DNA of 64,000 bases from an uncultured Caulobacterales bacterium (GCA_964654665.1 CAZZKV010000002.1:75119-139118); one strand, 5' to 3'. Numbered from the stretch's first letter, positions 1-64,000 are shown. Translations and numbers: made by a program. Notes: generated from the letters alone by a model not told the origin.

Positions 1-254
1 TCAAATCCGCCGTAATATCCAACACAATCTTTACCGTTTGGGTTGGCAATACCGCCATCAATCGTCAGGCCATCTGCGGATTGATTCACTGTAACATCTG
101 AATCATTTTGAATGGCTTTAACGCTAGCAAGACCTGCATTATTGTCCAATTTTATAACACCTACGAAATTTTCTATGGTCACAATCGGCCCTTCCGCAAA
201 GGCAGGCGTTGCGCTGGCGATGATCAATGTTGTTGTCAATAAAAGATGTTTCAT
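1..254 (-). CDS. exported hypothetical protein, N-terminal 84 codons only (the gene runs off the left edge)
   Basis: ATG at 254-252 sits 4 nt downstream of a GGAGGG SD (ccctcc on + at 259-264). Translation is MKHLLLTTTLIIASATPAFA/EGPIVTIENFVGVIKLDNNAGL..., a Sec signal peptide followed by beta-rich G/V/I/N/D sequence. The frame stays open to position 1. It is absent from the ORF track because there is no stop in the window. Confidence 0.6.
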   Translation of the reverse strand, partial: MKHLLLTTTLIIASATPAFAEGPIVTIENFVGVIKLDNNAGLASVKAIQNDSDVTVNQSADGLTIDGGIANPNGKDCVGYYGGF

Positions 255-263
255 AATGCCCTC

Positions 264-488
264 CTAAAACCGGATACGTATGGTACGGCCAGACCGGGTT
301 TCAATGCGCAGAGCCAAAGCGCTATCATTTGTCAGTGAGGTAATAAATCCATCACCTGCGGCTTTGATAATTACAGGGCCGGTTGTCAATTCGACAGTTT
401 GAGGGACAATGGCATCAGCTACAGGGGTAGTTGCGCCTGTTCCAATAGCCCCAATAGTGGCTGCGATAATAATAACTGTTTTGATCAT
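264..488 (-). CDS. small exported/membrane protein (74 aa), downstream of pspC
   Basis: ORF track. A GGAGAGAGA SD lies just upstream of ATG 488. The N-terminus is hydrophobic (MIKTVIIIAATIGAIGTGA). Its stop is 10 nt before the next start. No family recognised. Confidence 0.5.
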   Translation of the reverse strand: MIKTVIIIAATIGAIGTGATTPVADAIVPQTVELTTGPVIIKAAGDGFITSLTNDSALALRIETRSGRTIRIRF

Positions 489-568
489 TGTCTCTCTCCA
501 GTCATGATCTGTTTATATAGATGGCGGCGCGATTTATTTAGGCGCGTCCGCCCAGGTGATTATTTCGC

Positions 569-1033
569 CTATCCTTCAAGGTCCCGGAAATCGCGGCGCA
601 ACTTCCATTCCTTACTTGTGATAGACCGTTCCAAGTCTTGCATCCGTGTTTCAAGGGATCTAAATTTGGATTTCACATCCCGAAAACTAGCCGTACGGAT
701 GGGCTCTTCCGGACGCTCCTTACGCGCCTTACGCGCCTCGCGATATTCCCGTCTGTAAGGAGCCCGCGTATCTTTGGGAATAAATACCCAGAGCACGAAA
801 TAGGCAATCAGAGGAAAACCAAGGAAGAAAACCGAGATCACGAAGATAATCCGCATGATTGTATGATCTATTCCAAAATAGTCACCAAAACCGGCACAGA
901 CGCCGCCAAACACACCATCAATTTTATTGCGGCGTAATTTGTTAGGTCCAGCATAGACATATCCATCATCATTGCCTTCCCAATTTTCATCCCACAAGGA
1001 CCGGTGAATTTTATTTCTATATCGTTTTGTCAC
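569..1033 (-). CDS. pspC: envelope stress response membrane protein PspC
   Basis: PspC-domain signature KIDGVFGGVCAGFGDYFGIDHTIMRIIFVISVFF..LWVFIP, followed by a charged C-terminal helix. I prefer the GTG at 1033, which is preceded by GGAGAGAGA. The ORF-track ATG at 1063 is the alternative. Confidence 0.85.
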   Translation of the reverse strand: MTKRYRNKIHRSLWDENWEGNDDGYVYAGPNKLRRNKIDGVFGGVCAGFGDYFGIDHTIMRIIFVISVFFLGFPLIAYFVLWVFIPKDTRAPYRREYREARKARKERPEEPIRTASFRDVKSKFRSLETRMQDLERSITSKEWKLRRDFRDLEG

Positions 1034-1265
1034 TTTTCTCTCTCCAGCTTGGTACTTCGTCATCCAAAATGCGCTCTAAAACATTCACACGTTGATCTAA
1101 AATATCTGCGATTTTTGACATTTGTTCGAGTTCCGCAATTTGATCACCGCTCATATGGTTCATCATTTTTTCTTTATGCTTATAATGCATTTTCAACATG
1201 CCTGATCCGATGCCCATGACGATGGCAATAATCGGTATCATTAAGGCGAGGTGTTCTGGTCCCAT
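1017..1265 (-). CDS. pspB: phage shock protein B
   Basis: 82 aa with a single N-terminal TM. The C-terminal part (LEQMSKIADILDQRVNVLERILDDEVPSWRE) closely resembles E. coli PspB (RIQALESILDAEHPNWRE). The SD is the (AG)n run at 1272-1286. Confidence 0.85.
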   Translation of the reverse strand: MGPEHLALMIPIIAIVMGIGSGMLKMHYKHKEKMMNHMSGDQIAELEQMSKIADILDQRVNVLERILDDEVPSWREKSDKTI

Positions 1266-1377
1266 TATAGTTCTCTCTCTCTCTCTTTAATGGCTGAATT
1301 TAAACGTTCGGCTTGGGGAGCGCCCGGTTTGAAGGGGGAAGAACATGGCATCTTACCCCAAGCCTATCTCTTATGAC

Positions 1378-2061
1378 CTATTTATTGGCCGCTTTTTTAG
1401 CTGACTTCGCAATACTGGCTTTAAGCGCAGCAAGCTCGTCTTCAATTGCTTCATCTGCTTCTAGGGCAGCAAATTGACTTTCCAGACTTTCGCCCGATCC
1501 CAAATCAAAAGCTTCGACATGGGCTTCCAATTCGTCAACTTTACGCTCCATCCGTTCATAACGCGCCAAGGCATCATCAACCTTATTATTATTCATGGCT
1601 GTGCGCATTTTAATCTGACCATGAGCCACAGTCGTGCGCATCATCAACGCCTTATGTTTGGCTTTAGCTTCGTCCAACTTGGTTTGCAGCTTGGACAAAT
1701 CCGCATCCGCCTTAGCAACTGCCTCATCCAAAATATCCATCTCTTTGAGGACAACTTCACTCATTTGCTCGGCTTGCTGCTTAGCAGCAAGGGCACCCCG
1801 AGCAAGATCTTCGCGTTCTTTTGTCAGAGCTAGTTCAGCTTTAGCGCCCCATTCTTTCGCCCGAGCCGTATAAGCATCGGCCTTACGGGCCAGTTCTTTA
1901 CGTTCGGCAATATTACGGGCGGCGTCCGTACGGACCTCAACCAGCGTATCTTCCATTTCCTGAATAATCAGGCGAGCGATTTTTTCCGGGTTCTCCGCCT
2001 TATCAATCATGGCATTGAGGTTGGAATTAATAATGTCGCCCATACGTGAAAAGATTCCCAT
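1378..2061 (-). CDS. pspA: phage shock protein A (PspA/IM30 family)
   Basis: N-terminus MGIFSRMGDIINSNLNAMIDKAENPEKIARLIIQEMEDTL is classic PspA. The rest is all coiled coil, 227 aa. SD is GGAGACGAAG. Confidence 0.93.
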   Translation of the reverse strand: MGIFSRMGDIINSNLNAMIDKAENPEKIARLIIQEMEDTLVEVRTDAARNIAERKELARKADAYTARAKEWGAKAELALTKEREDLARGALAAKQQAEQMSEVVLKEMDILDEAVAKADADLSKLQTKLDEAKAKHKALMMRTTVAHGQIKMRTAMNNNKVDDALARYERMERKVDELEAHVEAFDLGSGESLESQFAALEADEAIEDELAALKASIAKSAKKAANK

Positions 2062-2081
2062 CTTCGTCTCCTATTGGTCGT

Positions 2082-2225
2082 TTAAAAAATTGTGGCAATT
2101 AGGAAGCCTGCGGCGAAAAAACCCCAGCATTCCATCTTGCGGGTTGAAAGATAGCGCAGGAAGCGGGCGCCTTTAATGCGCCAGCTCTCTGTACGGTGAT
2201 CAAATTCGTCATCATAACGTGACAT
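2082..2225 (-). CDS. unannotated small ORF (47 aa) with a hydrophobic C-terminal tail, immediately upstream of pspA
   Basis: My own translation is MSRYDDEFDHRTESWRIKGARFLRYLSTRKMECWGFFAAGFLIATIF*. ATG 2225 is preceded by an AGGAGA SD with 6-7 nt spacing. The stop is 20 nt before the pspA ATG. It is below the ORF-track size cut-off. Confidence 0.4.
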   Translation of the reverse strand: MSRYDDEFDHRTESWRIKGARFLRYLSTRKMECWGFFAAGFLIATIF

Positions 2226-2234
2226 CAAAATCTC

Positions 2235-2402
2235 CTAAATTCCGAAGCCTGAGATACGGCCACCAGATGAACGGTGGTTCATCACCGCTGCACGGCGGCG
2301 CAGACGAACGCTGCGGGCTGGACTGTCAGAGCCGGCAATAGCGCCATCTGTTGCGCCGTTAACGACCCCTGCATCTATATCAAATGTTCTAAAGGTCATC
2401 AT
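2235..2402 (-). CDS. small ORF (54-55 aa), Gly/Ala/Arg-rich, first gene of the pspA-side transcription unit
   Basis: This is the internal start of the 73-aa track ORF. AAGGAGAGAG is followed by ATGATG at 2402/2399. Sequence is MMTFRTFDIDAGVVNGATDGAIAGSDSPARSVRLRRRAAVMNHRSSGGRISGFGI. The composition is low-complexity, so coding status is uncertain. Confidence 0.3.
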   Translation of the reverse strand: MMTFRTFDIDAGVVNGATDGAIAGSDSPARSVRLRRRAAVMNHRSSGGRISGFGI

Positions 2403-2582
2403 CTCTCTCCTTATGTGGTCCTTTAACTGTGCTAATCCCGATGACCAGCAACACATTCAAACTGCCGAAAATGCAGGCCTATGTCGACAAATTTTAAGTT
2501 ATTGTTTTTATTGAATTTTTTAATTTTCTTCAAAAAGTATCAATTTTAAATTAGTATTTTTTACTATTTTATGTAATATATG

Positions 2583-2596
2583 CCAATAAATATTGG
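2583..2596. promoter_or_regulatory. 6-2-6 palindrome CCAATA-AA-TATTGG, 19 nt upstream of the pspF ATG
   Basis: Read directly in the AT-rich pspF/pspA divergent intergenic region. It is a possible autoregulatory or UAS site, with no other support. Confidence 0.2.
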
Positions 2597-2614
2597 TTTT
2601 TTATACTAAATATA

Positions 2615-3655
2615 ATGCAAGCGACTCAACAACTTATTGGCCAATCCCCGGCTTTTCACGCATTGATGGATGCTGTTTCTGATGCGGCAGCGCTGGAAAA
2701 GCCTATTTTAATCACAGGAGAGCGCGGTACCGGTAAAGAACTCATAGCGTCGCGGATGCATTTCTTATCCCCGCGTTGGGAGCAAGCCTATGTCCATGTT
2801 AATTGCGCCGCCTATTCCGATGCCTTATTAGATGCCGCCCTTTTCGGCCAGACTTTTACAGGAGGCAAGCCTGACATTGACGGTCAATTCATCCGCGCCG
2901 ATGGCGGAACCTTGTTTTTAGACAATATAGAAACCGTTTCGCTGCGTCTTCAGGAAAAATTACTCCAAGCTTTTGAATATGGCATTATTGACCCCTTGGG
3001 CACTCCCGACACACAAGATATTAATGTTCGTATTATAGCCGCCACATCCGCTGATCTGCCCAAAGCCGTATCCACTGGACGGTTTCGCGCGGATCTATTG
3101 GATCATATTACATTTGACGTTCTGCCTTTACCACCGCTACGGGCCCGCCTTGCCGATATTATGCCTCTCGCGGAATATTTTGGACGGCGCACAGCTCTAG
3201 ACCTTGGCGCAGAAAGCTTCCCCGGCTTCACACCCGAAGCATTGATCGCGTTAGAAACCCATAATTGGACTGGAAATATACGCGAGCTTAAAACCGTTGT
3301 AGCTCGAAGCACCGGTAAGGCCTTTTTACGTAACGAAGCTTTAAACTTACCAATTGCCCAATTAGTGATAGATCCTTTTGCCAGCCCATATCGATTGAGC
3401 GACAACCAACCACTTTCGGAAAAACCTTCTGAACACAATGCCCATACACTGGAAATGCAGGATACACACACACCTCCGGCGGCTCCGCCTTCTCCATCAA
3501 AAGGGTTTTCAGACCGTGTTTACGCCTTTGAACGCAGTCTTATTGATGAAGCCCTACGGGCCGGAGACAATCACCAAGGCAAAGCGGCAAAACATCTGGA
3601 TTTATCCTATCATCAATTTCGGGGATTATTGCGTAAACATGGATTAAAAAAATAA
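2615..3655 (+). CDS. pspF: psp operon transcriptional activator PspF (AAA+ bacterial enhancer-binding protein without a receiver domain)
   Basis: Walker A GERGTGKE, Walker B GGTLFLDNIE, and a C-terminal Fis-type HTH (GKAAKHLDLSYHQFRGLLRKHGL). It is divergent from pspABC. The L1-loop motif is non-canonical (see findings). Confidence 0.88.
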   Translation: MQATQQLIGQSPAFHALMDAVSDAAALEKPILITGERGTGKELIASRMHFLSPRWEQAYVHVNCAAYSDALLDAALFGQTFTGGKPDIDGQFIRADGGTLFLDNIETVSLRLQEKLLQAFEYGIIDPLGTPDTQDINVRIIAATSADLPKAVSTGRFRADLLDHITFDVLPLPPLRARLADIMPLAEYFGRRTALDLGAESFPGFTPEALIALETHNWTGNIRELKTVVARSTGKAFLRNEALNLPIAQLVIDPFASPYRLSDNQPLSEKPSEHNAHTLEMQDTHTPPAAPPSPSKGFSDRVYAFERSLIDEALRAGDNHQGKAAKHLDLSYHQFRGLLRKHGLKK

Positions 3656-3784
3656 ACCCGGATACGCGTATGTGCCCGCTTCCCAATCACTGGATAGAAT
3701 GAAAAAGTCTAATTCATATTGTAATTGGCTTGCTTAATATCCAGAATACAAGATAATTCGGGAAAATTACATATTGGACGCCCT

Positions 3785-4921
3785 ATGTCTCTTCATAGCT
3801 TTAAAACCGTTGCTGATATACGTATAGAACCGGGCGGCGCTGCAAAGCTCGATTATTATGTAGACGGCCTATGCCCCAATAAACGCATTGCTATTGTCAC
3901 CGACAAAGGCGTTCGCGGGCTCGGTCTTTTAGATGCAGGTGTGGCGGCTCTGAAATCGGCCGGTTACGCTGTCTTTATTTTTGATAAAGTTGTCGCCGAT
4001 CCGCCCGAAGATATTGTCCTGAAAGGCGCGACCGCTATTCGCAAGTTCAATGCGGGCCTCATCATTGGGTTTGGCGGCGGAAGCCCTATGGATACGGCCA
4101 AAGTTATCGCCCACCTATGCTGTAGCGACCAGTTAATACAAAGCCTGTACGGTGTCGGCAATGCCAAAGGTCCGACCCTGCCCTTACTACTCATTCCCAC
4201 GACGTCAGGTACAGGGTCCGAAGTGACCAATGTTGCCGTCATAACAACGGGCGCAACGGCAAAACAAGGGATAGTCGCCGATAGCCTTTATGCAGACCGT
4301 GTTCTGCTAGATGCCGAACTAACCTTCGGACTACCAGCTTCTATCACGGCTGCAACGGGTATTGATGCCATGGTTCATGCAATTGAATCCTATACATCCA
4401 TCCGGCAAAAAAACCCACTCTCGGATACATTGGCGCTCGCAGCTCTGCAAAAATTGCGCAACTCAATTGTGGCGGCTTGCGAGGATGGCACCAATATTGA
4501 CGCCCGTAATAATATGTTAATCGGAGCCATGCTAGCCGGACAGGCTTTCTCTAATGCCCCTGTCGCGGCAGTTCACGGATTGGCCTATCCGTTGGGTGGA
4601 TTTTTCCATATCCCGCATGGGCTGTCTAACGCACTCGTCTTAACAGAAGTCATGAAATACAACCTCCCTAAGGCAGATCATTGGTATAGCGAAATTGCCA
4701 ATGCTTTGGGCATTGGCCAAACAGGGGCCAGCCTCATAGATGATATGTTGCGCATTAAAGATGCCACTAAAGTTCCCCAAACACTATCCGCAGTTAATAT
4801 TCCGGCTGATGCAATCCCCATGATGGCCGATGATGCGATAACAAAAACCCGGGTATTACAAAACAACCCCCGCGAAGTGACTTATGAAGCTATTATCGAT
4901 ATTTATAAGGCCATAGTGTGA
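3785..4921 (+). CDS. iron-containing (group III) alcohol dehydrogenase
   Basis: GFGGGSPMDTAK motif and His-rich metal site (DAMVHAIESY, HGLAYPLGG, HGLSNA). The start is taken at MSLHSFK. The track ORF begins at an upstream TTG (3725). Confidence 0.85.
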   Translation: MSLHSFKTVADIRIEPGGAAKLDYYVDGLCPNKRIAIVTDKGVRGLGLLDAGVAALKSAGYAVFIFDKVVADPPEDIVLKGATAIRKFNAGLIIGFGGGSPMDTAKVIAHLCCSDQLIQSLYGVGNAKGPTLPLLLIPTTSGTGSEVTNVAVITTGATAKQGIVADSLYADRVLLDAELTFGLPASITAATGIDAMVHAIESYTSIRQKNPLSDTLALAALQKLRNSIVAACEDGTNIDARNNMLIGAMLAGQAFSNAPVAAVHGLAYPLGGFFHIPHGLSNALVLTEVMKYNLPKADHWYSEIANALGIGQTGASLIDDMLRIKDATKVPQTLSAVNIPADAIPMMADDAITKTRVLQNNPREVTYEAIIDIYKAIV

Positions 4922-5352
4922 GCCGCCCCATTGCCCCCTTACGAAACGCTTATCCACACTTCCTAAAAATTCCAACACGCTGGAATGATAATGACAGTTA
5001 CGGCCATGTGAATAATGCGGTTTATTATTATTTCATTGATACGGTGGTTAATTGCTTTCTTATCGATAATGGTTTGCTAGATTTGAAAACGAGCGAAACC
5101 ATTGGCCTTGCCGTTGATACGGCTTGTAAATTTTTTGACTCAGTCGAATATCCCGACATTGTTCATGCGGGTCTACGCGTTACAAAACTGGGCAACACCA
5201 GTGTAACATATGATATTGGCCTCTTTAAAAACGATGAGGCGCAAGCGGCAGCGCAAGGCCATTTCGTGCATGTCTATGTTGATGCAAAAACCCGGCGGCC
5301 CAAACCCATATCGGATAAAATGCGAGAAAAATTAAAGGAAATTTCAAAATGA
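4918..5352 (+). CDS. hotdog-fold acyl-CoA thioesterase (4HBT/YbgC-like)
   Basis: TRWNDNDSYGHVNNAVYYYFIDT is the typical 4HBT N-terminal motif. The GTG start overlaps the ADH stop (GTGA). Confidence 0.75.
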   Translation: MSRPIAPLRNAYPHFLKIPTRWNDNDSYGHVNNAVYYYFIDTVVNCFLIDNGLLDLKTSETIGLAVDTACKFFDSVEYPDIVHAGLRVTKLGNTSVTYDIGLFKNDEAQAAAQGHFVHVYVDAKTRRPKPISDKMREKLKEISK

Positions 5353-5915
5353 CCGATCAGACCGCCCAATTCACACGGATACAAGATGGTACATTAGAGG
5401 ACTGGATGGCCATTGGCGCAGCCCATAAACAAGACTTCCAAAAAACGGCTGATCGGTTTATCGGCATGCTCAAACAACTCGAAAATTCCACGCTTGGGTT
5501 TGCCTGTAATCAATTACAACACGCCTTGATGTGTGCCACCTTGGCCCGCCGCGACGGCGCTACAGATGAGCAAATTGTTATCGCATTGTGTCATGACATT
5601 GCTAAAGTCATTAATGTTCCCAATCACGGGCCTATCGCCGCGGAAATGATGCGACCCTATATTAGCGATGAGAGCTATTATGTCATTCGTAACCACCAAG
5701 CCTTTCAAGGTGAGCATTATTATCATTATATGGGCGCGCCAACAGATTTACGAAAACAATGGGAAAATGAGAGTTGGTACCCCCTTGCAGTCAAACTTGT
5801 TGACGAATGGGATGCCCCCGCCTTTAACCCTGATTTCGAGGCTGATAGCCTTGAGAGTTTTGAACCCTTGATGCGTAAAATTTTTCACGATAGCCCCATG
5901 GCGCTTGGCGGATGA
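5349..5915 (+). CDS. HD-domain metal-dependent protein (possibly the PhnZ/MIOX-like subgroup)
   Basis: H...HD...H...H pattern (NQLQHAL ... ALCHDIAKV ... NH ... RNHQAF). The ATGA start overlaps the upstream stop. Confidence 0.65.
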   Translation: MTDQTAQFTRIQDGTLEDWMAIGAAHKQDFQKTADRFIGMLKQLENSTLGFACNQLQHALMCATLARRDGATDEQIVIALCHDIAKVINVPNHGPIAAEMMRPYISDESYYVIRNHQAFQGEHYYHYMGAPTDLRKQWENESWYPLAVKLVDEWDAPAFNPDFEADSLESFEPLMRKIFHDSPMALGG

Positions 5916-6865
5916 AATTTATTGCCGCTGTTGCGGCGATACTCCTGTTATCGATTGGCTTATTTATCAATAACCTGCGCCCGGCACCCTCTGTAAAAGC
6001 CCGTCTAGCCATAGGCGAAAAAATTGTCGTCACGCCACAGGATTACACAAACAAAACAGGGGCTATCACAGTTGAATATTATGCACGCGGACACGGCCCG
6101 CGTATTGTTCTTGTCGCCAGTGCTGGACGAGAAGTGTCTGATTTTAATGAGCTTGTAACCACCTTAAATAAAAACGGATACCGCACCTTAGCTGTCGAAC
6201 ATCCAGGGATAGGTAAAACCACCGCTCTGAAACCGGATTTAAATACCTATGCCTTTCCAATATTTACCGCACTTCAAAATGATGGATATCTGAAAGACAA
6301 TCAGCCTTATTTTCTGATGGGCCATGCATTTGGCAATCGCGTTGTTCGCGTGACAGCATCATATCTAACAGGAAAAAACGCCCGCAAACCACTATTATCA
6401 GGCGTTATCCTACTTGCGGCTGGCGGATATAATGAAATCGACCCCAAAGCGACTGAGGCGTTGAAAAATGCCTTTAACCCCCTCAGGTCGTTCAAGAGCC
6501 GTATGCGGGATGTAACATATGCTTTTTTTGCCAATGATAATCCTGTCCCGCCGCACTGGCAACGCGGCTGGCATACCAAAACAGCTATCGCTCAGGGTAA
6601 GGCCAAAGCGGGTCTTGAAACATCAGGCAACACATCTTGGGAGGCTGCCGGCGGTGTTCCCATGCTGGTTGTGCAGGCCGCGCAAGACCGAATCGCGCCC
6701 AAAAACGAAACCGCAGATGTTTTGAAAGCCCGGTTTCCTGATCAAGTTGAAATCGCGGTGATTGACAATGCCGGACATGCCCTGCTGCCTGAACAACCCG
6801 AAGCCATTGCCGATGTGGTTATCGCTTTTCTGGCTAGGCATCGCCCGGCCAACCATAATAATTAA
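5912..6865 (+). CDS. membrane-anchored/exported alpha/beta-hydrolase-fold protein with Ala at the nucleophile position
   Basis: N-terminal hydrophobic anchor. The nucleophile elbow reads FLMGHAFGN. Downstream Asp (QDRIAP) and His (DNAGHALLPEQP) are retained. There is an ATGA overlap with the HD gene. Confidence 0.75.
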   Translation: MKFIAAVAAILLLSIGLFINNLRPAPSVKARLAIGEKIVVTPQDYTNKTGAITVEYYARGHGPRIVLVASAGREVSDFNELVTTLNKNGYRTLAVEHPGIGKTTALKPDLNTYAFPIFTALQNDGYLKDNQPYFLMGHAFGNRVVRVTASYLTGKNARKPLLSGVILLAAGGYNEIDPKATEALKNAFNPLRSFKSRMRDVTYAFFANDNPVPPHWQRGWHTKTAIAQGKAKAGLETSGNTSWEAAGGVPMLVVQAAQDRIAPKNETADVLKARFPDQVEIAVIDNAGHALLPEQPEAIADVVIAFLARHRPANHNN

Positions 6866-6886
6866 CGCAAAGAACAAGAGACTGAT

Positions 6887-7717
6887 ATGACAGATATTAT
6901 AAACAAAACCGCCTTTGTTACCGGGGCAGCCTCTGGTATTGGATTGGCGCTTTGTAAAGCGCTCCTCGGCAAAGGGGCTAAAGTCATGATGGCCGATATT
7001 AATAGCGAAGCTTTAGAAACGGCCCGTGAAAGCTTGGGCACACCCGATCAGACGGCAACGATTATATGTGATGTCGCCAAAGTCGAATCTGTGCAAGCGG
7101 CAGCAAAAGCAGCCAGCGACCATTTTGGCAACATACACCTTGTTTTTAATAATGCAGGTGTATCCCTCGCAGGTCGCCCCGGCACCATTGCTCTGGAAGA
7201 TTGGCGCTGGATAACCGACATCAATCTACTCGGCATTGTCTATGGCTGCGAAACGTTTGTCCCTCTTATTGCCGCTCACGGCGAGGGGGGCCATATTATC
7301 AACACCGCCTCTATGGCTGGACATATCGCCCACATCGGCATGGCCCCTTATTTTGCAACAAAATTTGCAGCAGTGGGATATTCCGAAGCCTTGTTCCATG
7401 AATTGGCGCCGCTCGGTATTGGCGTGTCATGCCTGTGCCCAACATGGGTGAAATCCAATATTCATAACACCTCGGACAAAAGCCCTGCGGCGGCTAAAAC
7501 CCGCGCGCAATTCAAACAGTCCAAAGCCTATCTTACTGTGAAATCCCTTGTCGAAAACGGGATGAGTGCCGATATTTACGCGCAATTGGCTATAAAGGCC
7601 ATCGAAGACAATCGGCTTTATGTCTTTAATGACCCCGAAGCGCGCCAATCACTGATTGAACGCCATAAAAATCTTTTAGCCGATTACGATGCCTGCCTGT
7701 CAGACTTGGATATTTAA
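6887..7717 (+). CDS. short-chain dehydrogenase/reductase (classical SDR)
   Basis: TGAASGIGLA cofactor motif, NNAG, and catalytic YFATK (YxxxK). Confidence 0.88.
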   Translation: MTDIINKTAFVTGAASGIGLALCKALLGKGAKVMMADINSEALETARESLGTPDQTATIICDVAKVESVQAAAKAASDHFGNIHLVFNNAGVSLAGRPGTIALEDWRWITDINLLGIVYGCETFVPLIAAHGEGGHIINTASMAGHIAHIGMAPYFATKFAAVGYSEALFHELAPLGIGVSCLCPTWVKSNIHNTSDKSPAAAKTRAQFKQSKAYLTVKSLVENGMSADIYAQLAIKAIEDNRLYVFNDPEARQSLIERHKNLLADYDACLSDLDI

Positions 7718-9249
7718 AGACCTATATTTACGGGAACTGTTTCGCGCAGTTGGAATTTTAGCACTTTCCCTGTTCCGCCGCGCGGAAGTTCAGCCATGCA
7801 ATGGAGATATTTGGGTTTTTTAAAGGTCGCTAACTGACCCTCTACATGAGATAAAATATCCTCTATTGTCAGATTTTCACCCTGTTTGACTACAGCACAT
7901 ACACAGCCGGTTTCACCAAATTTTTCATCTTGTACCCCAATAACAGCAACCTCAATAATTTGCGGCATCTGATAAAGGATGTTTTCAATTTCTGCCGGAT
8001 AAACATTTTCACCACCTGAAATATACATATCCTTGACTCGATCTTCGATATAAACATAGCCATCTTCATTCATACGGCCAATATCACCAGAGCGGAACCA
8101 ACCATCCACAAAGCTTTTCGCATTGGCTTCGGGGTTTCGCCAATAGCCCGGCGTGATGGTGTTGCCTTTGAACCAGATTTCCCCCGGAACATTTGGGGCG
8201 CAGCTCTGCCCGGCTTCGTCGACTATCCGAATAGCCGAATGTAACAAAGCCCGTCCAGCAGACCCTATCATATGCGGAATATCCTCCTTGCCTAATATAC
8301 AGCCGCCTGCGGCGGTTTCAGTCATACCATAGCCTTCCTGAATGATGACGCCTTTGGTTAACCACCATTCCACTAATGATACCGGTACTGTTTCAGCCCC
8401 ACAAAGCGCCGTCACAATTCGGGAAAAATCCGTAGTTTCAACATCAGGATGGGCTTTCATTGCATTATACGCAGCAGGCACCATGAATAAAAGATTGATA
8501 CCCAAATCAGGGTCATTAATCGCCTTTAACGTCGCCGCCGGATCAAACATACGCATAATAACAGCCGTCCCGCCAATGGAAAGACTCGGTAGAGCTGTGA
8601 CATTCAAGCCTCCAATATGAAAAAGCGGCATATTATTCAGAGAGACTTGATCCGGACCGCTATTAGGGAGACGCGCTGTCGAACTCATTGTAAACTCAAG
8701 CATAGCATGGGTGATAATCACCCCCTTCGGGCTGCCGGTGGTTCCAGATGAATACATCAACAAACATTGATCCTCGATATTCTGGGGATGATAGTCATAA
8801 ATTGGCTTGGCGCTCGATAACCCACGCTCATAGCCACTATCGCCGCCCAATCCATCCGTATCGATCCAATGAGCAACATTGGTCAGCGCTTGAGCGGCTT
8901 TGCCCACCGGCTCAAACGGTTTATCCACTAAGACCATCGATGCCTCGGCATCATTGAGAATATAAGCCAACTCTGGCGGAGTCAGACGGAAATTAAGCGC
9001 CAAACAAATCGCGCCAATACGCCAACAGCCAAATATAAGTTCCAACACATCACTTGTATTCAGACATAGAAAAGCCACACGATCACCCGGTTGAATACCT
9101 TTGGATTTTAAAAACCCGGCTACGCGCGCAACGCGCTCATGTGTTTGCGCATAGGTAAAACGGCGCTGGCTCATCAAATCTATCATTGCCACTTTATCAG
9201 GGGTCGTCATCGCGTGATATTCTACCCAGTCACGTGCATATAGTGTCAT
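7714..9249 (-). CDS. AMP-dependent acyl-CoA synthetase/ligase
   Basis: Motifs YSSGTTGSPKG, GYGMTE, GDIGRMNEDGYVYIEDRVKD. The start is moved to ATG 9249 (GGGAGA SD), because the track start 9363 would overlap the divergent gene. Confidence 0.88.
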   Translation of the reverse strand: MTLYARDWVEYHAMTTPDKVAMIDLMSQRRFTYAQTHERVARVAGFLKSKGIQPGDRVAFLCLNTSDVLELIFGCWRIGAICLALNFRLTPPELAYILNDAEASMVLVDKPFEPVGKAAQALTNVAHWIDTDGLGGDSGYERGLSSAKPIYDYHPQNIEDQCLLMYSSGTTGSPKGVIITHAMLEFTMSSTARLPNSGPDQVSLNNMPLFHIGGLNVTALPSLSIGGTAVIMRMFDPAATLKAINDPDLGINLLFMVPAAYNAMKAHPDVETTDFSRIVTALCGAETVPVSLVEWWLTKGVIIQEGYGMTETAAGGCILGKEDIPHMIGSAGRALLHSAIRIVDEAGQSCAPNVPGEIWFKGNTITPGYWRNPEANAKSFVDGWFRSGDIGRMNEDGYVYIEDRVKDMYISGGENVYPAEIENILYQMPQIIEVAVIGVQDEKFGETGCVCAVVKQGENLTIEDILSHVEGQLATFKKPKYLHCMAELPRGGTGKVLKFQLRETVPVNIGL

Positions 9250-9361
9250 GTCATCTCCCGAATTTATTTGGTATTTTTTGCATAAGCATTTCGTTCTGCC
9301 AAGGGTTTCCACCGCCTGATTGTCATATTGTTTTATCCTGGCGCCCTGCTTATAAGCCCTC

Positions 9362-10315
9362 ATGACTTACCTGATCACAGGCGCCGCTGGCTTTATCGGA
9401 ATGCATGTCGCCCGCGCGTTATTAGAACGAGGCGAGACCGTTATCGGGTTTGATAATCTCAATGCTTATTATGACATTACCTTCAAACAGGCACGTATCA
9501 ATCAGTTATCACCCTATGAGACTTTCACTTTTGTAAAAGGGGATATCGCTGATGAGGCCGCTTTAACCGCGCTTTTTGCCGCCCATAATTTTACCGCAGT
9601 CATCCATCTTGCGGCACAGGCAGGGGTTAGATATTCTTTAGATAACCCCCAGAGCTATATTCGCAGCAATATACACGGATTTGCAAATATACTTGAAGTA
9701 TGCCGTCACAATGGGGCTCCGCACCTTATTTATGCTAGCTCCAGTTCCGTTTATGGAGGCAATACACACACACCTTTTTCCGAAAACGATCGTGTGGATC
9801 ACCCTGTTAGTCTTTATGCGGCAACAAAAAAATCAAACGAATTAATGGCTCACAGCTATGCTCATCTTTACAATATGGCTGTAACGGGACTGCGGTTCTT
9901 TACTGTATATGGTCCATGGGGTCGCCCTGACATGGCCCCTTATATATTTACACAAAAAATTATGGCCGGAGAACCGATTACCGTTTTTAATCATGGTCAT
10001 CATGCCCGCGATTTCACATATATCGATGACATAACAGCCGGCGTATTGCTCTGCCTTCCGCATAAAGGCGATGTTTATCGCCTTTATAACATAGGCCGCG
10101 GGCAATCTGTGGAACTCATGGATTTTATTGGTTATATAGAGCAAGCTACTGGTCAAAAAGCGATTATCAATTTTGCCGACATGCAAGCTGGCGATGTTCA
10201 AAAAACCCATGCCGATATTTCTCAATTACAAATGGACCTCGGCTACAAACCCCAAATCAGCATTCAGCAAGGCGTTGAACGTTTTATCGATTGGTATAAA
10301 AGCCAGACAGTATAA
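9362..10315 (+). CDS. NAD-dependent nucleotide-sugar epimerase (UDP-glucuronate 4-epimerase-like, extended SDR)
   Basis: GAAGFIG Rossmann motif, YAATKKSNE (YxxxK), and overall GalE/CapI-like sequence. Confidence 0.8.
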   Translation: MTYLITGAAGFIGMHVARALLERGETVIGFDNLNAYYDITFKQARINQLSPYETFTFVKGDIADEAALTALFAAHNFTAVIHLAAQAGVRYSLDNPQSYIRSNIHGFANILEVCRHNGAPHLIYASSSSVYGGNTHTPFSENDRVDHPVSLYAATKKSNELMAHSYAHLYNMAVTGLRFFTVYGPWGRPDMAPYIFTQKIMAGEPITVFNHGHHARDFTYIDDITAGVLLCLPHKGDVYRLYNIGRGQSVELMDFIGYIEQATGQKAIINFADMQAGDVQKTHADISQLQMDLGYKPQISIQQGVERFIDWYKSQTV

Positions 10316-10316
10316 T

Positions 10317-12062
10317 TTATTCGGCTACGCTTTTTTGTTCATCTAAATCCACCCGCGAGATAGCTGCACCGCATACCCGAAATACTTCGGTAAGCGAGGT
10401 GTGCCCAGCCCGGGCTTTTAATATTCCGTCTTCTAACAAGGTGATAAACCCTTGAGCCCGTGCCGTTTTCATCAGGCCCTGTAAGCTCGCACCCTTAAGA
10501 ATATCATCGGAAAGCGAATCATCAATACGGGCAACTTCAAATAAACCAATTCGGCCTTGATAGCCTGTATGACTACAATGCGCGCAACCCTTTGGAGCCC
10601 GCCAACTGGCCTTGCCCCGCAGTTGCGACTCAATGGGGCTCCCAGATTCAATCATAGCCCATATTTTATCTTCTCCGTCTGGGCTTTTGACGGACACAGA
10701 ACAATGCTCACATAATTTTCGGACAAGGCGCTGTGCAGCCAGTCCGCGCACAGCTGAAACAACCATATAGGGTTCAAGCCCAATATCGATGAGACGGGCA
10801 ACCGCCGCCAGAGCTGAATTTGTATGCAAAGTCGAGAGCACCAGATGCCCCGTAAGAGCCGCTTGGGCGGCGATAGTGGCTGTTTCTCCATCCCGAATTT
10901 CACCAACCATAATAATATCGGGATCTTGACGCAAAATTGCCCGCAATCCTTTCGCAAATGTATATCCGATATTCGCATTGGTTTGAATTTGGATAACCCC
11001 ATCCATGTCATATTCAACAGGATCTTCAATTGTGATAATTTTATGATCTCCGTCATTTAGCCCCTGTAAGCCGCGATAAAGCGTTGTCGATTTACCTGAC
11101 CCCGTAGGGCCCGTTACCAATATCACGCCATTCGGCAATGTGAAAAGATCTTCAAGTACTGCTTTGGCGTGGCCATCAAGACCAAGGCTTTGCAAGTCAG
11201 GGAGTTGTCCTTCTTTGCGCAGCAACCGTAGAACCAAACTCTCGCCCCATGATCCCGGCAATGAGGACACGCGCAAATCAATATCTTGGCCGGAAAATCG
11301 GATAGATTGCCGCCCATCCTGCGGCAGACGTCGTTCAGCAATATCCATACCTGACAGTAACTTTACCCGACTTACTACGGCATCAAACCGACCGCGACCT
11401 TCGGTCTGACGTGTGTGCAGCACACCATCAATACGATAACGCACCTGAAATTTAGTCTCGAAAGGTTCGATATGAATGTCAGAGGCATTATCTTTCAAGG
11501 CCGTCGAAAATACACGGTTAACAAAATCAATGACCGGGGCTTCTTCAGCTAATTCACGCAAGCGCTGGGCTTCGTCATCACTTCCATTATCCGTAGTCAG
11601 ACCATCGGTTATTGGAACGATTGCATTTTGTCCAGTTTCTATTGTTTGATTGCTAGCCAGATAATAACAGATCATAAGCTGGTTTTGATAGGCAATACGC
11701 TCAACCCGTTCCCGAATTTCAGGATCCAATATATTTTGTGCTGTCACGCATAGACGTCCCGTTTCATCCATCCAAACCAAACATTCCCGAGCTAATAACC
11801 AATCATGCGTAACCCCAAAGGCCTTCATAGCCTGTTCGAAAGCCTCAACATTGTTTGGAAAATCGGGTGGATTAATTATATCGAGCTGTAATTGCTCCGA
11901 TAAAACATGAAGCAGATCATCCTCGGCAATCGCGCCAATTCGTAAAAGAGCTTGCCCAATGAGGCCACCGACCTCATCTTGCAAACGGAGCGCTTGTGCC
12001 AAATCCGTCTCTGACACCAATTGGCGCGCGCGTAACATATCTCCAAGACGCTGATAACGCAT
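10317..12062 (-). CDS. gspE: type II secretion system ATPase GspE
   Basis: Walker A GPTGSGKSTT, Asp/His boxes, tetracysteine CEHC...CAHC, and an N-terminal T2SSE_N/MshEN-like domain. ATG is at 12062 (the track starts at GTG 12065). Confidence 0.92.
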   Translation of the reverse strand: MRYQRLGDMLRARQLVSETDLAQALRLQDEVGGLIGQALLRIGAIAEDDLLHVLSEQLQLDIINPPDFPNNVEAFEQAMKAFGVTHDWLLARECLVWMDETGRLCVTAQNILDPEIRERVERIAYQNQLMICYYLASNQTIETGQNAIVPITDGLTTDNGSDDEAQRLRELAEEAPVIDFVNRVFSTALKDNASDIHIEPFETKFQVRYRIDGVLHTRQTEGRGRFDAVVSRVKLLSGMDIAERRLPQDGRQSIRFSGQDIDLRVSSLPGSWGESLVLRLLRKEGQLPDLQSLGLDGHAKAVLEDLFTLPNGVILVTGPTGSGKSTTLYRGLQGLNDGDHKIITIEDPVEYDMDGVIQIQTNANIGYTFAKGLRAILRQDPDIIMVGEIRDGETATIAAQAALTGHLVLSTLHTNSALAAVARLIDIGLEPYMVVSAVRGLAAQRLVRKLCEHCSVSVKSPDGEDKIWAMIESGSPIESQLRGKASWRAPKGCAHCSHTGYQGRIGLFEVARIDDSLSDDILKGASLQGLMKTARAQGFITLLEDGILKARAGHTSLTEVFRVCGAAISRVDLDEQKSVAE

Positions 12063-12196
12063 CACATTAAACCGATGAAAACAGGGTAAGTCATGAAAAG
12101 CTTATAGGGGGCAAGCCGCAAAATTCCAATGAGTTTTCATTCATCTGGGATAGGTAATAAGAGCTCCCCCTATTTTTCAAAATAAGCTCTTTTCGT

Positions 12197-12222
12197 AATA
12201 AAAAGGCGGCCTAAGGCCGCCT
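12197..12222 (-). terminator. rho-independent terminator downstream of secreted-protein copy A
   Basis: On the - strand: GGCGGCC-TTA-GGCCGCC hairpin followed by TTTTTAT. Confidence 0.75.
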
Positions 12223-12268
12223 AAAACATGGGTGAGATTATTGAATTTATTCTCTAGCCTGGTGGATC

Positions 12269-13717
12269 TTAAAAAGGTCCCAAAACAGGTACTCTTCTTA
12301 GACTAAAATTATCGCCATCACGTATCGGCTCTGGTGAGTCAAGATTATCAACATTTGCACCTTCACCAAATGGAGCGACATTACCGCCGGCTGATGCGAT
12401 CAAACGGTCAACATCAAGACGGTTATTTGTCTGGAATGACAACAGAATATCTGCAGAGTCATAACCCGGATTTAGATCTTCAAGCTCAACCCGTGACCGA
12501 ATACGAGCATTACCCGAAGCATCCCCGGTGATTGTACCCGTAGCCACTGTATTATTAGCCGAGTTTCTATACTCAACCGTATAAATTACAGGAACGCCCG
12601 GCGTTAGGCCGGTAATCCGGTAAACAGAGTTTACAGCTGCGCCCGCACCGCGGTTCCAGTCAAAGAAACCAAATGTTGCGCCTTCACGCTGCAAGCCGTC
12701 CAAAGCACCGCCTGTACCGTCTTCAAAAGCAATCAGGTTCGGATTACCAAAGAAACAGCGTGGGTCGCTAACGGAAACAGTTGTCGCATTAATAGACACA
12801 ACACCCCCTTCGTCAGTACCAACAGGCGTAATCGTAATATTATCCGGTATACCATCCGTTAAAGTGAATAGACCGCCTGCAACATTAGAGTTGTAAACGA
12901 AACGATCGGATGTTGGCGACAATCGTGTCAACGGAATACCGCCAACAGCAACGCCTGCAATACCTGTGGCGTCATCAAAGTCTACATTGAACTGCACACG
13001 GGCAATATCACCCGGAACAAACGGTGTGCCTGTAATATCTGTTGATGTCGTACCATCAACCGTAACATTAATTGATCCCAAAACAGGATCATTCACACTG
13101 TTGTAATCATCCAGAAGAATAACGGTATCAGAGATATTTTCGTCCGAAGTAACATCGAACTGCTTGCCATCTTCACACGAAATCAAACCGTCATCCGTGC
13201 TGGCACCGTTCACGTCATTCTCGATGAATGTCGTTGTACCAGTTAACGCCGCCGTAACAGTAATAGATGATCCCATTGTCGGGCATCCTGTAATCGCGAG
13301 CGGAAGATCAAAACCAATAAGGTTATCAGGGTTCACATTGTCAATAGAGACAAGGAATGTCGCCGTTGATGAACCGACACCGCCGCCTGATTGTAAAGAG
13401 GCTGATGACGCCGGTGTTCCGTTAGCAACATCGGGCGTGATCGCGCCGCCTGTCAAACCCGCCTGGAATGAAATTCCATCAGGGAGCGTAACAACAATAT
13501 CGAGGTTACCACCAGCTGGGAAATTACCGCCATTTGTGAGAGCCAGATCAAATTGGAAATTACCTGTTTGCGGATTATTGGCTAAATCAACTTCAGTGGC
13601 AAAAACAAGTCCGCCCGGACCTGCTGGAGTTACCACATTTTCAATTTCGAGAGCGCTCGCGCTGCCCGCTGTAAGCGCAACCAAGGAAGCGGCTGCGAAG
13701 AGTTTTTTGAGTGTCAT
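12269..13717 (-). CDS. secreted acidic Gly/Thr/Asn/Asp-rich protein, copy A (unknown family, putative T2SS substrate or surface protein)
   Basis: Signal peptide MTLKKLFAAASLVALTAGSASA/LEIEN. GAGGAAG SD before ATG 13717 (the track start 13729 is TTG). It has its own terminator and lies inside the gsp cluster. Confidence 0.85.
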   Translation of the reverse strand: MTLKKLFAAASLVALTAGSASALEIENVVTPAGPGGLVFATEVDLANNPQTGNFQFDLALTNGGNFPAGGNLDIVVTLPDGISFQAGLTGGAITPDVANGTPASSASLQSGGGVGSSTATFLVSIDNVNPDNLIGFDLPLAITGCPTMGSSITVTAALTGTTTFIENDVNGASTDDGLISCEDGKQFDVTSDENISDTVILLDDYNSVNDPVLGSINVTVDGTTSTDITGTPFVPGDIARVQFNVDFDDATGIAGVAVGGIPLTRLSPTSDRFVYNSNVAGGLFTLTDGIPDNITITPVGTDEGGVVSINATTVSVSDPRCFFGNPNLIAFEDGTGGALDGLQREGATFGFFDWNRGAGAAVNSVYRITGLTPGVPVIYTVEYRNSANNTVATGTITGDASGNARIRSRVELEDLNPGYDSADILLSFQTNNRLDVDRLIASAGGNVAPFGEGANVDNLDSPEPIRDGDNFSLRRVPVLGPF

Positions 13718-13750
13718 GTTCTTCCTCAATAGTTAGTTTCAATGAATTTT
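12308..13750. repeat. tandem duplication unit A (about 1.44 kb), partner at +1714 bp
   Basis: The sense translation and two antisense shadow ORFs are identical between copies. My spot checks of the DNA match. I found one substitution (12325 T vs 14039 G). Confidence 0.9.
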
Positions 13751-13954
13751 AGTAAAAATTACTTATTAGTGTAAATTAATATACTGCTAATCATAACACT
13801 CGCCAGTGGTCAAGTCTTTCACACTCTTAGCGCCCAATATACTCGCTTAAATTGCATTATTATATTTTTTCTCTAAATTAATCTATAGTTTTAGAATTCA
13901 AAAGTTTCATACAATACTTTAAAAACAAATACGCTCAACATATTTGCTATGCAC

Positions 13955-13982
13955 ATAAAAAAAGGCGGCCAAAAGACCGCCT
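13955..13982 (-). terminator. rho-independent terminator downstream of secreted-protein copy B
   Basis: On the - strand: AGGCGG(TC)...(GC)CCGCCT hairpin followed by a T7 run. Confidence 0.65.
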
Positions 13983-14003
13983 CAATATAATTTGTTGACT
14001 AGC

Positions 14004-15431
14004 TTATGTAGGGCCACCAACATTATCGCCATCACGTAGCGGCTCTGGTGAGTCAAGATTATCAACATTTGCACCTTCACCAAATGGAGCGACATTACCG
14101 CCGGCTGATGCGATCAAACGGTCAACATCAAGACGGTTATTTGTCTGGAATGACAACAGAATATCTGCAGAGTCATAACCCGGATTTAGATCTTCAAGCT
14201 CAACCCGTGACCGAATACGAGCATTACCCGAAGCATCCCCGGTGATTGTACCCGTAGCCACTGTATTATTAGCCGAGTTTCTATACTCAACCGTATAAAT
14301 TACAGGAACGCCCGGCGTTAGGCCGGTAATCCGGTAAACAGAGTTTACAGCTGCGCCCGCACCGCGGTTCCAGTCAAAGAAACCAAATGTTGCGCCTTCA
14401 CGCTGCAAGCCGTCCAAAGCACCGCCTGTACCGTCTTCAAAAGCAATCAGGTTCGGATTACCAAAGAAACAGCGTGGGTCGCTAACGGAAACAGTTGTCG
14501 CATTAATAGACACAACACCCCCTTCGTCAGTACCAACAGGCGTAATCGTAATATTATCCGGTATACCATCCGTTAAAGTGAATAGACCGCCTGCAACATT
14601 AGAGTTGTAAACGAAACGATCGGATGTTGGCGACAATCGTGTCAACGGAATACCGCCAACAGCAACGCCTGCAATACCTGTGGCGTCATCAAAGTCTACA
14701 TTGAACTGCACACGGGCAATATCACCCGGAACAAACGGTGTGCCTGTAATATCTGTTGATGTCGTACCATCAACCGTAACATTAATTGATCCCAAAACAG
14801 GATCATTCACACTGTTGTAATCATCCAGAAGAATAACGGTATCAGAGATATTTTCGTCCGAAGTAACATCGAACTGCTTGCCATCTTCACACGAAATCAA
14901 ACCGTCATCCGTGCTGGCACCGTTCACGTCATTCTCGATGAATGTCGTTGTACCAGTTAACGCCGCCGTAACAGTAATAGATGATCCCATTGTCGGGCAT
15001 CCTGTAATCGCGAGCGGAAGATCAAAACCAATAAGGTTATCAGGGTTCACATTGTCAATAGAGACAAGGAATGTCGCCGTTGATGAACCGACACCGCCGC
15101 CTGATTGTAAAGAGGCTGATGACGCCGGTGTTCCGTTAGCAACATCGGGCGTGATCGCGCCGCCTGTCAAACCCGCCTGGAATGAAATTCCATCAGGGAG
15201 CGTAACAACAATATCGAGGTTACCACCAGCTGGGAAATTACCGCCATTTGTGAGAGCCAGATCAAATTGGAAATTACCTGTTTGCGGATTATTGGCTAAA
15301 TCAACTTCAGTGGCAAAAACAAGTCCGCCCGGACCTGCTGGAGTTACCACATTTTCAATTTCGAGAGCGCTCGCGCTGCCCGCTGTAAGCGCAACCAAGG
15401 AAGCGGCTGCGAAGAGTTTTTTGAGTGTCAT
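14004..15431 (-). CDS. secreted acidic Gly/Thr/Asn/Asp-rich protein, copy B
   Basis: Identical to copy A through ...NLDSPEP, then a different tail (LRDGDNVGGPT vs IRDGDNFSLRRVPVLGPF). Same SD and start context. Confidence 0.85.
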   Translation of the reverse strand: MTLKKLFAAASLVALTAGSASALEIENVVTPAGPGGLVFATEVDLANNPQTGNFQFDLALTNGGNFPAGGNLDIVVTLPDGISFQAGLTGGAITPDVANGTPASSASLQSGGGVGSSTATFLVSIDNVNPDNLIGFDLPLAITGCPTMGSSITVTAALTGTTTFIENDVNGASTDDGLISCEDGKQFDVTSDENISDTVILLDDYNSVNDPVLGSINVTVDGTTSTDITGTPFVPGDIARVQFNVDFDDATGIAGVAVGGIPLTRLSPTSDRFVYNSNVAGGLFTLTDGIPDNITITPVGTDEGGVVSINATTVSVSDPRCFFGNPNLIAFEDGTGGALDGLQREGATFGFFDWNRGAGAAVNSVYRITGLTPGVPVIYTVEYRNSANNTVATGTITGDASGNARIRSRVELEDLNPGYDSADILLSFQTNNRLDVDRLIASAGGNVAPFGEGANVDNLDSPEPLRDGDNVGGPT

Positions 15432-15464
15432 GTTCTTCCTCAATAGTTAGTTTATATAGAGCGT
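14022..15464. repeat. tandem duplication unit B
   Basis: See unit A. Identity ends 33 nt upstream of the ATG and 13 or 6 codons before the respective stops. Confidence 0.9.
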
Positions 15465-15739
15465 GGAAAAACCACACCCGTCCCTTTGGGTCAAGGCTTT
15501 ATTGAGTCGGCATGTTCCGATACCCTTTTGGCCCTGTATTGCGTATAGAAAGTCATATCTGCCTAGTCAAGCATTACAATGTTAAAACCACACTGTAATC
15601 TTATCTAGCCCCGCCTAACTTCCGCTACTATCCGTTCCGTGCCCTCTTGGGCTTAATAAATCCCTAACACCCCCGTTAAAAGGTCATTTTTTGCTTATAT
15701 TCAGCGCTGTTGCAAAAACATCACAGTTTTTACAAAATT

Positions 15740-16213
15740 TCACAACTCCCCAATAACTGGCCGTATGGCTGTCCATCCCAGGGCTTTGATGTGAAATCGA
15801 TCCGTTTGTCGAAACGGCGTTGTAACCACGACCTCTACGCTATATATCGACACGGTAAATCGCCCCTCCCCTTCATCAACATCACGGGCTATTTGAGCCG
15901 GTTGTAGGGGACGAGCCTGCCACTGAATCCGATACTGACCTTGTATGAATTCGCCTTGAAGATTTTGATCTATATTTTGAGCGGCAATCAAATTAACAAC
16001 ATTTTCCCGGATTGCGATACGGTCACTAGCCCGTTCAAACCCTGTAATCGTGCGCATAAACTGTCCCTGTAAGTGCAATAAAGGCAACATAGCTGCCGCC
16101 AGAATAGCCATTGCTACCATTGCCTCTAGAACCGAAAATCCCTGACTCTTTACGCCGCGCCCGTTCCGCCGTCGTTTTTTCAGGCCAATCTGTATAAAGC
16201 CTTCAAGTGTCAC
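15740..16213 (-). CDS. minor pseudopilin (GspI-like by size and by elimination)
   Basis: Prepilin cleavage/methylation motif KSQG/FSVLEAMVAMAILAAAML. The GTG start overlaps the gspD stop (GTGA). Confidence 0.6.
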   Translation of the reverse strand: MTLEGFIQIGLKKRRRNGRGVKSQGFSVLEAMVAMAILAAAMLPLLHLQGQFMRTITGFERASDRIAIRENVVNLIAAQNIDQNLQGEFIQGQYRIQWQARPLQPAQIARDVDEGEGRFTVSIYSVEVVVTTPFRQTDRFHIKALGWTAIRPVIGEL

Positions 16214-18483
16214 GACCCATTCCGGCGTAAATTTGAGCCTAATTTTTGCTCACTTGGCTGGGCCCGCGGCAATAACGTTATCAAAGGGTCAGCTTCCGTG
16301 AGCGCTTGCTCAACACGATTGCGTAAAAGATTGACAAATTGATTTTTATCTTCCTGTCCGCGCAGAACATAGGGCGTTATAAGAATAATCAATTCTGTTT
16401 TATCGCGTGAAATCGCATTTCTCGCAAACGCTTGCCCTACAAAGGGTAAATCCTTGAGAAACGGCACACCTTCGTCATCAAGCACTTGATTATCCTGCAT
16501 TAATCCGCCCAAAACCGCCGTTTCGCCGTCTTCCAGTGTCAGCTGTGTCGTCACGGTTCTATTTGAAATTGTCGGTGTTCCAAGAGAGGACCCGCCCGTA
16601 TCAACGGTTGCGGAAACCTCGACTGAAATATCCAAGTCAATACGATCACGGCTAAAGACAATGGGAGACAGCGATACGATTTGGCCGGTTTTACGATAAT
16701 CAATTTGCTGCAAAATATCGGTTTCCCCGCCGCCATTCTGATTGCTCGCTGCCCGCTGAGACGTAATAATCGGCACATCGGTCCCGACTTGTATATCCGC
16801 CGTCCCACCAGATCTAGCAGTTAGAATAGGCGTCGAAAGCACCCGAATTTGCCTATTATCGGCAAAAGCATTCAGCGTTGCGTCAATATTACCTGTTACA
16901 AGCCCAACCGTAAGCCCGTTCCCGCCAATACCAAGACCATCTGTATCAAATGTCCCGCGCACACGCTCATCCCCTAAATCGTCCAAACTTAATTCAACGC
17001 CGATACTGGTTGAATCATTGAGCGTGACCTCTGCAATTTGCAACTCAATCAAAACTTCAGGTGCTGGCGTGTCAAGCTGGCGCAGCAGGCGCGTGTAACG
17101 TTCATTATCAGTTTGGTCGCCCGAAAAGATAATTCGATTGCCTAAAGTATCGACAGTAAAAATGTCTCCGCCCAAATTGGCGTTGGCAAATCCGCTCGTT
17201 TGCCCCCCAATCGCATTACCCGCGCCACCGCCGCGCCCGGAACTGCTTGACCCACGCTGATCGCGTTGTCGTTGATTGGATAAAGCGCGATTAGCAATTT
17301 CGGCAATCAATTCCGCATCAATATTTCTAACCTGATAAACAAAAATCTGGCTTTCATTGACGCCATCTGCCGGGCGGTCCAAATTCTGAATCCAATTATT
17401 CACCCTCTCATTAGCTTCATTTGATTTTGAGAAAATAAACACGTCATTAGAAAAAGCCGTTGGCATTACAAAAATAGTCCGGCTTAAATTCGGATCACTA
17501 GATACCATCCACCCTTCAACACTCAAAGCATTCGATAAAGCCTCGGAAAACTCTTCTGCGCGCCAATATTTTGGCCGATATCTTAAGACCTGACTGCCCG
17601 CAAATTGCAATTCATCCAATTCACGGATAATTTGCACAGCCTTATCAACTTCTTCTGGCAACCCCGACAAAGATACGTAATTAAACCGCGGGCTGGATTT
17701 AATTGTCAGCTTATCAGAATTACGTCCGAAAGCCTGTTGTAAAAACTCCAACATGGAATTCGCATCAACGGCCTGTAATTCGACAAATTGAACCACAGGC
17801 TGCAAAGCATCAGGCGTACCGAGGCGGGCGCGGGATTTAATAAAACGCGGAATACGCGATTTAAGGGCCTTATCTTCAATAACAAGATATTTATCGTCCT
17901 CAACAAAAACCCGTACGCCATATTCTTCCAGCGTTAAAGAAATAAGCTCCAAAAATTCACGCGAGGACATTTCGCCGGAAGAATTCAACCGGATCATTTC
18001 TGTACGGTTCGCAATATTCGGTCCCGTTGCATAAGGTACTTGCAACATTTCGGCAAATACGGTTTCAATAAAAACCGACAGTGGAAGCGGATTAACTTGG
18101 GCTGACACGCGGCGCGTTTTACTGGCTGGCCCACGTTTTAAATCAACATCACCTAAACCTTCTGGACGATCAGAAATGACAGGAACGCGGCCAATCAGCG
18201 AAATCGTTCCGCTTGACGCTTCCTTAGCAAGAGGCCGGCCATCAGCATCCGTCGCACCGACCACCCCTTGGTAAAAAGGACTCGTTGACACATACCCCGT
18301 TTTAGATGGGCGTATGACTTGATCTCCAAGACGTTTGCCAAAAGCAATCTCCTTTGACGCACTATTTTTAGCCGAGTTTTTCTGATCCAAAGTTTGGCAC
18401 CCGCCCAACAGCGCTGTCATCGCTGCACTGACAATAATATATCGGAAACCTTGAGAGTTTGCCTTATATAAAAATGGCTTCAT
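16210..18483 (-). CDS. gspD: type II secretion system secretin GspD, with lipoprotein signal (liposecretin-like)
   Basis: C-terminal secretin domain (GVPFLKDLPFVGQAFARN...TELIILITPYVLR) and N0-N3-like repeats. The N-terminal lipobox is ALLGG/C. Confidence 0.9.
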   Translation of the reverse strand: MKPFLYKANSQGFRYIIVSAAMTALLGGCQTLDQKNSAKNSASKEIAFGKRLGDQVIRPSKTGYVSTSPFYQGVVGATDADGRPLAKEASSGTISLIGRVPVISDRPEGLGDVDLKRGPASKTRRVSAQVNPLPLSVFIETVFAEMLQVPYATGPNIANRTEMIRLNSSGEMSSREFLELISLTLEEYGVRVFVEDDKYLVIEDKALKSRIPRFIKSRARLGTPDALQPVVQFVELQAVDANSMLEFLQQAFGRNSDKLTIKSSPRFNYVSLSGLPEEVDKAVQIIRELDELQFAGSQVLRYRPKYWRAEEFSEALSNALSVEGWMVSSDPNLSRTIFVMPTAFSNDVFIFSKSNEANERVNNWIQNLDRPADGVNESQIFVYQVRNIDAELIAEIANRALSNQRQRDQRGSSSSGRGGGAGNAIGGQTSGFANANLGGDIFTVDTLGNRIIFSGDQTDNERYTRLLRQLDTPAPEVLIELQIAEVTLNDSTSIGVELSLDDLGDERVRGTFDTDGLGIGGNGLTVGLVTGNIDATLNAFADNRQIRVLSTPILTARSGGTADIQVGTDVPIITSQRAASNQNGGGETDILQQIDYRKTGQIVSLSPIVFSRDRIDLDISVEVSATVDTGGSSLGTPTISNRTVTTQLTLEDGETAVLGGLMQDNQVLDDEGVPFLKDLPFVGQAFARNAISRDKTELIILITPYVLRGQEDKNQFVNLLRNRVEQALTEADPLITLLPRAQPSEQKLGSNLRRNGS

Positions 18484-18487
18484 GCTG

Positions 18488-19018
18488 TTAGTTCCGCTTC
18501 TTTAAAGTCTGTGTATTTAATTCGGATGTAACGCGGTCCAAATTTACCTCTTGGGCTTGATTTGTATCGCTAATTGAAAAACCTTGTTCCTTGCCGTCAA
18601 AAACAGCTAACACCTTGTTAGTTTTAACATTTTTTATCAACCAACCCGTATCCAGCTGATCCCCAGCGCCCATAAGAACAATCTTTCCATCTGCTTGTTT
18701 TAGTAAAACTTTTGATACACCATTAACCGTTGTATAACCACTTCGTAGGGGAAAATTCGGCACCCCCTCCCGCGCGGCACTCGCAGCCAAATTCCTATCG
18801 CTCGGCGTGACCCGTTTCGCAACCTTATTCACTGGGAAAATTCGGGCGGATTCAATTATTTGTTGAGCCGCAATAATTTCAGCCGCATTATCGCTGGTTC
18901 GTACATCCGGCCATGTCACAGACTTAGCTCCAGCGTGAACAGGCTGTGTGCTGGATAATACCCACCCGGCCAAACCGGAAAGGGCCATCAAAATGAGTGA
19001 AAATAAGCGCAATCCCAT
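18488..19018 (-). CDS. gspC: GspC-like (HR/PilP-like domain) inner-membrane T2SS protein
   Basis: N-terminal TM, a short beta-rich C-terminal domain (VLLKQADGKIVLMGAGDQLDTGWLIKNVKTNKVLAVFDG), and a position directly upstream of gspD. Only 176 aa, with no PDZ domain. Confidence 0.45.
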   Translation of the reverse strand: MGLRLFSLILMALSGLAGWVLSSTQPVHAGAKSVTWPDVRTSDNAAEIIAAQQIIESARIFPVNKVAKRVTPSDRNLAASAAREGVPNFPLRSGYTTVNGVSKVLLKQADGKIVLMGAGDQLDTGWLIKNVKTNKVLAVFDGKEQGFSISDTNQAQEVNLDRVTSELNTQTLKKRN

Positions 19019-19617
19019 TATTGCTCCCCGCCTGTTACCGAGGCATTATCAATACTAACAGGAATAATTCCCCGCACAGTCAACATGGATTGGCGATTGG
19101 CTTGGACAGAAAACTGTACATCGCGCACAATAATCATCCGATTATCCGCGGCCAGATCCGTTAGGACGGAAGCGGCGTTATTACCTCCGCGTATTAATCC
19201 GTTAAATTCAAAATATTGCACATCAAGGCCATCGATTGTTTCAGTCGCGGCTTCAACACGCGGTCGCCAATTTTCCATTTTGTTCTTTGTGGCAACGGCG
19301 CGAAGTTTTTGCTGCAAATTAGCCGCTATTATCCCGGGGGTTCGGCCCTTCCATTGTCGCTGTTCTGCCAACCCTCGAGCCGTTTTGCTTTGCGCAAGGC
19401 GGGAGGTCCAACTGTCATCTGCCCGTATATCTTCCAATTGGGCAAGCTCGAGAGCCGCCGCCTGATGGCTATGTTTTAAACTTGCCGTATAGTCGGATAA
19501 TTTCATCAATGCGAACCACGCCGTAATAGAAACAATTGCGATCAGGCCGAACCCTTCAATAGGCGAAAATTGCTCGTCAAGTTGGCGGCGCAACTGATCC
19601 AATAACCCGCTCATCAT
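19018..19617 (-). CDS. gspM: T2SS inner-membrane protein GspM-like
   Basis: About 200 aa with a single N-terminal TM and a ferredoxin-like C-terminal pattern. It follows the gspL-like gene with a 4-nt overlap. Confidence 0.5.
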   Translation of the reverse strand: MMSGLLDQLRRQLDEQFSPIEGFGLIAIVSITAWFALMKLSDYTASLKHSHQAAALELAQLEDIRADDSWTSRLAQSKTARGLAEQRQWKGRTPGIIAANLQQKLRAVATKNKMENWRPRVEAATETIDGLDVQYFEFNGLIRGGNNAASVLTDLAADNRMIIVRDVQFSVQANRQSMLTVRGIIPVSIDNASVTGGEQ

Positions 19618-20666
19618 TGCCCTGGCCTCGCCGTTATTTGGTCAGCTTCAAGATTGCCGGCCACGCCGACTAACACGGCCTTTACAATAACAGCATTTCC
19701 CTGTCCAAAATTTACTGTCACATCTTGTAAAGCCGGGCTTTTTTCAAGAGCCGCTACAAGTTCAGGTTCTGCAGCATCAGGCACGCCAACCATACGAATA
19801 GTCATATCGCCTTCGCGAATTTGAACCGATCTCATTTCAATATCTTTATCCCCAAAGACCTGCGCCGTCGCCGCTATGGCTTTTATCGCATGAGCCTCGT
19901 CCCCCATGGCTGCCAGCCGTTTTGCTGCCTGTAAATTCCCGAGGGCTTGACGCCGCTGTGCCAAAACCTGGGATGCTGTATCAGAAATCGTATTAATTTT
20001 TGCCTGAATTTGCGCTATAGCCATTTTATGATGAATAATTTGGGCGCTAAAAAACACAGTACTGCATAGCGCTAAAATACCAACCCCCATCATCAAACGC
20101 GACGGTGAAAGTCCGCCTCCGGAACCACCTTGATAACTAAAAATTGGCAGGTTTTTCCGAAAAGGCACGGTAACAGCTTCGGTTAAAGGAAAAGCGGATA
20201 ATTTATCCGCACTCGTAACGGCCTGTAAAAATATTTGCCAATCACGCGCTGCAGGCATTTGGGGCCACCAACGACTTGCGATTAAAACGCCGTTTTCCCA
20301 CACTTGACCTTCAGTGCCGTCAAGGCAATTCACCAATCTGGCCCCATCTGCCTCCATAGGCTCACGCGCAATTGTTTCGGGCATATATCGTGCAGTTTCA
20401 CTCAAAGCTGCAAAATTCCAAATCCCTACGCTTTCACCTGTTTTATCTTTATCCAGATAAATACCCTCTTCCCCATTGGCAGATTCTTTAACCGCCTTAA
20501 ACCGAGCAGCCGCCAAACCTTGGCGACCCGGGGCTTTGAGCGGCACACGGCGAAACGCACAGCGCGCCCGCGGCACAATATAAAGCGTTTGACCCATAGC
20601 ACCACTTTGCAATACGTGGTTTTGGCCCTCTTTATCGTGCGTTATCAGTTGTGGGCGAAAGAACAT
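19614..20666 (-). CDS. gspL: T2SS inner-membrane protein GspL-like
   Basis: Bitopic layout: an N-terminal cytoplasmic domain of about 190 aa, one TM (LMMGVGILALCSTVFFSAQII), and a periplasmic domain. It sits between gspK and gspM. The start may instead be ATG 20597. Confidence 0.5.
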   Translation of the reverse strand: MFFRPQLITHDKEGQNHVLQSGAMGQTLYIVPRARCAFRRVPLKAPGRQGLAAARFKAVKESANGEEGIYLDKDKTGESVGIWNFAALSETARYMPETIAREPMEADGARLVNCLDGTEGQVWENGVLIASRWWPQMPAARDWQIFLQAVTSADKLSAFPLTEAVTVPFRKNLPIFSYQGGSGGGLSPSRLMMGVGILALCSTVFFSAQIIHHKMAIAQIQAKINTISDTASQVLAQRRQALGNLQAAKRLAAMGDEAHAIKAIAATAQVFGDKDIEMRSVQIREGDMTIRMVGVPDAAEPELVAALEKSPALQDVTVNFGQGNAVIVKAVLVGVAGNLEADQITARPGQ

Positions 20667-21630
20667 AATTGATTACTTTATCACCTCCTAAGCTATTGTC
20701 GAAATTAATATTTTCGGGCTCTTCTAACATAGTCCGCTCATAAACAAAGCGCCGTCTTACAGGGGACCCTAGATCATAGATAAGCCGTTGTATCTCGACA
20801 GCACGCTGATGATATCGTCCGTTTTCATCCCGATATGTCATTGTCAAACGCGCCTCATTGGACGGAAAAGGTTCGTTGACCAAAGCACCACTAAAATCAC
20901 TTTGTTGCGCGCGGGTTTTTGCCCCGGTTAACTGTAAATGGTCAAGAATCGGGGGATAGGCCGCATTCACAAAAAGGGATGATCCCGAATTATTCATCGA
21001 AATCATATCTTCCAACCGATGACGGTCTATTTTTTCAACCGCCACGTCCCAATCCATTACATTGCGTAATTCATCTAAATGCCGTAGCGGGGCGTTAGCG
21101 GGCGGTGGTAAATTTTTTAATCGGTATTCGGGAGCTTCAGCTCCCTGAAATTGTCTTTGAGAGTCACCATCAATATAATCGAGCAATCGCGCCGTAAGGC
21201 GCCGTGATTGGGTGCCTGAAAACCCTTCGGCTCGTAGAAATTTATCAATCAGTTCTTTAGACAAACCATTAATAGGAATAAATCCGCGCGAATCGCGTAA
21301 ATTAATCTGAACATCCCCTGTAAAAGTTGAAACATGACGCACATCCCCATTGTGCCCCCACAGCCTGTCCGTTTTTTGTCCATTTTTATAAAGATTAAAC
21401 CCGCCATTAGAAGGCTCTGCTGTAACCATTGCCCAAACGGCTTCGGCCTCGGCACTCGCAAATGCAATGTCAACATCCGCACTGTTTTGCATAGCACGTA
21501 TGACAGTTTGCATTTTGCTCATCCGAGACATAGCAATGCTGCCGGCTATCGATAAAATCAGGATAACAACCAATACATAGGGCAAAACAAAACCGCCCGC
21601 ATTATGCGTAAGCTTATAAGTCAATATCAC
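20632..21630 (-). CDS. gspK: T2SS minor pseudopilin GspK
   Basis: About 330 aa. Hydrophobic N-terminal segment without the conserved Glu5 (GGFVLPYVLVVILILSIAGS). Has the LDELRNV motif typical of GspK. Confidence 0.7.
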   Translation of the reverse strand: MILTYKLTHNAGGFVLPYVLVVILILSIAGSIAMSRMSKMQTVIRAMQNSADVDIAFASAEAEAVWAMVTAEPSNGGFNLYKNGQKTDRLWGHNGDVRHVSTFTGDVQINLRDSRGFIPINGLSKELIDKFLRAEGFSGTQSRRLTARLLDYIDGDSQRQFQGAEAPEYRLKNLPPPANAPLRHLDELRNVMDWDVAVEKIDRHRLEDMISMNNSGSSLFVNAAYPPILDHLQLTGAKTRAQQSDFSGALVNEPFPSNEARLTMTYRDENGRYHQRAVEIQRLIYDLGSPVRRRFVYERTMLEEPENINFDNSLGGDKVINYVLSPTTDNAR

Positions 21631-22291
21631 TCACATCCCTATAAGGCGGACGCGTGGCACCGTCTGTGGCTGCAATAATACTACGCTGAACGTCTTCACC
21701 AAAAATTCCATCGATCCAAGATATTTTAACGGCCAAAGGTAGATGCGGCATTTGCATTAACTCTACATCGTTAAAAAATCCGGGTGATGGGATTTCGCGG
21801 GGCGGCCATTGTTTATACCAGATTTTATCTTCCCCGAGATATTCCATTTTTGCATTGCGCCCTAATATAGGAAAAACATCAAGTACAAGGTCTGTACTTG
21901 TCAAACGCAGAGCGGTATTGTCATGTCCTAGCTCAACTAATTCTAAGGTAAACGCTTCAAATTTTGCTCGGTTTTTTGTTGGCACCCCAACAGACCGCCC
22001 CTTCAAAATACGGTTATCGCCCGTAAAAATATCGTCTTGTGTTCCCAGAATAATATTTTCTGGCCAATGGGTTTTCGCGCCGGCAATAAGGCTGCGCAAC
22101 ATTTTGCGCCCCGCGCCATCATCTAAAAGAGTTTCACTAATCTCCAAAGCCTTATCAGAAACCCGAAGCAATGCACTACTTGATTGAAACAAGGCAAGCG
22201 ACGCCAAAGACATAATGACAAGGGCAATCAAAGTTTCCAATAATGAGAACCCGTCTTGCGACTGAATATATGTTTGGCTCTGTATTCGCAT
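21614..22291 (-). CDS. gspJ: T2SS minor pseudopilin GspJ-like
   Basis: Prepilin motif QDG/FSLLETLIALVIMSL. 225 aa, directly upstream of gspK. Confidence 0.6.
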   Translation of the reverse strand: MRIQSQTYIQSQDGFSLLETLIALVIMSLASLALFQSSSALLRVSDKALEISETLLDDGAGRKMLRSLIAGAKTHWPENIILGTQDDIFTGDNRILKGRSVGVPTKNRAKFEAFTLELVELGHDNTALRLTSTDLVLDVFPILGRNAKMEYLGEDKIWYKQWPPREIPSPGFFNDVELMQMPHLPLAVKISWIDGIFGEDVQRSIIAATDGATRPPYRDVSDIDL

Positions 22292-22411
22292 TTTTATTCT
22301 TGCGTCTCCGTTCTCATATCAATCTCTTTAACCTGATGCTTATCAATTGGAAATGTGATTTCTTGTATTATGACTGTTCAATGCGCAGAAGATAACTTAA
22401 ACATCTGTCAT

Positions 22412-23617
22412 ATGCCGCGATTTAAATTTAAAGCTCTGGACCGTGACGGCGCAACTATTCGCGGCGAAATTGATGCTATAAATGAAACAGACGCCGTGAT
22501 GCGTATCTCTGACCGGCGTCTTGATATATTCAAGATTTCCAAAACGGCCAGCCCGTCAAGACATTTTAATGGGACTAAAAAAGCGAAAAAACGCGATATG
22601 GCACGCTATATTCGGCAATTAGCGACCTTACTCAGTGCCGGGGTCACTTTAATGGAAGCTTTAAAAAGCCTGGCCAAGTCCAATGCCCATCCCGCTCTAG
22701 CCCAAGCCTCCGACAATATTCGCCGTGATTTGCGCGCCGGTCAACGGCTCTCATCGGCTATGGCTAATCATCTTCCATCTCTCCCGCCTTATGTCCCACG
22801 TTTGGCAGAACTGGGGGAAGCAACAGGCCAATCAGCCAAAGCCTTATCAGACGCAGCCGATCGGATGGAATTTGAGGATGCAATGCGCAGCGAAGTACGA
22901 ACCGCACTGTCCTATCCCTTGTTCTTAACGGTCATCGGAACGGCAATTGTATTTTTATTATTCCTCTTTGTTGTTCCGCGCTTTGATAGCTTTTTAGGCG
23001 ACAATCGTGATAGTTTACCGGCTATTTCGACATTCGTTATCAATATGGGAACCGGAATGAAAGCCAATTTACCTCTGGTTATTGGCGCCATGGCCGCTTT
23101 ATTTGCAGGCGGATTTATGATCAGTCAGCAACCAAAACTTAAAGCCGGTTTTCGCAGTTTTCTGGAATCTTTGCCCGTGATTGGCCCTGTCCTTATCCGG
23201 TCCGACTTGGGCGGCTGGGCGCGCACAGTTGGCATTGCTTTGGATAATGGAGCCGATCTTCTGTCTGCTTTAAGATTAGGCGAATATAGCCTACGCAGTC
23301 CGCGGTTAATGCGGGGATTTGAGGCCGCGCGAGTCGATATTCGGGCCGGCCGCAACATTGATGAGTCGCTGATGCAAAATGTAGGGGATTTCGATCCTCT
23401 CACGATTGACCTTATCCGCACGGGTCGTAGTTCCGGGACTTTACCCTCTATGTTATTATTTGTTGGTGAAGCCGAAGAAAAAGAGACTCGCGAACTCGCA
23501 AAACGTCTTGCCTCATTGGCTGAACCTATTGCGATTTTAACCATCGCGCTTATAGTTGGAACCATTGTCATTAGCATTGTGCTTGCCATGACAAGTCTTT
23601 ACGATTTCGATATTTAG
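22412..23617 (+). CDS. gspF: type II secretion system inner-membrane platform protein GspF
   Basis: Two T2SSF repeats (ARYIRQLATLLSAGVTLMEAL ; WARTVGIALDNGADLLSAL) and 3 TM segments. The start is taken at MPRFKFKALD (the track starts 57 nt upstream). Confidence 0.9.
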   Translation: MPRFKFKALDRDGATIRGEIDAINETDAVMRISDRRLDIFKISKTASPSRHFNGTKKAKKRDMARYIRQLATLLSAGVTLMEALKSLAKSNAHPALAQASDNIRRDLRAGQRLSSAMANHLPSLPPYVPRLAELGEATGQSAKALSDAADRMEFEDAMRSEVRTALSYPLFLTVIGTAIVFLLFLFVVPRFDSFLGDNRDSLPAISTFVINMGTGMKANLPLVIGAMAALFAGGFMISQQPKLKAGFRSFLESLPVIGPVLIRSDLGGWARTVGIALDNGADLLSALRLGEYSLRSPRLMRGFEAARVDIRAGRNIDESLMQNVGDFDPLTIDLIRTGRSSGTLPSMLLFVGEAEEKETRELAKRLASLAEPIAILTIALIVGTIVISIVLAMTSLYDFDI

Positions 23618-23626
23618 GACACCCTT

Positions 23627-24079
23627 ATGGAAAAGAAAATTAAAAACCAGCAACGCACCCATAAAGATGCTGGCTATTCCTTGCTTGAGATTATGGTTGT
23701 GCTCGTCATCATGGGGCTTTTAGCAACATTAGTTGCCCCCCGCCTTTTTGGACAAGTTGATAAATCAAGAGTGACCACTGCGAAAGCGCAAGCAAAATCT
23801 TTACGCCTTGCTCTGGATAGTTACCGCCTTGATGTCGGGCGCTATCCGACGCAACAAGAAGGTTTAACAGCCCTTATAACCGCGCCTCAAGGGAATAACG
23901 GTAGCTGGTTCGGCCCTTATCTTGACGGCGAAATGCCGCGCGACCCCTGGGGTAATAGCTATATATATGAAGCCCCTGCGACAAATGAAAATGGCCAAGT
24001 GCTTAGCCCGAAAGTCATTTCACTTGGCGCTGATAATACTGTTGGCGGAAACGGAAATGACGCCGATATCTCCTCATAA
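23627..24079 (+). CDS. gspG: T2SS major pseudopilin GspG
   Basis: KDAG/YSLLEIMVVLVIMGLLATLVAPR plus the GspG-specific RYPTQQEGLTALI...PRDPWGNSYIY. Confidence 0.93.
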   Translation: MEKKIKNQQRTHKDAGYSLLEIMVVLVIMGLLATLVAPRLFGQVDKSRVTTAKAQAKSLRLALDSYRLDVGRYPTQQEGLTALITAPQGNNGSWFGPYLDGEMPRDPWGNSYIYEAPATNENGQVLSPKVISLGADNTVGGNGNDADISS

Positions 24080-24491
24080 GGACGCACAGTGGGAGGCGGG
24101 ATTTTCTCTACTTGAAATTCTCGTCACCTTAACACTGATGAGCCTGTTGGTCTCTATCGTTGGCGTGCAACTCTTTAATTCCGTCAATGCCGCACGGTTT
24201 TCTCGCACCTCCCACGCGGCTATTGCCGATATAAAATCTTTACGTGCTAAAGCTATTATTGACCGACAAGACATATTGATAACACAGCAAGAAATCGGCC
24301 TACAAGCCAATAGAAATATTCAATATTACCGTTTTGACGTCCCCGATAATTGGGAGGTTGAAGGAGAACCTATTCAAATTTCAAAGTCGGGTCTATGTTC
24401 GGGCGGGTATATTACATTTAAGAACCCGGAAGGACGGCAGGTTAGTTATACACTCTCTGCGCCGCTTTGCGTCAGTATACGCGATCTGTAA
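24057..24491 (+). CDS. gspH: T2SS minor pseudopilin GspH-like
   Basis: Prepilin motif EAG/FSLLEILVTLTLMSLL. ATG 24057 is the only in-frame start near the motif, and it overlaps the gspG 3' end by 23 nt. The longer track ORF (23922) is an out-of-frame overlap with gspG. Confidence 0.6.
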   Translation: MTPISPHKDAQWEAGFSLLEILVTLTLMSLLVSIVGVQLFNSVNAARFSRTSHAAIADIKSLRAKAIIDRQDILITQQEIGLQANRNIQYYRFDVPDNWEVEGEPIQISKSGLCSGGYITFKNPEGRQVSYTLSAPLCVSIRDL

Positions 24492-24550
24492 CCGATAAAG
24501 CGCCTATTTCTCTCTTTCATCTAGCGGGCTTATACGCCAAAAAGGTGAGT

Positions 24551-25573
24551 ATGACCCAAGCGGCCCCTTATATCCCGTCACTCGACCCGGTACCTAAAGC
24601 CCGCATTATCATTACGGCTTTCCAAAGCCATGATGTCATACACCGGTGTATTGCGCATTTAGCGGCTCAAACCCGAAAGGATTTCGAGGTGGTGATCGTC
24701 AATAATGATCCTCAAGATAAAAGCCTAAATGATATCATCTGGCCCGACAAACGGTTTTCCCTCTTGCACAGTCCTGCCAATATTGGGTTTACTGGTGGGA
24801 GTAATATGGGCGCACGCGGCGCGGCCTGTGAGTGGATTATCACCCTAAATCCCGATGCTTTCGCAGCACCAGACTGGTTTGAGGTTTTAATGGCTTCAGC
24901 GGATACAGCCCCTGATTACGCCATGCTCAGTTCAACCCTCATCCAAGAACAGGTCCATGATAAACTTGACGGAGCCGGCGACGCCTATTCAATCTTTGGC
25001 ACTGCATGGCGCAGCGGAGATAATCATCCCGTCACTGCTCTACCGCCAAAGCCCAGAAATGTACTTGGGCCTTGCGGGGCGGCCGCGGCCTATCGCCGGG
25101 AAGATTTCTTCCATTTAGGTAAATTTGACCGCCATCTATTTTGTTACCTTGAAGATATTGATCTTGCACTCCGTTTTCAATTTCAAAATAAGCGTTGTCT
25201 GCACATACCCCAGGCCATCGTGCATCATATCGGCAGCAGCAGCACCGGAGATGATAGTCATTTTCAACTCTATCACAGTTACCGCAATCATCTCCGAGTT
25301 ATGGTAAAAAATATGCCCGTAGCGTTATTAGCCATTATGTTACCCCTTTATTTTATCAGCCAAACATGGATATTACTGCGGACAATCTTTCAACCCAATT
25401 GGAACGCACGAATACGCGGAATTACGCGCGGGTTAGTAAATCTGCCAACGGCCATAAAGGCGCGCAAAACCGTTCAAAAAACACGGCAATTAACCCCGCA
25501 CGAGGTTGCGGCATTATTGTCATGGTCGCTAAAAGATTTACGCCGAAAGGCTATTCACACCTTACCAAAATAA
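24551..25573 (+). CDS. family 2 glycosyltransferase
   Basis: ARIIITAFQSHD...FEVVIVNNDP...TLNPDA (DxD-like) and the C-terminal TM-rich part typical of GT2 rhamnosyl/galactofuranosyl transferases. AAAGGTGAG SD before ATG 24551. Confidence 0.8.
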   Translation: MTQAAPYIPSLDPVPKARIIITAFQSHDVIHRCIAHLAAQTRKDFEVVIVNNDPQDKSLNDIIWPDKRFSLLHSPANIGFTGGSNMGARGAACEWIITLNPDAFAAPDWFEVLMASADTAPDYAMLSSTLIQEQVHDKLDGAGDAYSIFGTAWRSGDNHPVTALPPKPRNVLGPCGAAAAYRREDFFHLGKFDRHLFCYLEDIDLALRFQFQNKRCLHIPQAIVHHIGSSSTGDDSHFQLYHSYRNHLRVMVKNMPVALLAIMLPLYFISQTWILLRTIFQPNWNARIRGITRGLVNLPTAIKARKTVQKTRQLTPHEVAALLSWSLKDLRRKAIHTLPK

Positions 25574-25584
25574 CCCGCAAAACT

Positions 25585-26463
25585 TTAGGTATTATCCTTT
25601 AAAAACTTTAATAAATAAGCTCCATAACCACTTTTTTGCAGCGGTTTTGCAAGCGCTTTCAATTGCGCGGCATCAATCCACCCGTTTTGAAAACTAATCA
25701 CTTCTGGACAACAAATACGTTTACCCTGCCGTTCTTCAATGACGCTAACAAATTGCGCCGCTTGCAACAAAGATCGATGCGTGCCTGTATCAAGCCATGT
25801 CGTCCCGTGTCCAAGACGCTCGACAGTTAATTCTCCCCGATCCAGATAAATTTGATTGAGGGCCGTTATTTCCAACTCCCCGCGGGCAGAGGGTTTAACA
25901 CGTTTTGCATATTCCGGAGCATGCGAGTCGTAATAATACAAACCCGTGACTGCATAATTTGATGCCGGATTATCTGGCTTCTCTTCAAGAGAATTTGCTT
26001 TGCCCGTATCATCAAAACCAACAACCCCATATACATTTGGGTTTTTTACCTCATATCCAAATACAGTGGCTCCGCTATTTTGCTTGGCCGCCCGTTTAAT
26101 GGCCTGACTAAACTCAACCCCAAAGAATAGATTATCCCCTAAGATTAATGTGCTAGGACCGCCATCTAAAAATGCTTCGGCAATAATCAACGCTTGAGCT
26201 AAACCATCTGGTGATGGTTGCTCTGCATATTGAATATTCATGCCCCATCGTGCCCCATCCCCCAATAAATTGACAAATGCTGGTTGATCATGCGGCGTGG
26301 TGATAATCAGCACATCACGCAACCCTGCTTCCATCAACACGCAAAGGGGATAATATATCATCGGCTTATCAAAAACCGGCATTAATTGTTTAGAAACAGA
26401 AATGGTACTGGGGTGAAGACGCGTCCCTGTACCTCCTGCTAAAATAATCCCTTTACGCCGCAT
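25585..26463 (-). CDS. rmlA: glucose-1-phosphate thymidylyltransferase
   Basis: KGIILAGGTGTRLHPSTISVSKQLMPVFDKPMIYYPL is a near-consensus RmlA/RfbA N-terminus, and similarity extends over the full length. Confidence 0.93.
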   Translation of the reverse strand: MRRKGIILAGGTGTRLHPSTISVSKQLMPVFDKPMIYYPLCVLMEAGLRDVLIITTPHDQPAFVNLLGDGARWGMNIQYAEQPSPDGLAQALIIAEAFLDGGPSTLILGDNLFFGVEFSQAIKRAAKQNSGATVFGYEVKNPNVYGVVGFDDTGKANSLEEKPDNPASNYAVTGLYYYDSHAPEYAKRVKPSARGELEITALNQIYLDRGELTVERLGHGTTWLDTGTHRSLLQAAQFVSVIEERQGKRICCPEVISFQNGWIDAAQLKALAKPLQKSGYGAYLLKFLKDNT

Positions 26464-26515
26464 CGCATTATCCTTTTACTCTTAAAATGGTGATGATCAC
26501 ACAATCTAAACCACG

Positions 26516-27157
26516 CTATAACGTTATTAAATGCGTAATGCCATAGACCGCCATTGCCGAAAGCGTAAACCCGATCAACATTATAATGCCATCCCGCGCC
26601 GTGACGCCAAGGCCTAAAATGATAATAACGATACCGGGTATGGCGACTCCAAAAGGAACCACGCCTAAAGGAAAAAGCGTTATAGCCAGAATTATTGCAA
26701 TTAAAGCGGCCAGAAACCGGGCAAACACACCCGCCGCCCACGATTGGCGCGGGCGAACAAGGCCATCGATACGGGCAAGCCATGGACGCGCTATGCGTTG
26801 GGTTTTTTCCAAACGTTCACGTTTAATTTTTATTTTCGCAATGAATTTTGGCATCCATGGCGTATCCCGACCGATTAAAAGCTGCAGAGCAAATGATATA
26901 ATAATAAGCCCTAAAGCGATTGGGACCCCCGGTATAGCGCCCAAAGGGGTAACAAGAAATAAGCCGCAAAGGGTCAATACAGGGCCAAAGGCCCGATCCC
27001 CAAAACTCTCGACCACAGAATGCAAATCTGTTTCATCTCCATCCAGTGAATCGAGCAAATATTGCAGCAAAGACTGTAAAGGTTGGCTTTCATTCATGGA
27101 CGAAGCCCTACGCCTATTTATGGGTTCCGGCAAAGAATTTATTAAGGGCTTCGGCAA
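26516..27157 (-). CDS. exoD: exopolysaccharide synthesis protein ExoD family
   Basis: ExoD-like layout: VVESFGDRAFGPVLTLCGLFLVTPLGAIPG, followed by several TM segments. The start may be ATG 27097, which would remove the overlap with the TetR gene. Confidence 0.7.
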   Translation of the reverse strand: MPKPLINSLPEPINRRRASSMNESQPLQSLLQYLLDSLDGDETDLHSVVESFGDRAFGPVLTLCGLFLVTPLGAIPGVPIALGLIIISFALQLLIGRDTPWMPKFIAKIKIKRERLEKTQRIARPWLARIDGLVRPRQSWAAGVFARFLAALIAIILAITLFPLGVVPFGVAIPGIVIIILGLGVTARDGIIMLIGFTLSAMAVYGITHLITL

Positions 27158-27755
27158 AATCTGTGCTTTGCGTCCAATAGGGCGTAATTTGGATTAATGT
27201 CATAAAAACCCCATGATCAATAAGAGATTTAGGGGGCGCCGTACCATGTCGCAAATCATGATATTGTAACCAAAACGTAAAATGTTGCGCTATGCGTCCA
27301 GCTAGAGCGTTGCGCTCACCCGTCTCAAATAGTAAATATCCGGCCGATTCCAAAGCCGTAAGAAGACTATCAGCTGTACGTTCTTTTAACGCCAGAAGAC
27401 GAGAAAATTTTGTTTTCAAATCCGGAATACGAGACAGAATTTCAGATTGATTTTTATAAAAAAACCGAAAATCAAAAATTTCTTCAAAAATAATATAGAG
27501 AAAGACCCAATTATCTTCGAGTTTAAGTGGTTCGCGCACAGGCGCTGCGAGAACTTGACGTAATTCTGTTTCGAAATCATCGAAAAGCACCCGAATAATT
27601 TCATCTTTCCCTTTGTAATGATAATAAAGATTACCCGGACTAATCCCCATAACAGAGGCTATATCAACAGAGCTGACTGTGCTCTCCCCTTCATTATTAA
27701 ACAAGCCGAGCGAAGTTGCCAAAATCGTTGTTTTCGTTTTTGACCGCTGCTGCAT
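27114..27755 (-). CDS. phaD: TetR-family regulator (PhaD-like by context)
   Basis: N-terminal HTH TVSSVDIASVMGISPGNLYYHYKGKDEII. It sits at the end of the phaC-phaZ cluster, as phaD does in pseudomonads. Confidence 0.65.
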   Translation of the reverse strand: MQQRSKTKTTILATSLGLFNNEGESTVSSVDIASVMGISPGNLYYHYKGKDEIIRVLFDDFETELRQVLAAPVREPLKLEDNWVFLYIIFEEIFDFRFFYKNQSEILSRIPDLKTKFSRLLALKERTADSLLTALESAGYLLFETGERNALAGRIAQHFTFWLQYHDLRHGTAPPKSLIDHGVFMTLIQITPYWTQSTDFAEALNKFFAGTHK

Positions 27756-27763
27756 ATGCCTGT

Positions 27764-28231
27764 TTATTTTTTAACAGGTGTTTTTTTAATACGTGTAGTT
27801 GTCGCCCGTTTAGAGCTCGGTTTTTTTATCTTCTTTTTAGGTTCAAGTAGAGCTAAAACTTTATCGACTTTAGCCTCAAGAATATCTAAACGCTCATTCA
27901 TATCAACAGCCGCGGCATCCGGCATGCCGCCTCCGCGCGAGAGCCGTTCACGCATACGTGCAATACGATCATCAATATGTAAATCAGGGACAGCCGCCTT
28001 ATCTAAAATTTCTTTACCTTTGGTTTTACCAATAATTTCCAGCATTTCGCCTTTTTGCACCAATTCATCAAAAACATCACTGGATTTACCCGTAACATCT
28101 TTCAATGCCTCTTGAGCCTCTGTAAACGCTCGGCCATACGCTCCGATACCCGCCAGCCAGATACGACGAGCGGTATCACTACTGCTGCGTTTTTTCTTGT
28201 CATTATCAGTGGGTTTAGGATCAATAGACAT
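27764..28231 (-). CDS. PHA granule-associated protein (PhaF/PhaI-type phasin with Lys-rich histone-like tail)
   Basis: ARRIWLAGIGAYGRAFTEAQEALKDV...FDELVQKGE phasin motif. C-terminal tail is KKKIKKPSSKRATTTRIKKTPVKK. The start is ATG 28231, 10 nt after the phaZ stop. Confidence 0.75.
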   Translation of the reverse strand: MSIDPKPTDNDKKKRSSSDTARRIWLAGIGAYGRAFTEAQEALKDVTGKSSDVFDELVQKGEMLEIIGKTKGKEILDKAAVPDLHIDDRIARMRERLSRGGGMPDAAAVDMNERLDILEAKVDKVLALLEPKKKIKKPSSKRATTTRIKKTPVKK

Positions 28232-29135
28232 AGGCAGGGTCAAACTCGTCTTTATGGTTAAAAGCTGCTGCAACAGACGGCAATAATACAGGCTCGACAT
28301 GCGGGATCGGCACTTCCGGTTCACCAAAAAAATCACGAATTAATTCGACAGTTTTATCGCGACGTGTCAGCAAAAATAAATGACCGGCATCTTTGATCAC
28401 CTCAAGTCGGGACCGTTTGAGCATAAAATGTAACATGCGCCCGTTAATAACCGGAACAATGTGATCTTTTTCGCCCATTATAACTAATGACTTTGCACGT
28501 ATCCGCCGAATGAATGGCAAGGTCGAATATCCCATCATTGCGGTTAATTGGAATATATACCCTTTTAGGCTTGGCGGCACCATATTTGTAGAAAACTCGC
28601 CCATATCATCGGCAGCATCACCATAAAGCGTTTCAAAATTTTTCGCAAGAAAGTCACGATCAATATATCGTTTCGGCGACATCATTTTTGATATCGCTTT
28701 TGGATTACCCGGCACCATTGTAGCCCCAGTTGTCGTCGCGCATAGAACTAAACGCTTGGTCATATGTTTATTTTGCCAAGCAAATTGCTGGGCTGGGCCA
28801 CCGCCCCAAGAAACACCTAGAACATCCACTTTACTATAGCCGTTTTCTATTAAAATTTGTTTCGCAGCTTTCGCGACCCACCACAGGCGGTATGGCACTG
28901 TCGGATCGGGAGACCCGCCAACCCCGGGCATATCAAATGTAATAATATCTCGCCCCGTAAAGGTATCTGCAAAAGCCTGAGCGATTTCAAGATTGGCACC
29001 AATACCGTTAAAAAACAAAAGCGGCGTTCGTTTACCGTGCCCTTTGTCAATACCACTCCATATAGCGGTTCGTAGTTTTTGATTACCAATCTTTGAAAAA
29101 AAGATTCGGGGTAAATTTGGATGAAAATCCGTCAT
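28221..29135 (-). CDS. phaZ: intracellular medium-chain-length PHA depolymerase
   Basis: Strong similarity to Pseudomonas PhaZ as I recall it: LLFFNGIGANLE, FDMPGVGGS, lipase box GVSWGG, VPGNPK, DAGHLFLLTR. Confidence 0.88.
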   Translation of the reverse strand: MTDFHPNLPRIFFSKIGNQKLRTAIWSGIDKGHGKRTPLLFFNGIGANLEIAQAFADTFTGRDIITFDMPGVGGSPDPTVPYRLWWVAKAAKQILIENGYSKVDVLGVSWGGGPAQQFAWQNKHMTKRLVLCATTTGATMVPGNPKAISKMMSPKRYIDRDFLAKNFETLYGDAADDMGEFSTNMVPPSLKGYIFQLTAMMGYSTLPFIRRIRAKSLVIMGEKDHIVPVINGRMLHFMLKRSRLEVIKDAGHLFLLTRRDKTVELIRDFFGEPEVPIPHVEPVLLPSVAAAFNHKDEFDPAYVY

Positions 29136-29270
29136 AAGGGCCTTTCCGTCCCGCAATGCGGGGCCCGATTATTGTTTTAATGCTGCCCGCCCCATAAGCG
29201 CATCGATTATAGTATATCAGAGCTTATCACTCTCTATTTATATATTTATATTGGTCTTTATCCGTTGATA

Positions 29271-30950
29271 TCAAGTAAAGACATATTCACCTGGCGCTTG
29301 GGATAACGGTGGATAAGCTTTATTCCCTATTTTCTTGGGAGCATTTTTCATCTCTCCGGATCGTTCTGACAACCAATCATTCCACCGTAACCACCAACTC
29401 GCATCCACAGAACTCGCCCCTTTAACCCATTCATCCGGGGTATCAGGGAATTCAGTATTTGTGAAATATTGCGCTTTTGGATTGCCCGGAGGATTAAGCA
29501 ATGATTGTAAATGGCCCGCATTGGATAAGATAAATTCAACCTCGCCGCCAAAGAGCTTAATATTCCGATAGCACGCCTTCCACGGCGTAATATGGTCAGT
29601 CACACCGGCCATTAAAAAAGCGTCTTGCGTTACAGCAGACAAATCAATCGTGTGGTCTAAAAACTCAACTTCGCTCTCGGGTCGGAACCGCTTATCATAA
29701 AAAATATCCAGATAATCGGAATGCAATTGTGCCGGTAAATTTGTTGTATCATTATTCCAGTAAAGTACATCAAAAGGTGGGGGATCTTCGCCCAAAAGAT
29801 AATTATTCACCACATAATTCCAAATCAGATCATTAGGCCGCATCCAGGCAAAACTACGGGCTAATTCCTCACCCGTCAAAATGCCTTTCTTACTCGAATT
29901 ACGTCGGGACGCCTCTATCGCTGCATCAGTTACAAATAAACCCACTTCGCTATCGGTTTTCTTTCCATCCAAAACACATACAAATAACGAAAAACAATTC
30001 ACACGGTTGTCGCCGCGAGCTGCCAGCTCTGATAGCAATAATGCCATTGTAATGCCCCCGGAACACGCGCCAGAAACATTAATACGGGAGCTTCGGGTGA
30101 TTTTCTTGACGGCATCAGAAGCATCAATCAAAGCTTCAACATAATTTTCCAATCCCCAATGGGCGTGTTGACGTGTTGGGTTGCGCCAAGATACGGCGAA
30201 AACCTGAAAACCACATTTCGTGAGGAATCGAATCATTGACTTTTCCGGCGACAAATCATTGGCGTAAAATTTATTAATTTGTGGCGGAATAATCATCAGT
30301 GGAATTTTATAAACTTGCTCGGTTTTTGGCTGATATTGAATAAGTTCGAGCATTTCAGACTTAAAAACAACAGCCCCTTTAGCTGTTGCAAGGTTTTCGC
30401 CCACTTTAAACGGACGTCCGTCAACTTGACTGGGCATCCCGCCATTATACCGCAGATCATTATAAGCGTTTTTAAGCCCGTTCAGCAAAGATAAACCACC
30501 CGTTTCAAATAAACGTTTCATGGCTGCAGGATTGCCAATCAACGAATTGGTTGGGGCCAAACTATCAGCAACAAGATCTGTAACAAATTTAGCGCGCGCC
30601 TTATCTGCCGGATGCATACCCGAATCCGTGATCCATCCATCCAATTCTTTTCGCATGGCAAGCCAGCTTTGCAATCCGCGCTTATAAACAGGGTTAGTCT
30701 GCCACGTACTATCTTTGAACCGTCTATCTTTTCGAGACGGTTCAAGTTCGGATGTACCCTTAGCGATTTCCAGTAACTCCGAGGCGTAATTTTTCAAATG
30801 CCGGGCGACTGGCCGCGGCTGTTTGGCCGCATAACCAGCCATTAATCCAAGTGAACGCACAATTTCAGATCGCCGAAAACCAACTAAAGAATTAACTGCG
30901 GTTGTCGTTTCAGCGGCCTTTTGGCCAACTTTTTCCGGTTTTAATGCCAT
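29271..30950 (-). CDS. phaC: class II poly(3-hydroxyalkanoate) synthase
   Basis: Near-collinear with Pseudomonas PhaC1: PPQINKFY, lipase-like box GACSGG, FAWMRPNDLIWNYVVNNYLLG, DHITPW, SNAGHLQSLLNPPGNPKA. ATG 30950 with GAGGGTGG SD. Confidence 0.92.
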   Translation of the reverse strand: MALKPEKVGQKAAETTTAVNSLVGFRRSEIVRSLGLMAGYAAKQPRPVARHLKNYASELLEIAKGTSELEPSRKDRRFKDSTWQTNPVYKRGLQSWLAMRKELDGWITDSGMHPADKARAKFVTDLVADSLAPTNSLIGNPAAMKRLFETGGLSLLNGLKNAYNDLRYNGGMPSQVDGRPFKVGENLATAKGAVVFKSEMLELIQYQPKTEQVYKIPLMIIPPQINKFYANDLSPEKSMIRFLTKCGFQVFAVSWRNPTRQHAHWGLENYVEALIDASDAVKKITRSSRINVSGACSGGITMALLLSELAARGDNRVNCFSLFVCVLDGKKTDSEVGLFVTDAAIEASRRNSSKKGILTGEELARSFAWMRPNDLIWNYVVNNYLLGEDPPPFDVLYWNNDTTNLPAQLHSDYLDIFYDKRFRPESEVEFLDHTIDLSAVTQDAFLMAGVTDHITPWKACYRNIKLFGGEVEFILSNAGHLQSLLNPPGNPKAQYFTNTEFPDTPDEWVKGASSVDASWWLRWNDWLSERSGEMKNAPKKIGNKAYPPLSQAPGEYVFT

Positions 30951-31030
30951 ATCCACCCTCGTTTTTTATATTAAACGCGGTTTTGCCGCAGATGCCAAGT
31001 CTTTTGAAGGTTTTTATTAATTTTTAAAGT

Positions 31031-31071
31031 GACACGCCCAACCCTAGAGGAAGATAAGAATTGGGCGTGTC
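31031..31071 (-). terminator. 11-bp perfect stem hairpin between the phasin gene and the phaC promoter region
   Basis: GACACGCCCAA (31031-31041) pairs with TTGGGCGTGTC (31061-31071). On the - strand it is followed by ACTTTAAAAATT, so the U-tract is imperfect. Confidence 0.45.
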
Positions 31072-31103
31072 GCGTAACTTAGGGTTAAAAGGGGGAGGAA
31101 ACT

Positions 31104-31544
31104 CTAAGCCGCTTTTTCAGTTTTTTGCGTTGTCATTTTAGTTTTTGACGCTGCTTTTTTCACTGTTGTTTTTTTAGACAAAGCTGTGATTTTCTTAGTC
31201 AATGTCGCAATCTCAGCTTCCAACTCAGCAACACGGTCATTCGAAGCTTTAGGTAATATTCCGCGAACACGCGCTGTCGTACCTGAAAATGTTTCGCCCG
31301 CTTTTACTTGAGCAACTTTAGCATAAGTACCAGCTTTATCTTCAATTTCTGTACCACGCTCTACCAATGTATCGAAAAATCCGTCAGCTTGACCTCGCAA
31401 TTGAACGACGCGATCCTTGGCACGATCATAAGCAGCGGCATGAAGACCAATATAGGCCAATGCCCCTTTACGGAATAAAGCCTTGGCTTTTAAAGTTTCT
31501 TTTTCAACTGTTTTTACAGTGTCTTTTGTTTTTGTCTTAGCCAT
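31104..31544 (-). CDS. phasin (PhaI/PhaF-type PHA granule-associated protein)
   Basis: KALFRKGALAYIGLHAAAYDRAKDRV...FFDTLVERGTEIE parallels the other phasin. Strong GGAGG SD. Lys/Thr-rich tail. Confidence 0.75.
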   Translation of the reverse strand: MAKTKTKDTVKTVEKETLKAKALFRKGALAYIGLHAAAYDRAKDRVVQLRGQADGFFDTLVERGTEIEDKAGTYAKVAQVKAGETFSGTTARVRGILPKASNDRVAELEAEIATLTKKITALSKKTTVKKAASKTKMTTQKTEKAA

Positions 31545-32023
31545 TTTGGCCTCCTGTTAATCATCTCCCGGGGAAGGAGTTTTATTTCATGAAACCGATA
31601 TAGGGCGTAAAATTAGAAAGCGCGTCCTAATTACCAAAGACAACCCCCCGGCAAACCAAAGACTACAGATGAAGCGTCACCCAACATTCAAGCCAGAGGC
31701 AAGTGCAACAATAAACGACAATCCCTTTAGAAACGCATATTTGGAGATATCCGTGTTCATATTAAAAATTCTTTCGATGCTTATATTGCCCGAACGCAGA
31801 CAATCGCCGACGAAGCTGACCGCTCAATTCAAAATGCCGCTGGTAAACAGAGGGCGCCGTTCGCAATAGCACACTGCCTAATCCAATCCAGCCTGTTCTT
31901 TTACATGATCGTGCCTGGAATAGTCTGATATGTAGTGGTGAAAATATGCGTGTGTGATGGATATCACATCAAAATACCCTATTATGATATAGCATCGCCG
32001 CAGTCAAAATAGAGGGCGAAATT

Positions 32024-33178
32024 ATGATCAAAATTACAACGTGGAATACAGAATGGCTCGACCTAGACTGGGGCGTTGTTTCAGGGCGATATGAACCCAA
32101 ACAAAGAGTATCTGTTAAAAGCGCCCCGATACTAGCCGATGCCCAAGTAAAAATTACCGCGAATAAAGCACTTATCAATCGTATTAACCCCGATATACTC
32201 TTTCTTTGCGAAGCCCCAAAAGGCGAAGAGGCTATGCAGAGTTTTGTAACTTCGGAGTTACCCGAATATGATTTAATTACACGGCCTGCTGATGAAAGTT
32301 ATGGAACACGCGGCATTCAATGGGGATGGTTTTTAGTACGGAAATCCTTATCAGACCAAATCGCACCCACATTACTCTCTATCCCTGTTTGGAAAAGCTT
32401 TGCAGCCCAAGCCAGCCCTTCTATTCGTGAAAGTGGCAATTGGTCCGTGGCCATTCCACGGCTTAAGACAATCGGGGACATCGAAGATGTCCCGGTTTCA
32501 ACCCGCGGCAATCATAAATATTACCGCCATCCTCAAACCCTCTGTTTTACCTTTGGCGGTATGCGCCACGAAATTATTGGCGCACATCTTAAAAGTAAAT
32601 TCACCGGCAATACACCGCGGCAACGGCGTATTGACGAAGATTTTGAAGAGTATGCTAAAGATGTCAGAGTCAAACGTTATCTAGCCAAGTCCCATGCCGC
32701 CCGTGTCAAACTCAGTTCAGAAGCCAGTAATATTCGGGCCTATATCGACCAACGCTTCAACCAAGAAGCAGACCCCTCTATATTTGTATTGGGTGACTTA
32801 AACGATGGGCCTGGCAAAGAATTAATGGAACGCGAGTATTTACTGCATGATCTGTTATCCAATCTGCAAGGCGAAGTGTTTTTTGCACGGCGGTTCCTCA
32901 ATCACGCGCTTTTCGATGCCCCATTATCGCTACGCTGGACGGCACATTTTAAAGATAAAATTGATCCAACGCGGAACCCCCACATATTGCTAGATCACAT
33001 TCTCTTCACTCAAGCTTTAACCGGGTCTGGTCAAAGTGCCTTGCGTGTCCGAGCGCATGCAGGGCAGGTCGAACATCTGGCTTTTGAAGAAATAGAAAGC
33101 CAATTTGGCACGGGTAATCTCAGCGATCATCGTCCTGTTAGCGTTACGGCGGTTCCGCGTCACACCGCAATAGCTTAA
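32024..33178 (+). CDS. endonuclease/exonuclease/phosphatase (EEP) family protein
   Basis: EEP motifs: ITTWNTEW, DILFLCEA, GDLNDGPG, and C-terminal LSDHRPV. GAGGG SD. No signal peptide. Confidence 0.75.
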   Translation: MIKITTWNTEWLDLDWGVVSGRYEPKQRVSVKSAPILADAQVKITANKALINRINPDILFLCEAPKGEEAMQSFVTSELPEYDLITRPADESYGTRGIQWGWFLVRKSLSDQIAPTLLSIPVWKSFAAQASPSIRESGNWSVAIPRLKTIGDIEDVPVSTRGNHKYYRHPQTLCFTFGGMRHEIIGAHLKSKFTGNTPRQRRIDEDFEEYAKDVRVKRYLAKSHAARVKLSSEASNIRAYIDQRFNQEADPSIFVLGDLNDGPGKELMEREYLLHDLLSNLQGEVFFARRFLNHALFDAPLSLRWTAHFKDKIDPTRNPHILLDHILFTQALTGSGQSALRVRAHAGQVEHLAFEEIESQFGTGNLSDHRPVSVTAVPRHTAIA

Positions 33179-33240
33179 CGATACTCGGATACGTAATCAG
33201 CGCTTTAAATCGTAAAAACAGACGGATAGTTCCGGTATAA

Positions 33241-35772
<2,532 letters not shown>

Positions 35773-35813
35773 GACATAATATAGACTCGGACGAAAACCT
35801 CTATTGCCAATAA

Positions 35814-38720
35814 CTACAGTGGCTGGAACCGAATACGGCTTCTTTTATTGGTTGTTATAACAGCTTCACCGTTCACTGTTTTAGGCGCAAACCGCGCCCG
35901 ACGAATAGCTTTTATAGCCTCATCTTCGAAATCATTTGCTAAATCACCCGTATAATCATTATTGACAATTGTAATATTGTCAGTGCGGCCTTTCGTTGTC
36001 ACATCATATTTAACAACTACAACAATTTCAGGCAAATCAGTACGGCGTAAGCCGCGCCGTGGATAGATTGGCGCAACGGACTTCACTAGTTTTACCGGGA
36101 TAATCACATCATTTGATTGAGGTATAGATGTTTGGCTGATAGCCGCGGTTTGTACGGACTCAGGTACAACAGCTGCAGGCACAGCAAGCGCAATCGCTGG
36201 CTCCGTTTCTGTAGCCGATATAATTGACGGTGACGATGGCGTCAGCAATTCTGTGCTTTCTAGGGTTTTTGGTTCTTCTAATCGCGCGACGGATAAATCA
36301 GGGTCCGGTAATGGTGTTGCTGATTCAGGTGTGGTGGGCACTGCAATTTGCGTATTGGCGCTACGCACGGCTGTTACAAATTCAGGAGTCAACGATTTAT
36401 TTTCCGGCAATCCGAAAAGCGTTTGAAACTCCATCATAGACTGTTGCATTTCAGCATTAACATATCCATCAACGGGTCCTTTATAAAACCCCAATGTTTG
36501 TAATCGCGTTTGGATATCTTTTGTCATTTTAACAAAGGCGGGGGTTGGTGCGGCTACAACAGGTTCATTAGCAATTGTTGTTTCAATCGGAACCGCTACA
36601 ACAGCGGGAGCATTCTCAATCGGGCGAGCCTTTCTCTTAGCAAGGGTCCTTTTGGGCGGTTGCGGCTTCACATTTAAGGTTTCTTTTTTAACTGATTTTG
36701 TAGTGGGGGGCTTTGGTTTAATAATCTCAACAGCGGCTGGGACTATCGGCTTTAAATCATGGGTTCCGCCGCCCTTGATGGCTTGAATGGATGTTTGTTG
36801 AACGCGGCTCAAAGCCCGAGCCATAGCGGGCGCAATCACAGCGTCATCAATACTCGTTTTTTGTGTCGCCATTACTTCCGCCTTAACTGGATTTGCCAGT
36901 ACGGTACTCTGTTTTATTGGCGTGGTAGCAGTTTTATCCCCGCCTAGACTCCAGATCGTAATGGCCGTTAGAGAGAGAAACACAACCGATAGACCAATAA
37001 TGGCCACAGGCTTTATCCATATAGGACGCTCTGCAACTATATCCGCCTGAGTAAGCAGTAAATCCTGACCAGAATAATGGGCTACATCCGTATTATCCTC
37101 GGCATCGGCATATAGAATAGCATCAGGCGAAGTTTTCAATGTTACTGGCCTATGCCGTTCATCATCATCCTCGATTACATCGGCATTCGCTTCAGGTGTC
37201 TTTAATGCCGTATTCGTTTTCTCTTCATCTCGCCCATCAGATTGTTCAATGACCCTATCAATATTATCTTCACCATTAAGTATAGCGATCGAATTTTTAA
37301 TGGTCTTAACGCGATCTTCAATATCTGACAGTTTTAACGAGGCTGATTCCATTTGGATATTCGTAACCCGCATAGTTTCGCCGGCCTCGCGGTCAAAACG
37401 GGTAAGATCATCGCGGTCCATTTGTGTTTGAGACAAGATCGCGGCTGTATTATGATACTCTTCTCGAGCGTTCGTTAAACGGGTGGAGGCGTTTTGAGTA
37501 TCCGTTTCAACATGGCTTTCCTGAGCCAAGAATGTTTTCGATAAAGCCGTTTCATCAGCAAATTGGATTTCAATCGTTTCGCATTCTTCTTTAAGCCGAG
37601 CCGCTTCCGCTTGAGCGCGAACAACAGCTTCCTCCGCCTCGTTATACAAAGTACGAGCTTGCAACAATGCACTTTCCAGCTGCCCCGAAGCCGCTCTGCG
37701 CTCATTGATTTTTTGCGTCAAATCCATTGCCTTCGCTTGGGCATCCGCCAGTCCATTTTGCGCCAATGTTACTTCGGCTTCCCGGCGAGCCAAAGTCTCG
37801 CCCAATTCATTACAATCGAGCGATAGTGTTTTTAATTCAGATGTGCGCGATGAGGCCTCAGATTTTAATAATTTTATATCTTTACGCAAAGTTTTCAAAC
37901 GGGTTTTTGTTTCCGTTTTCTCCCGGCGAGCCAATGCAAGGGCTTCATTAAGTTCAGCGATCTCAGCCAGACGCTTTGCCTCGGCGCGCGCCGCTTCTTC
38001 GGCGATCCTCACTTCTTCGGCCTCGCGTAAAGCTTGAGCAATTCGGGCTTCTTCGGCTAGGCGTTCCGCCTCGACACGTGCTTGTTCTTCAACCCGCTGA
38101 CGTTCTGCCGCCTCAAGAGCCTTTTCAGCCCGTTTCATCTCTTCAATATGGGTCTCTTCGGCTAGGCGGGCTTCTTCGGCTAATCGCGCCGCATCAATAG
38201 CGCGTTGATGCGCGGCCTCTTTAGCCGCTTCAACCCGGTCCATCTCTATTCTCAGGCTTTCTGCCTCTTCTTGGGCCTTTTGTGCCCGCATCTCAGTTTC
38301 GCTTAATGGCGCAACCTCTGCCTCCAAATTTTTCGGTTTAGGCCGGAAGCGATTTAACAACCCAATCTTTAAAGTTTTACTGCCTATAGTATCATTCGGA
38401 ACGTTTGAGCCGTCCCATATAAGCGTTTCCTCATACTGCATATCAAGGCAAGAGAGATGTAATCGATCTCCATTTTGAAGCAATCTGGCAAATCGGATAG
38501 GAATATCAATTTGCGTTTGACCATCTTTAGACCGGCAATCTAGTAATGTACTTTTTTCTGCCTTACCCCATCCAATAGGTGAAAGCCATTCATCATTATT
38601 CCGTTTTAACCGCACTAAAATCTGCGTTTGGCCATAATCGCGTGCTATTATAATACTAGGTCTTGTCTGCTCACTTGAAAATCTCGTATCCTGTAATCCC
38701 ATAGCAGCATCCCCAGCCAT
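35814..38720 (-). CDS. large bitopic protein: N-terminal domain, about 450-aa coiled coil, TM, PG_binding_1 domain, Pro/Thr linker, TonB C-terminal domain
   Basis: TM is IWIKPVAIIGLSVVFLSLTAITIW. PG-binding motif is IQTRLQTLGFYKGPVDGYVNAEMQQSMMEFQ. TonB_C is PIYPRRGLRRTDLPEIVVVVKYDVTTKGRTDNITIV...ARFAP. The start is uncertain (38702, 38720 or 38768). Confidence 0.8.
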   Translation of the reverse strand: MAGDAAMGLQDTRFSSEQTRPSIIIARDYGQTQILVRLKRNNDEWLSPIGWGKAEKSTLLDCRSKDGQTQIDIPIRFARLLQNGDRLHLSCLDMQYEETLIWDGSNVPNDTIGSKTLKIGLLNRFRPKPKNLEAEVAPLSETEMRAQKAQEEAESLRIEMDRVEAAKEAAHQRAIDAARLAEEARLAEETHIEEMKRAEKALEAAERQRVEEQARVEAERLAEEARIAQALREAEEVRIAEEAARAEAKRLAEIAELNEALALARREKTETKTRLKTLRKDIKLLKSEASSRTSELKTLSLDCNELGETLARREAEVTLAQNGLADAQAKAMDLTQKINERRAASGQLESALLQARTLYNEAEEAVVRAQAEAARLKEECETIEIQFADETALSKTFLAQESHVETDTQNASTRLTNAREEYHNTAAILSQTQMDRDDLTRFDREAGETMRVTNIQMESASLKLSDIEDRVKTIKNSIAILNGEDNIDRVIEQSDGRDEEKTNTALKTPEANADVIEDDDERHRPVTLKTSPDAILYADAEDNTDVAHYSGQDLLLTQADIVAERPIWIKPVAIIGLSVVFLSLTAITIWSLGGDKTATTPIKQSTVLANPVKAEVMATQKTSIDDAVIAPAMARALSRVQQTSIQAIKGGGTHDLKPIVPAAVEIIKPKPPTTKSVKKETLNVKPQPPKRTLAKRKARPIENAPAVVAVPIETTIANEPVVAAPTPAFVKMTKDIQTRLQTLGFYKGPVDGYVNAEMQQSMMEFQTLFGLPENKSLTPEFVTAVRSANTQIAVPTTPESATPLPDPDLSVARLEEPKTLESTELLTPSSPSIISATETEPAIALAVPAAVVPESVQTAAISQTSIPQSNDVIIPVKLVKSVAPIYPRRGLRRTDLPEIVVVVKYDVTTKGRTDNITIVNNDYTGDLANDFEDEAIKAIRRARFAPKTVNGEAVITTNKRSRIRFQPL

Positions 38721-38799
38721 TTCCCTAATATCAATTATTAAGATAAGCCTAAGACCTGCATGCAACAACGCACATAGCCTGTGTATAAAACATTAGTTT

Positions 38800-38808
38800 T
38801 GTGGATAA
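38800..38808 (-). promoter_or_regulatory. perfect consensus DnaA box TTATCCACA (on the - strand)
   Basis: The + strand reads tgtggataa. It lies in the intergenic region between the two coiled-coil genes. Only a single box was seen. Confidence 0.35.
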
Positions 38809-38922
38809 GTCCCCTTAAGAACGGGGGACAGTATCTACGCTATGGCTAAGAGGAGAAAAATAGTTTGCAGACAGCTATAAATACGCGACTTTAGCGAGAC
38901 CGTAAAATCGCATCTTATCTCC

Positions 38923-40161
38923 TTAAGATGCAGCTTTGCGCTTTTTAGTTCCGCCAAATTTTATAAAATCCTCACCAATATCAGTCGCTGGATTATGAGG
39001 AGAGTAATCAGTCATATTGGGCGTTAATGATTGTCCGGCATAAACACCACCAACAGCAGCATATTGCTCTAATTTTTGTTGTTGAACAGCGTTCATCCGT
39101 CTTAACGTCTCAATATCTTCCATAGCCGTCGAGAATTTTTCATTCAGTAGATCATATTCTGATTTTGCCCGAGCCAGTGCCTGAGCATTACGCTCAGCTT
39201 CTAATGATTTCTCGCGGAAACTCCGTTCATTACTATCATGACGCGCCCGTTCGTTTTCTAATGTAGTCCGCAAGGTACTAATTTCCTGCTCAGCATGCCC
39301 GCCCATATTATCTTTAATACGCAATTGCGTATTCATTTGATCCAATCGAGCTTTCATGGCTTGGTTTTCATCATCCCGGCGTTGCAGGCTATCTTCAAAG
39401 ACTTTCTTTTGCGCCTGTATATCATAATTCGCATTGTCTAATGCGCCATTTGTCTCAAAATATTTAGTCTTCAAGTTTTCAAATTCAGTACGTAATGTTT
39501 TCAAATCCGTAATCGCACTATCATAGGCTTGTGTCTTACTTGATAATTTCGTTCCCAGAGCATCTGCGGATTTTTGCAATTCTAAAACTTTACGGTCCTG
39601 CGCAGCCAATGTTCCGGCCTGTTTCGCAATATCAGCTTCCAAACCTTTGATGATATTTTGTGCCGCCGAAAGAGTTTCACTCCGTTCTGCAAGTTGGCTT
39701 TTAAGCTGACTAGAATGTGTCAATACTTCCGTCAGTTTTTCTTGGGATGACGCTTGGCTATCCTTGCGGGCCGAGAGTTCTGCCTGCGCGGCTTCGAGGT
39801 CACTGCGAGTTTTTTTATGTTGACGTTCAAGATTTACCAGCTTGCCTTCCTGTTCGCTGGCCCAAGCTGTTTTTTCTGACAGTTCTTTTTTCAGCTTACT
39901 GCCCTCAACCCCCAGAGCTTTATTTTCAGCTTGCAAGCGCGCCATAGCGCTCAATTCAACTTCGAGTTTGGAAATTGTATCGCCAAGTGTGTTAACACGC
40001 CGAAGGGCGGCTTGCTGTTGCTCTGCTGAAGATTTTAACTCGGCGGCAACTGTCGTTACATAACCCCGCGCTTGTTCAAGGTCTTGGGAATTCGCTGAAC
40101 CCGCCATTGATCTACGCTCTATATTAACATCGCCCCTAATAAACCTATCAAACAATCCCAT
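38923..40161 (-). CDS. cytoplasmic coiled-coil protein (412 aa), unknown function
   Basis: The ORF is almost entirely heptad-like and Q/E/K/L-rich. The N-terminus MGLFDRFIRGD resembles the amphipathic N-termini of PspA/Vipp1-type proteins. No TM. Confidence 0.7.
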   Translation of the reverse strand: MGLFDRFIRGDVNIERRSMAGSANSQDLEQARGYVTTVAAELKSSAEQQQAALRRVNTLGDTISKLEVELSAMARLQAENKALGVEGSKLKKELSEKTAWASEQEGKLVNLERQHKKTRSDLEAAQAELSARKDSQASSQEKLTEVLTHSSQLKSQLAERSETLSAAQNIIKGLEADIAKQAGTLAAQDRKVLELQKSADALGTKLSSKTQAYDSAITDLKTLRTEFENLKTKYFETNGALDNANYDIQAQKKVFEDSLQRRDDENQAMKARLDQMNTQLRIKDNMGGHAEQEISTLRTTLENERARHDSNERSFREKSLEAERNAQALARAKSEYDLLNEKFSTAMEDIETLRRMNAVQQQKLEQYAAVGGVYAGQSLTPNMTDYSPHNPATDIGEDFIKFGGTKKRKAAS

Positions 40162-40355
40162 TTGCCTATCCCCAGACTAAATTTCGACTCAAAAAGCGAA
40201 TCACTTCGTTAACGATACATTAAAATTGATCGCCGTCCAGATGATTGCAGCCGGTCGGAAAACCGCTAGAAGCCAAGGCGAATCTAAAATCCTGACTATT
40301 CAATTGTAAATCAAAACATTGACCATTAAACCCATGCTGTAAAAACGGATGCGTT

Positions 40356-40829
40356 ATGCCAAAGAAAATTTTAATATTGAATGGCCCCGGTCTTGGAAGC
40401 GCCTATTTTGCTAATAAAGGCAGCCCCGCCAATGGCTCATTTCAATCTTTACAAGATGAGTGCACACGCTGCTGCAAGCTACATGGCTTTGACATATCAT
40501 TTCATCACACTGACATTGACGACAATATCATCGATATAATCACGCATGATGCACCCAATTATGATGGTTTAATATTTAATCCTATTAATCCCGATATTGA
40601 TAATGCTGGAAAAAGACTGATGCTATATCGCCCCGCCATCAGCATGCTTTCGGCGCACAATATTACGATAATTGAAATACATATGACAAATATTGCTCGC
40701 CAAGCTGATAATTTAATATCCCCCTTTCACCAAACCCATTCATCAATTGGCTTTATCTCTGGACTAGGCGTAAAAAGTTATACCCTCGCAATCGAAGCCA
40801 TTGCACACAAACAGATGCAGAAAGCATAA
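40356..40829 (+). CDS. divergent type II 3-dehydroquinate dehydratase paralogue (probably non-canonical)
   Basis: The overall AroQ scaffold is recognisable (KILILNGPGLG, IIEIHMTNI, GFISGLGVKSYTLAIEAI). Several catalytic-region motifs are replaced (see findings). Confidence 0.6.
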   Translation: MPKKILILNGPGLGSAYFANKGSPANGSFQSLQDECTRCCKLHGFDISFHHTDIDDNIIDIITHDAPNYDGLIFNPINPDIDNAGKRLMLYRPAISMLSAHNITIIEIHMTNIARQADNLISPFHQTHSSIGFISGLGVKSYTLAIEAIAHKQMQKA

Positions 40830-41296
40830 TGGTATCACAATTTAAAATTCGAATCCTGAATGGCCCTAACTTAAACCTCCTAGGGATGCGGGAACCCGAA
40901 ATCTATGGGCATGATACCCTGGATGACATTCATAAACGCTGCCTCGATATTGGAGGTCGATATGGAGTTGATATTGATTTTTTTCAATCTAACCATGAAG
41001 GCGAAATTGTAGATTGGATTCAAGGGGCTATAGGCCATATAGACGGTATCATTATCAATGCTGCCGCTTATACCCACACATCAATTGCCATTCATGATGC
41101 GCTTCGCGCTTATGATGGAAAGACCATTGAACTCCATATTTCCAATCCACATCTGCGCGAATCTTTCCGTCATATATCCTATATCGCTATGGCCGTTGAT
41201 AGTGTCATAGCCGGTCTTGGGGTTGCCGGGTATGAGCTCGCTGTAAAAACATTATCAGAAGCTTTAACTAACCCGTCGCAAGCACCATCACCATGA
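40829..41296 (+). CDS. aroQ: type II 3-dehydroquinate dehydratase
   Basis: ILNGPNLNLLGMREPEIYG, QSNHEGEIVDWI, INAAAYTHTSIAIHDAL, ELHISNPHLRESFRH. Full consensus. TAATG overlap with the paralogue. Confidence 0.93.
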   Translation: MVSQFKIRILNGPNLNLLGMREPEIYGHDTLDDIHKRCLDIGGRYGVDIDFFQSNHEGEIVDWIQGAIGHIDGIIINAAAYTHTSIAIHDALRAYDGKTIELHISNPHLRESFRHISYIAMAVDSVIAGLGVAGYELAVKTLSEALTNPSQAPSP

Positions 41297-41319
41297 ACGG
41301 ATCACTAATCAATTGGCAC

Positions 41320-41709
41320 TTAAGTGTTAAGGCGTTTACCCAAGCCTACAAATAAACCCAAACAGATTAAAACCATTGCAAGTGAAAAAACACATTGCGG
41401 GATACCCCCAGCGCCGGGTGGACAAACCTGGCCTTGCACCAACTCTAATATGACACCGACCAAAGCCAGTAAAAAGACGGGCGTCCATCCCAAAGCAAAT
41501 AATTTGCGTGTCTTTTTTTGACGTATAAGAAGAGCGGCTATAAATATCGCACCATATCCCAAAAAGACGATTATACACGCCGGAACAGGACCAATCATCG
41601 GACATATTTCCCCGTGTTCAAGATGCGATAAAGATAACCGCGCGCCAGCGAATACACCAAACCCAGAGAGTAAGACCAGGAGAGTCTGATATATCCAACC
41701 TCGAGGCAT
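41320..41709 (-). CDS. 4-TM membrane protein with two Cys pairs
   Basis: Four hydrophobic segments. The Cys pairs are CPMIGPVPAC and CPPGAGGIPQC. No family recognised. Confidence 0.6.
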   Translation of the reverse strand: MPRGWIYQTLLVLLSGFGVFAGARLSLSHLEHGEICPMIGPVPACIIVFLGYGAIFIAALLIRQKKTRKLFALGWTPVFLLALVGVILELVQGQVCPPGAGGIPQCVFSLAMVLICLGLFVGLGKRLNT

Positions 41710-42375
41710 CTAGTTCGCTCTTTGTCGGGTCGTTAGAAGCGCAAGCCCAAAAATAATAAAATGCGTCGCATTCATCGCGACGGGAAACACATATAAACCA
41801 ATTGATGTCTTCAGGAAATACAAACCAAACATTGTCGCCAATAATACAATCGGGCTAAAGATCGCCATCCATTTTGGAAAGGCCGTTTTCCCCGATAGAA
41901 TGAGCTTAATCCAGATAATCGACACTAGGAGCATTGCGAGCCGCAAGACATTGACAAAAGGTTCGTTGTGTTCTGAAAACGTAGACAATAAAGCTGTAAT
42001 GTTCTGGCCGCTTGCGATTTCATGCACAGTTGAGGCAATGAAAAACCGCTGACCAATCCAAGCTGTCCCGACAGCAAAAGCATAAGCCCCTATGAAAAAG
42101 AAAGCTTTTGATAGGCGCGGTCCCGCAGGTTCCAGTTTTTTGGATAAAAACCAATATCCCACCATATAAAGTGGAGCTGATAATACGGATAAAAAATGCC
42201 CAAAGGATAAGCGCTGCGCAGAAATGTCATTAAAATAGAGATACTCTTTTACATCCTCAATTCCGCCATTGGGCGTAAATTGTAAAGAAAACTCTCCCAC
42301 GCCCACAAGAAAAGCTCCTAACAAACCAGCCCATCCGGCCAGTGGAAGATATTTCTCTGATAGTGTTGTTGTCAT
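41710..42375 (-). CDS. multi-pass membrane protein, unknown function
   Basis: About 6 hydrophobic segments. The start is taken at ATG 42375 (MTTTLSEKY), 13 nt after the upstream stop. Confidence 0.6.
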   Translation of the reverse strand: MTTTLSEKYLPLAGWAGLLGAFLVGVGEFSLQFTPNGGIEDVKEYLYFNDISAQRLSFGHFLSVLSAPLYMVGYWFLSKKLEPAGPRLSKAFFFIGAYAFAVGTAWIGQRFFIASTVHEIASGQNITALLSTFSEHNEPFVNVLRLAMLLVSIIWIKLILSGKTAFPKWMAIFSPIVLLATMFGLYFLKTSIGLYVFPVAMNATHFIIFGLALLTTRQRAN

Positions 42376-42388
42376 GTTATTTCCCCGT

Positions 42389-44008
42389 TCAACGCCCTGC
42401 AACCGTTATGACGGCCCCATTAGCAGGATTATTATATTCTCGGCTTTGTCCATCTTGAAAAACAACACGAATTGATGTTGCACTCACATCACGCCCTAAC
42501 CCAAAAATCAAGTCTCGCCCTTGATCAGATCCCAAACCTTGGGATGTTATGAACTGTTTGGTTTGGACTTGCCCATTACTCGTCGTAACAGTCACACGTG
42601 CATTTATTGAACTGGCCTTATTTGGCAGACGAACTTTCACCCAATTCCGGTCAGCACCCTCATTGATATATGCCAGAGAGGCCCCGTCCAAATTCGCCCA
42701 AACGAGATCGGGCCACCCATCACCATTAAAGTCCGACACAATGGGTGCGATACCAAACAGCGTGTTTTCCGCACCTGAAACTTTTTCAACAGGTTGAAAC
42801 CGGTCTCCATAGTTTTGTAAAATCTTACCCGGATAATGTTGAAGCAAATCATTAGCTGGAAAACGAGCATAGTTTTGCGCCGCCAATAAGTCTTCACGGC
42901 CATCAAGGTTCATATCTGCAAATACGGTTCCCCAACCAAACCCATATTTTGCAGCATTCATAGCATCAGCCGTATCTGTAAAGGTTAAGCCGCCGTCATT
43001 ACGAAATAACATATAGGATGGGTTAAACACATCCTCTTTTTTTAAATCTCCGCGTAAAATAGCCGGCGGAAGTGTATAACCGACATTGGAAAAATAAGCA
43101 TCCAGAAGACCGTCATTATTATAGTCCCCAATCGCAACACCCATTGGGTAGGAATAAACAGACGGATTTTCAATCGGTGCAAAGGTTAGATCACCCTTGT
43201 TTTCATACATTTCAACTTTACCTGTATCCTGAGCAATAACCAGATCACTATCCGCGTCATTATCAAGATCGGCGAAGACACCAACAAATGTATTATGTTG
43301 GCGCCATACACCCGCAGATTTCGAAATATCGCGCCACCCATCCGGGCCCGCATTTAGATATAAATGACTATAGCCACCATAGCCATCGGCAAAAATCGTC
43401 TCGCCTTCAACACGTTCAATCTTAATATAACCCGCCACATACATATCAGCGAGGCCATCTTGATTGAGGTCAGCAAAAGCAATTGAGAGCGGCGTTGTAT
43501 TATCCGCAAGGTTAAGCGGTAGTTTTTCACTCCCAAATGAACCCCCCAAATTTTCATGAAACCAAACCCCGCTTTCACGCGCCGTAAAAAGATCCGTATC
43601 TCCATCATTATCGATATCTATAGAAGCCGCACCATGGGTTGCATCAACAGCCTCTTTCGCAAAAGTAAGCAAGAGAGGTTTAAAGCCGCTATCCGTGAAT
43701 GTAAAAATTTGATCAGCCTGACGATCACCACCACCTAAAAATAATTCATCTCGTCCATCACCATCAATATCCAGAGCCGCACTCCCTAAAAATGGTAATG
43801 AATTAACCAGATCAGCTTTATGCACGAACGGTAATTCAGCTGCGGTAAAACGCAAATCCGTTTGTCCTTGCGGTGTTTTTTCAGCTTGCCAAAACCGCAA
43901 AGCCCCAAATGCACCTAAAATTAAAAAAACAATAATCCCAATCCCAATCACAAGACTACATATGATTAAAGTCCTCAGTTTTGATTGTTTTTTAGTACCG
44001 TCACGCAT
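42389..44008 (-). CDS. CRTAC1-family FG-GAP/VCBS repeat protein with ASPIC/UnbV C-terminal domain
   Basis: N-terminal TM anchor. Seven DxDxDG-type repeats (DIDGDGRDELF, DIDNDGDTDLF, DLNQDGLADMY, DLDNDADSDLV, DYNNDGLLDAY, DMNLDGREDLL, DFNGDGWPDLV). UnbV-like end is WVKVRL...GLGSDQGRDLIFGLG. Confidence 0.85.
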   Translation of the reverse strand: MRDGTKKQSKLRTLIICSLVIGIGIIVFLILGAFGALRFWQAEKTPQGQTDLRFTAAELPFVHKADLVNSLPFLGSAALDIDGDGRDELFLGGGDRQADQIFTFTDSGFKPLLLTFAKEAVDATHGAASIDIDNDGDTDLFTARESGVWFHENLGGSFGSEKLPLNLADNTTPLSIAFADLNQDGLADMYVAGYIKIERVEGETIFADGYGGYSHLYLNAGPDGWRDISKSAGVWRQHNTFVGVFADLDNDADSDLVIAQDTGKVEMYENKGDLTFAPIENPSVYSYPMGVAIGDYNNDGLLDAYFSNVGYTLPPAILRGDLKKEDVFNPSYMLFRNDGGLTFTDTADAMNAAKYGFGWGTVFADMNLDGREDLLAAQNYARFPANDLLQHYPGKILQNYGDRFQPVEKVSGAENTLFGIAPIVSDFNGDGWPDLVWANLDGASLAYINEGADRNWVKVRLPNKASSINARVTVTTSNGQVQTKQFITSQGLGSDQGRDLIFGLGRDVSATSIRVVFQDGQSREYNNPANGAVITVAGR

Positions 44009-44256
44009 GTCTCATCCCTTAATTATACTTATTGTAGGCAGCTTACACCCAAGCTCGCTCTATGCCCATGCTTAATTTATCCGGCATTACCCAAACCGAC
44101 ACTCTCGTAACCCTAAGCCGCTCTTTCTGTATTTTACCGGCTTAAACCCATCGATTCATGTTTATTTCACAACTTGGCCTCTGAATTGCAACACATTTCC
44201 CAACAAACTGAAGATGACGGCAATTGTGCCAATTCAGAACAAGAGGAAATGAGGAC

Positions 44257-45114
44257 ATGCGCAATTTACTCTTAGGTGCAGCCGCGATCGCAATGTCAGG
44301 GTGTTCTTGGCTTGGGCTTGGTAGTGGTCACAACGATTACTCAAATTACAATCAAAACACCGGCTATTATAAAGCCAATGCTGGCAAACAAGCCACCCCC
44401 GTTCATGGTGGGTGTGGTTCCGAACAATGTCTATCCCGTTGGAATATTGAAGGCGGAATAGGCCCAGCTTTCATCGTTGGCGGGACAGCCGTAACAGGGG
44501 ACGAGCTTAATGCCGGGTCTGGTGCGGAAATCCGTAACATTAAAATGAGCGATGCTTATGATACAGGTTATCGCGCTGAACTGGGTGGCTCTTACGCCCT
44601 TAACCCTAACCGTAAGGTAACGCTACAAGGGTATTTACAAGAAAATGACAGTTCTGGCGCCCTCGATTGGGGTACAATTGGTAATGAAGCCTTTACGGGG
44701 GCCTTGTCAGATTACCGAGCTTACGGCATCGAAGCTGGCCTTCGTCAATATGCTGCCCCGCGCAGGGCCCCTCTTTTAAGGTCTGTTCGCCCTTATGTTG
44801 AAGGTAAATTAGGCGCAGCCCGTGTCAGCGATATTGATATCGAAGGCGCGCAATTAGGCGGCCAAGCGTTTAACGGAGGTGTTGATGTACCTTTTTATGA
44901 AGGTGGATGGGTCCCGACAGCGGCCGGTCTGGTTGGTCTTGAAACACCGGCCTTTAAACATATGACACTCGGCCTTGAGACCGGTATTCGTTATATTGGT
45001 AAACTCGATACCGATACAACAGTTTTAAGCTCTGGCGGTGCAATTTCCGGATCCAATAATGGATCTGACAGCTGGACAATTCCAGTTACGCTGCGCGCCC
45101 GTTATCGTTTCTAG
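44257..45114 (+). CDS. outer-membrane beta-barrel lipoprotein
   Basis: Lipobox AMSG/C, alternating beta-strand pattern, and terminal ...LRARYRF (aromatic C-terminus). Confidence 0.7.
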   Translation: MRNLLLGAAAIAMSGCSWLGLGSGHNDYSNYNQNTGYYKANAGKQATPVHGGCGSEQCLSRWNIEGGIGPAFIVGGTAVTGDELNAGSGAEIRNIKMSDAYDTGYRAELGGSYALNPNRKVTLQGYLQENDSSGALDWGTIGNEAFTGALSDYRAYGIEAGLRQYAAPRRAPLLRSVRPYVEGKLGAARVSDIDIEGAQLGGQAFNGGVDVPFYEGGWVPTAAGLVGLETPAFKHMTLGLETGIRYIGKLDTDTTVLSSGGAISGSNNGSDSWTIPVTLRARYRF

Positions 45115-45162
45115 CACTCACTAAAAACCGTAATATTGCTAAACAATAATATATCAAAACCA

Positions 45163-45191
45163 AACCCCGACCAGTCCATCCGGCCGGGGTT
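45163..45191. terminator. shared hairpin between convergent OMP and TonB-dependent receptor genes
   Basis: AACCCCGACC...GGCCGGGGTT (one mismatch). It is flanked by an A/T run on the - strand side. Confidence 0.5.
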
Positions 45192-45235
45192 TAACGTATA
45201 AATCAAACGAAAACCCATAAATATGAAATTATAAC

Positions 45236-47317
45236 CTAAAATGTACCGCTTATATTCAATCGGAAAAATGGTTTGAATTTTCTCTCCCGGCTTTCAATAC
45301 GCTCTAATCGTCCAAGATCACGGCGAGCATCGAAAAAACTCCGTTCAAATCGCTCACCCGAATCCAATAAATTAAGCAAACTTGCTCTTACTTTCAGTCC
45401 CGCAATATTTTTATGTTCAAGAAAAATGATCGTAAACGGTTTTGTAAATGTAAATTGCTGCCGAGTTGTTAGGCGAAATACTTCGGCTTCGATAAAACGG
45501 TCAAAGAAAAGGCCATAGGCCCAATCCGTATTTGGAATATCATGGCGAAAATCAACGCTATAATAGGTTATTTTATCCCTATTCAACCGCCGGGCAAACC
45601 CTTGCACGGGATCATCTACCGAGGAGTCACGAAACTCTAATTGTAGATTTAATTCCGTTCCGTCTATTCCCCATTTTTCACCTTTTAATGTGGCCGTAAA
45701 ATCAACACCATATTGCGATGCTTTATCAATATTTCCAACGGCATCACCATTTATACCCACCGGAATACGGTCAACAATATCAGAAATTAACGAACCATAA
45801 AAGCGGGCCTTAAATGTATTGCCCTGCCCAAAATCCTTGTCGAATTCCAATTCGCCAGCCCAGCTTTGTTGCGGCACCAGATCCGGATTACCCGTCTGGT
45901 CAAGATTGTCAGTCAAATTGACAGTTGAGATAAAATCAAAGAAATTAAGCTGGCCTACCTCTCGTTCAATCCGGCTTCGAACAGAAAAACTGTCATCAAC
46001 CTTATAGGTCGCAGCCAGAAAACCTTTAGGTCGAAAAAACTCGCGTTCATTCACAACAGAACTCGCAGCACTCACCTGAGTCAGTTTGGAATATTCTCCG
46101 CCCAAAGAGGCCTGTAAATCCCATTTTGATGATAAGGCCCGGCTATGGGTAATTGTTAATTCTGCCCTATCTTCGGAAACTTCCGATTGTTCAGGATCAT
46201 CCCCAATGAAATCGCCATTATTATCCCGTTCAACGAATTGATTTTCAATATCCAAAACATTAAAAGCTCCCTCTAAACCAATTTGCCAGTCACGCCCTTC
46301 AGACGCCGACCAGGAATATTCGGTTCGGATAATACTCTCGGTTTCATCGGATGATTGTAAGAACCGGCTATTATCTATAGATTGACCCGCTTCAAATATT
46401 TCAAACTGCCCCACTGTCGGAGAGTGTTCAAATTGATAAAGCCCAATAACCTTGAGCTTGCCGTTTAAAAAGGGGAATTGGTAATCTCCGCTGATTTCTG
46501 TATTCCATTCATCTTCCGAATTTGTAAAAATTGCTTCCCTGTTTTGACCAGCTTCAGTTATGGCTGTTCGACGCGAAATTTCGCGTCCATTAAAATTAAA
46601 TAAATTAAACTCAGCATTCACATTAGCGATATGATCAGCTTTGGGTTTATAGGTCAGGTTAATGGAGGCTCCCGGACGATCACCGTTATTGCGGCCATCT
46701 TCTTCGCGGGTTTCAAAAACAATTCCTAACGAATCAGTTAATATTTCAGGTCCTCGGGCTCCGGACCGGAAAGACGAATCGCGAAGCTCTAAAGAATAGG
46801 CTAAATTTCCCGTTTCGCCAGAAAGCGCTACTTCGTAATTTGCAAAATTGGCTTCCAAGTTTTGACGCCATTGCGGACGCCACTCCCATGTCCCTGATAT
46901 ACCGTCAGTTTGTGTTGTTATATTGGCTACTTGTCCGGATAATCCTGGAATATCTAATGAAGCACCGTCGACAATTTCAATTTTTACAACGTTACCAGCC
47001 GTAATGCGGCCTAGTTGATCGAAAGGGTCAGATTTTCCTGTCAACCGTTCCCCGTTAATTAATACATTAGCGCCGCCCTGCCCTAGACCGCGCCTGTCAT
47101 CACTTGAATTAATTTGAAATCCCGGAATGCGCGCAATCATATCGAGCGCCGTTCGCGGGGCATAGCGTTCAAAATACACAGGCTCATATATATTCGAACG
47201 AGCCCGTATAGGCTCATCAACCGTTATACCATTTTGCGCCATAGCTATTAATGGAGTTGAAAATAGCGTAAAGGATATCGCAACCGCGCGAACCGGTTTT
47301 AAAATATTATAAATCAT
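45236..47317 (-). CDS. TonB-dependent outer-membrane receptor
   Basis: Signal peptide, plug domain (GQGGANVLINGERL), a long beta-barrel, and a terminal ...NISGTF. Confidence 0.88.
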   Translation of the reverse strand: MIYNILKPVRAVAISFTLFSTPLIAMAQNGITVDEPIRARSNIYEPVYFERYAPRTALDMIARIPGFQINSSDDRRGLGQGGANVLINGERLTGKSDPFDQLGRITAGNVVKIEIVDGASLDIPGLSGQVANITTQTDGISGTWEWRPQWRQNLEANFANYEVALSGETGNLAYSLELRDSSFRSGARGPEILTDSLGIVFETREEDGRNNGDRPGASINLTYKPKADHIANVNAEFNLFNFNGREISRRTAITEAGQNREAIFTNSEDEWNTEISGDYQFPFLNGKLKVIGLYQFEHSPTVGQFEIFEAGQSIDNSRFLQSSDETESIIRTEYSWSASEGRDWQIGLEGAFNVLDIENQFVERDNNGDFIGDDPEQSEVSEDRAELTITHSRALSSKWDLQASLGGEYSKLTQVSAASSVVNEREFFRPKGFLAATYKVDDSFSVRSRIEREVGQLNFFDFISTVNLTDNLDQTGNPDLVPQQSWAGELEFDKDFGQGNTFKARFYGSLISDIVDRIPVGINGDAVGNIDKASQYGVDFTATLKGEKWGIDGTELNLQLEFRDSSVDDPVQGFARRLNRDKITYYSVDFRHDIPNTDWAYGLFFDRFIEAEVFRLTTRQQFTFTKPFTIIFLEHKNIAGLKVRASLLNLLDSGERFERSFFDARRDLGRLERIESRERKFKPFFRLNISGTF

Positions 47318-47344
47318 GATTGCGTTTTGCGGCCCTGTCTCAAT

Positions 47345-49846
47345 TTAATTTATCAAAGGGACCGGATCGAGTGTTTGCCCGTTTTGACGAATTTCAAAAT
47401 GCAAATGCGGCCCTGTTGACTGTCCCGTCGACCCGACGCGGCCAATAAGCTCACCCGCTTGCACCTGTTGCCCGGCCTTAACAACAAAACTATCCATATG
47501 GGCATAAAGTGTCTGATATCCACTGGCATGTTTAAGAATAATACGGTTTCCCCATTTCGGATCTGTTGTCGCCTTCAAAACCACCCCATCCGCACTCGCA
47601 CGGATGGGGGATCCGGTCTGTGCCCCGTAATCGATACCTTGATGTTTTTTTGGCCATAATGACCCCTTAAGACCATATTTCGCACTAATTTTTTGGTTCA
47701 GAACCGGCCGCTGAAAATGCAATGAATGAGCATTTGTTTTGATAGGCTCATACCCAGAACCATAAGTCGATTGCCGATCAGTTTGCGGATAATAGCCCGG
47801 CTGTTCAGAAGGCGATACATTATGAGGCTGGTTATTATTCTGAACCCGTTCATCATGCACGGGGCCCTGCAATTGAGGTGATATCCGCGTTTTCGACTTT
47901 AATTTGGCTTTGGATCTGGATCCGGATTTGGATATAATATGCATTGAATCCGGTTTAAAGATAGCCTTGGATAAATCCGTTTTTTTAATCCCTAAGTCTG
48001 AGAAAATGCGGCAATATCTGCCATCTGTATCCGCTGGCAAAGCAACCCCATTAGCCGTCCATTTATTATCGTTATAGCGCATAATAACGGTTTGCCCGCG
48101 CGATGTTATAAGGCCATCTTTGAGCAAATGATCATATAGCATAGCCCGCACTATATCCTGATTGGTATGTATGGCTTGGTTATGGCTATGGCGTTGCGAT
48201 CCCTGCCGTGAGTGTTCACGCAATCGTTCAGCATGATCTTGGGCGCGTTCGCGTCTTTTTTCAACTTTTTCGCGTCGGGCTTCCTCAAGCTCTACTGCGC
48301 GTTCGCGTCTTTCTTGAGCGCGTTCACGTTTGACTTCGGCAATCTCTTCGGCCCGCTCTCGGCGATATTCTTCGCGTTCAAACGCTATCTCAGATCGTTC
48401 TCTTTCACTTTCAAAACGATCTAGCATATGTTCGGCTTGGCGTTCTGCACGATCCATAGCCTTTTCTATGCGGTTTCGTTTCCACTCATCCACATGCTCA
48501 TTCTCGGATAGGTATCGTTCCAAATCCGCTTCAAAATATTCCATATCGATTTCGAATTGTGCCATTTTCGTATCGAAGTTATCGTTAAAAATATCACCCT
48601 GAGTAAATTTTGGCGGCGTCGGAGGTTGCGGCGGTTGCGGCAGGGAGACAGGCAAGTCTTTTATTACATCCAAAGATCGCTCTATATTGTGCCAAGAGCC
48701 ATCTTTTAAAACCCAACGGCGGCCATCTTCGGTAATTTTCACGGTAACAGCCCGGCCATTTAACCGCTGTGTTTCAAATCTATATTTTTGTTTATCCGTA
48801 TGGCTGTCGACATGTTCAGTAGACTTTGGGTGCGCATTGGCAGCCGATGTTGTAGATAAATAAACTCCGCCAATAAGAAAAGTTGCCATAAGCGGCATTA
48901 AAAGATGTTCAGGGCGGCGTTGATGCTCCACAGATCCAACAAGACGTTTTAATCGATCCATTAAAGGGGAATTCCCATCATCTGCAGCCATTGCAAAACT
49001 ATGACCCGATGTATGTAATCTCAAAGCCGCCAAGCCGCGGACTAAAGACTGCGGATCTTGCGTTTGCGCGACAGCCAAATCATCACAGGCCTGTTCACGA
49101 TCAATATCTATTTTTCTCGAAATATAGTGGATAGCTGGATGAAAAAAGAGCACTGTCTTAATTGCTGTCTGCAATAAATTAATTAAATAGTCATAACGGC
49201 GAATATGCGCTAATTCATGCAGTAATATTGCCTCAACTTGATCTTGCGGTAGCCCCATAAGGAACCCAGTAGGTACCAAAACAATCGGTTTAACAAATCC
49301 TATAGTCAGCGGACCGGAAACATGGGTTGAGACAAATAACCTTACGGATTTTGGCACTCCTGTCTTGAGTATCAAGCCTCGAAATTTTTCCTGCCAAAAA
49401 ACGGGACCCTCACTTAATCCCTGGTATCGTAATTTTTGCGTCAAAGTATAAGCCGTAAAATAACGTATTGCCATAAATGAAAACCCGAAGCACCATAAAA
49501 GCCCAATCATTGGCGCTGTGGCCGCCGCAGATAATGATAAATTTTGCGATGTGGCATAAAAACTGTCAGATGATCCCGTGAGAATAACTGCCGCTTGCGA
49601 AAGAGTTTGGGCTGCCGGAATTGACTTTAGCCCGGCAGAGGCTTCGCCACCACTCTGATAAAAATTGAAGGTGATCAGAAAAGCAACGAAGCAAGCCAGC
49701 AAACTTAAAAATTGAACGATATAACGCAGAGACGGAGAACGCTTTTTTGCAAAAGTTCTAAAAACCATCACGATAATCATCGCGAGGCTGCCTTGCCAAA
49801 GGCTATGCAATAAGGCCCATCCTAAACTATCAAAAACCTGCGTCAT
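47345..49846 (-). CDS. BlaR1-type M56 peptidase/signal transducer fused to a C-terminal M23 (LytM) peptidase domain
   Basis: M56 signature: SLWQG N-terminus and HELAHIRRYD. Pro-rich linker PQPPQPPTPP, then a highly charged E/R-rich segment. M23 motifs are HQGIDYGA and GSTGQSTGPHLHFEIRQNG. Strong GGAGG SD at ATG 49846. Confidence 0.85.
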   Translation of the reverse strand: MTQVFDSLGWALLHSLWQGSLAMIIVMVFRTFAKKRSPSLRYIVQFLSLLACFVAFLITFNFYQSGGEASAGLKSIPAAQTLSQAAVILTGSSDSFYATSQNLSLSAAATAPMIGLLWCFGFSFMAIRYFTAYTLTQKLRYQGLSEGPVFWQEKFRGLILKTGVPKSVRLFVSTHVSGPLTIGFVKPIVLVPTGFLMGLPQDQVEAILLHELAHIRRYDYLINLLQTAIKTVLFFHPAIHYISRKIDIDREQACDDLAVAQTQDPQSLVRGLAALRLHTSGHSFAMAADDGNSPLMDRLKRLVGSVEHQRRPEHLLMPLMATFLIGGVYLSTTSAANAHPKSTEHVDSHTDKQKYRFETQRLNGRAVTVKITEDGRRWVLKDGSWHNIERSLDVIKDLPVSLPQPPQPPTPPKFTQGDIFNDNFDTKMAQFEIDMEYFEADLERYLSENEHVDEWKRNRIEKAMDRAERQAEHMLDRFESERERSEIAFEREEYRRERAEEIAEVKRERAQERRERAVELEEARREKVEKRRERAQDHAERLREHSRQGSQRHSHNQAIHTNQDIVRAMLYDHLLKDGLITSRGQTVIMRYNDNKWTANGVALPADTDGRYCRIFSDLGIKKTDLSKAIFKPDSMHIISKSGSRSKAKLKSKTRISPQLQGPVHDERVQNNNQPHNVSPSEQPGYYPQTDRQSTYGSGYEPIKTNAHSLHFQRPVLNQKISAKYGLKGSLWPKKHQGIDYGAQTGSPIRASADGVVLKATTDPKWGNRIILKHASGYQTLYAHMDSFVVKAGQQVQAGELIGRVGSTGQSTGPHLHFEIRQNGQTLDPVPLIN

Positions 49847-49883
49847 TCTCGCCTCCTTCCGCATGTACCCCCTGGCACAGGGT

Positions 49884-50267
49884 TTAGTCTTTATCGTCCA
49901 TATCCCGCAGGAATTGTTTTATTTTTTCCAATTCAGCTTCGCTCGGTGACGACTTCCCCAAAGCATGCATAACAAGGTCTGACACCGAGTTACTAAAAGT
50001 GGTTTCAACAAAGCGATTGAATAAATGGGATTTCGTCTCATCTTCTGAAACAATAGCCCGATAATTATAGGATTTACCCGCACCCGGATCGCGGGCAACA
50101 AACCCTTTATCAAACATACGCTGAATTTGCTTGAGCGTGGTTGTATACCCAACATCTTTTTGTACGCTTAAAACATCATGGATCATTTTGACGCTGCAAG
50201 GCTGATGTTGCCACAGAACATTTAAAATCGCGGTTTCCGCCGCAGAAGGTTTAACGCGATGTTTCAT
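49884..50267 (-). CDS. blaI: BlaI/MecI/CopY-family transcriptional repressor
   Basis: Winged-helix N-terminus (AETAILNVLWQHQPCSVKMIHDVL...GYTTTLKQIQRMFDKGFV). About 127 aa. Directly upstream of the M56 gene. Confidence 0.88.
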   Translation of the reverse strand: MKHRVKPSAAETAILNVLWQHQPCSVKMIHDVLSVQKDVGYTTTLKQIQRMFDKGFVARDPGAGKSYNYRAIVSEDETKSHLFNRFVETTFSNSVSDLVMHALGKSSPSEAELEKIKQFLRDMDDKD

Positions 50268-50280
50268 GATGACTTTTTAA

Positions 50281-50294
50281 ACGACAGGTGTCGT
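50281..50294. promoter_or_regulatory. candidate BlaI operator 1: ACGACA-GG-TGTCGT
   Basis: Perfect 6-2-6 palindrome 14 nt upstream of the blaI ATG. It matches the (T/G)ACAnnTGT(A/C) core of BlaI/CopY boxes. Confidence 0.6.
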
Positions 50295-50310
50295 TTTGTA
50301 AAGGTAAAAA

Positions 50311-50323
50311 AGACACCTGTCGT
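50311..50323. promoter_or_regulatory. candidate BlaI operator 2: AGACA-CC-TGTCGT
   Basis: Second copy of the same palindrome core, 30 bp centre to centre from operator 1. Confidence 0.55.
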
Positions 50324-50449
50324 AATTGTAATGTAAGGCTCATAGCGTTATCTATCCGCAATCGATTGCCCTTTAATAATATTGACGCATGAAGGATGAT
50401 CCGTCAGGCTATACGGATTAATAAATTGCATATTATTGTAGGACAATAC

Positions 50450-51166
50450 ATGCGCCGCGAAACAACAAATAAAATTCGCTTTGTTTTCGAAGATATACTC
50501 CCTGCCATTTTCCGTGATTCCGTTCTCTTTAAGGCTTTCGCAAAACTAATCTGGAAAGGCAATATAGACGAACTAGCCCACTTTCGCGCTCGCGCACCTT
50601 TCTTGACAGATGAAGAATATGAAACACTTTACCGAACACACCCTCGTGTTCATGAAGATACAGATAATTCCGACGCCTGTGTGGCCCAAATCATAAAAGA
50701 TGTTATCGGGGAGAGTGTGTGTGATGTTGGCTGTGGCACTGGTGTCGTTTTACACCGTATAAAAAAGGCCCGCCCCGACATAAAACGATTAATCGGGGTG
50801 GATTTTGCCATTGATGAGGCTGCCATCATTCCTGGTATTGATTATCACGCCGCGAAAATCGAAAAATTGCCCTTTAAAAATGATGAATTTGATACGGTTA
50901 TTTGCACACATGTTATCGAACATATTCTTGATTACCGTATGGCTATTGCAGAATTACGACGTATCACGAAAAAAAGGCTTATCATCATTGTGCCGCGCGA
51001 ACGTGAATACCGTTATACATTCAATGCGCATTTTAATTTTTTCCCTTATACACACAGCTTTCTTCGCGCCATGATCCCCGTACCCGATCATTATATTTGC
51101 AAAGATATAAAGCGCGATATTTACTATTACGAAACAATAGAGCCCAGAGAGCAAAAGGCCGCCTGA
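50450..51166 (+). CDS. class I SAM-dependent methyltransferase
   Basis: Motif I VCDVGCGTGVVL and motif post-I IGVDF. AGGA SD before ATG 50450 (the track start is 50396). Confidence 0.8.
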   Translation: MRRETTNKIRFVFEDILPAIFRDSVLFKAFAKLIWKGNIDELAHFRARAPFLTDEEYETLYRTHPRVHEDTDNSDACVAQIIKDVIGESVCDVGCGTGVVLHRIKKARPDIKRLIGVDFAIDEAAIIPGIDYHAAKIEKLPFKNDEFDTVICTHVIEHILDYRMAIAELRRITKKRLIIIVPREREYRYTFNAHFNFFPYTHSFLRAMIPVPDHYICKDIKRDIYYYETIEPREQKAA

Positions 51167-51522
51167 TGAAGTCTATAAACCCACCTTTGATAATGTTGCT
51201 CATCCTGACACCGTTTCTAATCGCGATAGGGCAGATTTTATTCAAAATGACGGGCGAAAAACTACACCATAACGGATCAGCGTTTCATACAGTGCTATTA
51301 GAGCCTCTTTTTATTACAGCATTAGCCATTTACGGCGGGGCCACATTACTGTGGATTTACATACTTAAAACGGCTCCATTATCCTATGCTTATAGCTTTA
51401 TGGCTCTGACCTTTGTAATTGTTCCGATTCTCGCTGTCATTATTCTGGGCGAGACCCTCGATGTAAAATTCGGAATTGGTGCGACCTTTATCATCACAGG
51501 GTTGATAATTTCTCAAACATAA
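51166..51522 (+). CDS. small 4-TM EamA/SMR-like membrane protein
   Basis: 118 aa with four hydrophobic helices. The start overlaps the methyltransferase stop (TGATG). Confidence 0.6.
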   Translation: MKSINPPLIMLLILTPFLIAIGQILFKMTGEKLHHNGSAFHTVLLEPLFITALAIYGGATLLWIYILKTAPLSYAYSFMALTFVIVPILAVIILGETLDVKFGIGATFIITGLIISQT

Positions 51523-51576
51523 TCCCGTCTGTTTTACATTTCCCTTATCAAAAGACCATGATATAGGGCGGGCGCT

Positions 51577-52770
51577 ATGGCCACCACCCTTGTTAATACA
51601 ATCCCGCATACGGACACCCAATCAAATAAGTTGCGTCTCGTCGGACTGGGCCGTGATGCGATTAAGACCGCTTTGGCCGAACAGGCGACGGATTTGGGGA
51701 TAGAACCGAAGAAACTTGGGATGCGCACAAAGCAAATTTTCCACTGGATCTATAATTACGGAGTTACAGATTGGTCCCAAATGAGTAATATTGGGAAAGA
51801 CTTACGCGAAAAATTGGCCCATCGGTTTTCGCTTGAACGCCCCGTTATTATCGAGAGGCAAATCAGTGTTGATGGCACACGAAAATATCTTATCCGCATG
51901 TCTCCGGGCATAGAAGTCGAAAGTGTTTTCATCCCAGACGTTTCAAAAACCGGAGCATTATGTGTTTCCTCTCAGGTTGGTTGCACACTGACTTGCAAAT
52001 TTTGCCACACAGGCACGCAACGGCTTGTTCGCAATTTAACGGCCCAAGAAATCGTCTTGCAAGTTATAGCGGCCCGCGATGATCTGAACGAATGGCCAAC
52101 AACCCAAGAAAACCGAAAGCTAACGAATATCGTTTTCATGGGTATGGGCGAACCGCTTTATAATACTGATAATGTCGGTGATAGTCTTGATATCATTTGT
52201 GATCCGGAAGGCCTTGGAATTGGCCGGCGCAGAATTACGGTATCGACATCGGGCGTTGTACCGGAAATCGGACCTATGGGTACGCGCACAAAAGCTATGC
52301 TTGCCATTTCTCTTCACGCGGCCAATGATGAATTACGAGAACAGATTATGCCCATTAACCGCAAATACCCTCTCAAGGACCTCATGCAGGCTTGCCGGGA
52401 TTATCCGGGCTTGTCCAATTCAAGGCGGATAACATTTGAATATGTTATGCTGAAAAATATTAATGATCAACCATGGCACGCCAAGCAGCTTATCAAGCTG
52501 CTGCGCGGCATCCCAGCGAAAGTCAATTTGATTCCGTTTAATCCATGGCCCGGTAGCAAATATGAGTGTTCGGATTGGGATGTGATTGAAAACTTTGCCG
52601 ATATGATCAATCGAGCCGGTTATGCATCTCCTATACGCACGCCCCGCGGGCGTGATATTTTAGCGGCTTGTGGACAATTAAAATCTGAATCGGAAAAAAT
52701 ACGCGCCAGCGCTCTACGCCAACATGCAAAACACGGTGAACAATTATCATCGACAATCACTGACTCATAA
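51577..52770 (+). CDS. rlmN: 23S rRNA (adenine2503-C2)/tRNA methyltransferase, radical SAM
   Basis: [18 protein letters not shown] radical-SAM cluster, GMGEPL, the C-terminal AACGQL motif, and full-length RlmN-like sequence. Confidence 0.93.
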
Positions 52771-52871
52771 CCTAAATGATTGGCGTGCAATCAACGAAAA
52801 ATTGTCGATAAGGCATTTAACATTATGCTTGAGAGGTGGGGTTCTAAAGCAAAACAGAGAAAGTCATCCCT

Positions 52872-53285
52872 ATGGGACAAGCCCTGAATAGCCTAGCAAG
52901 CGGTTTTCCATATTTGATATTTTACCTCCTTGTTGTCACCTTTATCTATCTGGTCGGAATTTTCATATATACCGCCCTGACCCCGCATAAAGAATTCAAA
53001 TTAATTTCCGATGGAAATATGGCCGCAGCCGTTTCTTTCTCCGCTCTTATTATTGGCCTCGCTCTCCCATTAGCGGCCTGTCTTATCAATAAGTTTGGAC
53101 TTATTGATGTTGCGATATGGGGCACGGTCAGTTTATTTCTCCAACTTTTTTTATTCCGCCTTACGGATGCTATTTTTCGGGATATGCCGCGCCGGATAGA
53201 AAAGGGTGAAGTTCCCGCGGCCACCGTTCTGGCGTCCTTTAAAATCGCAGGGTCCATCCTGTTGGCTGTCGCAATAGCCGGATAA
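52872..53285 (+). CDS. DUF350 membrane protein
   Basis: About 137 aa and 4 TM. LTPHKEFKLISDGNMAAAVSFSALIIGLA is typical of DUF350. Confidence 0.7.
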   Translation: MGQALNSLASGFPYLIFYLLVVTFIYLVGIFIYTALTPHKEFKLISDGNMAAAVSFSALIIGLALPLAACLINKFGLIDVAIWGTVSLFLQLFLFRLTDAIFRDMPRRIEKGEVPAATVLASFKIAGSILLAVAIAG

Positions 53286-53289
53286 AACC

Positions 53290-54087
53290 ATGCGGTTTCG
53301 TATTCCCGATTGGCTTATTTATATTACAATAGTCTTTCTCATTTATATTCATGCCATCCGCGGCCAAGACCGTATTATTACCCCGCCACCACCACCTGAC
53401 CTCGGTCCGCTATTACCCTCGGCTTCCCCACAGGATAAAAGCATTATTCTCAAAATACAGAACCCCGCATCTGGTATTGGAACCGCATTTGCCATTAATA
53501 ATAAAGGGGCATGGCTAACAGCCCGCCATGTTGTTGATAGCTGTGATCGTATCGGATTGCGCGTAGCAGGCAATCAATCTATCAAAGTCGATGCGCAAAT
53601 TTCAACTCAGGCAGATTTAGCCATTTTGACAACCAAATGGCGGCGTCCACCATTAGCAACCGATCTGACCTCTAACCGGCGTATAGGTGAATATGGATAT
53701 TTTTTTGGGTTTCCTCAGGGAAAGCCCGGCGAGGTTGTCGGAGAGCTTTTAGCCCGCAACCGGATGATTGTCCGGGGCCGTTACCGGACAAAAGAAGCCA
53801 TTCTAGCCTGGACAGAGGTTGGCCGAACAACAGGGCTTTTCGGGTCATTGGGTGGCTTATCTGGTGGGCCTGTTCTTGATAAGGACGGGGAAGTGATCGG
53901 TATTGTAGCCGCCGAAAGTCCGCGGCGCGGCCGTATTTATTCTGTCGCTCCCAGCAGTCTATTAAACGTTCTTGGTCGTGACAATGGTGCCGCGCGCCAA
54001 GCTATTTCATCAGAAACCTATGGGTTACAAGCGGATCAAATGCGGCGAGACCGCCGTATCGCTCAAGTCATTTGTATCGTTAGCTAA
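53290..54087 (+). CDS. trypsin-like (S1) serine protease, exported/anchored
   Basis: N-terminal hydrophobic segment. His region GTAFAINNKGAWLTARHVV. Ser region GGLSGGPVLDKDGEVIGIV. Confidence 0.75.
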   Translation: MRFRIPDWLIYITIVFLIYIHAIRGQDRIITPPPPPDLGPLLPSASPQDKSIILKIQNPASGIGTAFAINNKGAWLTARHVVDSCDRIGLRVAGNQSIKVDAQISTQADLAILTTKWRRPPLATDLTSNRRIGEYGYFFGFPQGKPGEVVGELLARNRMIVRGRYRTKEAILAWTEVGRTTGLFGSLGGLSGGPVLDKDGEVIGIVAAESPRRGRIYSVAPSSLLNVLGRDNGAARQAISSETYGLQADQMRRDRRIAQVICIVS

Positions 54088-54105
54088 TCTCGCTTAAACT
54101 CTGTT

Positions 54106-54804
54106 ATGGGCTTCATTATCCGAGTTTTTCTTTTTCTTGTAATCCTTTGCACACTTGGCTTTGGTTTTAATCAATTCGTACCCGCACAGCATTTATTCTG
54201 GCGAAACCTAAATCCTGAAGCCCCGATTGGAATAGCAACCAGAACACAATTATTTCGGTTGTCTCTATCACCCTCTAAAAGCTGTATGACTATGGCACGG
54301 GATATTGCCTCACTGTCATCGGTTCCCGCCCGGCCAAAATCCGAGACTCATAAATGTGGATGGACAGTGGCCCGATATGTATCGGCTGCAGGAAATATTT
54401 CATTGTTTCCGGGCGAAGCGACAATGCAATGTCCATTGTCTATTGGTGGATATATCTGGCTTAAGGCCGTCGATGAAACAGCGCAAGACTGGCTTGGGTC
54501 TCCTCTGACAAGTGTTTACCATGCTGGCACATATGCATGCCGACGCCAACGCGGTAATAATTCTGGCGCATGGAGCGAACATGCCTTTGCCAATGCTTGG
54601 GACATCACCGGTTTTGGCCTTGCCGATGGACGGGTGATTTCTGTTCTCAATGACTGGGATGGAGACACCGCAAAACAGCGGTTTTTGCGCGAGGTCCGTC
54701 GTGAGGCCTGCAAAATCTTCCGCGTCACTTTATCACCCGATTATAACGCAGCCCATAAAGATCATTTTCACCTCGACATGGGGCCAGCAACTGCTTGTCG
54801 TTAA
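54106..54804 (+). CDS. extensin-like C-terminal domain protein
   Basis: CPLSIGGYIWL, SEHAFANAWDITGFGLADGRVISVLNDW, PDYNAAHKDHFHLD. This matches the alphaproteobacterial extensin-like family pattern. Confidence 0.75.
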   Translation: MGFIIRVFLFLVILCTLGFGFNQFVPAQHLFWRNLNPEAPIGIATRTQLFRLSLSPSKSCMTMARDIASLSSVPARPKSETHKCGWTVARYVSAAGNISLFPGEATMQCPLSIGGYIWLKAVDETAQDWLGSPLTSVYHAGTYACRRQRGNNSGAWSEHAFANAWDITGFGLADGRVISVLNDWDGDTAKQRFLREVRREACKIFRVTLSPDYNAAHKDHFHLDMGPATACR

Positions 54805-54845
54805 AAGGACAGACGAGGTCTATACTGACACCGCTATAAACGGCC

Positions 54846-56132
54846 TTAACTCCACATTTGCCAACGCGGCACAACCATCAGAAATGTGAAAAAACTCGTC
54901 GATTTTATGCCGGAAATAGGGTTATTAGGCCAAGCCGATGGCAAACCATCATTTATAAAAACGCCTGCATCATTATTAAAGAGATAAGTGCCGCTAGCTG
55001 TACTGCGAATATCGCTGCTGGCTCCCGAACTATGCGGCGTGAAATGACAATTCCCTGGCGTCATCGCCCGAATATAGCGCACGCCTACCCCAGTTCCATT
55101 CGTACCCAAGGCCCCAGCATACCAACCCGGCTCTAATGTAACCGGTACGGACATATCCAAAATTTTATTAGATGCCACATCGCTAGGCTGCACACCAAAA
55201 TCCGTAATTCTTTCTCCAATATCCCATCCAGAGCCATTTGCCGTTCCTAGACGGTAAATTCCGCAGCGCAAAACAGAGCCCGTTGATCCGGGATTATATA
55301 CCGAAACCATTGCACCTGTTAAAACCGTTGGGCGGTCTACAAAAAAAGCACAAAAATACATCCGGTTTTTTGTTAATGTTTGCGACCCCCTTGCATAAGC
55401 AACAGTGACGAGGTTTGGCGGGCCATAAACCTCGGATGGACCGCCCGCAGATGATTCAGCAGTCAACATTTGATCGCGGCTGTGACCGGCTGGAAATGCC
55501 ACATCGGCAGTTAATTTGTTAACAACAAGCGCATCATGAAAGACGCTGCCATCAGCACTTGTTTTAATATGGAAATCATCCTTACCTGTCAGGCCCATTT
55601 CGGCCTGTCCTACAAACCCATCTTGGAATAAAAGGCTGGCTGTATCCGCTTCTGTTTGTTTGTTTATTTTAAGCTGATGACCTGCTCCATCATGATTAAA
55701 AAGACTCGCAGGGCTGTTGATTGAAAGCCTGTTATTTATATCCGCTGTCGCATTCACACCAATAAACGGCGCGGGGTTAAGGCTTGGTGCGTCATCTTGC
55801 GCGCTCCAATTCGTTCCGTCAAAAACAACATTAGAGCCTATGGCTTGATTATAGGCATGCCAGCCTGACAAAGGTTTAAAAAATGCCCAAGCCCCATCTT
55901 GAAAAGCAGCAATATTCCCGGCGTGAGAAACAAACTCTCCAGATGGATCAGACCCTATAATAAGGCGCTGTCCTTCAATGGGGGTATCAGGCGGCGCATC
56001 AAAAATTCCTGAAACCGTAAGCTGAACCAAAGCATCAAGACCGCGAATAGCTTCATTATGGGTAACATGTTTCTGGGCTTGTGCGGGCGCAATATAAGGT
56101 AAGCCGAGATTGGGAGATATAAAATCATCCAT
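54846..56132 (-). CDS. DUF2793-type protein (fibre/beta-sandwich-like)
   Basis: N-terminus NLGLPYIAPAQAQKHVTHNEAIRGLDALV matches my recollection of the DUF2793 signature. The remainder is Gly/Asn/Ser-rich. Confidence 0.65.
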   Translation of the reverse strand: MDDFISPNLGLPYIAPAQAQKHVTHNEAIRGLDALVQLTVSGIFDAPPDTPIEGQRLIIGSDPSGEFVSHAGNIAAFQDGAWAFFKPLSGWHAYNQAIGSNVVFDGTNWSAQDDAPSLNPAPFIGVNATADINNRLSINSPASLFNHDGAGHQLKINKQTEADTASLLFQDGFVGQAEMGLTGKDDFHIKTSADGSVFHDALVVNKLTADVAFPAGHSRDQMLTAESSAGGPSEVYGPPNLVTVAYARGSQTLTKNRMYFCAFFVDRPTVLTGAMVSVYNPGSTGSVLRCGIYRLGTANGSGWDIGERITDFGVQPSDVASNKILDMSVPVTLEPGWYAGALGTNGTGVGVRYIRAMTPGNCHFTPHSSGASSDIRSTASGTYLFNNDAGVFINDGLPSAWPNNPISGIKSTSFFTFLMVVPRWQMWS

Positions 56133-56169
56133 AAAAAAATCCTTAAAACCAAGTGATGGCCTTAAGGAT
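56133..56169 (-). terminator. hairpin plus T7 run downstream of sqdB, abutting the DUF2793 start codon
   Basis: On the - strand: ATCCTTAAGG...TTAAGGAT followed by TTTTTTT, and then immediately ATG (56132). Confidence 0.5.
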
Positions 56170-56221
56170 ACTCTCTTTAAATAAAGCGGGGATAGAGTTT
56201 TACAAAACTCTAGTCACGCCT

Positions 56222-57373
56222 TTATTTATTCCATTTTACACGCGGCATAATCCGGTCATGGGAAATACCATCCTTATGTTTAATGATGCGCTCCAGCATA
56301 TTCACGAGAACGGCCTCGGTCATGAAATTAGGCTTCAACCCCATATCCAACAACCCTGTATGGGCCGCATTATAATAATGGCCTTCGGCTTCTTTACGAG
56401 GATTGGGAATTGATTTGACGGCAACATCAATCCCTATCTGTTTACCGGCGTTTTGAACGCGTTCCGCCAGTTCATTGACTGTAAATTGTTCTGTAAATTG
56501 GTTGAAGATTTTAAGTTCACCCTGAGCCGCTGGATTCGCCGCAGCCAAATCAATACATTGCAATGTATCTTTAAGGTTCAAATAACCCCGCGTTTGGCCA
56601 CCCTTACCATAAACGGTCAAAGGAATCCCCGCCACAGCCTGAACAAGGAATCGATTAACAACTGTCCCGAAAATATCATCATAATGGAAATTTGGGCCCA
56701 AGCGGTCATTCATATCCGCTTCGGCTGTCTGTAAGCCATAAACAGGCCCTTGCATCAAATCCGTAATGCGCAGGCCATGTGTTCGCACATAAAACCACAG
56801 CAAATCTGTATCCAGAACTTTAGTCGTGTGATAAAGGCTGCCCGCCTGGCGCGGGAACAAGAATTTATCAGATCGACCTTTATGCTCAATATTAATCCAA
56901 CCTTCTTCGATATCAATATTAGGCGTCCCATATTCACCCATAGTCCCAAGCTTCACAATATGGCAATCTGGACAATGTTGCAGCACGCCCCAGATAACGT
57001 TAAATGTCACTTTAAGGTTATTATCCAATGTCATATAGGCTTCATCAAATCCGCGCATAGAATAAGGCGCTGAGGGTTGTTCCGCATAATGGACAACCGT
57101 ATCGGGTTTCAGCCGTTCAAATAAATCCAGCGTAAAATTAGGGTCTGAAAGATCGCCAATTTCTACATCAATGCGCTTCCCCGTGGTTGCTTCAAAAATT
57201 GCCGCTCGGTCATTAAGGTCTGGCGTTTCGAATAACGCAATGGAATCCGTATCTGCCGCAATCTGGCGGCGCAAATAATTGTCTACAGCAATAACCTCAT
57301 GGCCCTTTGCGGCAAGATCCATACAGGTGGGCCATCCAAGATAACCATCAGCACCAAGAACAAGAATACGCAT
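56222..57373 (-). CDS. sqdB: UDP-sulfoquinovose synthase
   Basis: Long collinear matches to SQD1/SqdB as I recall it: GADGYLGWPT, VVHYAEQPSAPYSM, HIVKLGTMGEYGTPNIDIEEGWI, YHTTKVLD, ITDLMQGPVYG. Confidence 0.9.
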   Translation of the reverse strand: MRILVLGADGYLGWPTCMDLAAKGHEVIAVDNYLRRQIAADTDSIALFETPDLNDRAAIFEATTGKRIDVEIGDLSDPNFTLDLFERLKPDTVVHYAEQPSAPYSMRGFDEAYMTLDNNLKVTFNVIWGVLQHCPDCHIVKLGTMGEYGTPNIDIEEGWINIEHKGRSDKFLFPRQAGSLYHTTKVLDTDLLWFYVRTHGLRITDLMQGPVYGLQTAEADMNDRLGPNFHYDDIFGTVVNRFLVQAVAGIPLTVYGKGGQTRGYLNLKDTLQCIDLAAANPAAQGELKIFNQFTEQFTVNELAERVQNAGKQIGIDVAVKSIPNPRKEAEGHYYNAAHTGLLDMGLKPNFMTEAVLVNMLERIIKHKDGISHDRIMPRVKWNK

Positions 57374-57429
57374 AATAAATCCTAATTTTTAAAAGTTGTA
57401 CGATAAGAGGCCATAATACCTGAAATATC

Positions 57430-58482
57430 TCAAGCCAGGCCCGCCTCTTGGAGAAGCAATATACCCTCTGCCACAGACAAAGCCGGTTCTTTTGAACTAT
57501 CATAAACACGATCAACTAACGTGCCTTTACGGGAATATTCCGAATAATCAAACAAGCCATGATAAGGGTCTTCAATAGGCAAGACGACAAAGAAATTCTC
57601 GATTTCATATGTGCGAACAGCCTCTTCTTCTGTTGTCAATTCCTCATAAAGTTTTTCCCCAGGACGCAACCCAATAACATCTATGCTTATATCATTTGGC
57701 TTACGGCCCGATTTTTCGGCAAAACTGCTAATCATCATTTGAGCAAATTCAGCAATATTAAAAATTGGCATTTTTGTAACAAAAATCTCACCGCCTTCAA
57801 AAATAGCTAAAGATTCCAAAACGTGAACCGCTGCCTCTGTCTCAGTCATCATGAAACGGGTCATATCCTTATCCGTTAGGGTGATATTTTTCCCGTCCAT
57901 TATTTGTTTGTGAAAAATTGGATAAACAGATCCACGTGATCCTAATACATTACCAAACCGTGTGCTTGCAAAAACGGTTCCGCCATCGCCGCGGTGCAAA
58001 TTGGCGGCTGTAATACACCGCTCGCCTACTAATTTTGTCATACCCATAAAATTTGTCGGGTTTACGGCTTTATCAGAACTGGTGAATAAAACTTTTTTAA
58101 CATGAGCTGCTGTAGACGCATTAATGACAGATTGTGTGCCCATAACATTATTACGAATAGCGGATTGAGGCTCAAGCTCACACAGCGGAACATGTTTAAA
58201 AGCTGCAGCATGAATTACATAATCCACACCTCTAAACGCGCGCGTGAGGCCTGCTTCATCCGTAATATCCATTAATACTGCTTTCGTACGGCCATCCGCG
58301 CGATATTGAATATTCTGTTCGTACAAACCGGATTCATTATTGTCGACAAGCAAGATAGAACTGACTGGCGTTTTTAGCAATTCCGCCACCAAAGTTTGCC
58401 CCACTGACCCCACTGACCCAGTGATCGCAACTGTCTTCTTATCAAAAAATAAATCTAAATCCACAAGAACCCCCTCTACCAA
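57430..58482 (-). CDS. polysaccharide biosynthesis nucleotide-sugar 4,6-dehydratase/epimerase (CapD/PseB-like)
   Basis: KTVAITGSVGSVGQ Rossmann motif, VIHAAAFKHVPLCE, MGMTKLVGE. The start codon is uncertain (TTG 58482 or GTG 58464). Confidence 0.8.
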   Translation of the reverse strand: MVEGVLVDLDLFFDKKTVAITGSVGSVGQTLVAELLKTPVSSILLVDNNESGLYEQNIQYRADGRTKAVLMDITDEAGLTRAFRGVDYVIHAAAFKHVPLCELEPQSAIRNNVMGTQSVINASTAAHVKKVLFTSSDKAVNPTNFMGMTKLVGERCITAANLHRGDGGTVFASTRFGNVLGSRGSVYPIFHKQIMDGKNITLTDKDMTRFMMTETEAAVHVLESLAIFEGGEIFVTKMPIFNIAEFAQMMISSFAEKSGRKPNDISIDVIGLRPGEKLYEELTTEEEAVRTYEIENFFVVLPIEDPYHGLFDYSEYSRKGTLVDRVYDSSKEPALSVAEGILLLQEAGLA

Positions 58483-58568
58483 TTTGGCGCTCTTGCCAAA
58501 ATTAGCACTCTAAAGCAAGGGCTTAATACTGTTAAAACACAAAGTGGCTACAGTCATAGATGTGCTTA

Positions 58569-59486
58569 TTACCGTAATGAGACACGGTCTTGAAATAATG
58601 GCCCCTCTCGCTTGAGAAATGTTTGAAAAGATCGCGCGAAAGGCGTCTGATACCGTCCTTTACGAATTCCAAAGGATGTTTGTAAATTTGGTGCTTCGGG
58701 TAATTTCCTAAAAATCAGATGCTGATCGCGTGTATGATCAATACTCATGCTCCCAATAATACCAATACCCTGCTCTAAAGAGACAAGTTTTTTAATCAAT
58801 GATGCATCTGGCGTTTCCAATAAAACATTCATCTTAACGCCCGCTGTAGCAAAAAGATTATCCAGTATCTTACGGCCTGTTATTCCGTGAATATAAGTCA
58901 ATAACGGATATTGACCCAAGGCTTCCAAAGTCAAAGGCGCCGAAGCCAAAGGGTGGTCTGGGGGCATACAAGCATAATGGTTCCATACATAACATGGCTG
59001 ACTAATAATCTCAGGGCGTTCGGTAATAGCCTCGGTACAAATCGCAATATCAATGTCTCCGCGCGAAAGTCTGTCCAATATGTCAACAGGCAGACCTTCT
59101 GTTAGGCGAATGCGTACTTTACCCCAAATTGTACGATAACGCTGCATAACTTGCGGCAAGAAAAACTGGGCTTGGGCTGGCGTTGCCCCGATAGAGACTG
59201 TCTGCCCTTCTTGGATAGATTGTTCCTGCCGTAGGCGCGTTAGATTGGACAAAGCGTTCTCAACAGACTGAAAATCCGCCATAAGCCGTGTGCAAAAAGG
59301 CGTTAATCCTGTCAATCGCTTCCCGTTGCGCTTAATTAAAGGTTGTCCAAAGCTCTCTTCAACCTCTTTCAGGATACGGCTCGCAGAGGGTTGTGAGAGC
59401 CCAAGCGCCTTTGCAGCATGGCTTAAATTATAATTTTTTCGCTCTAATGCCGTGATTAAAAGGATATGTGGAAGATTTATATTCAT
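58569..59486 (-). CDS. LysR-family transcriptional regulator (CysB/Cbl-like by context)
   Basis: N-terminal HTH NLSHAAKALGLSQPSASRILKEVEESFGQPL plus a LysR substrate-binding domain. Divergent from cysH. Confidence 0.8.
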   Translation of the reverse strand: MNINLPHILLITALERKNYNLSHAAKALGLSQPSASRILKEVEESFGQPLIKRNGKRLTGLTPFCTRLMADFQSVENALSNLTRLRQEQSIQEGQTVSIGATPAQAQFFLPQVMQRYRTIWGKVRIRLTEGLPVDILDRLSRGDIDIAICTEAITERPEIISQPCYVWNHYACMPPDHPLASAPLTLEALGQYPLLTYIHGITGRKILDNLFATAGVKMNVLLETPDASLIKKLVSLEQGIGIIGSMSIDHTRDQHLIFRKLPEAPNLQTSFGIRKGRYQTPFARSFQTFLKREGPLFQDRVSLR

Positions 59487-59600
59487 AAAACGAATATTAT
59501 ATACAGTTTTATAATTTTATCAAATAAGAAATATATGCTTTACACGGGTTTAACGGGCGCAACCGTTACGTGGGATAACGGTAGGGAAAGGATTTACAAC

Positions 59601-60380
59601 ATGTCGGAAACACACGCGCGTGCCGCTTTGCCGGTAAGCGAACTCACTCGGTTATATAAAACACAATCATTAGAAGATCGTATTATATCCGCAAGACAGG
59701 CTTTTGATGGACGTATTGTCTTTACAACATCACTCGGACTCGAAGACCAGATCATTACACATGCTATAGTGAAAACAGGTGTGGACATTGATATAGTCAC
59801 CCTTGATACGGGCCGTCTCTTTCCCGAAACTTATGACGTATGGTCTCGCACTGAAAAACAATATGGCATAAAAATCCAAGCTTTTACACCGCAAGCCGAA
59901 GCCTTGCAAACATACACATCTGAAAATGGCATCAATGGGTTTTATGATAGCTTTCCTAAGCGCAAATCCTGTTGTCATATCCGCAAAATAGAGCCTTTGG
60001 GCCGCGCCTTGGCCGGTGCAAATTGCTGGGTTGCAGGCGTACGGGCCGAACAGACGGCCAATCGCGCTGATATGCTCTATGTTGATTTCGATGCAAAATT
60101 CGAGCTTGAAAAAGTCCGACCTCTATTGGATTGGACATCCGAAGATGTCCGAAATTACGCCAATAGACATGCTGTTCCGCTCAATGTGCTCCATGATAAG
60201 GGCATGCCTTCAATAGGATGCCAACCCTGTACCCGCGCCATTTCTCCGGGTGAAGATGAGCGTGCCGGTCGATGGTGGTGGGAACAAGATAACGGACAAG
60301 AATGCGGATTGCATATTGGTCCTGATGGCAAATTGACACGAACCCAAGCGAAACCGGGCAATCCGGCAAATATGAGCTAG
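59601..60380 (+). CDS. cysH: assimilatory adenylyl-sulfate (APS)/PAPS reductase, Fe-S type
   Basis: PAPS_reduct fold (FTTSLGLEDQ). Cys pairs SCCHIRK and GCQPCT are typical of APS reductases. C-terminal ECGLH. GGGAAAGGA SD before ATG 59601. Confidence 0.88.
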   Translation: MSETHARAALPVSELTRLYKTQSLEDRIISARQAFDGRIVFTTSLGLEDQIITHAIVKTGVDIDIVTLDTGRLFPETYDVWSRTEKQYGIKIQAFTPQAEALQTYTSENGINGFYDSFPKRKSCCHIRKIEPLGRALAGANCWVAGVRAEQTANRADMLYVDFDAKFELEKVRPLLDWTSEDVRNYANRHAVPLNVLHDKGMPSIGCQPCTRAISPGEDERAGRWWWEQDNGQECGLHIGPDGKLTRTQAKPGNPANMS

Positions 60381-60474
60381 CACACTGTATTTTATAAACA
60401 GGTGTATCATTTTCATAAAACGCCGCTATTCTCTCTAAAACTATTGATTATAATCAGTTCAAACAGGAGAAACC

Positions 60475-62574
60475 GTGGGACAGACTGTCATTCTATTGCC
60501 GGCTGCCCTGTGCATACCTGACATTTCCGAAGCGGCAGAGTTTTGCTTACAAATCGCTGCTAATCATACGTCGGATGCCGATATTATTATCTTGGGCGGC
60601 GCGTTAACTTCAGAAAAAATAATGGCCTTAACAGCCAGCTTTTCCGCTTTTTTCAAAGATAATAGGCATATCACGGTGACACACCACACGCTTGATACGC
60701 TATTATGGCCGGACTCCGCTGCCAATAACGCTCTTTTGGAACCCGCTCTAACAGCCTATGATGCTCTACGCCACCGGGATACGGACGTCTTAACACTCTT
60801 TAGCCCGCTGAGTTATGCCGCCAGTTATTTTATATTACATGCACAAAAGGGGGGATTGGGATTTCAAAATATTCAGACGCACCAGACCGTCTATAGCCCT
60901 ATATCTTTGCAACGCCCCGGGCAATTGTGCCTGCCCACAGAATTGTCTGATGTTGTTGATAGTGCGATCGAAATCTGGACAGCAAACCACGCGGATAAAA
61001 TCTATATAACCCATGACAGTTTGCGGACAGAAATTATCAAGCGCCTGAACATCTGCTCCAAAAAAATCCAGTCACCTCATCATATTATAAGCTGTGCACC
61101 GCTGGACAATCTACGATCCCGTCACTTGATTTTTTGCGGAAGCGCTAATCCGTTCTATGGTTTTGATGCATTTTGTGACCTTGTGGAAACCCGCGCAAAA
61201 AAATCGCAAATCAAACGGGCTACAATTATAATTGACACGCATGACCCGCTCGATTTGTTAAGCGCCGCAAAGACGCGGCTTGCAAAATTACCGATAGATA
61301 TTGACTGGAAAACCCGGGGCCAATGCAATATCTCTCATCTGGGTCCTGGCGTAATCATTGCACCCATGCGGGCACCTTGCTGTCCATTATCTTTACTCGA
61401 ACGCACAGAAAGCCGCCATGCCGCAATTTGGGGCACAGGATTTGCGCTTAGCAATCACGCTGTGGAACATTCAGGCCACATTACACAATCTGTTTCCGAT
61501 ATACGGAAAATTGAAACACTTTTGGACGGGCAGCTTCATCTTAAAAAACAGACCGTAAAAACCGTGAAATCCAAGCTGGCACCAGCCGCCAAGCCGCGGC
61601 CTAAGCCCAGCGTAAGCGTTATTTTAACCCACCGAGATCGCCCTGAATTTGTTATCCGCACGCTTGGTTCACTGCGCGACCAAACCCTCAAATCTTTTGA
61701 ATTGATTGTCGTTGATGACGGCTCAGCCCCAGATAATCAACAAATACTCCAACAAGCCGTTAATGAGAGCGGGTTAAAACATACGGCTGTTCATTTCATT
61801 GATAATAGTTATCCGGCTTACGCGCGCAATTATGGAGCTAGGCAAGCATCGGGCGAAGCGCTTTTTTTCATTGACGATGATAATATTATTGCGCCGGAAA
61901 CACTGGCAGCCTTTCAGCAAGCCATGACCCGCTCTGATGTCGTTTTATCCTTTTTTCAAACCTTTCGCAGTGAAACCGAACTCGACAACACCAAGAGTCC
62001 CTCGCCCAATAGGCCGAAACACAGCAATCCGGCCTATGCATTTGCTGGCGCGCATAGCGGCATCGGCCTTTTCCATAACCTGTGCGGAAATAGCAGCCTA
62101 ATGGTCCGGCGGAGTGTCTTTGAACGCCTCGGGGGGTTTACAGAACACTTCGGCATTGGGTTGGAAGATTATGGGTTTGTCTTGCGCTGCGCGGCTGAAG
62201 ATTTCGTTGTACTACCCGAACCCTATTTACATTTTCGAGATCATATGAAGAAAATTCGTCTTACACATGTCGACTGGAGAGCCAATGCCCGGCTGCAAGC
62301 GGGTCATTGGCGTATTATGGATGAACTTGGTAATATTCCCATTCCCACAATTGCGATAGCCTATGCTCGCCAGCTTCATGAAATGACACAATATCAATAT
62401 GTCCCGCTTCGCCGTCCTGATTTTTTTCGGCTGCACTCTGTTTTAATCCATCAGTATATTCGGCCATTTCTGGCGCGCAGAATCGCTCTGCGACGCGGGC
62501 TTAATCGCTGGGCAGCCTCTCAGGGACCGCTTTATAAATTACTCGCAGGCTGGCTTTTCCCTAATCGGCGTTAA
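60475..62574 (+). CDS. two-domain glycosyltransferase (unknown N-terminal domain of about 370 aa plus C-terminal GT2 domain)
   Basis: GTG start with AGGAGA SD. GT2 signature is VSVILTHRDRPEFVIRTLGSLRDQTLKSFELIVVDDGS...FIDDDN. Confidence 0.8.
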   Translation: MGQTVILLPAALCIPDISEAAEFCLQIAANHTSDADIIILGGALTSEKIMALTASFSAFFKDNRHITVTHHTLDTLLWPDSAANNALLEPALTAYDALRHRDTDVLTLFSPLSYAASYFILHAQKGGLGFQNIQTHQTVYSPISLQRPGQLCLPTELSDVVDSAIEIWTANHADKIYITHDSLRTEIIKRLNICSKKIQSPHHIISCAPLDNLRSRHLIFCGSANPFYGFDAFCDLVETRAKKSQIKRATIIIDTHDPLDLLSAAKTRLAKLPIDIDWKTRGQCNISHLGPGVIIAPMRAPCCPLSLLERTESRHAAIWGTGFALSNHAVEHSGHITQSVSDIRKIETLLDGQLHLKKQTVKTVKSKLAPAAKPRPKPSVSVILTHRDRPEFVIRTLGSLRDQTLKSFELIVVDDGSAPDNQQILQQAVNESGLKHTAVHFIDNSYPAYARNYGARQASGEALFFIDDDNIIAPETLAAFQQAMTRSDVVLSFFQTFRSETELDNTKSPSPNRPKHSNPAYAFAGAHSGIGLFHNLCGNSSLMVRRSVFERLGGFTEHFGIGLEDYGFVLRCAAEDFVVLPEPYLHFRDHMKKIRLTHVDWRANARLQAGHWRIMDELGNIPIPTIAIAYARQLHEMTQYQYVPLRRPDFFRLHSVLIHQYIRPFLARRIALRRGLNRWAASQGPLYKLLAGWLFPNRR

Positions 62575-63223
62575 ACAAAATACGCCCGCTATCGCGTACA
62601 AGCAACGCAGCGCTTCGCAGAATAATGATCGCAACAAAAATAGACAACAATGGATCAACCGGCGTCCAAGCCGTCGTCAAAATAACCAAAGCCGCAACAA
62701 TCGCAGCGGCCGACCCTAACATATCACCCAAAACATGCATCGCCGCGCCGCGCATATTCAGACTATCCTGCGACCCACCGCTTAAAATCTTAAAAACAAT
62801 AATATTCACAAACAAACCCGCAATCGCAACCCACAGCATTGGTCCGGCTAAAATATCTTCTGGTCCAGAAAACCGCTGGAAAGCCTCATAGACAATCCAT
62901 GCTGCAACCCCAAAAAGCGTCAGTCCATTAACGAAAGCCGCCCATGTTGGTAGCTGTGCAAACCGCCCAGACAGTAATAGAGCAACCCACGCCAAAGTGA
63001 GTGCGGCAAAATCAGTGAGCATATGGCCCGCATCAGCTAGTAAAGCCAATGAACCCGAAAAGAGCCCACCAATGACTTCAACGCCCATAAATAATCCCGT
63101 CAAAACAGCTGCAATTGCTAAGCGTCGACTGTTTTGCGTTATACCCGAGGGACAATTATTATGCCCATGACCACATTGAGTCTCAGATATTGGCTTATGG
63201 GTATGATCTATAGGACCGCTCAT
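62561..63223 (-). CDS. cation diffusion facilitator (CzcD/ZitB-like) lacking the cytoplasmic C-terminal domain
   Basis: His/Cys-rich N-terminus (HTHKPISETQCGHGHNNC). TM2 and TM5 metal-site motifs are LLADAGHMLTD and HVLGDMLGS. The protein ends right after TM6 (220 aa). Confidence 0.75.
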   Translation of the reverse strand: MSGPIDHTHKPISETQCGHGHNNCPSGITQNSRRLAIAAVLTGLFMGVEVIGGLFSGSLALLADAGHMLTDFAALTLAWVALLLSGRFAQLPTWAAFVNGLTLFGVAAWIVYEAFQRFSGPEDILAGPMLWVAIAGLFVNIIVFKILSGGSQDSLNMRGAAMHVLGDMLGSAAAIVAALVILTTAWTPVDPLLSIFVAIIILRSAALLVRDSGRILFNAD

Positions 63224-63350
63224 ATATAGATTATGCCGTGAATACTTCCTACTGAACAGGGCAAAATTACAATCCTCTTAAGGCGTTTTTCATCAAATTT
63301 TGCTATCTGTATCACAGGAAATACGCCGAAGGATATTTATTGTGAACCCG

Positions 63351-64000
63351 ATGATAGAAATATCAATAAAAGCTTGGGCGGATCTCACAGACCAAGACCG
63401 TATAGCGTGGACCGCTTTACGCACACAAAATACGCATCTTTACAGCCCTTATTTTGATATCGCTTATAGTGACTTGATAGATAAACTTTGCGGGGATGTC
63501 CGCGTTATTCATGTTGCTAAAAAAGGTTTAGCCATTGGGTTTTTACCCTTTCAAGGCAGTGTAAATTTCGCGCGGCCTGTCGGCGCGCCCATGACCGATT
63601 ATCACGGATTTATATGTTCAGCTCAACCAGAGTTTTTGGCTAAAGAGGCCTTGCAAACCGCGGGTATCGGCACCTTTCATTTTGGTGGATTAATTGATCC
63701 GGCGAACGCGATAAAGGGCCCGATGCAAACGACCATGGACTGCACAATGATGGATATAAGCGCCACAGCCGAGCAATGGCGTATGCTGCGCGACGGGAGT
63801 TATCGCCGAAGCTTGAAAAGCCTAAGACGACGTATCCGTAAATCCGAAGAAGAATTTGGCACACCTCGCACCATTTTATGTAGTCATGACCTTGATGTTT
63901 TTAATACTCTCATCCAATGGAAACGCCAGAAATTTCGCGAAACTGGAAAATATGATGTCCTATCTGTAGATTGGACATTCAATTTAATTAAAACATTATG
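63351..64000 (+). CDS. CelD/BioF2-like GNAT acetyltransferase family protein, N-terminal part (runs off the right edge)
   Basis: Open frame from ATG 63351 (or GTG 63342) to the window end: MIEISIKAWADLTDQDRIAWTALRTQNTHLYSPYFDIAY...YRRSLKSLRRRIRKSEEEFG. It is absent from the track because there is no stop. Confidence 0.6.
   Translation, partial: MIEISIKAWADLTDQDRIAWTALRTQNTHLYSPYFDIAYSDLIDKLCGDVRVIHVAKKGLAIGFLPFQGSVNFARPVGAPMTDYHGFICSAQPEFLAKEALQTAGIGTFHFGGLIDPANAIKGPMQTTMDCTMMDISATAEQWRMLRDGSYRRSLKSLRRRIRKSEEEFGTPRTILCSHDLDVFNTLIQWKRQKFRETGKYDVLSVDWTFNLIKTL

What the first reader, a model, noticed from the sequence alone, without database searches (positions are those of the whole stretch)
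12269..15464. Near-perfect 1.44-kb tandem duplication of an unrecognised secreted-protein gene, inserted inside the T2SS cluster
Two genes (482 and 475 aa after start correction) sit between gspE and the gspD operon.
- Identity: they match from 33 nt upstream of the ATG to a few codons before the stop. I found one substitution (12325 T / 14039 G, Ile/Leu).
- Divergence: the C-terminal tails then differ completely (…IRDGDNFSLRRVPVLGPF vs …LRDGDNVGGPT).
- Expression signals: each copy has its own strong terminator. Each has a different AT-rich upstream region, so the promoters are not part of the repeat.
- Protein: it has a clean Sec signal peptide, is acidic and G/T/N/D/V-rich, and matches no family I recognise.
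- Interpretation: position suggests a dedicated, probably abundant, T2SS cargo or surface-layer-like protein. The near-identity implies a very recent duplication or ongoing gene conversion.
Basis: partly seen in the sequence, partly recalled or inferred. Interest (0 to 1): 0.7.

Follow-up and report, generated by a model that had tools for sequence, protein, structure and literature searches.

The report
Twin surface-protein genes in T2SS cluster
Two almost identical neighbouring genes encode an uncharacterised, non-enzymatic, four-domain secreted protein that always sits beside its own specialised type II secretion machine in marine stalked bacteria, and it is most likely a cell-surface coat or matrix protein whose two copies are kept alike by gene conversion.

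Summary
The repeat is real. Window 12308-13739 equals 14022-15453 (1432 nt) with one mismatch (12325 T / 14039 G). It gives two minus-strand genes of 482 and 475 aa.

The gene ("X") is not an insertion. In 14 of 16 family loci examined, X lies directly next to gspE of a divergent T2SS cluster. This holds for a very distant member whose cluster is rearranged.

X has no Pfam, NCBIfam or PDB sequence match. Its family has 208 representatives at 50% identity, all unannotated. AlphaFold with 81 sequences gave pLDDT 90: about four beta-sandwich domains plus a disordered acidic tail. Foldseek found only Ig-like arrays of surface adhesins and no enzyme.

The closest known architecture is an S-layer gene beside a dedicated T2SS (Aeromonas VapA/Sps, NpdA, Slr4). 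X is not homologous to NpdA.

Tandem pairs recur in Litorimonas (94% aa) and Fretibacter (74% aa). In the window, the 3' flanks are homologous but diverged and the upstream regions are unalignable. This favours an older duplication homogenised by gene conversion.

Verdict: probable dedicated T2SS cargo and surface structural protein. It is a new family within a known kind. S-layer status is unproven.

The parts
14004..15431 (-). Gene X copy B (475 aa). It is the first copy transcribed, next to the gspI-like gene. Its tail ends ...DGDNVGGPT.
   Evidence: ORF. The identical protein P0001 is in NCBI. It keeps the ancestral promoter and leader.
12269..13717 (-). Gene X copy A (482 aa), the copy next to gspE. 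Its tail ends ...DGDNFSLRRVPVLGPF, which is 7 extra, mostly hydrophobic codons.
   Evidence: ORF. Protein P0010 is in NCBI. Tail alignment.
12308..13739 (.). Homogenised repeat unit, copy A side (1432 nt). It runs from 22 nt upstream of the ATG to codon 470.
   Evidence: one mismatch, at 12325.
14022..15453 (.). Homogenised repeat unit, copy B side.
   Evidence: mismatch at 14039; family D1.
12204..12222 (-). Intrinsic-terminator-like hairpin after copy A (8 bp, 7 G-C, then a T-run).
   Evidence: It is homologous to the copy B terminator.
13962..13983 (-). Intrinsic-terminator-like hairpin after copy B (9 bp, then T7).
15542..15570 (-). Candidate promoter of copy B: TTGACT (15570-15565), 17 nt, TATACG (15547-15542). 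The -35 CTTGAC is invariant in 12 orthologous loci.
   Evidence: Alignment A8; coordinates. It implies a leader of about 105 nt. The transcription start is inferred, not mapped.
15459..15479 (-). Leader hairpin GGGTGTGG-TTTTT-CCACGCTC, 28-48 nt upstream of the copy B ATG and outside the repeat.
   Evidence: A hairpin sits at the same place in 12 of 12 orthologous leaders. Four of six stem positions show changes on both sides, and no pair is broken.
13746..13775 (-). Sigma-70-like site TTTACA-18-TAAAAT in the A+T-rich spacer. It is a candidate separate promoter for copy A.
   Evidence: 10 of 12 matches. Consensus match only.
10317..12065 (-). gspE ATPase with an N-terminal MshEN-type c-di-GMP-binding domain.
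   Evidence: Pfam T2SSE 7e-126. NF053729 scores 43.8 bits against a cutoff of 38, at residues 6-58.
15740..16213 (-). gspI-like minor pseudopilin.
   Evidence: N_methyl. Weak XpsI and GspI hits.
16210..18483 (-). gspD secretin with a probable lipoprotein signal (…ALLGGC).
   Evidence: Secretin and Secretin_N. TIGR02517 5e-78, below the equivalog cutoff. The lipobox was read from the translation.
18488..20666 (-). Three conserved cluster genes of 176, 199 and 350 aa. The 199-aa product is weakly GspM-like. The other two have no family; by position they could be GspC/N-like and GspL-like.
   Evidence: All three are conserved in relatives.
20632..22291 (-). gspK and a gspJ-like pseudopilin gene.
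   Evidence: T2SSK_1st and N_methyl.
22355..24491 (+). Divergent operon gspF, gspG and gspH-like. The gspH-like ORF 23922-24491 probably starts near 24080.
24467..25573 (+). Family-2 glycosyltransferase co-oriented with gspFGH.
   Evidence: Relatives carry GT2 and/or sulfotransferase genes inside the cluster.
9362..10315 (+). NAD-dependent sugar epimerase/dehydratase, convergent with gspE.
   Evidence: The same neighbour is present in L017.

Best explanation
Gene X encodes the dedicated cargo of a specialised, divergent type II secretion system found in marine prosthecate Caulobacterales.

**Proposed route (all inferred).**
- The preprotein crosses the inner membrane by Sec. Its signal peptide is MTLKKLFAAASLVALTAGSASA|LE.
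- It folds in the periplasm into about four Ig-like beta-sandwich domains.
- The adjacent Gsp machine pushes it through a lipoprotein secretin.
- The GspE ATPase carries a c-di-GMP-binding MshEN domain, so export may be gated by c-di-GMP.

**Proposed role (inferred).**
- Outside the cell X acts as a non-enzymatic structural surface protein. An S-layer-like coat is the most likely form, and an adhesive or biofilm-matrix protein is the alternative.
- The conserved C-terminal domain is the likely cell-surface or glycan anchor. The variable N-terminal domains would be exposed.

**The two genes.** They descend from an older whole-gene tandem duplication. Gene conversion has homogenised the coding bodies, presumably under selection for dosage. 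The promoters and the C-terminal tails have stayed different.

**Shown here:** the repeat, the synteny, the fold class, the absence of any known family, and the diverged flanks.

**Inferred:** secretion by this T2SS, surface location, lattice formation, dosage selection and c-di-GMP control.
For: **Linkage to the T2SS.**
- X lies between the gspI-like gene and gspE in the window and in L001, L003, L006, L008, L010, L011, L012, L013, L017 and L138.
- X stays next to gspE when the cluster is split (L009, L014).
- X also stays next to gspE when the cluster is reordered, in a member found at only E = 1.5e-31 (L140).
- L003 and L013 carry a second T2SS a few kb away; in L003 it has GspC and an N0-type GspD. 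The X-linked system is therefore an extra, specialised one.

**Gene organisation.**
- X is monocistronic, with its own terminator.
- The first copy has a promoter and leader conserved across 12 loci.

**Protein.**
- Fold: pLDDT 90.1 and pTM 0.80, all-beta.
- The best PDB matches are Ig-like arrays of surface adhesins: AgI/II 4tsh_B at 7e-11 and PrgB 8beg_A at 2e-8. Pilins and macroglobulin domains follow. No catalytic fold appears.
- Mature protein pI is 4.05.
- The C-terminal domain is the most conserved domain (2.11 bits against 1.5-1.7). It also occurs as repeats on secreted subtilases.

**Context.**
- Sugar-modifying genes co-cluster.
- The MshEN domain scores above its curated cutoff.

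**Precedents.** S-layer genes beside T2SS clusters: VapA/Sps (PMC4483657), NpdA (PMC10765051) and Slr4 (PMC7821379).

**Gene conversion.**
- The body is 1431/1432 identical.
- The 3' flank is alignable but diverged, with a 21-nt indel.
- The upstream regions are at random-level identity.
- Tandem pairs in L009 and L001 show mosaic identity of 77-99% and 36-87%.
Against: - There is no experimental datum for any family member. All are 'hypothetical' or unnamed.
- Codon bias of X is ordinary (Nc 50.6-52.1), so sequence gives no sign of extreme abundance.
- Foldseek TM-scores are low (0.27 or less). The match to the S-layer protein SbsB is weak (rank 47). The fold therefore indicates an Ig-like array, not an S-layer specifically.
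- A subfamily (L016, L139) sits at a valS locus with no T2SS within 10 kb.
- T2SS substrates carry no recognisable linear signal, so secretion cannot be predicted from sequence.
- The near-perfect identity may be partly an assembly effect, because the sole SNP is 17 nt from the repeat edge.
Confidence: 0.55

Rival explanations
1. The pair is a very recent tandem duplication that has simply not had time to diverge. No gene conversion is needed.
For: 1431 of 1432 nt are identical. Independent duplications could explain why paralogues within a genome are always closer than orthologues between genomes.
Against: - A recent duplication of the 1714-nt unit should also leave near-identical upstream regions, tails and terminators.
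- Instead the upstream regions are at random-level identity.
- The 3' flanks are recognisably homologous but diverged, with a 21-nt indel.
- A recent copy of only the 1432-nt body would have had to land in frame with a ready-made tail and a look-alike terminator.
- The Litorimonas pair shows mosaic tracts of 77-99% identity, which is typical of conversion.
Confidence: 0.15
2. This is an assembly artefact. Either there is really one copy, or the two copies are real but their interior differences were collapsed by the assembler.
For: - The only mismatch is 17 nt from the repeat edge. That pattern is expected when one unitig is threaded twice.
- Only one assembly holds the sequence.
Against: - Each copy has unique junctions on both sides: a different upstream region, a different tail and a different terminator.
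- Tandem pairs of the same gene exist in the Fretibacter rubidus genome CP163423, whose announcement (PMC11556079) reports Nanopore sequencing, and in a Litorimonas MAG.
- A false duplication is therefore unlikely. An overstated identity remains possible.
Confidence: 0.08
3. X is not cargo. It is a periplasmic or outer-membrane component of the secretion machine, such as a docking or pilotin-like accessory.
For: - X holds a fixed position inside the cluster across deep divergence.
- The cluster lacks a recognisable GspC, GspL or GspN.
Against: - X has its own promoter and terminator.
- X diverges faster than the core machine: 34-44% identity against 63-70% for GspE and 46-51% for GspD.
- X has duplicated in three lineages.
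- Stand-alone homologues exist far from any T2SS.
- The C-terminal domain recurs on subtilases.
- Three conserved unnamed genes already fill the GspC/L/M slots.
Confidence: 0.1
4. X is a conventional soluble T2SS exoprotein, such as a hydrolase or a substrate-binding protein for algal polysaccharides, rather than a structural coat.
For: - Most known T2SS substrates are enzymes (general knowledge).
- Relatives are macroalga-associated genera (titles listed).
- Foldseek lists weak matches to Bacteroides surface glycan-binding proteins (ranks 16, 20 and 26).
Against: - There is no catalytic domain in Pfam, NCBIfam or PDB searches.
- The model is only beta-sandwich domains.
- The glycan-binding-protein matches have probability 0.38 or less and TM about 0.1.
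Confidence: 0.12

Closest known systems
Aeromonas salmonicida/hydrophila A-layer protein VapA (AhsA) with the S-layer-specific T2SS (Sps/Aps), embedded in the O-antigen cluster (PMC4483657)
   Same: - A roughly 49-kDa Sec-dependent surface protein gene lies beside a complete extra set of T2SS genes (spsE, F, G, H, I, J, K, L and others).
- Sugar-biosynthesis genes are adjacent.
- The secretion system is considered dedicated to one protein.
   Different: - The host is a Gammaproteobacterium.
- Sequence homology between X and VapA could not be tested, because no VapA sequence was obtainable.
- The gene order differs.
- No tandem duplication is reported there.
- Lattice formation by X is unknown.
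NpdA S-layer protein of Paracidovorax/Delftia beside a 12-gene gsp cluster (PMC10765051)
   Same: - It is a 52-kDa mature protein with a Sec signal and no conserved domains.
- Its gene is linked to one of two gsp clusters in the genome.
   Different: - A profile-to-sequence comparison found no homology beyond the signal peptide.
- The hosts are Beta- and Gammaproteobacteria.
Slr4 S-layer and biofilm-matrix protein of Pseudoalteromonas tunicata, immediately downstream of a T2SS operon (PMC7821379)
   Same: - It is a marine family restricted to marine metagenomes.
- It was 'hypothetical' with no Pfam domain until studied.
- It is adjacent to a T2SS.
- It serves both as surface layer and as matrix component.
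   Different: - Slr4 is predicted to be a beta-helix like RsaA, whereas X is an array of Ig-like sandwiches.
- Slr4 is 59 kDa and gammaproteobacterial.
Hxc T2SS of Pseudomonas aeruginosa with liposecretin HxcQ and neighbour-encoded substrate LapA (recalled from my own knowledge; not checked against a paper here)
   Same: - It is a second, specialised T2SS with a lipoprotein secretin.
- It has one main substrate encoded next to it.
   Different: - LapA is an alkaline phosphatase under Pho control.
- X has no enzymatic fold.
- The lipobox here is inferred from sequence only.
Ig-like multi-domain surface adhesins of Gram-positive bacteria (AgI/II C-terminal region 4tsh, PrgB 8beg)
   Same: They are the best structural matches and share the tandem beta-sandwich architecture.
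   Different: - Sequence identity is 9-11% and TM is 0.27 or less.
- They are sortase-anchored in a different envelope.
- The resemblance is at fold-class level only.
Caulobacter crescentus RsaA S-layer with the RsaDEF type I system
   Same: The order is the same (Caulobacterales), and a surface coat gene is linked to its own secretion system.
   Different: - RsaA has no N-terminal signal peptide and uses a C-terminal T1SS signal (recalled from my own knowledge).
- RsaA was the beta-helical threading template for Slr4 (PMC7821379).
- X has a Sec signal and no HemolysinCabind hit.
- rsaADEF was reported absent from Caulobacterales families other than Caulobacteraceae (PMC12700997).

Membership tests
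Type II secretion system (Gsp) gene cluster | Core ATPase GspE, platform GspF, major pseudopilin GspG and secretin GspD | tested here: met
   Pfam hits: T2SSE 7e-126, T2SSF 2e-48, T2SSG 3e-33, Secretin 3e-39. The best NCBIfam models are gspE, gspF and gspD, all below their equivalog cutoffs, so this is a divergent subtype.
Type II secretion system (Gsp) gene cluster | Minor pseudopilins GspH, I, J, K and assembly proteins GspC, L, M | tested here: inconclusive
   GspK is recognised (T2SSK_1st), and there are H-, I- and J-like prepilins. The 199-aa product is only weakly GspM-like (E 1e-4 and 0.05). The 350-aa and 176-aa products have no family. No prepilin peptidase was identified among the window ORFs I scanned; relatives have one.
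S-layer protein with a dedicated T2SS (VapA, NpdA, Slr4 type) | Structural gene physically linked to a T2SS cluster, conserved across relatives | tested here: met
   14 of 16 family loci.
S-layer protein with a dedicated T2SS (VapA, NpdA, Slr4 type) | Sec-type N-terminal signal peptide | tested here: met
   MTLKKLFAAASLVALTAGSASA|LE has an n-region, h-region and AXA site, read. No signal-peptide predictor was available. The signal peptide is the most conserved segment of the family.
S-layer protein with a dedicated T2SS (VapA, NpdA, Slr4 type) | Self-assembly into a paracrystalline lattice on the outer membrane; among the most abundant cell proteins | not testable with these tools
   This needs TEM or cryo-ET and proteomics. 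Codon bias gives no hint of extreme expression.
S-layer protein with a dedicated T2SS (VapA, NpdA, Slr4 type) | A separate general T2SS elsewhere in the genome | tested here: inconclusive
   A second T2SS is present 3-5 kb away in relatives L003 and L013; in L003 it has GspC and an N0-type GspD. The rest of the window's genome is not available.
NpdA family | Sequence homology to WP_011797163 | tested here: not met
   hhalign of the 81-sequence profile against NpdA gave probability 3.6%, aligning the signal peptide only.
VapA/AhsA family | Sequence homology to VapA | not tested
   No VapA sequence could be obtained. A primer-based scan of metagenome contigs gave only chance hits.
Slr4 / RsaA-like beta-helical S-layer proteins | Beta-helical fold (RsaA-like) | tested here: not met
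   The model is made of beta-sandwich domains. RsaA is not among the listed Foldseek matches. Slr4 is described as beta-helical in PMC7821379.
RsaA-type T1SS S-layer | No N-terminal signal peptide; RTX/Ca-binding repeats; adjacent T1SS | tested here: not met
   X has a Sec signal, no HemolysinCabind hit, and its neighbours are Gsp genes.
MshEN-type c-di-GMP receptor ATPases | N-terminal MshEN domain with tandem RLGxxL...LxxxLxxQ motifs | tested here: met
   NF053729 scores 43.8 bits against a cutoff of 38, at residues 6-58 of GspE. The motifs RLGDMLRARQLVSETDLAQALRLQ and LIGQALLRIGAIAEDDLLHVLSEQ are visible. Binding itself was not tested.
Liposecretins (HxcQ type) | Lipoprotein signal peptide with a lipobox Cys on the secretin | tested here: inconclusive
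   The N-terminus reads ...IIVSAAMTALLGGC|QTLD and fits a lipobox pattern. No lipoprotein predictor was available.
Any curated protein family (Pfam-A, NCBIfam) or solved structure | Significant profile or sequence match | tested here: not met
   There were 0 Pfam families for X. Across 81 family members, only two Pfam families matched, each in a single member at chance-level E-values. NCBIfam gave only TasA at E 0.14. A PDB profile search found nothing better than E 0.34.

The most novel reading that the evidence does not exclude
X is the subunit of a so far unrecognised S-layer or surface-lattice family of marine prosthecate Caulobacterales. RsaA-type S-layer genes have been reported absent from these families.

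- X would be exported by its own c-di-GMP-gated T2SS through a liposecretin.
- It would be built from two isoforms, with a short GPT tail and an extended hydrophobic tail.
- The two genes have been kept almost identical by long-term concerted evolution.
- The same tail dimorphism in a Litorimonas MAG would then mean that the two-gene, two-tail state is functional and conserved, not a duplication accident.
Probability: 0.25. Interest if true: 0.65.

Novelty: new member of a known kind. Interest (0 to 1): 0.5.

Why it matters
- It gives a testable function to an unannotated family of about 200 sequence clusters, all from environmental or marine sources where a source is named. Named members come from genera reported on macroalgae and in seawater.
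- It adds a candidate alphaproteobacterial example to the recurring pairing of a surface-coat gene with a private T2SS. That pairing is documented only in Gamma- and Betaproteobacteria. RsaA-type S-layer genes were reported absent from Caulobacterales families outside Caulobacteraceae (PMC12700997).
- Fretibacter rubidus JCM 15585 is a cultured type strain with a complete genome and two paralogues, so experiments are feasible.
- The locus is a clean natural case of gene conversion with sharply defined tract borders. It keeps two differently promoted, differently tailed copies of one gene identical.

Tried and rejected
1. Pfam, NCBIfam and PDB sequence searches with X and with an 81-sequence profile found nothing. 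The only hit was TasA at E 0.14, which I rejected as noise.
2. The first AlphaFold run, with 10 sequences, was poor (pLDDT 57.6). I superseded it with the 81-sequence run.
The 10-sequence alignment worked.
4. A second word-indexed homologue search with the profile added no named relatives. Cluster look-ups gave only 'hypothetical protein', apart from one subtilase name.
5. I tried to obtain VapA by scanning metagenome contigs with a published vapA primer. It gave 120 chance matches, and none carried the reverse primer. Homology to VapA therefore stays untested.
6. Codon bias as a proxy for abundance showed X to be unremarkable.
7. For a globally structured 5' leader, RNAalifold on the MAFFT alignment predicted no pairs. 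MFE z-scores for the first-copy leaders ranged from -1.8 to +1.8. Only the small hairpin near the ribosome-binding site holds up.
8. I considered an outer-membrane beta-barrel because copy A ends in Phe. I rejected it because the model is soluble sandwich domains and most family members end in acidic ...GSE, DN or DD.
9. I considered a PEP-CTERM-like sorting signal because of the SPEP motif. I rejected it because no C-terminal transmembrane helix follows.
10. Rfam at gathering threshold found no known RNA family in the window.

Full report
**1. The observation**

At an offset of 1714 nt, window 12308-13739 is identical to 14022-15453 (1432 nt). The only exception is 12325 T versus 14039 G.

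Both genes lie on the minus strand.
- Copy B, 14004-15431, is 475 aa and is transcribed first.
- Copy A, 12269-13717, is 482 aa and lies next to gspE.

Identity begins 22 nt upstream of the ATG, covering the ribosome-binding site GAGGAAG. It ends at codon 470.

Each copy is followed by a G+C-rich hairpin and a T-run.

Tail A equals tail B plus a 21-nt insertion, and both end G-P-x-stop. The sequence downstream, including the two terminators, is still alignable. The upstream regions are not alignable.

**2. Duplication history**

A fresh duplication of the 1714-nt unit would also leave identical flanks. Here the body is 99.93% identical. The 3' flank is homologous but diverged, and the 5' flank is at random-level identity. 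That is the signature of an older whole-gene duplication whose coding bodies are being homogenised by gene conversion.

The same gene is tandemly paired in two other genera.
- A Litorimonas MAG (L009) has 94% aa identity, with mosaic nucleotide identity of 77-99%.
- Fretibacter rubidus (L001) has 74% aa identity, with mosaic nucleotide identity of 36-87%. Its genome announcement reports Nanopore sequencing (PMC11556079).

Paralogues within a genome are always closer than orthologues between genomes, which reach at most 48% for these lineages.

In L009 the gspE-proximal copy also carries a hydrophobic extension of eight residues between ...DN and GP-x (…DDDNSFLIFPPSGPL). The first copy there ends …DDDNGPT. 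This mirrors the window's …DGDNFSLRRVPVLGPF and …DGDNVGGPT. I cannot decide whether this reflects shared ancestry or convergence.

One caution applies. The only mismatch in the window lies 17 nt from the repeat edge, so a short-read assembler may have collapsed interior differences. A wholly false duplication is unlikely, because both junctions of both copies are unique.

**3. Genomic context**

The surrounding genes form a divergent T2SS.

| Gene | Window coordinates |
|---|---|
| gspE | 10317-12065 |
| gspI-like | 15740-16213 |
| gspD | 16210-18483 |
| three conserved genes (the middle one weakly GspM-like) | 18488-20666 |
| gspK | 20632-21630 |
| gspJ-like | 21614-22291 |
| gspF, gspG, gspH-like (divergent operon) | 22355-24491 |

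- All components score below NCBIfam equivalog cutoffs.
- The secretin begins with a lipobox-like …ALLGGC.
- GspE carries an MshEN c-di-GMP-binding domain that scores above its curated cutoff.
- A family-2 glycosyltransferase (GT2) gene and a sugar epimerase gene flank the cluster.
- Relatives add sulfotransferases, RmlA/RmlC or a GT4 gene.

**4. X is a resident of the cluster, not an insertion**

- In ten related loci X occupies the same slot between the gspI-like gene and gspE (L001, L003, L006, L008, L010-L013, L017, L138).
- In L009 and L014 the cluster is split and X stays with gspE-gspG-gspH.
- In L140 the family member is very distant (E = 1.5e-31). The cluster order is X-E-F-G-…-D, and X is still immediately upstream of gspE.
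- Only one subfamily is stand-alone (L016, L139, at a valS locus).
- L003 and L013 carry a second T2SS a few kb away. In L003 it has GspC and an N0-type GspD. The X-linked system is therefore an additional, specialised one.

**5. The protein**

- There is no Pfam, NCBIfam or PDB sequence match, either for X or for 81 family members.
- An exhaustive profile search found 208 representatives at 50% identity, 98 of them with E of 1e-30 or better. Most are 450-540 aa.
- Where sources give a name it is 'hypothetical protein'. Named taxa are Robiginitomaculum, Litorimonas, Fretibacter and uncultured Caulobacterales or Hyphomonadaceae.
- With the 81-sequence alignment, AlphaFold gave pLDDT 90.1 and pTM 0.80.
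  - The model is all-beta, with about four sandwich domains at roughly 24-165, 166-232, 233-328 and 329-445.
  - A low-confidence acidic tail follows.
- Foldseek against the PDB returned only Ig-like arrays: AgI/II, PrgB, Esp, pilins, integrin and macroglobulin domains. TM-scores were low and no enzyme appeared.
- The mature protein is 46-47 kDa with pI 4.05, one Lys and no His.
- Within the family the signal peptide is the most conserved segment (2.77 bits). The C-terminal domain comes next (2.11 bits), and the first three domains score 1.5-1.7.
- The C-terminal domain also occurs in four copies on secreted subtilases. This fits a modular anchoring or binding domain.

**6. Expression signals**

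- Upstream of the first copy, 12 orthologous loci share an invariant CTTGAC. A TATA-type hexamer follows about 17 nt later. In the window these are 15570-15565 and 15547-15542.
- This implies a leader of about 105 nt.
- A small hairpin 25-48 nt upstream of the ATG is present in all 12 leaders. Four of six stem positions changed on both sides, and no pair is broken.
- Whole-leader folding energies are not unusual, and RNAalifold found nothing on the MAFFT alignment.
- Copy A lacks this leader. It has an A+T-rich spacer with a sigma-70-like site at 13775-13746.
- Codon bias of X is average.

**7. Interpretation**

The best-supported reading is that X is the dedicated cargo of this specialised T2SS and acts as a non-enzymatic surface structural protein.

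The architecture has three published counterparts, each a different protein family beside a T2SS cluster:
- VapA with the Sps system inside the O-antigen cluster of Aeromonas (PMC4483657);
- NpdA (PMC10765051);
- Slr4, which is both S-layer and biofilm matrix (PMC7821379).

X is not homologous to NpdA, and it differs in predicted fold from the beta-helical Slr4. VapA could not be compared.

A survey of Caulobacterales found rsaA-type S-layer genes absent outside Caulobacteraceae (PMC12700997). An X-based coat would therefore be new for this group.

S-layer formation, surface retention, abundance, c-di-GMP control and dosage selection are all inferences.

**8. Rivals**

| Rival | Estimate |
|---|---|
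| Recent duplication without gene conversion | 0.15 |
| Assembly artefact | 0.08 |
| Machine component rather than cargo | 0.10 |
| Soluble enzyme or glycan binder | 0.12 |

Each is weighed in the rivals section.

**9. Verdict**

The feature is real and well defined. X belongs to a new, unannotated protein family within a known kind of system: a private T2SS with a neighbour-encoded surface cargo. The locus also shows concerted evolution of a tandem pair. Interest is moderate. The function is testable in the cultured strain Fretibacter rubidus JCM 15585.

Noticed in passing
window 15459-15570 (- strand); L001, L003, L006, L008-L014 and L017 upstream of X: The promoter and the roughly 105-nt leader of the first X copy are conserved at the DNA level across loci whose X proteins are only 34-48% identical to the window's. 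The -35 CTTGAC is invariant, and a TATA-type -10 follows after about 17 nt. A small hairpin near the ribosome-binding site has arm sequences that differ between lineages (TGTGG/CCACA, GTGCA/TGCAC, TGCGA/TCGCA, TGTGAA/TTCACA) but always pair. It could be an mRNA-stabilising or regulatory element, or an operator.
   Followed up: partly
window 12269-12310 and 14004-14024; L009 11380-11404 and 13030-13079: The same tail dimorphism occurs in two genomes. The first copy ends …DN(VG)GPT. The gspE-proximal copy has an extra hydrophobic segment of 7-8 residues (window) or 8 residues (L009) before GP[FL]. No other family representative inspected has such a tail. Whether this is shared ancestry with concerted evolution or convergence is unresolved.
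   Followed up: partly
window 11892-12050 (GspE residues 6-58): The T2SS ATPase carries an MshEN-type c-di-GMP-binding domain (NF053729, above its cutoff) with both RLGxxL…Q motifs. This suggests that secretion is gated by c-di-GMP.
   Followed up: partly
window 18390-18483 (N-terminus of the secretin): The secretin has a lipobox-like signal (…SAAMTALLGGC|QT). It may therefore be a self-piloting liposecretin, like HxcQ.
   Followed up: no
window 12325 / 14039: The only difference between the two copies lies 17 nt inside the repeat border. This pattern is expected if an assembler reused one collapsed unitig for both copies, so the true interior identity may be lower.
   Followed up: no
family alignment A3, residues 1-23 of X: The signal peptide (consensus MK[IL]K[SK]LLAAxSxVALTAGSAxAL) is the most conserved part of the whole family (2.77 bits per column, against 1.5-2.1 for the domains). 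That is unusual for Sec signals. It resembles signal peptides of abundant alphaproteobacterial outer-membrane proteins, a resemblance I recall from memory and did not test.
   Followed up: partly
P0135, P0147 (subtilases) and P0136: The conserved C-terminal domain of X (about residues 329-445) recurs on other extracellular proteins, in four matched stretches in each of these three. P0135 is a 1210-aa subtilisin-family protease. The domain is therefore a mobile module with no Pfam model.
   Followed up: partly
window 9362-10315 and 24467-26463; L003, L017, L138, L140: Sugar-modifying genes travel with the X/T2SS cluster: GT2, an epimerase and RmlA in the window; sulfotransferases, GT2, GT4 and RmlA/RmlC in relatives. 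In two loci a sulfotransferase sits between X and gspE. This hints at glycosylation or sulfation of X, or of the glycan it binds.
   Followed up: no
L016 10001-11482; L139 10001-11458: A subfamily of X (E about 1e-60 to 1e-68) sits alone at a conserved valS / DUF3137 / YhhN / Exo_endo_phos locus with no T2SS gene within the flanks held for these loci (about 10 kb; L139 ends about 200 nt after the gene). Its upstream non-coding region is long, up to about 1.1 kb.
   Followed up: no
L003 14967-21482; L013 16997-21319: A second T2SS lies only 3-5 kb from the X-linked cluster in two relatives. In L003 it has GspC and an N0-type GspD. These organisms therefore keep two T2SS side by side.
   Followed up: no
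window 13164-13736 and 14878-15450 (+ strand): A 190-aa antisense ORF lies inside each copy of X. It is probably a by-product of the gene's composition and is duplicated along with it. I did not examine it further.
   Followed up: no
window 569-3655 and 27764-30956: The neighbourhood is ordinary: a pspC/pspA/pspF-like phage-shock module on one side, and a PHA module on the other (PhaC, a phasin, a TetR-family regulator and an alpha/beta hydrolase). Rfam found no known RNA family in the whole window.
   Followed up: no
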